Positions 1-53,982 of a stretch of 53,982 bases of DNA are shown here, in pieces. The notes beneath the pieces are model-generated. The model was given only the letters and a program-made list of their open reading frames with translations. It did no database searches and was not told the origin of the DNA. Made by a program: the position numbers and the translations under genes. Numbering within the stretch: position 1 is the stretch's first letter; every line of letters begins with the position of its first letter. This DNA is from Pseudomonadota bacterium (GTDB lineage Bacteria; Pseudomonadota; Gammaproteobacteria; Burkholderiales; Burkholderiaceae_C). Location of the stretch: contig JAEZEB010000255.1 in assembly GCA_023438115.1 (NCBI GenBank), forward strand, positions 1 to 53,982, read 5' to 3'.

Positions 1-2
1 CG

Positions 3-1106
3 GTGTTCGGCGGCACGCAGTCGCTGCACACCAACAGCTTCGACGAGGCCATCGCGCTGCCCACCGAGTTCTCCTCGCGCATCGCGCGCAACACGCAGCT
101 GATCCTGCAGGAGGAGACGCACATCACCAGCGTGGTCGACCCCTGGGCCGGCAGCTACATGATGGAGAAGCTCACCCAGGACATGGCCGACGCCGCCTGG
201 AAGATCATCGAGGAAGTCGAGGCCATGGGCGGCATGACGCGCGCCGTGGACTCGGGCTGGGCCAAGCTGAAGATCGAGGCCGCGGCCGCCGAGAAGCAGG
301 CGCGCATCGACTCGGGCCGCGACGTGATCGTGGGCGTCAACAAGTACAAGCCCGCGCAGGAGGATCCGATCGAGATCCTCGAGGTGGACAACGTCAAGGT
401 GCGCGAGCAGCAGATCACTCGCCTGCAGCGCGTGAAGTCCGCCCGCGATGGTGCCAAGGTGCAGGCGGCGCTGGAGGCGCTCACCGCCGCGGCGCAGAGT
501 GGCGAAGGCAACCTGCTGGAGCTGTCCATCGCGGCGATCCGCCTTCGCGCCACGGTGGGCGAGGTGAGCGACGCGCTGGAGAAGGTGTTCGGGCGCCACC
601 GCGCCGATACGCAAAAGGTGACCGGTGTGTATGCAGCCGCCTACGACTCGGCCGAGGGCTGGGACAAGCTGAAGCAGGAGATCGCCGCCTTCGCGGAGGA
701 GCAGGGCCGGCGTCCGCGCGTGATGATCGCCAAGCTGGGCCAGGACGGCCACGACCGCGGCGCCAAGGTGGTGGCCACGGCCTACGCGGACCTCGGCTTC
801 GACGTCGACATGGGACCGCTGTTCCAGACGCCGGAGGAGTGCGCCCGCCAGGCGATCGAGAACGACGTGCACGCGGTGGGCATCAGCACGCTGGCCGCCG
901 GCCACAAGACCCTGGTGCCCGCGATCATCGCGGAACTGGAGAAGCAGGGCGCCGACGACATCATCGTGTTCGTCGGCGGCGTCATCCCGCAGCAGGACTA
1001 CGAGTTCCTCTACAACGCGGGCGTGAAGGGCATCTACGGCCCGGGCACGCCGATCCCGGCCAGCGCGAAGGACGTGCTGGAGCAGATCCGGCAGGCGATC
1101 CGGTAA
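3..1106 (+). CDS. scpA: methylmalonyl-CoA mutase (5' truncated by window edge)
   Basis: [14 protein letters not shown] mutase motif; C-terminal B12-binding domain with GQDGHDRG (DxHxxG). Confidence 0.97.
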
Positions 1107-1125
1107 GCGGGGCGAGAATCCGCGC

Positions 1126-2133
1126 ATGCAGATCGCCTCGTCCCTCCTGGGCGCACCCGGGCCGCAGCAGCGGCGCGCGGTCGCCAAGGCCATCACGCTG
1201 CTGGAGTCCACCCGCGCCGACCACCGCGCGCAGGCGGACGCGCTGCTGACGGAACTGCTGCCGCACACCGGCAACTCCTTCCGCCTGGGCATTAGCGGCG
1301 TGCCGGGCGTGGGCAAGAGCACCTTCATCGAAGCCCTGGGCCTGGCGTTGATCGGGCAGGGCCATCGCGTCGCGGTGCTCGCGATCGATCCGTCGTCCAC
1401 CGTCTCGGGCGGCTCCATCCTCGGCGACAAGACACGCATGGAGAAGCTCTCCGTGCATCCGCAGGCCTACATCCGTCCCAGCCCGTCCAGCGGTACGCTG
1501 GGCGGCGTCGCCGCCAAGACGCGCGAGGCGATGCTGGTGTGCGAAGCCGCGGGCTACGACATCGTGATCGTGGAGACGGTGGGCGTGGGCCAGAGCGAGA
1601 CGGCGGTGGCCGGGATGACGGACATGTTCGTGCTGCTGCAATTGCCCAATGCCGGCGACGACCTGCAGGCGATCAAGAAGGGCGTGATGGAACTGGCCGA
1701 CCTCGTCGCCATCAACAAGGCAGACATCGACCGCGACGCCGCCACCCGCGCGCAGGCCCAGATCACCAGCGCGCTGCGCATCCTGGGCCAGCATGGCCAT
1801 CCCGACCACGCCCATCACGACGAGACGCTGTGGCATCCGCAGGTGCTGCAACTGAGCGGCCTCACCGGCGACGGCGTGGACAGGTTCTGGGAGACCGTGA
1901 CGCGCTTCCGCACGTTGCAGGAAAAGAGCGGCCGCCTGGCCGCGCGCCGCCGGCAGCAGGCCCTGGCCTGGATGTGGGAACGCATCGAAAGCGGCCTGCG
2001 CCAGGCCTTCCGCCAGCACGCGGGCGTGAAGGAACTGCTGCCGCGCCTCACGCGCGAGGTGGAGGAAGGCCGCATCGCCTCGTCCACCGCGGCGCGCCAG
2101 CTGCTGGCCGCCATGCTGGACCCCACGCCATGA
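1126..2133 (+). CDS. meaB: methylmalonyl-CoA mutase-associated GTPase MeaB
   Basis: GVPGVGKST Walker [25 protein letters not shown]; directly follows the mutase. Confidence 0.96.
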
Positions 2134-2906
2134 ACGCGCAGGACCTCGAGCGCATCCGCGCCTCCGAAGGCTGGCGCAGCCATCGCACCGAAGCGTTCGA
2201 GACCGAGGACGGTCCCGTGATCGTGAAGGCGCAGCGGCCGGCGCGTCCAGCCATCGCGGCTTTCGCGCTGGAGCTGCTGGCCGGCATCGCGCGCTCGCCC
2301 GAGATCAAGCCCGTGCCGGCGCCCGGCGGCCCCGAAGGGCAGGCGATCGAGCTGCGGCGCCTGGTCGGCCTGCGCGAAGCCGGCGTGCGCGTACCGGCGG
2401 TCGTGCACGTGGACGCGGAGTTCTTCGTGATGGAGCGCTTCGCCGGCAAGAGCCTGGCCGAGTGCCTGGACGCGCGATCGCAGGACGCGATGGCCTTGTG
2501 GGAGCAGGGCCTGCGCTTCCTGCAGGACGTGCACGCGCGCGGCCAGTGCCTGAGCCAGGCCAGCGCCCGCAACCTGATTGTCACGCCCACCGGCCTGGCG
2601 GCGATCGATTTCGAGGATGACCCGCTGCAGGTGTTGACGCTGGCCGAAGCGCAGGTGCGCGACTGGCTGCTTTACCTGCAGTCCACCGTCTGGATGCTGC
2701 CGCAAGGGCATGCGGAACTGCTGGTGACCTGGGAACAGGTGGCGCCGGCCGGCTCCGACGCCGCGGGCATGCTGGCGTCCGTGCGGCGCATGGGATGGAT
2801 GCGCCACCTGCCCAGCAAGCGCAAGCCCTGGGGCCGCGACATCGTGAGCGCGCAGGCGGCGGCGGCGCTGCTGCACGCGTGGGCACTGCGCCGGCAGGCG
2901 CACTGA
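2130..2906 (+). CDS. kinase-like fold protein (Kdo/WaaP/RIO-like), degenerate catalytic loop
   Basis: ATG at 2130 overlaps meaB stop (ATGA); [28 protein letters not shown] motifs. Confidence 0.6.
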
Positions 2907-2928
2907 ACGAGACACCTGGAGAGAACGA

Positions 2929-4461
<1,533 letters not shown>

Positions 4462-4484
4462 ACCGTGAGAAGGAAGGAACCGCC

Positions 4485-5105
4485 ATGGCACTGACGCTCC
4501 ACTACCACCCGTATTCCCGCGCGGCCGGCACCCTCTGGGCGCTGGAAGAGGCGGGACAGCCCTATGAACTGAAGGTCGTCGACATCCTCAAGGGCGAGCA
4601 GAAGAATCCTTCGCTGCTGGCGATCAACCCGATGGGCAAGCTGCCGACGCTGGTCGACGACGATGTCGTCATCACCGAGGCCGGCGCGATCGCGCTCTAC
4701 CTCGCGGACCGCTACGCAGCCGGCCGCCTGGCGCCCGCGCCGGACGATCCGCGGCGCGGCACCTACCTGCGCTGGTCCTTCTTCTCGCCCAGCGTGATCG
4801 AGCCCGCCGTCATGGCGAAGGGTTCCGGCTGGGAGGTGAAGGAAGTGTCCGCCGGCTGGGGCACCTATCCCGCCATGATCGCCGCGGCGCAGAGCGCCAT
4901 CGCCAAGGGCCCCTTCGTCCTGGGCGACGAGTTCTCCATGGCCGACGTCGTGCTGGGCGGCACGCTGCGCTTCATGATCGGCTTCAAGCAGATCGAACCG
5001 CATCCCGTCTTCGACGCCTACATCCAACGGCTCGAGGCCCGGCCCGCCCTGCAGCGCGCCGAAGCGCGCAACATGGCCATGCGCAAGGAGCTGGGTCTCC
5101 AGTAA
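4485..5105 (+). CDS. glutathione S-transferase family protein
   Basis: AAGGAAGG RBS then ATG 4485; INPMGKLPTL, ITEAGAIALYLAD, GDEFSMADV motifs. Confidence 0.9.
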   Translation: MALTLHYHPYSRAAGTLWALEEAGQPYELKVVDILKGEQKNPSLLAINPMGKLPTLVDDDVVITEAGAIALYLADRYAAGRLAPAPDDPRRGTYLRWSFFSPSVIEPAVMAKGSGWEVKEVSAGWGTYPAMIAAAQSAIAKGPFVLGDEFSMADVVLGGTLRFMIGFKQIEPHPVFDAYIQRLEARPALQRAEARNMAMRKELGLQ

Positions 5106-5113
5106 GAAAAATC

Positions 5114-7158
5114 ATGTTCACCAAGATCCTGATTGCCAACCGCGGAGAGATTGCCTGCCGGGTGATCGCAACCGCCAAGAAGATGGGCATCGCCACTGTC
5201 GCCGTGTATTCCGAGGCGGACCGCGATGCCCGCCACGTGGCGCTCGCCGACGAAGCCGTCCCCATCGGCCCCGCGCCCTCGCGCGAGAGCTACCTGGTCG
5301 CCGACAAGATCATCGAGGCGGCGAAGAAGACCGGCGCGCAGGCCATCCATCCCGGCTACGGCTTCCTGTCGGAGAACGAGGGCTTCGCCAAGCGGGTGGA
5401 GGAAGAGGGCCTGGTCTTCATCGGCCCCAAGCACCATTCGATCGCGGCCATGGGCGACAAGATCGCCTCCAAGAAGCTGGCGAAGGAGGCCAAGGTCAAC
5501 ACGATCCCGGGCTGGAACGACGCGATCGAGTCCGCCGAGCGCGCGGTGCAGATCGCCCGCGACATCGGCTACCCCGTGATGATCAAGGCTTCGGCCGGTG
5601 GCGGCGGCAAGGGCCTGCGCGTGGCTTACGACGACAAGGAAGCCCTGGAAGGCTTCACCTCCTGCCGCAACGAGGCGCGCAACAGCTTCGGCGACGACCG
5701 CGTCTTCATCGAGAAGTTCGTGGAGGAGCCGCGCCACATCGAGATCCAGGTGCTGGGCGATGCGCACGGCAACGTGATCTACCTGAACGAGCGCGAGTGC
5801 TCCATCCAGCGCCGGCACCAGAAGGTGATCGAGGAGGCGCCGTCGCCCTTCATCAGTGAGGCCACCCGCAAGGCGATGGGCGAGCAGGCCGTGGCGCTGG
5901 CCAAGGCGGTGAAGTACCAGAGCGCGGGCACGGTGGAGTTCGTGGTCGGCAAGGACCAGTCCTTCTACTTCCTCGAGATGAACACCCGCCTGCAGGTGGA
6001 GCACCCGGTGACGGAGTGCATCACCGGCCTGGACCTGGTGGAGCTGATGATCCGCGTCGCGGCCGGCGAGAAGCTGCCGATCGCGCAGGCCCAGGTCAAG
6101 CGGGAGGGCTGGGCGATCGAGTGCCGCATCAACGCGGAGGATCCCTTCCGCAACTTCCTGCCCTCGACGGGTCGGCTGGTGCGCTTCCAGCCGCCCAAGG
6201 CGGGCATGTGGGCTTCCGACACGGAGCACCTGCTGGGCGTGCGCGTCGACACCGGCGTGGGCGAGGGCGGCGAGATCCCGATGTACTACGACTCGATGAT
6301 CGCCAAGCTGATCGTGCACGGCACCGACCGCGCCGACGCGATCGCGAAGATGCGCGAGGCGCTCGACGCCTTCGTGATCCGCGGCATCGCGAGCAACATC
6401 CCCTTCCAGGCGGCGCTGCTGGCGCATCCGAAGTTCGTGTCCGGTGACTTCAACACGGGCTTCATCGCGGAGCACTACGCGGGCGGCTTCAAGGCGGAGG
6501 ACGTGGTCCACGACGATCCCGACTTCCTCGTGGCGCTGGCCGCCTATGCCAACCGGCGCGCGCTGCAGCGCTCCGCCGGCATCGGCGGGCAGCTGCGCGG
6601 GCACGAGTTCCGCGTCGGCGAGGAGTTCGTGGTGGTGAAGCTGGATGCCGAGGGCCGGCACGAGCGCCAGGCCGCGAAGGTGAGCGACTTCGAGGCGAAG
6701 TCGGGTTCCAGCGTGGTGGAGACCAACGGCCGCCGCTACGCGATCTGCAGCAACTGGCACCTGGGCGGCGCCCGCATCCGCGGCACCGTGGACGGCCGCG
6801 CCTTCACCGCGCAGGTGGAGCGCGGCGTCGGCAAGAACCCGCTGGCCATCCGCATCGTGCACCACGGCGCGCGCCTGGACGCGATGGTGCTCACGCCGCG
6901 CACGGCCGAACTGCACGCGCTGATGCCCTTCAAGGCACCGCCGGACATGAGTCGCTTCCTGCTCTCGCCGATGCCGGGCCTGCTGGTGGATATCGCCGTG
7001 CAGCCGGGGCAGAAGGTGCAGGCGGGCGAGCGCATCGCCGTGATCGAGGCGATGAAGATGGAGAACGTGCTGTTCGCCGCGGCGGACGGCGTCGTGGGCA
7101 AGGTGCTGGCGGGCAAGGGCGAGTCCCTCGCCGTCGACCAGCCGATCGTGGAGTTCGA

Positions 7159-7162
<4 letters not shown>
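5114..7162 (+). CDS. pccA: propionyl-CoA carboxylase alpha subunit (biotin carboxylase + biotinyl domain)
   Basis: [41 protein letters not shown] biotin attachment site. Confidence 0.94.
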
Positions 7163-7644
<482 letters not shown>

Positions 7645-7685
7645 AGCCGGACTGTTGTTCCCGCGCCGCGTTGCGCGGGCATCCT

Positions 7686-7706
7686 GCGGCCCGGTCTCCG
7701 GGCCGC
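7686..7706. terminator. GC-rich hairpin after the pcc operon (possible terminator or processing site)
   Basis: GCGGCCCGG-TCT-CCGGGCCGC perfect 9-bp stem; no U-tract. Confidence 0.35.
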
Positions 7707-7786
7707 GGTCACGAAGGGGCGCCTTTCGAGGGCGGACCCGCTGGCGCGTCCCGGCGGCCGGGGCGAGAATCGCGGCCAGCCCGACC

Positions 7787-9169
7787 ATGGACAAGGCGCC
7801 GCCCCAACTCCTCTCCGCTGCCGCCGCGACGGCGCCGGCGGATGCCGTGCTGCGTTGCCAGGCGGCCTTGCTGGCGCGCGAAGGACTGGCTGAAGCGGCG
7901 ACGGCGCTCGCCGCGGAACTCGCCACGCTCCTGCGTTGCACCCGCGTGAGCGTCGGGCTGCTGGAAGGCGAGCGCCTGCGCGTCGCGGGCAGCTCCCAGG
8001 TCGCCGACCTGGATCCGCGCCACGACACCGCCGCGGCCCTCGTCGCCGCGATGCACGAATCCATCGACCAGGGCCTCGCGGTCTGCTGGCCACCGCTGGC
8101 CGCGCAGCCGCCGGTCGGCATCGCGCAGCGGCAGCTCGCGGGTGCGGGCCACGCGTGCAGCGTTCCCCTCGTGGCGCAGGGCAGGGCGATCGGCGCGCTG
8201 ACACTGGAACGGTCCGACCCGCCGGCTTTCACCGCCGCGGAGATCGCCCTGTGCGAGGACGCGGCGAGCTTCGCGGGCCCGGTGCTGCTGTTGAAGCAGG
8301 AACGCGAAGCGCCCTGGCATGCGCGTGCGCTGCAGCGCCTGCGCGGACGGCTGGCCACGCGCAGTCGCAAGCGCACCGCTTGGGCCGGTGCGGTGGTGAT
8401 CCTGGCGCTGCTGCTCGCGGTGCCGCTGCCCTAGCGCGTCAGCGCGCCCGCGCGGCTCGAAGGCGCGGTGCAGCGCGCGGTGGTCGCCGCGGCCGACGGC
8501 TTCCTGCAGCAGACCCACGTGCGTCCCGGCGACCGCGTGCGCGCCGGCGAGGTGCTGGCCCAGCTTTCCTCGCAGGACCTGGAGCTCGAACGGCGCCGGC
8601 GCGAAAGCGAGCTGCGCCAGCACGAGAACGCCTACCGCGCGGCACTGGCGCGCAACGACCGCGCGCAGATGGTGGTGAGCCAGTCGCGCGCCGCGCAGGC
8701 GCAGGCCCTGCTGGCGCTGGCGGAGACGCAGCTCGAACGCAGCCGGCTGGTTGCTCCCTTCGACGGCGTCGTGATCAAGGGCGACCTCACGCAGAACCTC
8801 GGCGCGCCGGTGCACAAGGGCGAGGTGCTGATGCTGCTGTCGCCCAGCGACAGCTTCCGGCTGATCGTGGAGGTGGACGAAGGCGACATCGCCGCGGTGC
8901 GTCCCGGGCAGGGCGGGCGGCTCGCGCTCGCGGCGCGGCCCGAGGCGGCGCTGCGCTTCACCACGCGCCGCGTGGTGCCGCTCGCCACCGCGGCGGACGG
9001 CCGCAACTACTTCGAGGTGGAGGCGGCGCTGGAGGACGCGCCGCCGGACCTGCGGCCGGGCCTGAGCGGCGTGGCGAAGATCGAGGTGGGCCGGCGTTCG
9101 CTGGGATGGCTGCTGTTCCACCGCGCGGCGGACTGGCTGCGGATCGCACTCTGGACCGTGCTGCCGTGA
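7787..9169 (+). pseudogene. GAF-TM-HlyD/RND periplasmic adaptor interrupted by an in-frame TAG at 8432-8434
   Basis: ORFs 7655..8434 and 8468..9169 share one frame; reads ...LLAVPLP*RVSAPARLEGAVQRAVVAAADGFL...; GAF-like (RVSVG, ACSVPL..GRAIGALTLER), TM helix, barrel-sandwich (VRPGDRVRAGEVLAQL, LVAPFDGVV), LRPGLSG. Confidence 0.8.
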
Positions 9170-11316
9170 CGCCGCCGCTGGTCAGCGCGTCCTGGTACCG
9201 CGTGGCCACGCTCAAGCCGGCGCTCGTGCCCGGGCTGCGCATCGTGCGCCAGCGCGTGCGCGACCAGCTGTGGCACGTGCTGGTGGAGCCCGGCTCCGGC
9301 CGCCAGCTGCGACTGAATCCCGCCGCCTATGCCTTCGCCGGCCGCTGCGACGGGCGCGCGAGCGTCGAGGAACTCTGGCAGCTGCTGCTGCGCGAACAGG
9401 GCGAGGACGCCCCGGCGCAGGACGACGTGCTGCGCCTGCTCGCGCAGATGTTCCGCGCCGGCATGCTGCAGTTCGATGCGGCGCCGCACCTGTCGCTGCT
9501 GTTCGCGCGGCGCGAGGAGGACGAGGGACGCAAGCGCCGCGCCTTCATCAATCCGCTGATGCTGCGCATGCGGCTGTTCGATCCCACGCGCATGCTGGAC
9601 CGGCTCGCGCCGCTGGGGCGTGCGCTGGCCGGCTGGCCGGCCTTCGCGTCGTGGCTGGCGCTGGTGCTCCTCGGCGCACTGGCCGCGGCCATCGCGCTGC
9701 CGCAGTTGCGCGCCGACGCGCTGCGGGTGCTGGCCACGCCTTCCAGCTACGCGGTCGCGTGGTTCGCCTATCCGCTCGTGAAGTCGCTGCACGAACTCGC
9801 CCATGCGCTGGCCGTGCGGCGCTTCGGCGGCAGCGTGCACGAGGTGGGCATCTCGCTGCTGATGCTGACCCCCGCGCCGTATGTCGACGCGAGCGCCGCG
9901 AGCGCGTTTCCGCTCGCGCGCCAGCGCGCGCTGGTGAGCGCAGCGGGGATCATGGTCGAACTCGCGCTCGCCGCCCTGGCGCTCGGTGCCTGGAGCGTGC
10001 TCGCGCCCGGCTTCGCGCGCGATGCGGCCATGGTGGTGGTGCTGATCTGCTCGGTGTCCACCATCGTCTTCAACGCCAATCCGCTGGTGCGACTGGACGG
10101 CTACCACCTGCTGTGCGATGCCTTGCAGCTGCCCAACCTGGCCACGCGCAGCCAGGCTTGGTGGGCCTCAGCCTGGCGCCGCCTGGTGGGCATGGAGCAG
10201 GCGCTGCCGCCCGGCGCGCTGGCCCGCGGCGAAACGAAGTGGCTGGTGGCCTATGCGCCGATGTCGTGGGCCTACCGCGTCGCCCTGCTGTTCGCGCTGG
10301 TGTTCTGGGTGGGCCACCATTCCTGGCTGCTGGGCGCGGTGGCCGCGGCGGCGCTGCTCGCCTGGGGCGTCACCGTCGGCGTGCGGGCGCTGCTGCGGTC
10401 GGCGGCCGGCGCGCCGGACCTCGCATCGCGGCGGCGAACTTTGGTGACGGCCGCAGGCATCGGGGGCCTGCTGCTGCTGGCGCTCTTCGTTGTTCCCGCT
10501 CCCAGCAGCGTCATCGCGCGTGGCGTGGTGTGGCCGCCCGAACACGCGCAGCTGCGCCCGGAGACCGGCGGCTTCATCGCGGAGCAGGTGGTGCGCGACG
10601 GCGAGGCCGTGGCGAGCGGCGACGTCGTGCTGCAGCTCGCCGATCCGGAACTGCTGGCGGAGCACGAGCGGTCCGCCAGCGAGCGCTCGGGCCTGCTGGC
10701 GCAGCAGTACCAGGCGCTGCTGCACGATCCGGCGCGGGCCGGCGACCTCAACGAGCAGCTGGAACGCAATGCCGCGGAGCTGCGCCACGCCGAGGCGCAG
10801 GTGGCGGCGCTGCAGGTGCGGGCGCAGGTGCCGGGGCGCGCCGTGTGGCCGCGCGAAGGCGACATGGCCGGCGCCTACGCAAAGCGCGGGACGATGGTGG
10901 GCTACGTGCTCGGACCGCATCCCGTGCAGGTGCGTGCGGTGTTGCGCGACGAGGACCTGCTGCGCCTGCGCGGCCGCGTGCGCTCGGCGGAGGTCCGTCT
11001 CGCGTCCGCGCCCGGCATCACGCACTCCGCGACGCTGGGGCAGGAAACACCGGCCGCCACGCGCGAGTTGCCCAGCGCCGCGCTCGCCGATCGCCATGGT
11101 GGCCCGATCGCCGTGGACCCGGCCGACGAGCACGGTTTGCGCACGCAGTTGCCCGTGTTCCTGCTCGATGTCGTCGTGCCGGATCTGCAGGCGGCGCAGG
11201 TCGGCGGCCGCGCCTGGGTGAAGCTGGTGCTGCCGCCCGAGCCGCTCGGCTGGCAGGCGGTGCGCACCCTGCGGCAGTGGCTGCTGCGGGACTTCAGTCC
11301 CACGGGGCAGGCGTGA
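9166..11316 (+). CDS. PqqD/RRE-like domain + M50 (site-2) metallopeptidase + HlyD-type adaptor fusion
   Basis: GTG 9166 overlaps upstream TGA; LRLNPAAYAFAGRCDGRASVEELW (PqqD-like); HELAH and NANPLVRLDGY (HExxH and NPxxxxDG); multiple TM helices; C-terminal VRDGEAVASGDVVLQL, coiled coil, VRAQVPG. Confidence 0.85.
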   Translation: MTPPLVSASWYRVATLKPALVPGLRIVRQRVRDQLWHVLVEPGSGRQLRLNPAAYAFAGRCDGRASVEELWQLLLREQGEDAPAQDDVLRLLAQMFRAGMLQFDAAPHLSLLFARREEDEGRKRRAFINPLMLRMRLFDPTRMLDRLAPLGRALAGWPAFASWLALVLLGALAAAIALPQLRADALRVLATPSSYAVAWFAYPLVKSLHELAHALAVRRFGGSVHEVGISLLMLTPAPYVDASAASAFPLARQRALVSAAGIMVELALAALALGAWSVLAPGFARDAAMVVVLICSVSTIVFNANPLVRLDGYHLLCDALQLPNLATRSQAWWASAWRRLVGMEQALPPGALARGETKWLVAYAPMSWAYRVALLFALVFWVGHHSWLLGAVAAAALLAWGVTVGVRALLRSAAGAPDLASRRRTLVTAAGIGGLLLLALFVVPAPSSVIARGVVWPPEHAQLRPETGGFIAEQVVRDGEAVASGDVVLQLADPELLAEHERSASERSGLLAQQYQALLHDPARAGDLNEQLERNAAELRHAEAQVAALQVRAQVPGRAVWPREGDMAGAYAKRGTMVGYVLGPHPVQVRAVLRDEDLLRLRGRVRSAEVRLASAPGITHSATLGQETPAATRELPSAALADRHGGPIAVDPADEHGLRTQLPVFLLDVVVPDLQAAQVGGRAWVKLVLPPEPLGWQAVRTLRQWLLRDFSPTGQA

Positions 11317-13244
11317 GCGGCGGGCCGCAGGGCTGGCCCGTTCCGGGGCCGGTCTGGGGCGAATATCCGGAGAGGGCACGGCGCCCGCGCGATCGTGTGT
11401 CGCGCCGCGGCCGCCTGGGGCGCGCCGCTTTCGAGCGCTTCGCGGATGCGGCGGCTGCCGCGATTCCGATCGCAGGATCCGAACTGGCTACGCGCCTTGC
11501 CGCGCTGCGCGAGCGCAAGCCGGACGACGGCGCCTGGCTGCTCGAAGCGGTGGTCGTCGCGGCGTCCGCCTTCGCGCTTGCCACCGGCCGCGTGCCGCAT
11601 CGCCAGCAGCTTCTCGCCGCGCGCGTGCTGCTGGACGAGCGCCTCGCCGAGATGGCGACGGGCGAAGGAAAGACAGCTGCCATCGCGATCGCCGCGGCGG
11701 TCGCTGCTCTGGCCCGCACTCCGGTCCACGTCGTCACGGCCAACGACTATCTCGCGCAACGCGATGCCGACGCGCTGCGTCCGTTCTACGCGAGCCTCGG
11801 CCTGCGCGTCGACTGCGTGACGCAGCCCCTGCAGGCGGCGCAGCGCCGCCAAGCGTACGCGGCGGATGTCACGTACTGCACCGCCAAGGAACTGGCCTTT
11901 GACTACCTGCGTGACGCGGTGGCGCGACCGGCCGACCTGTCGCCGCTGGAGCAGAGGGCGCGGCGCATGGGCGGCACGCAGGAAACGCACACGCCTGTCA
12001 TGCGCGGCCTGTGCATGGCGATCCTCGATGAAGCAGACACCGTGCTGGTCGACGAGGCGCGCGTGCCCCTGGTGTTGTCACAGCTCGAAGGCTCCCTGGC
12101 TGAGGCCGATTTCTACCGCCAGGCGCTGGCCGTTGCACAGGGCCTCGTTGCGGGCGAGGACTTCCAGCCGCGCGGCGAGGGCCGCCAGTTCGCGCTGACG
12201 CCGCGCGGCCGCCAGCGCCTGGCCGCCTGGCCCGCCGCGGACCATCCGCTGCTCGGTCACCGCGCCCACCGCGAAGCCGCCGTGGAAACAGCCCTGGTGG
12301 CGCTGCACGTGCTGCAACGCGATCACGACTACGTGGTGCGCGAGGGCGAGGTGATGCTGGTCGACGAGACCACGGGGCGTGCCGCCCCGGGCCGCGCCTG
12401 GTCGGCCGGGCTGCACCAGCTGGTGGAGTGGAAGGAGGGCGTTCCTGCGTCCCGGCGCCACTCCACCATGACGCAGCTCACGTTCCAGCGCTTCTTTCCG
12501 CGCTACCTGCGGCTGGCGGGCGCGAGCGGCACCCTGGCCGAGGCCCGCGCCGAACTGCGCCAGGTGTATGGCCTCGCGGTGGTGGTCGTTCCGCGGCGCG
12601 TGCCCTGGGGCGTGGAGCGACTTCCGACGCGCCTGTTCGAGACGAGCGAGGTCCTCTGGCCCGCGGTCGCCGTCGAGGCGACACGGTTCGCAGCGGAGGG
12701 CCGCGCAGTGCTCGTAGGCACCGAGACGGTCGCCCAGTCCGAAGCCTTGTCGCGCGTGCTGGCGCAGCGCGGCGTGCCGCACCAGGTGCTGAACGCCCGC
12801 CAGGACGGCGAGGAGAGCCGTCTCATCGCCGCGGCCGGGGAGCCGGGGCGGATCACCGTCGCCACCAGCATGGCCGGCCGCGGCACGGACATCCCCTGCG
12901 ACCCCTCGGTGCTCGCGCGCGGCGGCCTGTACGTGATCCTCTGCCAGGTGAACGCATCGGCGCGCATCGACCGCCAATTCCTGGGTCGGGCGGGCCGGCA
13001 AGGCCAGCCCGGAAGCGTGCAGCGCCTGCTGGCCGCCGACTTCCCGGTGCTGCGGCGGTGGTGGCCGGCCTGGTTCCTGCGCGCCCTGGCCCGGCCCGGA
13101 TGCCCGTCTGTCGTGGTGGATGCAGCAGTTTCCCTAGCCCAACGCAGCGAATCCTTTACGCACCGCCATGCCCGTGTGAAACTCAGCCGTATCGCGGATT
13201 CCCTCGAACGCGAGTTGACGTTCAGCCGGCAGGTGCTGCAATGA
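11313..13244 (+). CDS. accessory SecA-family ATPase (NBD1/PPXD/NBD2 only, 643 aa)
   Basis: GTG 11313 overlaps upstream TGA; EMATGEGKT, HVVTANDYLAQRD, AFDYLRD, LDEADTVLVDEAR, VDETTGR, GLHQLVEWKEG, TSMAGRGTDI, RIDRQFLGRAGRQGQPG. Confidence 0.9.
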   Translation: MSGGPQGWPVPGPVWGEYPERARRPRDRVSRRGRLGRAAFERFADAAAAAIPIAGSELATRLAALRERKPDDGAWLLEAVVVAASAFALATGRVPHRQQLLAARVLLDERLAEMATGEGKTAAIAIAAAVAALARTPVHVVTANDYLAQRDADALRPFYASLGLRVDCVTQPLQAAQRRQAYAADVTYCTAKELAFDYLRDAVARPADLSPLEQRARRMGGTQETHTPVMRGLCMAILDEADTVLVDEARVPLVLSQLEGSLAEADFYRQALAVAQGLVAGEDFQPRGEGRQFALTPRGRQRLAAWPAADHPLLGHRAHREAAVETALVALHVLQRDHDYVVREGEVMLVDETTGRAAPGRAWSAGLHQLVEWKEGVPASRRHSTMTQLTFQRFFPRYLRLAGASGTLAEARAELRQVYGLAVVVVPRRVPWGVERLPTRLFETSEVLWPAVAVEATRFAAEGRAVLVGTETVAQSEALSRVLAQRGVPHQVLNARQDGEESRLIAAAGEPGRITVATSMAGRGTDIPCDPSVLARGGLYVILCQVNASARIDRQFLGRAGRQGQPGSVQRLLAADFPVLRRWWPAWFLRALARPGCPSVVVDAAVSLAQRSESFTHRHARVKLSRIADSLERELTFSRQVLQ

Positions 13245-14164
13245 AGAAATGGGCTCGTTGGGTGGTCTTCGCGGCCGGGTCGCTCCCTGCCGCGGTCCTT
13301 GCGCAGGCGCTCGGCTGCCTGATCGAGCCCTGGCGCGTTTCCGACGTCGGCTCGCCCGTCATCGGGGTGGTGGAGTCCACGCCGGCCGAACGCGGCCAGC
13401 GCGTGCAGGCCGGCCAGGTGCTCGCCACGCTGCGCGCGGACGTCGAACGCCAGACCCTCTCCGTCGCCCAGACCAAGGCCGAAGCCATGGGCGAACTGCG
13501 CGCCGCCGAAGCCAACGCCGAACTCGCCCGGCAGAAGTTCGCCCGCGCGAAGGACCTCGCCAGCCAGAACTTCATCTCCAGCCAGGCGCTGGAGCAGGCG
13601 CGCGCCGAAGCAGCGGTCGCGGAGAACCGACTCGCGCAAGCGCGCGAGCAGCGTGACGTCTACGCGCGCGAGCACGCGCTGGCGCAGGCGCAGCTGGGAC
13701 TGCGGACCATCCGCAGCCCGATCACCGGCGTCATCGTCGAGCGCTATCTCTCCGTGGGCGAGCGCGTCGAGGAAAAGCCCGTCTACCGCGTGGCGATGGT
13801 GCATCCGCTGCGCGTGGAGGTGGTGCTGCCGGCCCATGCCTACGGCGCGGTGCGCGAGGGCATGAAGGCGACGGTGGCACCGGACTTTCCCGGCGCGAAT
13901 CCGCGCGAGGCCAGGATCACGCTGGTCGACCGCGTGATCGACGGCGCGAGCAACACCTTCCGCGTCCGCCTGGAACTCCCGAACGCCGACCACGCGCTGC
14001 CCGCGGGCCTGCGCTGCACGGCGGACTTCGGTGGCGCGATCGCTCCGGCGCAGCCCGCGCGCCCGCCCGCGCCGCGCATCGCGCCGGCGGGTTTGAGCGA
14101 TGGCAACCCGCCGCGCCTGCAACTCGAGCCGGTGCGGGTGGAAGCACCGGGTCCCCGGTCCTGA
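13241..14164 (+). CDS. RND/HlyD periplasmic adaptor subunit with signal peptide
   Basis: ATGA overlap; MKKWARWVVFAAGSLPAAVLA-Q signal; GSPVIGVV..ERGQRVQAGQVLATL, IRSPITGVI, SNTFRVRLELPN. Confidence 0.88.
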   Translation: MKKWARWVVFAAGSLPAAVLAQALGCLIEPWRVSDVGSPVIGVVESTPAERGQRVQAGQVLATLRADVERQTLSVAQTKAEAMGELRAAEANAELARQKFARAKDLASQNFISSQALEQARAEAAVAENRLAQAREQRDVYAREHALAQAQLGLRTIRSPITGVIVERYLSVGERVEEKPVYRVAMVHPLRVEVVLPAHAYGAVREGMKATVAPDFPGANPREARITLVDRVIDGASNTFRVRLELPNADHALPAGLRCTADFGGAIAPAQPARPPAPRIAPAGLSDGNPPRLQLEPVRVEAPGPRS

Positions 14165-14177
14165 GGCGGAGGCGGGC

Positions 14178-17100
14178 GTGATCGACTGGTTGCGCAGCTT
14201 CCGTTCCGCTTCCCGTGCGCGCCATGCGCCGGTCGCCGAAGGCATGGAGCCGCGGCTGCTCTTTTCCGCCGACCTCGCCGGCGGCCTGCTGCTCGGCGCC
14301 GACGCCGCGGCCGGTGCCGAGCACCGCACCCTCACGGCGGCGGGGGAATACGCGAGTTCCGTAACGACGACGGCCGCGACGACCTACGCCGCACTGCCCA
14401 TGAGCTTCGAGGCGAACGCGGGGCAGGCGGGCGAGGGCATCGACTTCATTGCCCACGGCGGCGGCTACGGCATCGCGCTGGATGACGGCCATGCCTGGCT
14501 GGCGCTGGCCACCGAAAGCGGCGCGCGCACCGTGCAACTGCAACTGGTGGGCGCGCGCGAGGGCGTGCAGGCCGGAGGCGAAGGCCTGCTCGCGACGCGC
14601 AGCAACTACCTGGTGGGTGGCGAGGCCTCGCGCTGGGCGACCAACCTCGCGAACTACCAGGCGGTCGCCTACCGCGGCGTATACGACGGCATCGACGTGC
14701 GCTACTACGGCAACCAGCGGCAGCTGGAGTACGACTTCATCGTCGCCGCCGGCGCGGACGCGGGGCAGATCCGCTTGCGCTTCGACGGCGCGCAGGCGAG
14801 CCTGGATGCGAACGGCGACCTCCTGCTGCGCGTGGAGGGCACGGACAGCGAGCTGCGCTTCAAGGCGCCCGTGAGCTACCAGCGCGGCGACGACGGCGCG
14901 CTGCAGGCAGTGGCCAGCGCGTACGCGATCCACGCGGACGGCAGCATAGGCTTCGTCCTGGGCGCCTACGACCGCGGCCGCGAACTCGTGATCGACCCGG
15001 TGCTGGACTACGCCACCTACTTCGGCGGCGCGGCCAGCGAAATCGCCACCGACGTGGCCGTGGGCGCCGACGGCTTCGTCTACATCACCGGACGCACGAC
15101 CAGCGCCAGCTTCCCCGGCTTGGCCAACGAGCTTCCCGGCCAGGGCACGCGTGGCAACGGCGACATCTTCGTGGCCAAGCTCACGGCCGACCTGTCGCAG
15201 GTGGTCTGGTCCACGCGCATCGGGGGCAGCGCCGACGAACAGGCGAATGCGATCGCGGTCGATGCCAACGGCAACGTCGCCGTGACCGGCTGGACGAAAT
15301 CGACCAACTTCCCGACGCTCAACGCAGCGGACAGCACGATGGGCACGGGCCTCCTCGTTCCCGTGCAGGACGCGGTGATCTTCAAGCTGGATGCCGACGG
15401 CGGCCTCGTCTTCAGCACCTATTTCGGCGGCAACGAGGACACCGACTCGGGCAATGCCGTGGCTTTCGATGCCGCCGGCAACGTGTACGCCGCGGGCCAG
15501 GCGTCGTCGGGTGGGCTGGTTCTGCCGATCCTCTCGCCGCTGCTCGGAAGCTCGGACAACGCCTTCATCAACAAGTATTCGCCCACCGGCACGCTGCTGT
15601 ACGACCAGTTGCTGGGCGGCACGGGCGTGGACTATGCGACCGGCCTCGCAGTCGACGCCGCTGGGAACGCCTACGTGGTGGGCAGCACGCGATCCGGCAG
15701 CCTGGCGCTGAACTCGGACACGATCACCATGAACGGCGACGATGCCGGCCTGTCGGGCGCCGCCGACGGATTCCTCGTGCGCCTGGACGGCGCAGGCGAT
15801 TCCGTCTATGCCACCTTCGTGGGCGGCGGCGACAACGATGCGGCCACGGGCGTGGCGATCGCGGCGGACGGCCAGGTCTACGTGGTGGGCGAGACGCGGT
15901 TCCGCAACAGCGGCAACCTCACCACGACCACCGGTGCCTACCAGACGACGTCGAATGCCGACACCAACGACACCATCGGCTTCCTGCGGCTGTTCGACAC
16001 GAACCAGGACGGAGCGGGCTCGCTGCTGTATTCCACCTTGCTGGGGCATGAGGACGGCGACCGGCCGAGCGACGTGGCCGTGATGGACGGGCGGGCGGTG
16101 ATCGTCGGCCGTTCCAACTCGGACAGCTTCCCCACGACGACGGGCGCGGACAACGAGAACAACGCGCTGTTCGTGGTGGTGATCGATCCGGCGGGGCAGG
16201 GCAGCCTGGACCTCGTCCACGGCACCTTCCACGGCAAGGAGATGACGGCCGGCGGCGTGGCGGTGCACGGGCGCGAGGTGTACGTGTCCGGGGGCACGGC
16301 GGAAGCCGGCCACGCCATGCCGGGCGCGCACCAGGGCACGCCGTCCAACACCGACGCGCTGGTGGCCGCCTTCAACATGAACACAGCCCCCGTGCTGGTG
16401 GGGGTGAACGCGCCGGGCGCGGTGGAGGAGGACAGCGGGCGCACGTCGATCACCGTGGCCGGCCTGCTTGACGCCACCGATGCGGATGGCGACGTCGCGG
16501 GCATCGCGATCACGGGCCTGGATGCCACGCGCGGCACCTGGCAGTACACGCTGGACGGCAGCACCTGGATCGACATCGGCGCTGTCTCGGCCGGGGCCGC
16601 ACTGCTGCTGCCGGCCGACGGCATCGCCCGGATCGGCTTCACGCCCAATGCGGACTACAGCGGCACGATCGCGCAGGCGCTGAGCTTTCGCGCCTGGGAC
16701 CGGTCGGCGGGAACGGCCGGGACGCGTGTGGACACCACGCGCAACGGCGGGAGCACGGCGTTCAGTGCGGACACGGGTTCGTTCGACATGGTGGTGACGC
16801 CGGTGAACGATGCGCCGGTCGCCGTGCTGGATCGCTTCACCATCCTGGAAGACGAGAAGCTCGTCATCGCGCCTGGGGATCTGTACGGAAACGATGTCGA
16901 TGCCGAAGGCGCGCAACTGTCCATCGTCAGCGTGGGCGGCGCGAGCGGCGGCACCGTGCGCCTCAACGGCAACGGCATCAACGGCACCATCCACTTCGAT
17001 CCGGATCCCGACTTCCACGGAACGGCCAGCTTCACGTATGTCGTCAGCGACGGGGTGAACGAGGCGACCGGGACGGTGATCATCCGCATCCTTCCGGTCA

Positions 17101-19031
17101 ACGAGGCGCCGACCACGAGTCCGGTCGTGCTTCCCGACGTGGAGGAAGACGGCAGCCTGGTCATCACGCCTGGCGAGTTGCTGCAGAACGCAGCCGACGC
17201 GGAGGGCGATGCGCTGGCCATCACCAGCCTGAGCGCGAGCAACGGTACCGTGACCCTGAATGGCGACGGCACCTGGACTTTCCGTCCGGCTGCCGACTAC
17301 CACGGCAGCGTGACTTTCACGTACGGGATCACCGACGGCACCGCGACGGTGAGCGGCTCCGCGTCGCTGACGGTGACGCCGGTGAACGACGCGCCCACCA
17401 CGAGTCCCGTGACACTGGCGGACGTGGCGGAGGACGCCAGCCTCGTCATCGCGCCGGCCGACCTGCTGCGGAACGCCGGTGACGTGGATGGCGACGCGCT
17501 GGCAGTCACCGGCTTGAGCGCCAGCAACGGCAACGTGACCGCCAACGGCGACGGCACCTGGACCTTCCGTCCGGCCGCGGACTTCCACGGCGCGGTCACG
17601 TTCACGTACACGATCTCCGATGGAACGGCCGACGTGGCGGGCTCGGCCTCGCTGGTGGTGACTCCGGTGAACGATGCACCGACCAGCACGCCGGTCATGC
17701 TGGCGGACCTGGAGGAGGACGGCGCGCTGGTGATCACCCCCGCCGACCTGTTGCGGAACGCGGCGGACGTCGACGGCGATGCGTTGGCGGTCACGGGCCT
17801 GACGGCCAGCAACGGCACCGTCACCGCCAACGGCGATGGCACCTGGACTTTCCGCCCGGACGCGAACTTCCACGGCAACGTCACGTTCACCTACGGCATC
17901 AGCGACGGCAGGGCCACGACGGCGGCCACCGCGGACCTGACCGTCACGCCGCTCGACGACGCCCCGGTCGGCAACGCCGACCAGCTCGCCACGGATGCAG
18001 GCCGGCCGCTCACCATCGCCCCCGGCGCACTGGTCGCCAACGACACCGACGTGGAAGGCAGTCCGCTCTTCGTGTCCGCCGTGACGGCCGGCACGGGCGG
18101 AACCGTGACGCTCAACGCGGACGGCAGCATCACCTTCCGCCCGGATGCGGGCTTCGCGGGCACCGCCGGCTTCACGTATACCGTGAGCGACGGGTCTCTC
18201 GCCACCGTGGTGCCCGTGGCGATCGACGTGGCCGCACTGCCGGAAGCGCCTTCGCCCCCTGGCGGCACGGAGCCGACCCCGCCCGCACCACCTCCGACAC
18301 AAGAGCCGGAAGTGCCGGTCCCCGCGCCGCCTCCAGCCGCGGAAAGCCCGGCGCCCGCTCCCGTGGAAAGCGGTGCCGCATCCGCGATTCCGCCGGTGAC
18401 TGCCGCACCGGCCGCACCGGCCGCGCAACCGGAAGGCGAGAGCGCGACGGCGCAACGCGCGCCGCGGCCGACGCCGTCGTTGCAGGAAGCGCTGGGCCCG
18501 GCGCCTGAATCGCCGATCGCCACCCTCAACGCGAGCGCGATGTCCTTTGGCGCGCCGGCCGCGCGGCTGGCCTTGCAGGCCGAGGGCGGCCGGGTGGTGG
18601 ACAGCGTGGTCTTCGACCGCGCGGGCCTGCAGCTGATCGCGGCGCAGGGCACCGATTTCGCGCTGGCGCAGTTCGGCATCGAGAGCCGCTCGGGAGCCTC
18701 GCACCTCGCGGAGTTCCAGCGTTCGATCCGCTCACCCGCGTTCGAGCAGGAGTTGGACCGCCTGCGCGAAGCGGTGCGCGAGGAGCTCGATTTCGACAAG
18801 TCGGTGACGATCTCCGTCGTCAGCGTCTCTCTGGGCCTGTCCTTCGTCTACGTGCTGTGGCTGATCCGCGGCGGCGTGCTGCTCGGAAGCTATCTCTCGG
18901 CGCTGCCCGCCTGGCGCATGCTCGACCCGCTGCCCGTGCTGGCGCGTTCGGACGAGGAAGGCGAAGAGGACGACGAACCCCTGGACGCGGACGGCCCCGG
19001 CAGCCGCCACACGCTGCGGGGCTTCGGATGA
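14178..19031 (+). CDS. large adhesin-like protein: LEPRxLL-type N-terminus, SBBP-type beta-propeller repeats, cadherin-like 95-aa repeats, Pro-rich linker, C-terminal TM anchor
   Basis: GGAGG RBS then GTG 14178; [41 protein letters not shown]; repeated AVDAxGNxYVxGxT; PVNDAP..EDG..D.DGD.L repeats; [26 protein letters not shown]. Confidence 0.85.
17094..17948 (+). repeat. three near-identical 285-bp (95-aa) cadherin-like tandem repeats, flanked by diverged units at ~16800 and ~17949
   Basis: P(V/L)(N/D)(E/D)AP unit starts at 17094, 17379, 17664 and 17949; shared GGCACCTGGAC(T/C)TTCCG core. Confidence 0.9.
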
Positions 19032-21523
19032 GGTTCCTCGGCACGCGCACCTACATCGCGCTGGGCCTCGTTTCCCTGGTGAGCACGGTGCTGCTGGCCG
19101 CTTCCTTCTTCGGCCTGGTGCCGGACCGCGAGGCCGCGGTGCGTGATGGCCGTGTCGCGCTCGCCGAGGCGCTGGCCGCCTCCAGCACGGCGATCCTGGG
19201 CAGCTCCGACCCGCGGCCGCTGGAGGAAGTGCTGCGCTTCGTGCAGAAGCGCAACCCTGACCTGCGCTCCGTCGGGCTGCGCACCCGCGATGGCCGCCTG
19301 GTCGTCGCGACCGGCGACCACGCCCGCGAGTGGGTGCCGATCGCCAGCGGCGGCGCGCGCGATGCGCAGATCCAGGTGAACCTGCAGGCCGGCGGCCAGC
19401 CTTGGGGGCAACTGGAGCTGCGCTTCGAGCCGCTGGTGCCGCACGGCCTCCTGGGCCTGTTGCAGACACCGCTGGTGCCGCTGCTGGCCTTCTGCTCCGC
19501 GCTGTGCTTCCTCGGCTTCCACGTCTACCTCACGCGCGTGCTGCGGCACCTCGATCCGAGCAAGGCGATCCCGGGGCGCGTGCGTTCGGCCCTCGATGCC
19601 CTGGCGGAAGGCCTGGTGGTGATCGACCGCAACCGCACCGTGGTGCTGGCGAACGAGGCCATCGTGCGCCTGCTGGGGCGCAGCAACGAGGCGCTCACGG
19701 GCACGCCCGTGGCGGCGCTGCCCTGGCTGGATGCGAACGGCGCGCCGCTCGCGCAGGAGGCGCAGCCGTGGTCCGCGGCGCTCGCCGAGGGCCGGGTGCA
19801 GCGCAACCTGCACCTGAAGCTGCAGGACACCGAGGGGCGCCTGCGCACCTTCAGCGTGGGCTGTTCGCCCGTGATCGCCGGCGGCGGCAAGCCCTCGGGC
19901 GCGCTGATCAGCCTCGAGGACATCACGCTGCTGGAGGAAAGCCGCGTCGAGCTGGCCGAAGCGAAGGACGAGGCCGAGGCCGCGAACCGTGCCAAGAGCG
20001 AATTCCTCGCCAACATGAGCCACGAGATCCGCACCCCGATGAACGCCATCCTGGGCTTCACGGAGCTGCTGCGGCGGGGCTTCGGCAAGAGCGAGCGCGA
20101 GTCCTCGCGCTACCTGGACACCATCCACCAGAGCGGGCGGCACCTGCTGGGCCTGATCAACGACATCCTCGACCTCTCGAAGGTGGAGGCGGGGCAGCTC
20201 ACGCTGGAGACGGTGTCCTGCGCGCCGCACGAGGTGGTGCAGGGCGCGCTGGCGGAACTCGGGCTCAAGGCGCGGGAGAAGGGCATCGCACTGTCGCTGC
20301 GCCTGCTGGGGTCCGTGCCCGAGCGCGTGCACTCGGACCCCGCGCGCATCCGGCAGGTGGTGCTGAACCTCCTGAGCAACGCCGTGAAGTTCACGCAGCA
20401 GGGCGGCGTGGAAGTGGTGCTGGCCTGCAGCGACGGCGTCTACACCGTGGAAGTGAGCGACACCGGGATCGGCATGGAACCCGCGCGCGTGGAGGCGATG
20501 TTCGATCCCTTCACGCAGGCGGACGCCTCCATCACGCGGCGCTTCGGCGGCACTGGCCTGGGGCTGGCCATCAGCCGCCGGCTGGCCCGCGCGCTCGGCG
20601 GCGACCTCACGGCGACCAGCCAGCCCGGCGTGGGCACGACCATGATCTTCAGCTTCGCCACCGGCGCGTTGGAAGACGTGCCCTTGCTGGATGCGGCCGC
20701 GCTCGCGCGGGCCGCGGAGGCGCCGGCGCCGTCGGGGCGCACACGCTGGAAGATCCCGTCGGCGCGGGTGCTGGTGGTGGACGACGGCGCGGAGAACCGC
20801 GAACTGATCTCGCTGGTGCTGACGGAGCATGGCCTGTGGATCGACGAGGCGGAGGATGGCCAGGTCGCCCTCGACAAGCTGGCGGCGCAGAGCTACGACC
20901 TCGTCCTCATGGACATGCAGATGCCGGTGGTCGACGGCTACACCGCCACGCGCGAGCTGCGCCGCCGCGGCCTGCAGCTTCCCGTGGTGGCGCTCACCGC
21001 GCACGCCATGAAGGGCTTCGAGGCGGAGGTGCTGGCGGCCGGATGCACCGCCTGCCTCACGAAGCCCGTCGACATCGACGCCTTGCTGCGCGAGGTGGCG
21101 CAGCTGCTGGGGGGCGAGGCCGTCGAGGCGCCGGCCGCGCACATCGCTTCGTTGTTCGTGGAGGAAGCGCAGGCATCGGGCGCGGAAGGTCCGATCCGCT
21201 CGCGCTTCGCCGGCAACCAGAAGCTGGTGCCCATCGTGCGCAAGTTCGCCGCGCGCCTGGAGCAGCAGCTGGCCGTGGCCCGCGAGGCGATGGAGGCGGG
21301 CGACCTGTCCGAGGTCGAGCGGCTGGCACACTGGCTGGCCGGCGCCGCCGGCACGGTCGGCTACGACGCCTTCACCGAGCCGGCGCTGGAGGTGGAGGCT
21401 GCCGCCAAGGCCGGCGACGCAGCGCTCGCCCAGGCGGTCCTGCAACGCCTGGTGCGCATGGGACGGCAGCTGGAAGTGCCGGCAGTGGCAATCAACGCAA
21501 CCATGGGCACAATCCAGCCATGA
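19028..21523 (+). CDS. membrane hybrid sensor histidine kinase (TM-periplasmic-TM, PAS, HisKA, HATPase, REC, Hpt)
   Basis: ATGA overlap with adhesin; [63 protein letters not shown]. Confidence 0.92.
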
Positions 21524-23433
21524 CCGCCAGGGATTCAGGTTCGGGAGGCATGTCGACGCGCGGAGGCGAGCGCGACAGCCTGACGAGCACGCCAACGGTG
21601 TTCGCACCGGGCGAGGACAAGCTGAGCGAACAGGAACTGCGCGCGCTGTCCCCGCAGGAAGCCGTCTGGAGCCACCGCTCCGTGCCCGCGCTCTCGCAGG
21701 CGTTGATCATGATGGTCGACGACGAGATGCTGAACATCGAGATGACGCAGGCCTTCCTGATGGAGGCCGGCTACCGGCAGTTCGTCCACACCGACCAGCC
21801 CGAACAGGCCATTCCCATGATGCGCCGCGAGGTACCCGGCGTCCTGCTGCTGGACCTGAGCATGCCGCGCGTGGGCGGGCTGGAGATCCTGGCCGCGATG
21901 CGCGACGACCCCGTGCTGCGGCACGTGCCGGTGATCGTCCTCACGATCAGCACCGATCCGCAGGTGAAGCTCAAGGCGCTGGCGCTGGGCGCGATGGACT
22001 TCCTGTCCAAGCCCGTGGACCCGAGCGAGCTGGGCCTGCGCATCCGCAACACGCTTGCGGCCAGCGCGTACCGGGACTACCTGAGCCACCACGACACGCT
22101 GACCGGCCTGCCGAACAAGCAGCGCTATCGCAAGGAAGCCGCGGACGTGCTCGTCGAGGCCACGGCCAACGGCCACTCGGGGGCGCTGCTGCACATCGGC
22201 GTCGACGCGCTCGGACGCATCAACGACGCCCTGGGCCGCGCGGCGGGCGACCACCTGCTGCAGCGCATCGCCAAGCGGCTCGCGAGCTGCGTGCAGACCG
22301 AGGCCGGTGGCGAGCTGTCCTCGGAGCAGCACCAGCCGACGCTGTACCGTTTCGATGGCGACGAGTTCGCCGTGATCGTTCCCTACATGGAAGGCGTGCA
22401 CAGCGCCGCCGCCTTCATCAACAAGCTGCTCGAGGACGCGACCGTGAGCTACCGGCGCCACGACGCGCCGGAGCTGTTCGTCACCTGCAGCATCGGCGTG
22501 TCGGTGTTCCCGGGCGACGGGCTCGACCCGGATGTCCTGATGCGCAACGCCGGCCTGGCGCTGCGACATGCCAAGCAGGCCGGCCCGCACCGCTACGAGT
22601 TCTTCTCGCCGCAGTTCAACGAGCTGGCCAAGAGCCGGCTGGATCTCAGCGCCGAGCTGCGCCACGCGATCGGCCGCGACGAGATCGAGCTGCTCTACGA
22701 GCCGGTCGTGGAGCTCGCGACCGGCCGGCTGGTGGGCGCCGGCACCATCGTGCGGTGGAACCATGCCTCCGGCCGCGTGATCGAGGGCGACGAGCTGATG
22801 GAGCTGGCGGGCAGTTCCGAGATGGACGTGGCGCTCACCGAGTGGGTATTCGAGCAGATGCGCAGGCACGTGAAGAACTGGCGCGCCGCCGGGCTGCAGC
22901 CCGTGCCCGCGGGGGTGAAGGCGTCGCTGGCCCACATGCGGCCACGCGACCTGGCGCACCTGGCCGACGCCGCCATCGCCGGCGGGATCGAGCCGCGCCT
23001 GCTGTCGCTGGAACTGCAGCAGGTGGCGAGCCTGCAGTTGCTGCCGGCGAAGGACACGGCGCCCTTGCTGGCGCTGCGCAAGAAGGGCGTGCAGCTGTCG
23101 ATCGACCGCTTCGGCTCCACGGCATCGGTGGCGCACCTGCGCCGCCTGCCTTGCGACGAGATCAAGGTGGACGCCTCCTTCATGCAGGAGCTGGAGCAGG
23201 ACGGCACCCTGCAGGCCATGCTGCTGGGCGTGGGCGACCTGGGCCGGCGGCTGCGCCTGACCTGCGTGGCCTGCGGCGTGGACACCGCGCCCAAGCTGGA
23301 CTTCCTGCGCAAGCACGGCTGGGACCAGGCGCAGGGCCGCATCTTCTCGGAACCCCTGTCGGGACTGGCTTTCGCGGCCCGGTGGCTCACGCGCAGCGGC
23401 AAGCCGCAGCGGGTGCCCATGCCGGGCGAGTAG
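21520..23433 (+). CDS. REC-GGDEF-EAL response regulator with degenerate GGDEF and EAL domains (alternative start 21550)
   Basis: VDDE..LLDLSMP..SKP receiver; [49 protein letters not shown]. Confidence 0.88.
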
Positions 23434-23539
23434 GAGCCTGCCGCACCGGCTCCTAGTGGAATCCACGGAGTAGGCAGGCCCCGCGGCACGGGCGTAGACT
23501 GGCCGCGGGCCCATCCGGGCCGTCCGTTCAGGAGGCCCC

Positions 23540-25357
23540 TTGCAGCCGACGAACATCGCCGACCCGGCGTACTTCCACAAGGTGGTGGATTGCCAGTGGG
23601 CGTGCCCCGCGCACACCCCGGTGCCCGAGTACATCCGCCTCATCGCCCAGGGCCGCTACGGCGACGCCTACATGGTCAACTGGGTGTCGAACGTCTTCCC
23701 CGGCATCCTGGGACGCACCTGCGACCGGCCCTGCGAGCCCGCGTGCCGCCGCGGACGCGTCGAGCAGAGCAACACCGGGCAGCCGGAACCCGTGGCCATC
23801 TGCCGCCTCAAGCGCGTGGCCGCCGACATGAAGGAGGACGTGCGCGCCCGCATGCCGCAGCCGGTGCCCCGCAACGGCCGGCGCGTCGCCTGCGTGGGCG
23901 CGGGGCCGGCCTCGCTGACGGTGGCGCGCGACCTCGCGCCGCTGGGCTACGAGGTGACCGTGTTCGACGGCGAGCAGCGCCCCGGCGGCTTCATGTGGAC
24001 GCAGATCCCGCGCTTCCGCCTGCCCGAGTCGGTGATCGAGGAGGAGACGGGCTACGTGTTCGACCTCGGCGCGCGCTTCGTGGCGGGGCAGCGCATCGAA
24101 TCCATGCAGTGGCTGCTGCGGCAGGGCTTCGACGCCATCTTCGTCGGCTGCGGCGCGCCGCGCGGGCGTGACCTCGACCTGCCGGGCCGGCAGGAGGCGG
24201 CGGCGAACATCCATGTCGGCATCGACTGGCTGGCTTCGGTGTCCTTCGGGCACGTGACGAGCACAGGCCGGCGCGTGATCGTGCTGGGCGGCGGCAACAC
24301 CGCCATGGACTGCTGCCGTTCCGCGCGCCGCCTGGGCGGCGAAGACGTGAAGGTAATCGTGCGCAGCGGCTTCGAGGAGATGAAGGCCTCGCCCTGGGAG
24401 AAGGAGGATGCGATGCACGAAGGCATCCCCATCCTCAACTACCACGTGCCGAAGTCCTTCGTGCACGAGGGCGGGCGGCTCACGGGCATGACCTTCGAGG
24501 TGGTGCGCGCCGAGTACGACGCGCAGGGGCGCCGCACGCTCGTTCCCACGGGTGAGCCGGATCCCTTCTTCCCCTGCGACGAGGTGCTGATCGCGGTGGG
24601 GCAGGAGAACGCCTTTCCCTGGATCGAGCGCGACTGCGGCATCGCCTTCGACCGCTGGGGCCTGCCGCAGCTGGATGCCGCGACCTTCCAGTCCACCGTG
24701 CCGCATGTCTTCTTCGGCGGCGATGCGGCCTTCGGGCCGAAGAACATCATCACGGCGGTGGCGCATGGGCACGAGGCGGCGGTGTCCATCGCGCGCCTTC
24801 TCGATGGCGAGGACCCGCGAAAGCGGCCTTCGCCCGAGGCCAACCTGCTGTCGCAGAAGATGGGCATCCACGAGTGGAGCTACGACAACGCCACTTCACT
24901 GGACGCGCGTTTCCGCGTGCCCTGGGCCCAGGCGGAGAAGGCCCTGGCCAGCATCCGCGTGGAGGTGGAGCTCGGCTTTGACGCGGCCACCGCCTTCCGC
25001 GAGGCGCAGCGCTGCCTGAACTGCGACGTGCAGACCATCTTCAACCAGGGCACCTGCATCGAGTGCGACGCCTGCGTGGACATCTGTCCCATGGACTGCA
25101 TCACCTTCACCGCCGGGGGCGAGGAGTCGGACCTGCGGCAGCGCCTGAAGGCGCCCGCGCTGAACCCGGCGCAGGACCTGTACGTCTCGGATCCGCTCAA
25201 GACCGGCCGCGTGATGGTGAAGGACGAGGACGTCTGCCTGCATTGCGGCCTGTGCGCCGAGCGCTGTCCCACGGGCGCATGGGACATGCAGAAGCTGCAG
25301 TTCAAGACGGCGCTGGCGGCTTCGGCCCGGCGCCAGCGCACCGCGGAGGCGGCATGA
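23540..25357 (+). CDS. GltD/SudA-like FAD/NAD(P) oxidoreductase with N- and C-terminal Fe-S clusters
   Basis: GGAGG RBS then TTG; CQWACP, GRTCDRPCEPAC, VGAGPA, GGGNTAMD, CIECDACVDICP, CLHCGLCAERCP. Confidence 0.9.
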   Translation: MQPTNIADPAYFHKVVDCQWACPAHTPVPEYIRLIAQGRYGDAYMVNWVSNVFPGILGRTCDRPCEPACRRGRVEQSNTGQPEPVAICRLKRVAADMKEDVRARMPQPVPRNGRRVACVGAGPASLTVARDLAPLGYEVTVFDGEQRPGGFMWTQIPRFRLPESVIEEETGYVFDLGARFVAGQRIESMQWLLRQGFDAIFVGCGAPRGRDLDLPGRQEAAANIHVGIDWLASVSFGHVTSTGRRVIVLGGGNTAMDCCRSARRLGGEDVKVIVRSGFEEMKASPWEKEDAMHEGIPILNYHVPKSFVHEGGRLTGMTFEVVRAEYDAQGRRTLVPTGEPDPFFPCDEVLIAVGQENAFPWIERDCGIAFDRWGLPQLDAATFQSTVPHVFFGGDAAFGPKNIITAVAHGHEAAVSIARLLDGEDPRKRPSPEANLLSQKMGIHEWSYDNATSLDARFRVPWAQAEKALASIRVEVELGFDAATAFREAQRCLNCDVQTIFNQGTCIECDACVDICPMDCITFTAGGEESDLRQRLKAPALNPAQDLYVSDPLKTGRVMVKDEDVCLHCGLCAERCPTGAWDMQKLQFKTALAASARRQRTAEAA

Positions 25358-27174
25358 ACGCGATCACCGCCGTCAACGACTTCGTCATCAAGTTCGCCAA
25401 CGTCAACGGTTCGGGCTCGGCGTCCGCCAACGAGCTCTTCGCCAAGGCGATCCTGCGCATGGGCGTGCCGGTGAGCCCGCGCAACATCTTCCCCAGCAAC
25501 ATCCAGGGCCTGCCGACCTGGTACGAGGTGCGCGTCAGCGAGCAGGGCTGGCTCGGGCGCCGGGGCGGCGTCGACATGATGGTGGCGATGAACCCGCAGA
25601 CCTGGGATGCGGACGTGGAGGAGTTGTCGCCGGGCGGCTACCTGTTCTACGACAACACCCGGCCGCTGCCGCCGGCGGCGTTCCGGGACGACGTGCACGT
25701 GATCGGCATGCCGCTCACCGAAATCTGCAACGCCGTCTACGCGGACCCGCGGCAGCGCCAGCTGTTCAAGAACATCGTCTACGTGGGCGCGCTGTCCGTG
25801 CTGCTGGAGATCGACCCGGCGGAGATCGAGAAGCTGTTCGGCGAGCAGTACAGGGGCAAGGAGAAGCTGCTCGCGTCCAACGTGCAGGCGCTGCAGCTGG
25901 GGCGCGAGTTCGCGCAGGAGCACCTGCGCTGGCCGCTGGGCATCCGCGTGCGGCGCGCCGACCGGGTGGGCGACAGCATCTTCGTCGACGGCAACAGCGC
26001 GGCGGCCCTGGGTTGCGTGTATGGCGGGGCGACGGTGGCGGCCTGGTACCCGATCACGCCTTCGTCTTCCGTGGCCGAAGCCTTCCAGCGCTATTGCGGC
26101 AAGCTGCGCGTGGACGCGGACACCGGCCAGAACCGCTACGCCATCGTGCAGGCCGAGGACGAGATCGCCTCCATCGGCATGGTGGTGGGCGCGGGATGGA
26201 ACGGCGCGCGCGCCTTCACGGCGACCTCGGGGCCCGGCGTTTCTCTGATGACGGAGTTCATCGGCCTGGCGTATTTCGCGGAGATCCCGGTGACCATCAT
26301 CGACGTGCAGCGCGGCGGGCCTTCCACCGGTATGCCAACGCGCACGCAGCAGGCCGACATCCTGGCCTGCGCGCACGCCTCGCACGGAGACACCAAGCAC
26401 GTGCTGCTGTTCCCCGAGGACCCGCACGAGTGCTTCGAGCACGCGGCGCTGGCGCTGGACCTCGCGGACCGCCTGCAGACGCCTGTGTTCCTGATGACCG
26501 ACCTGGACATCGGCATGAACCAGCGCCTGTGCAAGCCCTTTGCGTGGGAAGAGGGCCGGGCGCTGGACCGCGGCAAGGTGATGTCGGCCGAGGAGCTGGA
26601 GGCCGGCCGCGACTTCGGGCGCTACAAGGACGTCGACGGCGACGGCATTCCCTGGCGCACGCTGCCCGGCACGCACCCGACCAAGGGCTCTTACTTCACT
26701 CGCGGGACGACGCGTGATCCCTACGCGCGCTATTCCGAGCGGGGCCCGGACTATGTCTACAACATGGAGCGGCTGCTGCGGAAGTTCCGCACCGCCGCCA
26801 CGCTGGTGCCGCCGCCCGTGATCCGGCTCGCGGCGCAGGAGACGGAGCTGGGCGTCATCTACTTCGGCTCCACCAGCCCGGCGATGCAGGAGGCGCTGGA
26901 GGAACTGGCCGCACGCGGCATCCACCTGGACGCGATGCGCCTGCGGGCCTATCCCTTCCCGGACAGCGTGGCGGATTTCGTCGCCCGCCACGAACGCGTC
27001 TTCGTCGTGGAGCAGAACCGCGACGCGCAGATGCGCAGCCTGCTCGTCGACGAGCTCGAGGCCGATCCCACGCGGCTGGTGAAGGTGCTGCACTACGACG
27101 GCACGCCCATCACCGCGCGCTTCATCACCGATGCGATCACGGCGCGCGCCCGCGCGGGGGAGAAGGTGCAATGA
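25354..27174 (+). CDS. 2-oxoacid:acceptor oxidoreductase alpha subunit
   Basis: ATGA overlap; WYPITPSS, QAEDEIAS, TATSGPG, QRGGPSTGMPT, VVEQN. Confidence 0.93.
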   Translation: MNAITAVNDFVIKFANVNGSGSASANELFAKAILRMGVPVSPRNIFPSNIQGLPTWYEVRVSEQGWLGRRGGVDMMVAMNPQTWDADVEELSPGGYLFYDNTRPLPPAAFRDDVHVIGMPLTEICNAVYADPRQRQLFKNIVYVGALSVLLEIDPAEIEKLFGEQYRGKEKLLASNVQALQLGREFAQEHLRWPLGIRVRRADRVGDSIFVDGNSAAALGCVYGGATVAAWYPITPSSSVAEAFQRYCGKLRVDADTGQNRYAIVQAEDEIASIGMVVGAGWNGARAFTATSGPGVSLMTEFIGLAYFAEIPVTIIDVQRGGPSTGMPTRTQQADILACAHASHGDTKHVLLFPEDPHECFEHAALALDLADRLQTPVFLMTDLDIGMNQRLCKPFAWEEGRALDRGKVMSAEELEAGRDFGRYKDVDGDGIPWRTLPGTHPTKGSYFTRGTTRDPYARYSERGPDYVYNMERLLRKFRTAATLVPPPVIRLAAQETELGVIYFGSTSPAMQEALEELAARGIHLDAMRLRAYPFPDSVADFVARHERVFVVEQNRDAQMRSLLVDELEADPTRLVKVLHYDGTPITARFITDAITARARAGEKVQ

Positions 27175-28226
27175 CCTGGATCGCCAAGCCGCCGCTGCGC
27201 CATCCGACGCTGGAGAAGAACCGCGTCGGCTACACCCGCCGCGACTACGAGGGCAAGATCTCCACGCTGTGCGCGGGGTGCGGCCACGACTCCATCTCGG
27301 CGGCCATCATCCAGGCCTGCTGGGAACTGGACATCGAGCCGCACCGCGTGGCAAAGCTGTCGGGCATCGGCTGCAGCAGCAAGACGCCGGACTACTTCCT
27401 CGGCGCGTCGCACGGCTTCAACACGGTGCACGGGCGCATGCCCTCGGTGCTGACCGGCGCCAACCTCGCCAACCGCGGCCTGCTGTACCTGGGCGTGTCG
27501 GGCGACGGCGATTCCGCCTCCATCGGCCTGGGCCAGTTCGCGCATGCGATGCGGCGGGGCGTGCGCATGGCGTACATCGTGGAGAACAACGGCGTCTACG
27601 GTCTCACCAAGGGCCAGTTCTCGGCCACGGCGGACAGCGGCTCGCGCAGCAAGAAGGGCGCGGTCAACAGCGACAGCCCGGTGGACCTGGTGGCGATGGC
27701 GCTGCAGCTGGGCGCGACCTACGTGGCGCGCGGCTTCTCCGGCGACAAGGCGCAGCTCGTTCCGCTGATCAAGGGTGCGATGACGCATGGCGGCGCCGCG
27801 TTCATCGACGTGATCAGTCCCTGCGTCGCCTTCAACAACCACCCGGGCAGCACCAAGAGCTATGACCACGTGCGCGAGCACAACGAGGCGGTGAGCCGCA
27901 TCGACTTCATCGCGCCGCGCGAGGAGATCACCGTCCAGTCAGGGCCGGGCGAGGTGGTGGATGTGCGGCAGCATGACGGCACGCTGCTGCGCCTGCGCAG
28001 CCTTCATCCCGACTACGACGCCACCGACCGCTACGCGGCCATGGCCTTCATGCAGGCGCACCAGGCGCGCGGCGAGATCCTCACCGGCCTGCTGTACGTG
28101 GACCCGCTCGCCACCGACCTGCACACCGCGCTCAACACGACGGCGCGGCCGCTCAACACGCTGGAGGCGCCGGAACTCTGTCCCGGCGCCGGCGTGCTGG
28201 AGAAGATCAACCAATCCCTGCGGTAG
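27171..28226 (+). CDS. 2-oxoacid:ferredoxin oxidoreductase beta subunit
   Basis: LCAGCGH, SGIGCS, HGR, GDGD..NN TPP motif, YGLTKGQFS. Confidence 0.93.
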   Translation: MTWIAKPPLRHPTLEKNRVGYTRRDYEGKISTLCAGCGHDSISAAIIQACWELDIEPHRVAKLSGIGCSSKTPDYFLGASHGFNTVHGRMPSVLTGANLANRGLLYLGVSGDGDSASIGLGQFAHAMRRGVRMAYIVENNGVYGLTKGQFSATADSGSRSKKGAVNSDSPVDLVAMALQLGATYVARGFSGDKAQLVPLIKGAMTHGGAAFIDVISPCVAFNNHPGSTKSYDHVREHNEAVSRIDFIAPREEITVQSGPGEVVDVRQHDGTLLRLRSLHPDYDATDRYAAMAFMQAHQARGEILTGLLYVDPLATDLHTALNTTARPLNTLEAPELCPGAGVLEKINQSLR

Positions 28227-28266
28227 CGCGGCCCGGCCGCCGCGCGCGTTCATCCCGGAGGCTGCC

Positions 28267-28707
28267 ATGCCCGAACGCACCGTCTTCCAGTCGATCCCCA
28301 AGCGCCACGTCCTGAGCCTGGCGCCGCACGCCACCGTGCGCGAGGCCGCCTGCGCGATGACCCGCGCCAACTGCGGCAGCGTGCTGGTGATGGAGCCGCC
28401 CGACCGCCTGGCGGGCATCGTGACCGAGCGCGACCTGATGACCCGCGTGCTCGCCCGCGCGCTCGATCCGCAACAGACCACGCTGGCGCAGGTGATGACG
28501 CCGCAGCCGCGCTGCGTGCCGCCGGAGATGCGCGTGTCCGACGCCGTGCTGATCATGCTGGAACGCGGCTTCCGCCACCTGCCCATCGTGGCGGCCGACC
28601 GCAGGATCCTCGGGGTGTTCTCGATCCGCGACGCGCTGCCGCGCGAGATCGGCGCCGCGCTGGGCGAAGCGGAGTTCAACGAGCAGGTGAACGACGCGCT
28701 GGGCTGA
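28267..28707 (+). CDS. CBS-domain protein
   Basis: GGAGG RBS; GIVTERDL, VMT, FRHLPIV, GVFSIRD. Confidence 0.88.
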   Translation: MPERTVFQSIPKRHVLSLAPHATVREAACAMTRANCGSVLVMEPPDRLAGIVTERDLMTRVLARALDPQQTTLAQVMTPQPRCVPPEMRVSDAVLIMLERGFRHLPIVAADRRILGVFSIRDALPREIGAALGEAEFNEQVNDALG

Positions 28708-28718
28708 GCGGTTACGGC

Positions 28719-28735
28719 TTGGCACAGCTGCTGCA
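28719..28735 (+). promoter_or_regulatory. sigma-54 (-24/-12) promoter-like site upstream of the peroxidase gene
   Basis: TTGGCAC-AGCTG-CTGCA: GG at 28721-22 and GC at 28733-34, exactly 10 nt between. Confidence 0.6.
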
Positions 28736-28811
28736 ATCCGACGCTTGATTCGCCGCCAGGCGCGCTCCAGACTCGCGCCTCACAAGGGCCCTCAGGGCCA
28801 GGGGAGGCATC

Positions 28812-29834
28812 ATGATCCGCACTCGAGGGGCGCGCGTCGCCCTTGTCGTCGTGCTTGCGGCCGCCGGCGTGCAGGCCATCGTGGTGGCGCAGGGCACCCC
28901 CCGCCAGGAACCCATCCTGCCGCTGCCCGACGAGGTGACCGATGTCGAGCCCGCCAAGGTGGCGCTGGGCGCGAAGCTGTTCGCCGACAAGCGCTTCTCC
29001 GCGGACGGCAGCGTCTCCTGCCAGTCCTGCCACCTGCCGGACGCGGGTGGGGCCGATCCGCGGCGCCATTCGGTCAGCGCCTTCGGCAAGATCCGGCCGA
29101 TCAACTCGCCCAGCATCTTCAACGTCCGCTACAACACCTCCGGCCTGAACTGGACCGGCCGCACCAAGGACCTGGAGTCGCAGATCAAGGGCTCCGTCGG
29201 CAATGCGGACACGATGGCGCACGACTGGGCGAAGGTGGTGCAGGTGCTGGCCGCCGATCCGCCCATGGTGGCCGAGTTCATGGCGGCCTACGGTGGCGAG
29301 CAACCCGTCACCCAGGAAAACGCCGCGCATGCGATCGTGAGCTTCGAGCGCTCGCTGGTCACGCCCTCGCGCTTCGACGACTGGCTCAAGGGCAACGACG
29401 GTGCGCTGAGCGCGCAGGAAAAGCGCGGCTACGAGCAGTTCAAGGCGCAGGGCTGCGTGGCCTGCCACGCCGGCATCAACGTGGGCGGGAACGCCTTCAT
29501 GAAGATGGGCCTGGCGGGCGACTACTTCGCCGAGCGCGAAAGGCGCGGGCTCGGCGCCCTGGTCGACGCCGACAAGGGCCGCTTCCTGGTGACGAAGAAG
29601 GACGAGGACCTGCACGTCTTCCGCGTGCCGCCGCTGCGCAACGTGGCGCTGACCGCGCCGTACTTCCACGACGGCTCGGTGGAGACGCTGGACGAGGCGA
29701 TCGCCTTGATGGGGCGCTTCCAGCTCGGGCGCGAGATCCCGGAAGCGGACCGCCGGGACATCGCGGCCTTCCTGCAATCGCTCACGGGCAAGGAGCTGGA
29801 GCGGCAGGCTGCGGCGCGCCGGCAGCGCAGATAG
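28812..29834 (+). CDS. di-heme cytochrome c peroxidase (CcpA/MauG family)
   Basis: signal peptide; LGAKLFADKRFS, CQSCH, NSPSIFN, CVACH, FRVPPLRNVALTAPYFHDG. Confidence 0.92.
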   Translation: MIRTRGARVALVVVLAAAGVQAIVVAQGTPRQEPILPLPDEVTDVEPAKVALGAKLFADKRFSADGSVSCQSCHLPDAGGADPRRHSVSAFGKIRPINSPSIFNVRYNTSGLNWTGRTKDLESQIKGSVGNADTMAHDWAKVVQVLAADPPMVAEFMAAYGGEQPVTQENAAHAIVSFERSLVTPSRFDDWLKGNDGALSAQEKRGYEQFKAQGCVACHAGINVGGNAFMKMGLAGDYFAERERRGLGALVDADKGRFLVTKKDEDLHVFRVPPLRNVALTAPYFHDGSVETLDEAIALMGRFQLGREIPEADRRDIAAFLQSLTGKELERQAAARRQRR

Positions 29835-29841
29835 TGCGGGC

Positions 29842-29925
29842 GTCGGGATTCGGCTGCGCCGCTCACCCCGACCTACGAAGACGCCGTGTTGAAGCGCAGG
29901 CAGGTCGGCGGTGCGCGCGAAGCCG
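29842..29925. repeat. GTAG-type REP-like inverted pair between convergent genes
   Basis: minus strand GTAGGTCGGGGTGAGCGGCGCAGCCGAATCCCGAC (29842-29876) and a degenerate opposite copy GCAGGTCGGCGGTGCGCGCGAAGCCG (29900-29925). Confidence 0.55.
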
Positions 29926-29927
29926 CC

Positions 29928-30581
29928 TCAGGCGCCGCGCTTCGCGCGCGCCCGCGCCAGCGCGGCCTCGATCACCGCCTTCTTGCGCGCGAGCTCCGCG
30001 CCTTCGGCGCCGTGCGTGAGCGCCGGCAGGTCCGCGAGCTTCTCGCGCGCCTTGCGTTCCATGCGCTCGGCGTGGTCCTGTTCCTCGCGCTTCTTGCGCA
30101 CCTTGCGCGCTTCGTAGCGGGCGAGGGCCAGATCGGCTTCCGGTTGCGACCACGCGTCCCAGCCGGTGCGGCCGCCGGTGACGTTCTCCAGCGCGATGCA
30201 GTCCACGGGACACACCGGCACGCACAGCTCGCATCCCGTGCAATAGGGCTCGATCACGGTGTGCATGCGCTTGTTGCCGCCCAGGATGGCGTCGGTGGGG
30301 CAGGCGTCCAGGCACAGGGTGCAGCCTATGCACCAGTTCTCGTCGATGACGGCGACCGTGCGCGGACCTTCGACGCCGTTGTCGGGATTCAGCGGAACCA
30401 CGGGTCGGCCTGTCAGCACCGACAGGCGCCGGATGCCTTCGGCGCCACCGGGCGGGCACTGGTTGATCTGCGCCTCGCCGGCGGCGATGGCCTCGGCATA
30501 GCCTTCGCAGTCCGGGTAGCCGCAGCGCGTGCACTGCGTCTGGGGCAGGGCGGCGTGCAGCGGCGCCGCCGCGCGGTTCAT
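29928..30581 (-). CDS. rsxB: electron transport complex subunit RsxB/RnfB-like Fe-S protein
   Basis: [46 protein letters not shown]; start overlaps phaZ stop. Confidence 0.88.
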
Positions 30582-31882
30582 CGCCGGCGGGCGCGCGCCT
30601 TGCGCCCGGCGTCCTGGGATTCGTGGAACTGCAGGATGAAGTCGCGCACCTGCGGATAGACCACTTCGCGCCAGCGGCGGCCGCTGAAGATGCCGTAGTG
30701 GCCGGCGCCCTTGACCTCCAGGTGCTTCTGGCGCGCCTTGGGCACGTTGTGGCACAGGGCGTGCGCCGCCTCGGTCTGGCCCGAGCCGGAAATGTCGTCC
30801 AGCTCGCCTTCCACGGTGAAGTGCGCGGTGGTGCGGATGTCCTGCGGGCGCACGGGCTCGAGCTTGCCCTCGGGATTGCGCACCTCCCAGGTGCCGTGCA
30901 CGAGGCGGAACTCCTGGAAGACGATGCGGATGGTTTCCAGGTAGTAGTCGGCGTCCATGTCGAGGACCGCGTTGTACTCGTCGTAGAACTTGCGGTGCGC
31001 TTCGGCGCTCGCCTCGTCGCCCACGATCAGGTGCTTGAAGTAGTCGTAGTGGCTGCTCAGGTGCCGGTCCGGGTTCATCGCCACGAAGCCGGAGTGCTGC
31101 AGGAAGCCGGGGTACACGCGGCGGCCGGCGCCCGGGAAGCTGGTCGGAACGCGGTAGATCACGTTGTTCTCGAACCACTCGTAGCTCTTGTTCATCGCCA
31201 GGTTGTTCACCGCGGTGGGCGACTTGCGGGCGTCGATGGGGCCGCCCATCATGGTCATCGTCAGCGGCGTGGTTTCGCCGCGCGTGGCCATGAGCGACAC
31301 CGCCGCCAGCACCGGCACGGTGGGCTGGCACACGCTGATCACGTGGCAGTTGCCGTATTCCTTCTGCAGGTGGCGGATGAACTCCTGCACGTAATTGACG
31401 TAGTCGTCCAGGTGGAAGGGGCCCTGGTCCAGCGGCACCATGCGGGCGTTGCGCCAGTCGGTGATGTAGACCTTGTGGTCGCGCAGCATGGTGCGCACGG
31501 TGTCGCGCAGCAGCGTGGCGTAGTGGCCGGAGAGCGGCGCCACGACCAGCACCGCCGGCTGGCCCTTGAGCTTGTCCAGGGTGGCAGGGTCGTCGGAGAA
31601 GCGCTTGAAGCGGCGCAGCTCGCAGAAGGGCTTGTCGATTTCGATGCGCTCGTGGATGGCGACGTCGGTCCCCTCCACCGTGACCGTCTTGATGCCGAAC
31701 TCGGGCTTCTCGTAGTCCTTGCCCAGGCGGTATATCAGGTCGTAGCCCGCCGACATGCGCTGGGCCAGGGGGTGCTGCCCGAAGGGCGAAAGGGGATTGC
31801 TGTACAGCTTGGACGCCGCCTGCGCAAAGTCGGCGAAGGGCTCCATCAGGGAGCGCTGCGCTTCATAGATCTGGTAGAGCAT
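30578..31882 (-). CDS. phaZ: intracellular polyhydroxyalkanoate depolymerase
   Basis: [55 protein letters not shown]. Confidence 0.93.
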
Positions 31883-32014
31883 GGGTCGTCCAGGAGGGTT
31901 GTTGCAGTGCAATATATCAGGGCTGGCGCGTTGCGGTACAAGGGGATACCACGGATGAGCCCGGAACTTCACGGTCGAGCCTGGTTCCTACGCCCGGTTG
32001 CCACGAAAGAAGAC

Positions 32015-32920
32015 ATGCGAAGAAGAAACTGGATCGCCGCAGCCGGCGCGGCGATCGCCGGCGGGACCCTGTTGATGAACGGCCAGGCGTCCGTTGCCGC
32101 CGCGGCCGGGCTGCAGTCGCTGAAGCCCAGCCCGCGGATGCCGGTGCTGTTCGTCGGCCACGGCAGCCCCATGAACGCCATCACGGACAACGAATTCCGC
32201 CGCAGCTGGCAGGCGCTGGGCGCCGAGTTCGGCCACACCTGGCCGCGACCGCAGCTGGTGCTGTGCGTGTCCGCGCACTGGATCACCCGCGGATGGCACC
32301 TGACGGGCATGGCCCGGCCGAAGACGATCCATGACTTTGGCGGCTTCCCGCAGGCGCTGTTCGACCAGCAGTACCCGGCGCCGGGCGCACCCGCGGTCGC
32401 GCGGCAGATCGCGGCCGGCATCGCCGAACCGCGGCTCGGGCTGGACGAGGAAGAGTGGGGCTACGACCACGGCGCCTGGTCGGTGCTCCAGCCCATGTTC
32501 CCGGCCGCGGACATCCCCGTGATCCAGCTGAGCATGGACTACCACCGGCCGCCGGCCGAACACTTCGCGCTGGGGCGCCAGCTGCGGGCGCTGCGCGAGC
32601 GGGGCGTTCTGGTCGTGGGCAGCGGCAACATCGTGCACAACCTGCGCGCCACGCGCCGGGAAGCGAGCGCCACGCAGGCGTACGACTGGGCGTTCGAATT
32701 CGACGCGGCGATCCGCGACACGATCGCGAAGGGCGCGCTGGGCGAACTGGCGGACTTCCGCAAGCTGGGCCCGGTGGCGCAGCTCGCGCACCCCACCCAC
32801 GACCACTACCTGCCGCTGCTGCACGCCGCGGGCGCGGTGCACGAGGGGGAGAAGATGCGCTTCCTCACCGAGCGCTTCCAGTCCGCATCGATCTCGATGC
32901 GCTCGGTGGCCTGGGGCTGA
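32015..32920 (+). CDS. ygiD: 4,5-DOPA extradiol dioxygenase-like (YgiD/LigB family) with N-terminal Tat-like extension
   Basis: MPVLFVGHGSPMN, SAHW, TIHDFGGFP, DHGAW, GSGNIVHNL, AHPTHDHYLP. Confidence 0.88.
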   Translation: MRRRNWIAAAGAAIAGGTLLMNGQASVAAAAGLQSLKPSPRMPVLFVGHGSPMNAITDNEFRRSWQALGAEFGHTWPRPQLVLCVSAHWITRGWHLTGMARPKTIHDFGGFPQALFDQQYPAPGAPAVARQIAAGIAEPRLGLDEEEWGYDHGAWSVLQPMFPAADIPVIQLSMDYHRPPAEHFALGRQLRALRERGVLVVGSGNIVHNLRATRREASATQAYDWAFEFDAAIRDTIAKGALGELADFRKLGPVAQLAHPTHDHYLPLLHAAGAVHEGEKMRFLTERFQSASISMRSVAWG

Positions 32921-32951
32921 CCAGGGGTCCCCGCCTGCGCCGGGACGAGGA

Positions 32952-34148
32952 TCAGACGACGGCGGCGATGGACTCGGCGACGTAGTCGATGTTCTTGCTG
33001 TTCAGGGCGGCCACGCAGATGCGGCCGCTTTCGATGCCGTACACGCCGAACTCGCTCCGCAGCCGCACCATCTGCTCCTTGCTCAGGCCGGAGTAGCTGA
33101 ACATGCCGACCTGCTGCGTGATGAAGCTGAAGTCACCCTGCACGCCCTTGGCCTTGAGCTTTTCCACCAGCGCCGAGCGCATCTGCTTGATGCGGGTGCG
33201 CATGCCGGCCAGCTCCTGCTCCCACAGCGCGCGCAGCTCGGGGGTGTTGAGGATGGTCGCGGCGATCTGGCCGCCGTGCGTGGGCGGGTTGCTGTAGTTC
33301 GTGCGGATCACGATCTTCAGCTGCGACAGCACGCGGCTGGCCTGGTCCTTGTCCTGGCACAGCACCGACAGGGCACCCACGCGCTCGCCGTAGAGGCTCA
33401 GGCTCTTGGAGAAGGAGGTCGAGACGAAGAAGTCCTCGCCCGAGGCGACGAACTTCTGCACGGCCAGGCCGTCCTCGGCGATGCCCTGGCCGAAGCCCTG
33501 GTAGGCCATGTCCAGGAAGGCGACCAGCTTGCGCGCCTTGACGGCGGCGACCACCTGGTCCCACTGGGCGGGCGTCAGGTCGTAGCCGGTGGGGTTGTGG
33601 CAGCAGGCGTGCAGCACGACGACCGTGCCCGCCGGCGCGGCGTTCAGGGCGGCGAGCATGCCTTCGAAGTCGACGCCCCGCTTGGCGGCGTCGTAGTACG
33701 GGTAGGTTTCCACCTGGAAGCCGGCGTTGGTGAACAGGGCGCGGTGGTTTTCCCAGCTCGGGTCGCTGATCAGGACCTTGGCGGCGGGGTTGAGCTTCTT
33801 CAGGAAGTCGGCGCCGATCTTCAGGCCGCCGGTGCCGCCGATGGCCTGCACGGTCGCCACGCGGCCGCTCTTGACGGGCTCGGAGTCGGCCCCAAATACC
33901 AGGCTCTTCACCGCCGCGTCATAGGCGGCGATGCCGTCGATCGGCAGGTAGCCGCGGGCGGCGTGGGCCGCCATCATCTTCTCTTCCGCCTTTTGCACGC
34001 ACTCCAGCAGCGGCAGCTTGCCGTTGTCGTCGTAGTAGACGCCCACGCCCAGGTTCACCTTCTTCGGGTTGGGGTCGGCGACATACTGCTCGGTCAGGCC
34101 CAGGATGGGGTCGCGGGGCGCCATTTCGACGGCGTGGAAGAGGGACAT
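32952..34148 (-). CDS. tyrB: aromatic/aspartate aminotransferase
   Basis: DPILG, NLGVGVY, GGTGGL, LHACCHNPTG, DMAYQGF, SFSKSLSLYGERVG. Confidence 0.92.
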   Translation of the reverse strand: MSLFHAVEMAPRDPILGLTEQYVADPNPKKVNLGVGVYYDDNGKLPLLECVQKAEEKMMAAHAARGYLPIDGIAAYDAAVKSLVFGADSEPVKSGRVATVQAIGGTGGLKIGADFLKKLNPAAKVLISDPSWENHRALFTNAGFQVETYPYYDAAKRGVDFEGMLAALNAAPAGTVVVLHACCHNPTGYDLTPAQWDQVVAAVKARKLVAFLDMAYQGFGQGIAEDGLAVQKFVASGEDFFVSTSFSKSLSLYGERVGALSVLCQDKDQASRVLSQLKIVIRTNYSNPPTHGGQIAATILNTPELRALWEQELAGMRTRIKQMRSALVEKLKAKGVQGDFSFITQQVGMFSYSGLSKEQMVRLRSEFGVYGIESGRICVAALNSKNIDYVAESIAAVV

Positions 34149-34243
34149 GGGGTTCCTTGGAATGCGGTGGCAGGTTGGCCCGGCCTGTTGTACGCTGGCC
34201 GGCTGCCCGCAATTTTAATGGGTCGATTTAAGTACTTTCCCGA

Positions 34244-36355
34244 ATGAGCGCAATCCCCGAGGCCGCCGAGGCCCAACCGCAACAGAAGGCCGGCGAGTTC
34301 GTCACCTTCCCGGACTCGCCCTTCGAGTTGTTCCAGCCCTATCCCCCGGCGGGCGACCAGCCGCAGGCCATCGAAAAGCTGGTCGAAGGCGTGCAGGACG
34401 GCGAGGTGTTCCAGACCCTGCTGGGCGTCACGGGCTCCGGCAAGACGTTCACCATGGCGAACGTGATCGCCCGCCTGGGGCGGCCGGCGATCGTGTTCGC
34501 GCCCAACAAGACGCTGGCGGCGCAGCTCTATAGCGAGTTCCGGGAGTTCTTCCCCCGCAACGCGGTGGAGTACTTCGTCAGCTACTACGACTACTACCAG
34601 CCCGAGGCTTACGTCCCCCAGCGGGACCTGTTCATCGAGAAGGACAGCTCGATCAACGAGCACATCGAACAGATGCGGCTGTCGGCCACCAAGAGCGTGC
34701 TGGAGCGGCGCGACACGGTGATCGTGGCCACGGTGAGCGCGATCTATGGCATCGGCGCCCCGGAGGACTACACGCAGATGCGCTTCATCATGCGCATCGG
34801 GGACAAGATCGGCCAGCGGGACGTGATCGGCCAGCTGATCCGCATGCAGTACAACCGCAACGAGCAGGATTTCGTCCGCGGCACCTTCCGCGTGCGCGGC
34901 GACACCATCGACATCTTCCCGGCCGAACACAGCGAGCTGGCCATCCGGGTGGAGCTGTTCGACGACGAGATCGAGTCGCTGCAGCTGTTCGACCCGCTCA
35001 CCGGCCGCATTCGCCAGAAGGTGCCGCGCTTCACGGTCTATCCTTCCAGCCACTACGTGACGCCGCGCGAGAAGGTGGTGTCGGCGGTGGAGTCGATCAA
35101 GCTGGAACTGAAGGAGCGGCTGGACTTCTTCGTCAGCCAGGGCAAGCTGGTGGAGGCGCAGCGCCTGGAGCAGCGCACGCGCTTCGACCTGGAGATGCTT
35201 GCTGAACTCGGGCACTGCAAGGGCATCGAGAACTACACGCGCCACCTCTCGGGCGCGCCGCCCGGGGCGCCGCCGTCGACGCTGACGGACTATTTGCCCA
35301 AGGACGCGCTGATGTTCCTGGACGAGAGCCACCAGATGATCGGCCAGCTCAGCGCCATGTACAACGGCGACCGGGCGCGCAAGCTGACGCTGGTGGAGTA
35401 CGGCTTCCGCCTGCCCAGCGCGATGGACAACCGGCCGCTGAAGTTCGAGGAATTCGAGACGCGCATGCGCCAGGTGGTCTTCGTCTCGGCCACGCCGGCG
35501 GACTACGAGAAGACGCACGCGGGCAACGTGGTGGAGCAGGTCGTGCGTCCCACGGGCCTGATCGATCCGGAGGTGGAAGTCCGCCCGGCGACGCACCAGG
35601 TCGACGACGTGCTGCAGGAGATCCGCATCCGCGTGGAGAAGAACGAGCGCGTGCTGATCACGACGCTGACCAAGCGGATGGCGGAGCAGCTGACCGACTA
35701 CCTCAGCGACAACGGCGTGAAGGTGCGCTACCTGCACAGCGACGTGGACACCGTGGAGCGCGTGGAGATCATCCGCGACCTGCGCCTGGGACAGTTCGAC
35801 GTCCTGGTGGGCATCAACCTGCTGCGCGAGGGCCTCGACATCCCCGAGGTCTCGCTGGTGGCGATCCTCGATGCCGACAAGGAAGGCTTCCTGCGCGCCG
35901 AGCGCTCGCTGATCCAGACGATCGGCCGGGCGGCCCGTAACCTGAACGGCAAGGCGATCCTCTACGCCGACAACATGACCGAGTCGATGAAGAAGGCCAT
36001 CGGCGAGACGCAGCGGCGGCGCCTGAAGCAGATCGCGCACAACGAGGCGCACGGCATCACGCCGCGCAGCATCCGCAAGGAGGTGCGCGACCTCATCGAC
36101 GGCGTGTACAGCGAGAAGGCGAGCAAGGAGCAGGAGAAGCAGGAGCTGCAGCGCGCGATGGTGGAGGACATGTCCGAGAAGGACGTGGCCAAGCGCATCA
36201 AGCAGCTGGAAAAGCAGATGCTGGAGCACGCGCGCAACCTCGAGTTCGAGAAGGCTGCGCGCCTGCGCGACCAGCTGGCGCTGCTCAAGGAGCAGGCCTT
36301 CGGCGCCGTGGTGCACGACAACGTCGTGCCCATCGCCGCGGCGAAGAAGGGCTGA
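34244..36355 (+). CDS. uvrB: excinuclease ABC subunit B
   Basis: [49 protein letters not shown]-terminal UVR domain. Confidence 0.98.
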
Positions 36356-36424
36356 GCGAGCACCAAAGTTCAAGCGTGCACGGATGCGGCACACTTGCGG
36401 GTTTCCCACTGCAACGAGACCCGC

Positions 36425-37390
36425 ATGCTCCGCCGTACCTTCGCATTCGCCTGCCTGGCCGTGGCCGCCGCCGGCTCCGCCCTGGCGCAGGCCTTCCCGT
36501 CCAAGCCGATCCGCCTGATCGTCCCGTTCCCTCCGGGCGGCGGCACCGACCAGCTGTCGCGCCTGGTGGCGCAGAAGCTGGCGGAGAGCGAGAAGTGGAC
36601 GGTGGTGGCCGACAACCGCGCAGGCGCGGGCGGCACGCTGGGCATTGCCGAGGCCGTGCGCGCGGCGCCCACGGGCTACGACATGGTGATGGGCCAGAAG
36701 GACAACCTGATCGTCGCGCCCTGGCTGTACAAGAACGTCGGCTTCGACACCACCAGGGACCTCGTGCCCGTGGCGCACGTGGCGTACACGCCGGTGGTGA
36801 TCGTGGCCCGCGCCGAATCGAAGTTCAAGACGCTCAAGGACGTGGTCGCCGCCGCCAAGGCCGCGCCGGACACGGTGACCTACGGCTCGCCCGGCAACGG
36901 CACCACCATCCACCTGGCCGGCGAGCTGTTCAACCAGGCCGCCGGCATCAAGCTGCGCCACATCCCGTACAAGGGGTCCAACCCCGCGATGATGGATGTG
37001 CTGGCCGGCAACGTCGACCTGATGGTGTCTTCGGTGCCTTCGGCGCTGGGCCAGATCAAGGCCGGCAAGCTGCGCGCGCTGGCGGTCACGTCCGCCAAGC
37101 GCAGCAGCTCGCTGCCCGAGGTGCCGACCGTGGCCGAGTCCGGCTATCCCGGCATGGACGTCAGCACCTGGTACGGCCTGTTCATGCCGGCGGGTGCGCC
37201 GAAGGACGTCGTCGACCAGGTCCATGCGGCCGTCAACAAGCTGCTGGCCACGCCCGAGATGAAGGCGGCCGTGCAGGCGCAGGGCGCCGAGTCGCAGGCG
37301 ATGGACCTGCGGCAGTTCGCCGACCTGGTCGCCACCGATTACCGCAAGTGGGAAGGGATCGTGAAGGCCTCGGGAGCGAAGATCGAGTGA
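36425..37390 (+). CDS. Bug/TctC tripartite tricarboxylate transporter substrate-binding protein
   Basis: signal peptide ALA-Q; FPSKPIRLIVPFPPGGGTD, NRAGAGG, HIPYKG, LPEVPT. Confidence 0.93.
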   Translation: MLRRTFAFACLAVAAAGSALAQAFPSKPIRLIVPFPPGGGTDQLSRLVAQKLAESEKWTVVADNRAGAGGTLGIAEAVRAAPTGYDMVMGQKDNLIVAPWLYKNVGFDTTRDLVPVAHVAYTPVVIVARAESKFKTLKDVVAAAKAAPDTVTYGSPGNGTTIHLAGELFNQAAGIKLRHIPYKGSNPAMMDVLAGNVDLMVSSVPSALGQIKAGKLRALAVTSAKRSSSLPEVPTVAESGYPGMDVSTWYGLFMPAGAPKDVVDQVHAAVNKLLATPEMKAAVQAQGAESQAMDLRQFADLVATDYRKWEGIVKASGAKIE

Positions 37391-37863
37391 GCGGCTACGG
37401 GGTCCTCTTCGTCTGCACGGGCAACATCTGCCGCAGTCCGACCGCCGAGGTCGTGCTGCGCGAGAAGGTGGCGCGCGCGGGCCTCGCGGACCGCGTTCGC
37501 ATCGCCTCGGCCGGCACGCACCACTACCACGTGGGCAATCCGGCCAGCTGCGCGCACGCGCTGCGACGCGGCTACGACCTGGCAGCGCACCGCGCGCGCC
37601 AGGTCGACCCCCTGGATTTCGAGCGGTTCGACCTCATCCTGGCCCTGGATGCGGGTCACCTGGAGTTGCTGGAGCTGAACTGTCCGCCGCCCCTGCGGCA
37701 CAAGCTCAGGCGGCTGATGGAGTTCGCGCCGGACGACCTGCCGCGCGACGTGGCTGATCCCTACTACGGCGGGAAGCAGGGCTTCGAGACCGTGCTCGAC
37801 CACGTGGAGGCCGCCTGCGACGGGCTCGTCGCGGACTTGCGACGCAAGCTGGGCGCCGCCTAG
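37387..37863 (+). CDS. low-molecular-weight protein-tyrosine phosphatase
   Basis: GTGA overlap; VLFVCTGNICRSPTAE (CX5R), SAGT, DPYYG. Confidence 0.92.
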   Translation: MSGYGVLFVCTGNICRSPTAEVVLREKVARAGLADRVRIASAGTHHYHVGNPASCAHALRRGYDLAAHRARQVDPLDFERFDLILALDAGHLELLELNCPPPLRHKLRRLMEFAPDDLPRDVADPYYGGKQGFETVLDHVEAACDGLVADLRRKLGAA

Positions 37864-37921
37864 TTCCTTGGTGCACTGCAGAAAGACCTGAGTACCCGAG
37901 CTCGGCGCCGGGTTTTCTGGT

Positions 37922-37946
37922 ATACTTGACCGAAACAGTCAGGAAC
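37922..37946. promoter_or_regulatory. IscR type-1 binding site
   Basis: ATACTTGACCGAAACAGTCAGGAAC resembles consensus ATASYYGACTRwwwYAGTCRRSTAT; lies upstream of iscR. Confidence 0.75.
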
Positions 37947-38057
37947 CCAGGGAAGAATTCGAAGAACACCGGCGCGCAAGCCGGACATGGGTGGAGACGG
38001 CCTGCCGTGGCGGGGTGCCCGGCAGGTAGTTACTGCAAGCCAGCAAAGGAGCTAGCG

Positions 38058-38591
38058 ATGCGTCTCACGACCAAAGGCCGCTTTGCGGTCACCGCGATGA
38101 TCGACTTGGCACTGCGCCAGAACAATGGACCCGTCACCCTGGCGGCCATCAGCCAGCGCCAGCACATCTCGCTGTCCTACCTCGAGCAGCTGTTCGGCAA
38201 GCTGCGCCGCCATGAACTCGTCGAATCCACCCGCGGGCCGGGCGGCGGGTACACGCTGGGCCGCAAGGCGGCCGAGATCACCGTGGCCGACATCATCGTG
38301 TCCGTCGACGAGCCGATCGACGCCACCCAGTGCGGCGGCAAGGAGAACTGCAACGACGGCGGCCAGTGCATGACGCACGAGCTGTGGTCGCAGCTGAACC
38401 AGCGCATGGTCGAATTCCTCGACTCCGTCACCCTGCAGAAGCTGGTGGACGACCAGCTCGCCAAGGGCATCCAGATCGAGGACAAGCCGGCGACCAAGCG
38501 CGCGATCTCCAGCGCGCCCGTCGTCAAGCCGATCCGCGTGAACGCGCCCAACTCCGTGTTCGCGCTGGGCAACTCGTTCGCCAAGCAATAA
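38058..38591 (+). CDS. iscR: Fe-S cluster assembly transcription factor IscR
   Basis: [36 protein letters not shown], three Cys plus His ligands ([16 protein letters not shown]). Confidence 0.96.
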
Positions 38592-38622
38592 CAAGCAACC
38601 GCCAGCAGAAGAACCGCCAGCA

Positions 38623-39843
38623 ATGGACATGACCCCGCATTTCCCGATCTACATGGACTACGGCGCGACGACGCCGGTCGACCCCCGCGTGGTCGACGCC
38701 ATGATCCCGTGGTTGCGCGAGCACTTCGGCAACCCCGCTTCCCGCAGCCATGCGTGGGGCTGGGAGGCCGAGGAAGCCGTGGAGAAGGCGCGCCAGCAGG
38801 TCGCCGACCTGATCGGCGCCGACCCCCGCGAGATCGTCTGGACGTCCGGTGCCACCGAATCCAACAACCTCGCGCTCAAGGGCGCCGCGCACTTCTACAA
38901 GACGCGCGGCAAGCACCTGATCACGGTGAAGACCGAGCACAAGGCGGTGCTGGACACCATGCGCGAGCTGGAGCGCCAGGGCTTCGAGGTCACTTACCTC
39001 GACGTGCAGGAAGACGGCATGCTGGACCTGGAGGCCTTCAAGGCGACGCTGCGTCCGGACACCATCCTGGCCTCGGTCATGTTCGTGAACAACGAGATCG
39101 GCGTGGTCCAGGACATCGCCGCCATCGGCGCGATCTGCCGCGAGAAGGGCGTGCTGTTCCACGTCGATGCGGCGCAGGCGACGGGCAAGGTCGACATCGA
39201 CCTCAAGGCGCTGCCGGTCGACCTGATGAGCCTGGCCTCGCACAAGACCTACGGCCCCAAGGGCATCGGCGCCCTGTACGTGCGCCGCAAGCCGCGCGTG
39301 CGCCTGGAAGCGCAGATGCATGGCGGTGGCCACGAGCGCGGCATGCGCTCCGGCACGCTGCCCACGCACCAGATCGTGGGCATGGGCGAGGCCTTCCGCA
39401 TCGCGAAGGAAGAGATGCACAGGGACCTGGAGCACGCGCGCCGCCTGCAGAAGCGCCTGCTCGACGGCCTCAAGGACGTGGAGCAGGTCTTCATCAACGG
39501 CAACCTGGAACACCGGGTGCCGCAGAACCTGAACATGAGCTTCAACTTCGTCGAGGGCGAGTCGCTGATCATGGGCATCAAGGGCCTGGCGGTGTCGTCG
39601 GGTTCCGCCTGCACGTCCGCCTCGCTCGAGCCCAGCTACGTGCTGCGCGCGCTGGGCCGCAGCGACGAGCTGGCGCACAGCAGCCTGCGCATGACCATTG
39701 GCCGCTTCACGACCGAGGAGGAGATCGACTACGCGATCGCGACGATCAAGCAGAACGTCGCCAAGCTGCGCGAGCTGAGCCCGCTGTGGGAGATGTACCA
39801 GGAGGGCATCGACCTGAACACGATCCAGTGGACCGCGCACTGA
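38623..39843 (+). CDS. iscS: cysteine desulfurase IscS
   Basis: [42 protein letters not shown]. Confidence 0.97.
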
Positions 39844-39868
39844 AGAAACAGGAACCAGGAGTCACAAC

Positions 39869-40255
39869 ATGGCCTATTCGCAAAAAGTCGTCGAGCACTA
39901 CGAAAACCCCCGCAACGTCGGTTCCTTCGAGAAGGGCGATGCGAGCGTCGGTACCGGCATGGTGGGCGCGCCGGCCTGCGGCGACGTGATGAAGCTGCAG
40001 ATCAAGGTGAACCCGTCCACCGGCGTCATCGAGGACGCGCGCTTCAAGACCTACGGCTGCGGTTCCGCCATCGCTTCCAGCTCCCTCGTGACCGAATGGG
40101 TCAAGGGCAAGACGCTGGACGAGGCGGCGTCCATCAAGAACGCGCAGATCGCCGAGGAACTGGCGCTGCCGCCGGTGAAGATCCACTGCTCCATCCTGGC
40201 GGAAGACGCCATCAAGGCGGCGGTGGCCGACTACAAGAACAAGCACGCGAACTGA
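39869..40255 (+). CDS. iscU: Fe-S scaffold IscU
   Basis: [20 protein letters not shown]. Confidence 0.97.
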
Positions 40256-40260
40256 CGGCG

Positions 40261-40584
40261 ATGGCAGTGACCCTGACCGAAGCCGCGGCGCGGCACGTCA
40301 CCCGCTACCTTTCCCGGCGCGGGAAGGGCGTGGGTGTGCGCCTCGGCGTCAAGACCACCGGTTGCTCGGGCCTGGCCTACAAGCTGGAATACGTGGACGA
40401 GGTCGCGCCCGAGGATGTCGTGTTCGAGAACCACGGCGTCAAGCTGCTGATCGACCCGAAGAGCCTTGCCTACATCGACGGCACGGAGCTGGACTTCGTG
40501 CGCGAGGGGCTCAACGAGGGCTTCAAGTTCAACAACCCGAACGAGCGGGACCGCTGCGGCTGCGGAGAAAGCTTCAGGGTTTGA
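40261..40584 (+). CDS. iscA: Fe-S assembly protein IscA
   Basis: [16 protein letters not shown]. Confidence 0.96.
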
Positions 40585-40670
40585 CCCACCCCCGAAGCGC
40601 CTGCGGCGCCTCCCCCTCAAGGGGGCGCCACCCGCGGCCCGGCAAAGCCGGTTCCGCGGTGGCCCTGGAA
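40582..40670 (+). repeat. 89-bp structured intergenic repeat, copy 1 (iscA-hscB)
   Basis: 84/89 identical to 43068-43156; begins at the iscA TGA. Confidence 0.92.
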
Positions 40671-40684
40671 GGGTCCGCCTGCAC

Positions 40685-41203
40685 ATGAATCTCAGCCAGA
40701 GCGATTTCGAACTGTTCGGGCTGCCCGCCCGTTTCGAGCAGGACCGCGCGGCGATCGACCAGCGCTGGAAGGCGCTGCAGCGCGAGGCCCATCCGGACCG
40801 CTTCGCCGCGCAGGGCGCCTCGGCGCAGCGCCTGGCGCTGCAATGGTCCGTGCGCATCAACGAGGCCTACCAGCGACTGAAGGATCCGCTGCGCCGCGCC
40901 ATCTACCTGTGCGAGATGCTGGGCGCGCCCATAGCCGCCGAGAGCAACACGGCCATGCCCGCCGAATTCCTGGTGGAGCAGATGGAGTGGCGCGAGGCGC
41001 TGGACGAAGCCGGGAGCGAAGAGGCGCTGGACGCGCTGTCGCGCCGCGTTCGCACGCGGCGGCAGGACATGCTGGCCCGCATCGGCCAGTTGCTGGACCT
41101 CGAGGGCGACGCCCCCGCGGCGGCCCAGCAGGTGAGAGCCCTCATGTTCATCGAGCGCTTTGCGCACGACGTGGAGTCCCGGCTCGCGCAACTGGGACAA
41201 TAG
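40685..41203 (+). CDS. hscB: Fe-S co-chaperone HscB
   Basis: FELFGLP, J-domain [25 protein letters not shown]. Confidence 0.95.
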
Positions 41204-41213
41204 CGGGCTGACC

Positions 41214-43067
<1,854 letters not shown>

Positions 43068-43070
<3 letters not shown>

Positions 43071-43156
43071 CCCACCCCCGAAGCGCCTGCGGCGCCTCCC
43101 CCTCGAGGGGGCGCCCCCAGCGGCCCGGCAAAGCCGGTTCCGCGGCGGCACTGGAA
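43068..43156 (+). repeat. 89-bp structured intergenic repeat, copy 2 (hscA-fdx)
   Basis: 84/89 identical to 40582-40670; begins at the hscA TGA. Confidence 0.92.
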
Positions 43157-43160
43157 TGAA

Positions 43161-43499
43161 ATGCCCACGATCAAGATTCTTCCTCATCCGGAGTACTGCC
43201 CCGAGGGCGCCGAAGTGAAGGCGCCCGCGGGCACCTCGATCTGCGAGGCGCTTCTCGACAACGGCATCGCCATCGAGCACGCCTGCGACATGAGCTGCGC
43301 CTGCACCACCTGCCACGTCGTCGTCCGCGAGGGCTTCGCGTCCCTCAACGAGATGGACGAAAGCGAGGAGGACCTGCTCGATCGCGCCTGGGGCCTGGAA
43401 CCGAACTCCCGGCTGTCCTGCCAGGCGATCCTGGACCAGAAGGACCTGGTGGTCGAGATCCCGAAGTACTCGATCAACCACGCGAAAGAGAAGCACTGA
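43161..43499 (+). CDS. fdx: ISC 2Fe-2S ferredoxin
   Basis: HACDMSCACTTCH, SRLSCQ. Confidence 0.96.
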   Translation: MPTIKILPHPEYCPEGAEVKAPAGTSICEALLDNGIAIEHACDMSCACTTCHVVVREGFASLNEMDESEEDLLDRAWGLEPNSRLSCQAILDQKDLVVEIPKYSINHAKEKH

Positions 43500-43534
43500 G
43501 CGCACCCGCGCGCGGCTGAAGCGCCGCGCGTTGC

Positions 43535-44290
43535 TCAGGAGATCGAGTAGCCGCCGTCGACGGGGATCGCCGTGCCCGTGACGAAGTCGCTCGCGCCGCT
43601 GGCGAGGAACACGGCGATGCCGGCCAGGTCCTGCGGCTGGCCCCAGCGGCCCGCCGCGGTGCGCGCGAGCACGCGCTCGTGCAGGCCGGGCACCTGCGCC
43701 CGTGCCGCCACGGTGAGGTCCGTGTCTATCCATCCGGGCAGCACCGCGTTGGCCTGGATGTTGTCTTTTGCCCAGGCGAGCGCGATGGAGCGCGTGAACT
43801 GCACGATGCCGCCCTTGCTGGCGCAGTACGCCGGCGCGTAGGGCGCGCCGAAGATCGACAGGATGGAGGCGACGTTGAGGACCTTCCCGCGGCCCGCCTC
43901 GCGCAGCAGCGGATAGGCCGCGCGGCAGCAGAGGAAGGCGCTCGTGAGGTTGACGTCCATCACGGCGTTCCATTCCTCCAGCGTGAAGTCCTGCGGCGCC
44001 TTGCGCACGGTGCTGCCGGCGTTGTTCACCAGGATGTCCAGGCGGCCGTGCCGCGCGCGCACGCCGTCGAAGAGGGCCTGCACGGCGGCCTCGTCGGTGA
44101 CGTCGGCCGCCTGGCTCTCGGCCCGCACGCCCAGCGCATGCAGCTGGCGCAACGCCGCCGCGGACTTTTCCGCGTTGCGGCCGACGATCACCACGGTGGC
44201 CCCGGCCTGGCCCAGGCCGCCCGCCATCCCGAGGCCGATGCCGCCGTTGCCGCCGGTGACGAGGGCGATCCTGTCGGTGAGGTCGAACAT
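43535..44290 (-). CDS. SDR oxidoreductase (KduD/gluconate-5-dehydrogenase-like); start could also be 44302
   Basis: TGGNGGIG, NNAG, YCASKGG, PVDGG. Confidence 0.88.
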   Translation of the reverse strand: MFDLTDRIALVTGGNGGIGLGMAGGLGQAGATVVIVGRNAEKSAAALRQLHALGVRAESQAADVTDEAAVQALFDGVRARHGRLDILVNNAGSTVRKAPQDFTLEEWNAVMDVNLTSAFLCCRAAYPLLREAGRGKVLNVASILSIFGAPYAPAYCASKGGIVQFTRSIALAWAKDNIQANAVLPGWIDTDLTVAARAQVPGLHERVLARTAAGRWGQPQDLAGIAVFLASGASDFVTGTAIPVDGGYSIS

Positions 44291-44313
44291 GCGCTCAAGC
44301 ATAATCACTCGCC

Positions 44314-45030
44314 ATGCGCCAGATCGTCCTCGATACCGAAACCACGGGTTTGTCCGCAGAAGCCGGCGACCGCATCATCGAGATCGGTTGCGTCGAGCTC
44401 GTGGCCCGCAAGCTGACGGGCAACAACAAGCACTGGTACCTGAATCCCGAGCGCGACTCGCACGAGGACGCGCTCAAGGTCCACGGCATCAGCAACGAGT
44501 TCCTGCGCGACAAGCCCAAGTTCGCGGCCGTGGCCGACGAGCTCATGGAGTACGTCGACGGCGCCGAGATCATCATCCACAACGCGGCCTTCGACATCGG
44601 CTTCCTGAACAAGGAGCTGGAGCTCCTGGGCCGCCCGCCCTTCACGCGCCACGTCGCCAAGGTCACGGACACCCTGGCGATGGCGAAGGAGATGTACCCC
44701 GGCAAGCGCAACAGCCTGGACGCGCTGTGCGACCGGCTGGGCGTCGACAACTCCGGCCGCACGCTGCACGGCGCGCTGCTGGACGCCGAGCTGCTGGCCG
44801 ATGTCTACATCAATCTCACGCGCGGCCAGGATGCGCTGCTGATCGACGAGGTGGATTCCGGCTCCGTCGGGGCGATCGTCACCCGGGTCGACCTGCGCCA
44901 GTTCACCCTGCCGGTGCTGGTGGCCAACGAGCAGGAGGCGGCGGCCCACGAGGAAGTGCTCAAGCAGCTGGACAAGGCTTCGGGCGGGAAGACAGTCTGG
45001 CGTCAGGTGCCCGTTTCACCTGTGGCATAA
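44314..45030 (+). CDS. dnaQ: DNA polymerase III epsilon subunit
   Basis: LDTETTG, HNAAFD, HGALLDAE (DEDDh). Confidence 0.96.
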   Translation: MRQIVLDTETTGLSAEAGDRIIEIGCVELVARKLTGNNKHWYLNPERDSHEDALKVHGISNEFLRDKPKFAAVADELMEYVDGAEIIIHNAAFDIGFLNKELELLGRPPFTRHVAKVTDTLAMAKEMYPGKRNSLDALCDRLGVDNSGRTLHGALLDAELLADVYINLTRGQDALLIDEVDSGSVGAIVTRVDLRQFTLPVLVANEQEAAAHEEVLKQLDKASGGKTVWRQVPVSPVA

Positions 45031-45055
45031 TTGCGGGCTTCCCGACCAGGGAAAC

Positions 45056-45130
45056 GGGTGATTAGCTCAGCGGTAGAGCACTGCCTTCACACGGCAGGGG
45101 TCACATGTTCGATCCATGTATCACCCACCA
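45056..45130 (+). tRNA. tRNA-Val(CAC)
   Basis: GGGTGAT/ATCACCC acceptor stem, encoded CCA, TAGCTCAG D-arm, CTGCC-TTCACAC-GGCAG anticodon arm, GTTCGAT T-loop. Confidence 0.96.
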
Positions 45131-45134
45131 GTTT

Positions 45135-45172
45135 CAAAGACAAACGGCCCCTCTCGGGGCCGTTTGTCTTTG
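45135..45172. terminator. intrinsic (possibly bidirectional) terminator after the tRNA
   Basis: perfect 17-bp inverted repeat CAAAGACAAACGGCCCC-TCTC-GGGGCCGTTTGTCTTTG. Confidence 0.85.
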
Positions 45173-45350
45173 TTGGGATGCTTGAGCTGGTTGCGAACGA
45201 TGGCTTTCCAGTCTCGCTTGCGGAAGAGCGTCATGGGGCTTGACCCTCCTTGGGGACGATCCTAGCCCTGCGAAGCGTTCTTGGGGCCGCTCAGGCACCC
45301 GCAATTGCATCAGGTAGATACCCGGATGCGCCCGCGCGGCGGCACCCACG

Positions 45351-45374
45351 AAAACGCCACCCGAGGGTGGCGTT
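45351..45374 (-). terminator. intrinsic terminator of the SLT-like gene
   Basis: AACGCCACC-CGAG-GGTGGCGTT stem ending in a short T run on the minus strand, 24 nt after the stop. Confidence 0.65.
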
Positions 45375-45397
45375 CTTGCTGGCTGGTCCGGCGGCGC

Positions 45398-46234
45398 TCA
45401 GGTGTTCATCGCCTGCGCCAGCTGCACCGCCTCGCGCGCGCCCTGGCGCACGTTGATGATGTGGCGGCGCGTTTCGATCGGCAGCTTCGCGGTGTTGAGC
45501 CCGTCCCACTTGTTGCGGCCCTTGACGGAGAGGTTGTAGTAGATCGAGACGCCCTCGCGCAGCTTCTGCGCGTACTGCTCGGGCGTGAGTTCCAGGTGCT
45601 CGATCCGGTTCGCGGCCCACTTGGCGCCGTGCTTCATGTTCACGGCGGCGGCATAGACGGCCTGCACCGGGTCGTTGGGGTCCTTGAGGCCCAGGCCCTT
45701 GGCCGTGCCGGGCTCGAACTGCGCCAGCCCGTAGCTGCGCACGCCGTTCTTGCCCAGCCCGGTGCGGGGGATCCAGGAGGTCTCGGCGTCGATCACGCCA
45801 TACACGTCCGCATAGCTGAGGCCCACCTTGTGCAGGCCCGCGCGGTACGCGGCCGCCTGCGCCAGCAGGATGCGGGATTCTTCGTCGGGCGTGCGGATCT
45901 TCCTGCCCGCATAGCGCACGGTCTCGAACTTGATCTGTGCGCGCACCTCCTTCGGGGAGGTGAACTTCACCGCGACCTTCGCCGCGGGCGTGGCCAGCTG
46001 CAAGGCAGGTGCGGCGGCCGGGCTCGTGGCGGCGGCGACGGCCGCGGCGCTGACCTTTTCCGCGACCTCGGCGGCTGCCGGCGCGGCGGCATTCACCGCG
46101 GCAGAGGCAGCGGTCGCGGCGATCGGGGTGCTGGCCGGGTCGGAGGAAACCTGGCTCGAGAGGGCGGCGACGGCGCCGATGACGGCGAGGGAGGCGGCGG
46201 CCCAGACGGGGGAGGTTTTCTTGACGCTTTGCAT
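45398..46234 (-). CDS. exported/membrane-anchored lytic transglycosylase (SLT)-like protein
   Basis: N-terminal hydrophobic segment, Ala-rich linker, IDAETSW, SYGLAQF, DPNDP, YYN, ETRRHI resemble SLT motifs; AAGGA RBS. Confidence 0.6.
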   Translation of the reverse strand: MQSVKKTSPVWAAASLAVIGAVAALSSQVSSDPASTPIAATAASAAVNAAAPAAAEVAEKVSAAAVAAATSPAAAPALQLATPAAKVAVKFTSPKEVRAQIKFETVRYAGRKIRTPDEESRILLAQAAAYRAGLHKVGLSYADVYGVIDAETSWIPRTGLGKNGVRSYGLAQFEPGTAKGLGLKDPNDPVQAVYAAAVNMKHGAKWAANRIEHLELTPEQYAQKLREGVSIYYNLSVKGRNKWDGLNTAKLPIETRRHIINVRQGAREAVQLAQAMNT

Positions 46235-46411
46235 GTGTCCTTGTAGGTCCTGTCGTTCGAAGCTGTAGGAGGCTTCTGATGGACCTGTAGGACACGCGGG
46301 AGTTCGAACCTCAGCCGGGTCTTATTCCACGATCGGGCGACGAGTTGCCCGAAAAGGGTAAGGAATTTGTAAATTGGGCCTCGGCCGCAGCGGTGCGGCC
46401 GGGCTGTTGGC

Positions 46412-47770
46412 TCAGCTGCGCTTGGCGTCGTCCTTGGACGCGAAGGTCTGCTTGACGCGGCCGCCGTCCTTCTTCTTCGCGGTCGTCGTGGGATTGGAAG
46501 ACTTCTTGGCGGCCGTCGTCGTCTTCGAGGACTTCTTGTTCGAGGCGACGGCCTTCTTCTTGCCGGAATCGGCTTTGCGCGCGACTGCGGTCTTTTTTCT
46601 TGCTTCGGCCTTGCGGGCATCGGCCACCCGCTTCGCTTCAGCGCGCTCGCGGGCCGCGTCCGCGCGTGCCGCGGCGCGTTCGGCGTCCATGGCGGCCACC
46701 GCCTCCGGGCCGCCGATCCGGGCGACGGTCCATCGGCGCAGCCGCTCCGCATCGGCCACGCGGTTGCCGTTGCTCTCGGCATCCAGCAGCACCATGATCA
46801 CGTCGCGGCCCGCCAGCTTCGTCGCCATGGTGAGGCAGCGGCCGGCCTCCACGATGTAGCCGGTCTTCTGCAGCTCGATGTCCCAGCCATCGCTCGTGTT
46901 GCGCACCAGCCGGTTGGAGTTGATGTACTGCATGGACTTGCCGCCCAGGTCCGCCGTGTGGCGCGCCGTCGTCGAGTACGTGGCGATCAGCGGGTTGCGC
47001 GCCGCGGTCCGCGCCAGCAGCGCGACGTCGCGCGCGGTCGAACGGTTGCCATTGGACAGGCCCGTGGGATCCACGAAGCGCGTGCTGCGCATGCCCAGTT
47101 GCGCCGCCTTGGCGTTCATCGCCGCGACCATGCGTTCCAGCCCGCCCGGATAGTTGCGCCCCAGCGCATGCGCGGCGCGGTTCTCGCTGGACATCAGCGC
47201 CAGGTGCAGGGCCTCCTGGCGCGTCAGCTGCGTGCCCACGCGCAGGCGCGAGCGGCTGTGCCGCAGGTTGTCCACGTCGTCGTCGGTGATGGTCAGGACC
47301 TCGTCCATCGGCTGCCGCGCCTCCAGCACCACCAGGCTGGTCATGAGCTTGGTGAGCGAGGCGATCGGCAGCACGGCCTGTGCGTTCTTCTGCGCCAGCA
47401 CTTCGCCGCTGGCCTGGTCGATCACGATGGCGGCGCTGGAGTTGAGCTTGAGCGGATCGGGCTCGAGATGCAGGCCTTTCGCGCGCCCGAAGGACATCAC
47501 CGGGCCGGAGGGCGAAGCGGCGTTGGGGCTGCGATCGGTCTCGGATTCACCGGGCGGCACCACTTGAACGGGCTCGGGTGCGGGCGGCGCGGCGGCCGGT
47601 GCTGCCTCCGGCGCATCGGCGGGCGCTTGCGCCACCTGCGTGGAGGACGACGTGTTCCCGGTGTCGCGCCCCTCGAAGGAGCGGTACGCGACGGGGGCGA
47701 GCAGGCCCGCCGCCACGAGGGCGGCCAGCAGGGCGGCGAGGCTGAGTTTCTTGCGGAGGGCAGGGCGCAT
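46412..47770 (-). CDS. D-alanyl-D-alanine endopeptidase (PBP7/PbpG-like, peptidase S11) with Lys-rich tail
   Basis: ASLTK (SxxK), SSEN (SxN), QKTG (KTG), FVDPTGL; N-terminal signal/TM. Confidence 0.88.
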   Translation of the reverse strand: MRPALRKKLSLAALLAALVAAGLLAPVAYRSFEGRDTGNTSSSTQVAQAPADAPEAAPAAAPPAPEPVQVVPPGESETDRSPNAASPSGPVMSFGRAKGLHLEPDPLKLNSSAAIVIDQASGEVLAQKNAQAVLPIASLTKLMTSLVVLEARQPMDEVLTITDDDVDNLRHSRSRLRVGTQLTRQEALHLALMSSENRAAHALGRNYPGGLERMVAAMNAKAAQLGMRSTRFVDPTGLSNGNRSTARDVALLARTAARNPLIATYSTTARHTADLGGKSMQYINSNRLVRNTSDGWDIELQKTGYIVEAGRCLTMATKLAGRDVIMVLLDAESNGNRVADAERLRRWTVARIGGPEAVAAMDAERAAARADAARERAEAKRVADARKAEARKKTAVARKADSGKKKAVASNKKSSKTTTAAKKSSNPTTTAKKKDGGRVKQTFASKDDAKRS

Positions 47771-47891
47771 GGAGGTCTTGTCCTTCCCGCCCGACTCTAT
47801 CGACGCGACTCGCGCAACACGGGTGCCAAGGGAGCAAGCTGCTGTAGTCCGCAGATGACGATCGTTGCGGGCGTTACCATCGGGTGTTCCC

Positions 47892-49067
47892 ATGCACGGG
47901 CCTGGCCCCGTCCGCCGAAAAATTCCTGCCTCCGCTTCCCCGCTGCCGCTGATCCTGCTGCTGGCCCTCGCCCATGCGGGATTCGGCGGCGCGCGGCTCG
48001 CCATTTCGTTGCAAGCCCTCAACCTCGGCGCGTCCGCGCTTGGCGTCGGCCTGTTGATGAGCCTGCTGATGCTGGTGCCGACCTTCATCGCGGTGCACGT
48101 GGGTCGCTGGGTCGATCGTTCGGGTTACCGCCGCCCCACGGCCATCGGCCTGGCGGGCGTGCTGCTCGGTGAAGCGGCCGCGGCCTTGCTGCCCGGACTC
48201 GCGGGCCTGGCCGTCGCCAGCCTGTTCGTCGGCACCGCGTTCACCTTCGCGCACGTCGCCGTGAACAACGCCATCGGCCACGTCGCGGGGGCGGGTGGAC
48301 GCACGCGCGCCTTCGGCTTGATGGGCGTGGGCTTTTCCGTCTCCGCGCTGGTCGGCCCCATGGTGGCGGGCGGGGCGATCGACCTGCTGGGACATCGCTG
48401 GGCCTTCGTGGTCCTCGCGCTCTTTCCCGTGGCCGCCGGCGTGTTGCTGCGGCGCGCGCGCGACTTGCCGCGGAGCGACCCGGTTCCCGGAAAGAGCGCG
48501 CGCGGCGTGCTGGACCTGCTGCGGCTGCCGCGGCTGCGTGCCGTGCTCGTGGTGAGCGCGCTCATCTCCTCCGGCTGGGACCTCTTCACTTTCCTCGTGC
48601 CGCTGCACGGCGCGAACAGCGGCCTTTCCGCCACGGCGATCGGCCTGGTGGCGGGCGCCTTCGGCGTGGGCAGCGCCGCGGTGCGCGTCGCGCTGCCCTG
48701 GATCGCGCGGCGGGTGCCGGAGTGGAAGCTGCTCGGGTCCGCGCTGGTCCTTGCCGGCCTGGGCTACTTCGCTTTTCCGTTCTGCGTCACCGTGGGCACC
48801 ATGCTGCCGCTCGCGTTCACGCTCGGCATGGTGCTCGGTTGCGGCCAGCCCATCGTCATGAGCCTGCTGCACGTGACGGCGCCGGCCGAGCGCACCGGCG
48901 AGGCGGTCGGCCTGCGCGCGGCCATCACGAGCCTGGGGCAGACGGTGCTTCCCCTGGCCTTCGGCGGGTTCGGCGCCGCGGTGGGCATGCTGCCGCTCTT
49001 CTGGACGGCGGGCGCGCTCCTGGGCATCGGCGGCGCCGCGGCGGCTTCGCGGCGGCCCGGACAGTAA
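47892..49067 (+). CDS. MFS transporter
   Basis: ~12 hydrophobic segments; GRWVDRSGYRR motif A. Confidence 0.88.
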   Translation: MHGPGPVRRKIPASASPLPLILLLALAHAGFGGARLAISLQALNLGASALGVGLLMSLLMLVPTFIAVHVGRWVDRSGYRRPTAIGLAGVLLGEAAAALLPGLAGLAVASLFVGTAFTFAHVAVNNAIGHVAGAGGRTRAFGLMGVGFSVSALVGPMVAGGAIDLLGHRWAFVVLALFPVAAGVLLRRARDLPRSDPVPGKSARGVLDLLRLPRLRAVLVVSALISSGWDLFTFLVPLHGANSGLSATAIGLVAGAFGVGSAAVRVALPWIARRVPEWKLLGSALVLAGLGYFAFPFCVTVGTMLPLAFTLGMVLGCGQPIVMSLLHVTAPAERTGEAVGLRAAITSLGQTVLPLAFGGFGAAVGMLPLFWTAGALLGIGGAAAASRRPGQ

Positions 49068-49126
49068 CCCGGATTGCGCGCGGCCCGGGGCTGTGCGAGA
49101 TTGGCGCTCCGCAACCAGGAGGCGCC

Positions 49127-50155
49127 ATGCTGTTTCCCACCACCATCGTCGGGAGCTACCCGCAACCCGAATGGCTGATCGACCGCGCGAAGCTGGCGGG
49201 ACGCTTCCCGCCCCGCGTGCGCGCCCGCGAGCTGTGGCGCCTGCAGGAGCCGTACCTTTCGCAGGCGCAGGACGACGCGACGCTGCTGGCGATCAAGGCG
49301 CAGGAGGAAGCGGGCCTGGACATCATCTCCGACGGCGAGATCCGGCGCGAGAGCTATTCCAACCGCTTCGCCACCGCGCTGGACGGCGTGGACCTCGACA
49401 ACCCCGGCACGGCGCTGGACCGCTCGGGCCATCCGAATCCCGTTCCGCGCATCGTCGGGCGCATCCGCCGGCGGCATGCGGTGGAAGTGGACGACCTGAA
49501 GTTCCTGAAGGCCCACACGAAGCGCAGGACCAAGATCACGGTACCCGGTCCCTTCACGATGCTGCAGCAGGCGCAGAACGACTTCTACGCCAGCGAGGAA
49601 GAGGCCGCGATGGACTACGCCGAGGCCGTCAACGCGGAGATCCGCGATCTGTTCGCGGCCGGCGCGGACGTGGTGCAGATCGACGAGCCCTACATGCAGG
49701 CGCGACCGGAGAAGGCGCGCCAGTACGGCCTGGCCGCGCTGAACCGCGCGCTCGAAGGCGTGCAGGGCACGACCTGCGTGCACATCTGCTTCGGCTATGC
49801 CGCGGTGATCCACGTGCGGCCCAGCGGTTACTCCTTCCTGCCGGAACTGGCTGGGTGCCGCTGCAACCAGGTCTCCATCGAAACCGCGCAGTCGAAGCTC
49901 GACACGCGCGTGCTGCGCGAGCTGGACGGCAAGCAGGTGCTCGTGGGCTGCCTGGACCTGTCGGACATGCAGGTGGAAACGCCCGAAGTCGTGGCGGACC
50001 GGGTGCGGCGCGCCCTGGAGCACATCGCGCCGGAGCAGGTGATCCTGGCGCCGGACTGCGGCATGAAGTACCTGCCGCGCGAGGTGGCGCAGGGCAAGCT
50101 CGCCGCGATGGTGGCCGCGGCCGGGCAGCTGCGGCGGGAGTACGGCGAAGGCTGA
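49127..50155 (+). CDS. core (single-barrel) cobalamin-independent methionine synthase-family protein
   Basis: AGGAGG RBS; TTIVGSYP, SDGEIRR, PGPFT, QIDEP, HICFG, PDCG. Confidence 0.85.
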   Translation: MLFPTTIVGSYPQPEWLIDRAKLAGRFPPRVRARELWRLQEPYLSQAQDDATLLAIKAQEEAGLDIISDGEIRRESYSNRFATALDGVDLDNPGTALDRSGHPNPVPRIVGRIRRRHAVEVDDLKFLKAHTKRRTKITVPGPFTMLQQAQNDFYASEEEAAMDYAEAVNAEIRDLFAAGADVVQIDEPYMQARPEKARQYGLAALNRALEGVQGTTCVHICFGYAAVIHVRPSGYSFLPELAGCRCNQVSIETAQSKLDTRVLRELDGKQVLVGCLDLSDMQVETPEVVADRVRRALEHIAPEQVILAPDCGMKYLPREVAQGKLAAMVAAAGQLRREYGEG

Positions 50156-50189
50156 ACTCCGCGCGGCGCGGCTGCGCCACAATCGGGGG

Positions 50190-51041
50190 ATGACATCGCT
50201 GGTCCGAATTTTCCCGGGCAGCGGCCCCCTGGTGCTCGACTCGCCGCACAGCGGCGTGGACTATCCGGAGGATTTCCGCCCCGCCTGCGAGCTGTCCGTC
50301 CTGCGCCGCGCCGAGGACACGCACGTCGAGAAGCTCTACGACTTCGCCCCGGCGCTGGGTTGCGCCTGGATCGAGGCCCTGTTCCCGCGCAGCTACCTGG
50401 ATGCGAACCGCAGCCCGCAGGAGATCGACACGACGCTGCTGTCCGAGCCCTGGCCCGACCCGGTGGAGAGCGATCCGCGGCTGCTCGCCAAGGTGCGCCT
50501 GGGCAAGGGCCTGGTCTGGCGCTGCACCGACGACGGCCTGGACATCTACGACAGGAAGCTCACGGCCGCCGAGGTGCGCGCGCGCATCGACCGCTGCTGG
50601 CGTCCCTATCACGCCGCCGTCGCCGACGCGATCGAAGCGGCGCATGCGCGGCACGGCTACAGCATCCACCTGAACTGCCACTCCATGCCCTCGGTGGCCG
50701 CGAGCCACGCGACCGACTTTCCCGGGCTGGTCCATCCGGACTTCGTGGTCGGCGACCGCGACGGCACGACGGCTTCCCCGGCGCTCTCGCATTGGCTGTG
50801 CGCACAGCTGCGCGGCATGGGCTACGAGGTGGCCTACAACCATCCTTACAAGGGCGTGGAGCTGGTGCGGCGCTACGGCGACCCGGCGCGCAATCGCCAC
50901 AGCATCCAGGTCGAGATCAATCGCCGGCTCTACATGAACGAAGAGACGCTGGAGCTGCACGCCGGCTTCGAGCCGCTGCGCGAGAACCTGCGGCGCCTGG
51001 TGCAGGCGCTCGTGCAGACGGACCCGAGGACGCTGTCCTGA
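50190..51041 (+). CDS. N-formylglutamate amidohydrolase family
   Basis: [42 protein letters not shown]. Confidence 0.88.
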
Positions 51042-52162
51042 TGGACCGCGTGGCGGCCGTGGTGGTCGGCGCGGGCGCCGTCGGCCTGGCGGCCGCGCGC
51101 GCTCTCGCGCAGGCCGGTCACGAGACGCTGGTGCTGGAGGCCCAGTCCGGCATCGGGCAGGGCGTGAGCTCGCGCAACAGCGAGGTGATCCACGCCGGGC
51201 TCTACTACACGCCCGGATCGCTCAAGGCGCGCTTGTGCGTGCGCGGCAAGGACTTGCTGTATGCGCTGTGCGCCTCGCACGGCGTGGACCACCGCCGCTG
51301 CGGCAAGCTCACGGTGGCCAACAGCGCGGAGGAAGTGCAGGCGCTGCGTGGCCTGCAGGACAGGGCCGCCGCCAATGGCGTGCCGGTGGAATGGCTGGAG
51401 GCGGAGCAGGCGCGGGCGCTGGAGCCGGCGTTGCGCTGCATCGCGGCGCTGCATTCGCCCAGCACCGGCATCGTGGACAGCCACGGCTTCATGCTGGCGC
51501 TGCAGGGCGACCTGGAACGCGCGGGCGGGCTGGTGGTGTTCGGCACCGAGCTGCGGTCGGCGCGGCTGTCGCCGCGTGCCGGCGAGCCGCACGTGCTGCA
51601 CCTGGCGGACGGCACCGAGCTTGCCTGCGACCTGCTGGTGAACGCGGGCTCGCTGCACGCGTGCGCACTCGCGAGCCGCTTCGAGGGACTGGACGCGCGC
51701 TTCGTGCCGCGCGCGTCCTTCGCCAAGGGCAACTACTACGCGCTCGCGGGCCGTTCGCCTTTCACGCACCTGATCTATCCCGCGCCCGCCGACGCCTGGC
51801 TGGGCGTGCACCTCACGCTGGACCTGGGCGGCCAGGCCAAGTTCGGTCCCGACATCGAGTGGCTGGACGTCGCGACGCCGGAAGAGATCGACTACCGCGT
51901 GGATCCCGCGCGCGCCGACGGCTTCTACGCGGAGGTGAGGCGTTACTGGCCGGAACTGCCGGACGGCGCGCTGTCGCCCAGCTACAGCGGCGTGCGGCCC
52001 AAGATCCACGGCGCGAGCGAGAAGGCGCCGGACTTCCGCATCGACGGCCCGGAGCTGCACGGCGTGCCGGGGCTGGTCAACCTGTTCGGCATCGAGTCGC
52101 CCGGCCTCACCAGCGCGCTGGCCATCGCGGAACTCACGCGCGAACGGCTGCTTGCGCCCTGA
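51041..52162 (+). CDS. FAD-dependent oxidoreductase, L-2-hydroxyglutarate oxidase-like
   Basis: TGATG coupling; [40 protein letters not shown]. Confidence 0.85.
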
Positions 52163-53186
52163 AGGCGCGCGCGATCTCGTCGACCAGCGCCGGTCCCTTG
52201 TAGATCAGCCCCGTGTAGATCTGCACCACGTCCGCGCCCGCGCGCAGCTTGGAGAGCGCGTCGTCCGCGCTCAGAACGCCGCCCACGCCGATGATCGGAT
52301 AGCCGCTACCGAGGGTGGCGCGCAGCTGCGCGATCACCCGGTTGCTTGCCTCCAGCACCGGCGCGCCGCTGAGGCCGCCCGTTTCCTCCGCATGCGGCAG
52401 GCCCTGCACCTTGTCGCGCGCGATGGTGGTGTTGGTGGCGATCACGCCGTCCATGCCATGGCGGCGCAGGGTCGCGGCGATCACGTCGACCTGCGCCTCG
52501 TCCAGGTCGGGCGCGATCTTCACGAACAGCGGCACGCGCCGTCCGTGCTCGCGCGCCAGTTCCTCGCGCCGTGCGGCGATCGCGGACAGGAGCGCATCCA
52601 GCGCCTCGTCGCTCTGGAGCGCCCGCAGGTTCTTGGTGTTGGGGCTGGAGATGTTGACGGTGACGTAGTCCGCATGCGGATAGACGCCGGCGAGGCAGGC
52701 GAGGTAGTCGTCGGTCGCCTGCTCGATGGGCGTGGCCGCGTTCTTGCCGATGTTCAGGCCCAGCAACCGGCCCTGGCCGCGAAAGCGCGAACGCTGCACG
52801 TTGGCGATGAAGGCATCCAGCCCGTCGTTGTTGAAGCCCAGCCGGTTGATCAGCGCGTTGGCCTGCGGCAGGCGGAACATGCGCGGCTTGGGGTTGCCCG
52901 GCTGCGGACGCGGCGTCACGGTGCCCACCTCGACGAAGCCGAAGCCCATCGCGCCCAGGGCGTCGATGCAGCGGGCGTTCTTGTCCAGCCCGGCGGCGAG
53001 GCCCACGCGGTTGGGGAAGCGCAGGCCGGCCAGTTCGACCGGATCCGGCACGAAGCCGTTGCAATAGGCCCAGCGCAGCGGCGTGCCCTGCAGGCGCTCC
53101 AGCGAGCCCAGGGTCAGCTCATGGGCGGCTTCGGGATCGAGGCCGAAGAGGAAAGGGCGGGCGAGGGCGTAGGGCAGGAGGGACAT
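52134..53186 (-). CDS. pyrD: quinone-dependent dihydroorotate dehydrogenase
   Basis: [46 protein letters not shown]. Confidence 0.96.
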
Positions 53187-53227
53187 CCGATAATTCCGGC
53201 TTCTTAGTTGCAACCGGGGATTGTCGC

Positions 53228-53905
53228 GTGACGCAGGATGAACTCAAGGCGCTGGTGGGCCAGGCCGCGCTGAAGTACGTGGTGCCGGGGGAGGTCGTGG
53301 GGGTCGGCACCGGCTCCACGGTCAACAAGTTCATCGAGGCGCTGGCCACGATGAAGGACCAGGTGCCGGGCGCCGTCTCGAGCTCGGTCGCCTCCACGGA
53401 GCGGCTGCGCGCGATCGGCATCAGGGTGTTCGATGCCAACGAGGTGGGCGAACTGGCCGTCTACATCGACGGCGCCGACGAGATCGACGGCCGCGGGCAC
53501 ATGGTCAAGGGCGGCGGCGCGGCGCTCACGCGCGAGAAGATCGTCGCCGCGCAATCGCGCCGTTTCGTCTGCATCGCCGACGAGTCGAAGCGGGTGGAGG
53601 TCCTGGGCCGCTTCCCGCTGCCCGTGGAGGTCATCCCCATGGCCACGCAGCGCCTGGTGCGGCAGTTCCGCGACAAGGGCGGGCTGGCGCAGGTGCGGAT
53701 GAAGGATGGCCAGCCCCTCGTGACCGACAACGGCCAGCACATCCTGGACGTGACTGGCCTGCAGATCCAGGATCCGCTGGCTTTCGAGAGCGAAGTGAAC
53801 CAGTGGCCCGGCGTGGTGACGGTGGGCGTGTTCGCCCACCAGAAGGCCGCCGTGTGCCTGCTCGCCACCGCGGGCGGCGTGCAGACGCTGGAGTTTGGCG
53901 CCTAG
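53228..53905 (+). CDS. rpiA: ribose-5-phosphate isomerase A
   Basis: [33 protein letters not shown]. Confidence 0.96.
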
Positions 53906-53982
53906 AAGCGGATGCCGGCGGGGTTGGCCGGCGAGGGCGCGCTGGGCGGCGGCGCTTCGACGCGCGGCTCCTCCTGCGGGGC
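53902..53982 (-). CDS. 3' end of an unidentified convergent gene (...[18 protein letters not shown])
   Basis: open frame from the window edge with GC-typical codons; its TAG overlaps the rpiA TAG (CTAG). Confidence 0.5.

Follow-up and report, generated by a model that had tools for sequence, protein, structure and literature searches.

A metalloprotease of the M50 family, a shortened SecA paralogue, adaptors of the HlyD family, a large adhesin and a phosphorelay are encoded together within the 53,982-nucleotide stretch of Burkholderiales DNA analyzed here (the window), raising the question of whether these genes build a single export system and, if so, what that system carries. The evidence set out below places the locus in the "secondary SecA_DEAD + M50 + HlyD" module and suggests that this module is probably a dedicated leader-guided machine for the export and processing of LEPR-XLL adhesins, equipped with an anchor-linked sensor; its membrane route, the cleavage of the leader and the role of the motor are parts that we infer.

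Organization of the locus

Seven genes, and all features given below, lie on the forward strand. The first, g1 (7787-9169), encodes a cytoplasmic GAF domain, one transmembrane (TM) helix and a HlyD-type periplasmic adaptor. It is followed by g2 (9166-11316), a 716-aa fusion of a PqqD-like RRE, an M50 metalloprotease with about seven TM segments and an MFP/HlyD adaptor; g3 (11313-13244), a 643-aa SecA paralogue reduced to NBD1, the preprotein cross-linking domain and NBD2; and g4 (13241-14164), a secreted HlyD/RND-type adaptor with a signal peptide. The adhesin of 1617 aa is encoded by g5 (14178-19031, start GTG 14178), and Pfam matches identify g6 (19028-21523) as a hybrid histidine kinase (sensor with 2 TM, PAS, HisKA, HATPase, REC and Hpt) and g7 (21520-23433) as a REC-GGDEF-EAL response regulator. 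Five junctions overlap by 4 nt (GTGA at 9166 and 11313, ATGA at 13241, 19028 and 21520); at the sixth the g4 stop (TGA, 14162-14164) is followed by a gap of 13 nt, with GGAGG upstream of the g5 start. Seven same-strand genes with these junctions had been described in the initial annotation, and the open reading frames and junction sequences agree with it, as do Pfam and NCBIfam profile searches with its domain calls on all seven genes.

Three adaptor domains (membrane fusion protein, HlyD family) are encoded at the locus, in g1, g2 and g4. The adaptor part of g1 matches HlyD_3 and HlyD_D23, alongside a GAF_3 match, with the TM helix at residues 198-216, and g4 scores 126.8 bits against TIGR01730 (cut-off 94.9). 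A cysteine just past the g4 signal peptide (LGCLIEP, 13310-13330) is kept in 20 of 21 orthologue N-termini compared. Pfam searches detected no ABC exporter with a nucleotide-binding domain among the seven genes, and no TolC/OEP outer-membrane factor either among them or in the scanned flanking ORFs, which belong to the methylmalonyl-CoA pathway or encode oxidoreductases. Other contigs of the genome carry at least three full OEP genes; also, the related locus L029 contains an OEP gene, and the related locus of genome G034 probably does so too, as judged by eye from the translation only.

Membership in a known module

A module of GAF-HlyD, Peptidase_M50(-HlyD), SecA_DEAD without C-terminal domains and HlyD/Biotin_lipoyl proteins is set out by Kamneva, Poudel & Ward (2015, PLoS One, PMC4452313), who proposed SecA_DEAD as the ATPase and the M50 protein as the membrane pore, and who report the GAF gene as the sole module gene expressed in Methylobacterium extorquens during exponential growth, an observation that speaks against the machine favoured here. 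Genes g1-g4 encode these four proteins in that order, and the phyla involved coincide as well; the first four genes having been described in 2015, the module itself is not new. The initial annotation had pointed to reports of secondary SecA-DEAD genes beside adaptors and M50 genes, and this paper bears it out.

The genome contains two SecA_DEAD matches, a canonical SecA (C110, a 982-aa frame) and g3. In the SecA tree, the 45 remaining ordinary SecA rows, this genome's own included, form one group with a support of 100, apart from the cassette type. With a second and phylogenetically separate SecA_DEAD, and with adjoining GAF-HlyD, Peptidase_M50 and HlyD/Biotin_lipoyl genes, the locus is a member of the module of Kamneva et al. 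The main text of that paper (PMC4452313) does not contain the words PqqD, LEPR, cargo, adhesin or histidine kinase; to its account the present analysis adds the RRE domain, a link with LEPR-XLL giant proteins, the C-terminal anchor, and a kinase and regulator paired with it.

Conservation was evaluated in 80 loci fetched with g3 by tblastn (33 cassette loci and 47 ordinary SecA loci), using the window's own proteins as queries. In 33 of these, from Pseudomonadota, Nitrospirota, Planctomycetota and Verrucomicrobiota, relatives of g2 and g3 occur together with their order kept. Synteny of the four-gene cassette extends over Burkholderiales, other Proteobacteria, Nitrospira, Planctomycetota and Verrucomicrobiota, and a g1 orthologue adjoins g2 in 28/33 cassette loci. 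Judged from these sequences, the gene arrangement exceeds chance.

A leader-recognition domain and a proposed leader

The RRE (PqqD-like) leader-recognition domain of g2 (9274-9468; PF05402, residues 37-101, 41.9 bits against a cut-off of 23.4) is kept in all 31 sequences of alignment A1. In the AF2 model (pLDDT 86.7) it consists of three strands followed by three helices, and its position before the first TM helix, according to TM prediction and the model, makes it a predicted cytoplasmic domain. The Peptidase_M50 match (26.0 bits) falls just below the Pfam gathering cut-off of 27.2, marking g2 as a divergent M50 member. Its zinc site (HExxH, here HELAH, 9790-9804) has the H, E and H invariant in 30/30 orthologues, as are the N, N, P, L and D of the second M50 motif (NxNPLxxxDG, here NANPLVRLDG, 10072-10101). 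The C-terminal half is of adaptor type: weak NCBIfam matches (TIGR01843, 34 bits) are accompanied by Foldseek matches to MexA/AcrA/MacA (E 1e-12), and the model shows an MFP fold whose hairpin arms measure 27 and 26 residues. Over residues 38-409 the protein also matches NF041824, the daptide M50 protease (E 1.4e-43; 149.5 bits, below the cut-off of 300); NF058609 is matched too. Elsewhere, PqqD-type RRE domains and M50 proteases like this one have been recognized in RiPP pathways. A PqqD-type RRE at the start of the M50 protein was absent from the literature searched and appears to be new.

The adhesin starts with a LEPR-XLL leader, continues with DUF7948, SBBP beta-propeller repeats, five tandem-95/cadherin repeats and a Pro/Ala-rich linker, and ends in a C-terminal membrane anchor. 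The motif region, a proposed targeting leader (14238-14288, adhesin residues 21-37; core 10 residues at 14244-14273), matches NF012209 with 19.7 bits for the whole protein and 23.1 bits for the N-terminal 60 aa (cut-off 17). All 17 leaders aligned match this model and contain ExxExRxLxxAD, the same pattern as the ExLExRxLLA of the planctomycete motif RRLxxExLExRxLLA, for which a role as a novel export signal had earlier been put forward (Studholme 2004, as cited in PMC8567305). No machinery has been assigned to the LEPR-XLL motif in the literature searched.

Association of LEPR-XLL proteins with the cassette

A LEPR-type motif opens a large ORF in 18 of the 33 cassette loci (15 of them convincing), compared with none of the 47 ordinary SecA loci (815 kb). 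After recovery of cut N-termini from the genomes, giant LEPR-XLL ORFs of 3277-12548 aa were found to abut the cassette in four of five further loci; one further ORF was recovered at L002, and a variant motif at L016 was caught by a looser pattern only. In total, and including the recovered ORFs and L016, LEPR-XLL proteins lie beside the cassette in 21/33 loci. An adjacent LEPR ORF is absent at 12/33, of which five are on short or cut contigs; at the other seven, the flanking sequence runs to several kb, either on both sides or downstream.

The association extends to whole genomes. Among 151 genomes of the order sample, close g2 orthologues occur in 21, NF012209 matches in 23, both in 18 and neither in 125 (Fisher p 4e-16, with relatives that are not independent). 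In the phylum sample of 251 genomes, NF012209 is found in 28/31 genomes with a close g2 orthologue, in 14/47 where the paralogous RRE-M50-HlyD type alone is present, and in 1/173 with neither; 42 of 43 NF012209-positive genomes carry the M50-HlyD family, whereas NF012209 is missing from 36 of 78 genomes with this family. At E 0.01 or better, the motif is missing from 3/21 (order) and 3/31 (phylum) cassette-positive genomes. Of the 15 cassette genomes that were searched in full, four had no match even at E 0.1. Several genomes contain 4-7 LEPR-XLL ORFs for 1-3 cassettes, an excess that one machine serving many bearers of a signal would produce. That LEPR-XLL giant proteins travel with the M50-HlyD family was absent from the literature searched and appears to be new. 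The initial annotation had regarded the adhesin as cargo and had proposed synteny and co-occurrence analysis as a check; the analysis, now run, did not refute the proposal, with the cassette syntenic across phyla and co-occurring with LEPR-XLL proteins, and the cargo assignment gains real support from the association over loci and genomes.

These patterns also bear on whether the cassette and the adhesin are unrelated neighbours, the cassette exporting or maturing a small peptide or small molecule in a RiPP- or efflux-like manner and the adhesin and two-component genes being merely adjacent. The RiPP-type matches of g2 and the service of HlyD adaptors in efflux pumps are in its favour. However, there is no small-ORF space for a daptide-type precursor peptide gene among the overlapping genes of the locus, the LEPR-XLL association holds over loci and genomes, and at L006 the gene order is permuted with all seven genes still together. 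We therefore regard mere adjacency as highly improbable.

The short SecA and possible membrane routes

The g3 protein matches SecA_DEAD, SecA_PP_bind and P-loop_SecA (Pfam/NCBIfam), and its Walker A (GEGKT, 11661-11675), DEAD (12027-12038) and arginine-finger motifs are present. Its alignment with B. subtilis SecA chains, which measure 780-840 aa, is confined to their residues ~61-564 and leaves it without the helical scaffold, the wing domain and the two-helix finger. Its scores of 416-419 bits lie well below the SecA cut-offs (800-814), and it also falls far short of every SecA2 cut-off of NCBIfam. A second SecA is not found in every relative: genomes G034 and G155 have canonical SecA only, yet in both a LEPR-like giant ORF adjoins an M50-HlyD paralogue, and in G035 the SecA gene is missing from one of three cassettes. 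Such relatives exist, and a SecA motor thus cannot be universal.

In one alternative, export would take two steps: the short SecA would be a SecA2-like accessory motor to SecYEG, the RRE-M50 protein would be only a leader receptor or peptidase, and the HlyD adaptors with a TolC-type channel would perform a separate outer-membrane step. The retention by g3 of NBD1, the cross-linking domain and NBD2, and of the full set of ATPase motifs, is consistent with this, as are the accessory SecA2 proteins among its matches, and the SecA-less variants could use canonical SecA. Also, M50 proteins are established as proteases and are not known to form protein channels. On the other hand, canonical SecA engages SecY through the two-helix finger, which g3 lacks together with scaffold and wing. 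In the loci seen, for which only window proteins served as queries, three adaptor-domain proteins invariably accompany g3 and SecY or SecE copies never do, and no periplasmic intermediate is known. A two-step Sec route appears unlikely in this light, and a membrane route through the M50-HlyD and GAF-HlyD proteins is slightly favoured over SecYEG.

The C-terminal anchor and its kinase

The anchor module of g5 (GLSxxYVxWLxRGG ... PAWxxxDPLPxL, 18699-18971, TM 18810-18866) matches no Pfam family. It is present in 14/151 genomes of the order sample, the same 14 in which the kinase sensor is found, the latter having one weak match in addition. A g6-type kinase starts 60-400 nt past the anchor match, directly downstream, in 16/18 cases, and this adjacency backs the link between kinase and adhesin drawn in the initial annotation. 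Burkholderiales adhesins that end in a conserved anchor with a matching kinase next to it were absent from the literature searched and appear to be new. The GGDEF motif of the regulator g7 reads DGDEF (22354-22368), and its EAL domain is degenerate (GAGTIVRW, 22735-22758): compared with the reference chain 5m3c, GTI, ELQQ and DRFGST stand where the EAL Glu and the ELTE and DDFGTG metal ligands are expected. The EAL domain is on these grounds predicted to be catalytically dead. LapD is among the weak NCBIfam matches of g7.

Some related cargos suggest another role for the leader. RTX repeats, elsewhere the mark of C-terminus-first type I secretion, occur at the C-terminus of the LEPR-XLL cargos L050, L024 and L025, and inside two cassette loci lies a gene for SapC, which has been described in a type I S-layer secretion locus. 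A Vibrio LEPR-XLL protein also has C-terminal RTX repeats (PMC10868602). Together with the GAF domain, the GGDEF protein and the dead EAL, which fit second-messenger control, these features favour a scheme in which LEPR-XLL would be an N-terminal retention tag by which the RRE-M50-HlyD complex holds the giant protein at the envelope, M50 would be a regulated release protease following the LapG/LapA logic under GAF and c-di-GMP control, and export would use another route such as type I via RTX. The window adhesin, however, has no HemolysinCabind match in Pfam and no ordinary signal peptide, yet its C-terminus is a TM anchor, and it consequently needs some N-terminus-first route. The predicted cytoplasmic location of the RRE suits capture before export, not periplasmic retention, and an ABC exporter is absent both at the window locus and from the loci as presented by Kamneva et al. 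(PMC4452313). Retention and release as the function of the leader is, in our view, improbable.

An in-frame stop in g1

At the end of its TM helix, g1 contains an in-frame TAG (8432-8434), where orthologues have Tyr, His, Gln or Ala. The stop splits the GAF-TM part from the adaptor part and would leave the latter without a way into the periplasm, the next in-frame start (GTG 8468) coming only after the TM helix. The system may accordingly be out of use in this particular organism. Against this, the source assembly is a draft of 395 contigs, metagenome contigs of close relatives, 90-99% alike, have G at 8433, and hence TGG, in three of four runs (three studies; the contigs of the fourth do not cover this site), and the remaining genes are all intact with conserved catalytic motifs. 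Loss of the system is on balance doubtful, and the TAG might reflect either an error in the consensus or a mutation of recent date that perhaps varies within the population.

Proposed mechanism and significance

In the leader-guided export that we favour, the cytoplasmic RRE of the M50-HlyD protein would capture the LEPR-XLL leader of the adhesin, and the short SecA would thread the chain, unfolded and with its N-terminus leading, into an inner-membrane assembly made up of TM segments of the M50-HlyD and GAF-HlyD proteins. The M50 site would cut the leader, presented in the membrane orientation accepted by site-2 proteases, and the three adaptor domains of g1, g2 and g4 would form a conduit across the periplasm, leading to a TolC-type channel whose gene lies elsewhere. 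The Burkholderiales subtype would keep the chain tethered in the inner membrane through the conserved C-terminal anchor, whose state would be read by the histidine kinase and passed through the REC-GGDEF-(dead EAL) regulator to a c-di-GMP output. The initial annotation had likewise proposed one-step export with the M50-HlyD protein as portal and the short SecA as motor, and a kinase that reports attachment; these roles are putative.

A broader proposition, which we advance tentatively, is that LEPR-XLL (ExLExRxLL) may be the targeting signal of an unnamed secretion pathway of diderms, with capture of the giant-protein N-terminus by an RRE-M50-adaptor protein, N-to-C export driven in one subtype by a wingless SecA via an adaptor/TolC conduit, and in Burkholderiales an anchor read by a c-di-GMP-wired kinase. 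Such a pathway would mirror type I secretion with the polarity reversed and a surface sensor built in.

LEPR-XLL ORFs reach ~19,000 aa in the genomes searched, and a report on Chlorochromatium gives ORFs of 20,647 and 36,806 aa (bioRxiv 2026.03.19.712371); some LEPR-XLL proteins are among the largest bacterial proteins known. The planctomycete motif has been a "novel export signal" without machinery since 2004, and the secondary SecA module has been without a substrate since 2015; joining the two offers a testable answer for each. If true, a leader-recognition domain of peptide natural products is used on giant proteins, and an adhesin membrane anchor genetically paired with a sensor kinase becomes a candidate surface-sensing route.

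Comparison with known systems

The accessory SecA2 of Gram-positives and mycobacteria resembles g3 as a second SecA paralogue serving few large or difficult surface proteins, and SecA2 models and structures match g3. SecA2 proteins, however, keep scaffold and wing, measure 762-786 aa as against the 643 aa of g3, and work with SecY or SecY2, whereas g3 is encoded alongside M50 and adaptor proteins. Giant proteins of Omnitrophota and Actinobacteria have been described with built-in SecA_DEAD and preprotein-binding domains, without scaffold or wing, that are suggested to serve the export of these proteins themselves (bioRxiv 2023.11.21.568195). The tie to giant surface proteins is also shared, but there SecA is fused inside the giant protein, while g3 is a separate protein in an operon with M50 and adaptor genes.

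RRE-dependent RiPP leader peptidases, such as the daptide intramembrane M50 enzyme (NF041824), and PqqD resemble g2, in which a PqqD-like RRE is joined to a multi-TM protease with HExxH. In contrast to the daptide enzyme, g2 has an additional C-terminal periplasmic adaptor, and its presumed substrates have 1,600 to more than 15,000 residues instead of tens.

Classical type I secretion has the HlyD-family adaptors in common with the locus, and differs in its ABC exporter and C-terminal signal or RTX. In the LapA system, a giant adhesin, LapBCE, LapD and LapG are combined into type I secretion under c-di-GMP control. The giant repetitive adhesin, the HlyD-type adaptors, the presumed TolC-type channel in trans and the degenerate GGDEF-EAL protein nearby are all reminiscent of it, whereas the locus has no ABC exporter, LapG or LapD, and g5 no RTX or C-terminal secretion signal. 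With the proposed recognition element of g5 at the N-terminus and the presumably retained end being a C-terminal inner-membrane anchor, its polarity would be the reverse of that of LapA.

Organization of the locus

Six-frame ORF prediction and translation of the window delineated seven genes on the + strand (g1 to g7). The first, g1 (7787-9169), encodes a protein in which domain searches recognized a GAF domain, one TM helix and a HlyD adaptor, and is followed by g2 (9166-11316), encoding an M50 protease preceded by a PqqD-like domain and followed by a C-terminal adaptor, with about seven TM helices. The g3 product (11313-13244) consists of a SecA_DEAD domain, a preprotein cross-linking domain and a second nucleotide-binding domain, and that of g4 (13241-14164) of a signal peptide and an RND-type adaptor scoring above the cut-off of TIGR01730. 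Downstream, g5 (14178-19031) encodes an adhesin with a LEPR-XLL motif, DUF7948, SBBP propeller repeats, five tandem-95/cadherin repeats and one C-terminal TM helix, g6 (19028-21523) a hybrid kinase (two-TM sensor, PAS, HisKA, HATPase, REC and Hpt) and g7 (21520-23433) a REC-GGDEF-EAL regulator. Overlapping junctions reported in the initial annotation were verified in the sequence (GTGA at 9166 and 11313; ATGA at 13241, 19028 and 21520), and the GTG start of g5 is preceded by a 13-nt gap containing GGAGG.

G+C content is about 70% across the whole window, and the Pfam-scanned ORFs on both sides are unrelated metabolic genes, including methylmalonyl-CoA mutase, MeaB, GST, propionyl-CoA carboxylase and epimerase upstream and oxidoreductases downstream. 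Positions 1-7644 hold the C-terminal part of the mutase with its B12 domain, MeaB, the propionyl-CoA carboxylase alpha chain and a glyoxalase-type epimerase; this methylmalonyl-CoA gene set is separated from g1 by 142 nt and is unrelated to the finding.

An in-frame TAG occurs inside g1 at 8432-8434 of the window assembly. Orthologues encode Tyr, His, Gln or Ala at this codon, and contigs 90-99% alike carry TGG in three of four metagenome runs (three studies), the codon not being covered by the matching contig of the fourth run (X2). Since orthologues have sense codons and related contigs TGG, the stop is particular to this draft assembly or lineage; that g1 is truly broken in this organism is conceivable but doubtful, and is independent of how the export mechanism is read. 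In g4, a Cys located a few residues past the predicted signal-peptidase site (13310-13330) recurs in 20 of the 21 orthologue N-termini compared, the exception being the frameshifted locus L002. Assignment of g4 as a lipoprotein was not upheld, given that the residue before this Cys is often D, E or R and does not form a regular lipobox.

Conservation of the cassette

Scanning for g3 in one genome per species yielded 80 loci, on which the proteins of the window were searched by tblastn. In 33 of these (cassette loci) g2 adjoins g3, with g1 upstream in 28 and g4 downstream in 20, and the remaining 47 contain SecA matches without cassette genes. Carriers include Burkholderiales, Nevskia, Mesorhizobium, Sphingobium, an Acetobacteraceae MAG, Nitrospira, Planctomycetota and Verrucomicrobiota. 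The initial annotation, which proposed a one-step SecA/M50/HlyD export machine, had named failure of the homologues to be syntenic or to co-occur as the observation that would speak against it; g2-g3 synteny across 33 loci is the reverse of this observation, so the proposal is not refuted by this test.

Its pointer to comparative-genomic reports of secondary SecA-DEAD genes was also correct, the source being Kamneva, Poudel and Ward (PLoS One 2015, PMC4452313). [quoted passage not shown] It was proposed there that ATPase activity comes from the SecA domain and that the M50 protein might form a membrane pore, and the biological role of the module was stated to be completely unknown; Methylobacterium extorquens AM1 is named there as a carrier, and in exponentially growing M. 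extorquens, the GAF gene alone of the module was expressed. The paper's main text contains none of the words PqqD, LEPR, cargo, adhesin and histidine kinase. The locus of the window is a new member of the module described in 2015, and the core inference of the initial annotation repeats a hypothesis already published.

The RRE-M50-HlyD protein

The g2 protein carries the M50 motifs HELAH and NANPLVRLDG; the H, E and H of HExxH and, in the other motif, N, N, P, L and D are invariant in 30 full-length orthologues, and all 31 aligned sequences show conservation over the first 110 residues. In its AlphaFold model (pLDDT 86.7), three strands lead into three helices, as in the PqqD/RRE layout, and a TM bundle and an adaptor having a hairpin of 27 and 26 residues come next. 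Top Foldseek matches of the model are MexA, AcrA and MacA (E ~1e-12); the M50 fold was not confirmed structurally, adaptor folds only being returned near the top of this full-model search, and comparison of the sequence with solved structures gave weak PqqD and MexA matches only. The best NCBIfam match is the daptide intramembrane M50 protease (residues 38-409, E 1.4e-43), below its equivalog cut-off. A single g2 polypeptide thus carries a leader-recognition domain ahead of a conserved intramembrane protease, with a periplasmic adaptor fused behind it.

A complex prediction pairing the leader of the adhesin (alignment A2) with the RRE domain of g2 (alignment A1), run without controls, scored 0.14 against a mark of 0.32 and speaks neither for nor against binding. 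An in-frame TAG apparently shared by the g2 orthologues of two sampled genomes (G073 and G137) proved to be merely the terminal stop codon of the gene.

The short SecA

At 643 aa, the g3 protein aligns to solved SecA chains only over their residues ~61-564 of 780-840; it retains Walker A (GEGKT), DEAD, GRGTDI and GRAGRQG, and differs from those chains in having no scaffold, wing, two-helix finger or C-terminal tail. A tree of 81 rows was built from g3, its matches in the fetched loci and the genome's own SecA. One group (support 100) holds the 45 remaining ordinary SecA rows, including the genome's own, and outside it fall the cassette-linked proteins of Proteobacteria/Nitrospira (25 rows) and of Planctomycetota/Verrucomicrobiota (11 rows). 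Two loci with no visible cassette nevertheless lie within the cassette-type groups: L030, which ends at a contig edge, and L017, whose 10 kb of upstream sequence show no cassette genes. On a long branch (0.67, support 100) sits a SecA clade of thirteen loci from Actinomycetota (Micromonospora, Actinoplanes, Streptosporangiaceae: L018, L022, L026, L027, L031, L035, L038, L049, L051, L056, L057, L061 and L070), matched by g3 only over residues ~95-567.

The canonical SecA of the genome is encoded on another contig. A two-step route through SecYEG, the main rival to dedicated export by the cassette, is judged unlikely.

LEPR-XLL proteins as candidate cargo

The N-terminus of the g5 adhesin matches NF012209, the NCBIfam LEPR-XLL model, above cut-off. 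When the LEPR pattern was searched at the start of ORFs of at least 300 aa, it was found in 18 of the 33 cassette loci (15 judged real) versus none of the 47 non-cassette loci (815 kb). A looser pattern caught a variant motif in L016. Four further loci have a giant ORF abutting the cassette with its N-terminus beyond the locus edge, and in the whole genomes these same ORFs (3277, 3643, 8696 and 12548 aa), with fitting coordinates, begin with NF012209 matches. In L002 the motif directly follows g4 in a reading frame broken by shifts, bringing the total to 21 of 33 cassette loci with an adjacent LEPR-XLL ORF. The other 12 comprise five short or cut contigs and seven with no such ORF within the locus; the looser pattern gave none adjacent in Planctomycetota loci L020, L028, L042 and L073, nor in L008, L032 and L036. 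All 17 aligned leaders match NF012209 and have in common ExxExRxLxxAD, the same pattern as the ExLExRxLLA proposed as a planctomycete export signal (Studholme 2004, as cited in PMC8567305).

The split LEPR-XLL gene of L002 (L002:10703-16349) consists of a 176-aa frame with the motif followed by frames of 651 aa and 1080 aa, which carry Laminin_G_3 and DUF2341, and then an integrase-like ORF; it is either a decayed gene or the product of misassembly in a long-read MAG.

Whole-genome searches gave NF012209 above cut-off in 11 of 15 cassette genomes and in none of 14 well-known control genomes. Among 151 sampled genomes of the window's order, close g2 orthologues (E <=1e-77) were found in 21 and NF012209 matches (E <=0.01) in 23, both together in 18, the cassette alone in three, the motif alone in five and neither in 125 (Fisher's p 4e-16, overstated since relatives are not independent). 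Across 251 sampled genomes of the phylum, a g2-family profile (from A3) separated 31 genomes with close orthologues (E <=1e-190) from 47 with a paralogous M50-HlyD type only (E ~1e-56 to 1e-148), matched over nearly the same length. NF012209 occurred in 28 of the 31, in 14 of the 47 and in one of the 173 with neither type, a 69% complete genome with a marginal match. M50-HlyD/LEPR-XLL pairs are often on one contig, a few kb apart, in both tiers, and in some genomes 1 to 3 cassettes are accompanied by 4 to 7 LEPR-XLL ORFs. Co-occurrence of this kind matches what a sorting signal paired with its machine would give. Mere adjacency of cassette and adhesin is very improbable.

Anchor, kinase and regulator

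The C-terminus of g5 consists of a low-complexity linker, a helix, a TM segment within a strongly conserved stretch (GLSxxYVxWLxRGG...PAWxxxDPLPxL) and an acidic tail. This anchor stretch, covered by no Pfam family, is common to the giant ORFs of three loci (L005, L006 and L015) and occurs in 14 of the 151 genomes of the order; an ORF bearing it is present in two of the three with the cassette alone. The sensor part of g6 (residues 1-190) was found in the same 14 genomes, plus one weak match, and for 16 of 18 anchor matches the kinase match starts on the same strand, 60 to 400 nt downstream. Eight ORFs, judged by shared contig and frame length, combine an NF012209 match with the anchor. The set stays together even in L006, where the genes run in another order, with the short SecA first, then the adhesin, kinase and regulator, and g4 last. 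The linker is low-complexity in all four sequences compared, with varying length and composition; as an idea only, its Pro/Ala-rich chain could thread a TolC tunnel.

The g7 regulator has DGDEF in place of GGDEF (22354-22368) and no RxxD inhibitory site. In place of the EAL signature (22735-22758) and of the metal ligands stand GTI, ELQQ and DRFGST, so the EAL domain cannot be an active phosphodiesterase; the regulator may be a c-di-GMP binder or cyclase.

Variants of the system

Some loci depart from this arrangement. L093 (G035:C2:338000-352000) encodes GAF-HlyD, M50-HlyD and HlyD proteins and then a giant ORF, its g2 and g4 genes having no SecA gene in between, in a genome with three cassettes and two SecA-like genes. 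In genome G034 (L094/L095, G034:C1:903000-940000), inspection of translations by eye indicated an adaptor, a GAF-like gene, an M50-HlyD paralogue, a probable OEP lipoprotein and a 4359-aa ORF that starts with ...QLEPRFMFDG... and ends in the anchor, the kinase and GGDEF-EAL regulator being next. G034 has canonical SecA only, and G155 is similar (L090, G155:C1); the paralogous RRE-M50-HlyD type of both is ~30% identical to g2 and adjoins LEPR-like giant ORFs. Given these SecA-less variants in G035, G034 and G155, the short SecA is accessory to a single subtype, and it is the RRE-M50-HlyD protein that more generally partners LEPR-XLL proteins.

RTX repeats occur in some cargos (L050, L024 and L025), and SapC-family genes (PF07277, E ~1e-72) lie inside two cassette loci (L024:4392-5279 in Nevskia and L025:8717-9610 in Mesorhizobium), near giant ORFs with RTX repeats and a matrixin-like domain. 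SapC, which may be a further accessory of the LEPR-XLL system, is absent from the window's genome, whose OEP genes are on other contigs. RTX cargos and SapC in cassette loci keep alive a type-I-like or tether-and-release reading; tether-and-release is nonetheless improbable.

Proposed export mechanism

Taken together, the cassette is somewhat favored to be a leader-guided export and processing machine for LEPR-XLL adhesins, a model built on observed domains, motifs, synteny, co-occurrence and anchor-kinase pairing. The cytoplasmic RRE would capture the LEPR-XLL leader, and the short SecA would thread the chain across the membrane N-terminus first. The leader would then be presented to the M50 site N-in, C-out, the orientation accepted by site-2 proteases, and be removed there, while three adaptor domains would join a TolC-type channel. 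In this subtype the adhesin would presumably stay tethered by its C-terminal anchor, which the adjacent kinase may read.

Relation to known systems

The cargo assignment, the RRE of the M50 protein and the anchor-kinase pair were not found in the openly accessible literature searched, nor was any paper linking LEPR-XLL to SecA/M50/HlyD. In the portions consulted of PMC10868602 and bioRxiv 2026.03.19.712371, LEPR-XLL is mentioned as annotation only. According to the latter, the giants of Chlorochromatium have LEPRxLL N-terminally, with sapC and tolC on their flanks, and secA was acquired separately. West-Roberts et al. (bioRxiv 2023.11.21.568195) describe giant proteins with wingless SecA domains built into them, which independently hints that such SecA may serve giant-protein export. 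Given its sapC, tolC and acquired secA, Chlorochromatium is a natural place for testing the link between LEPR-XLL and the module.
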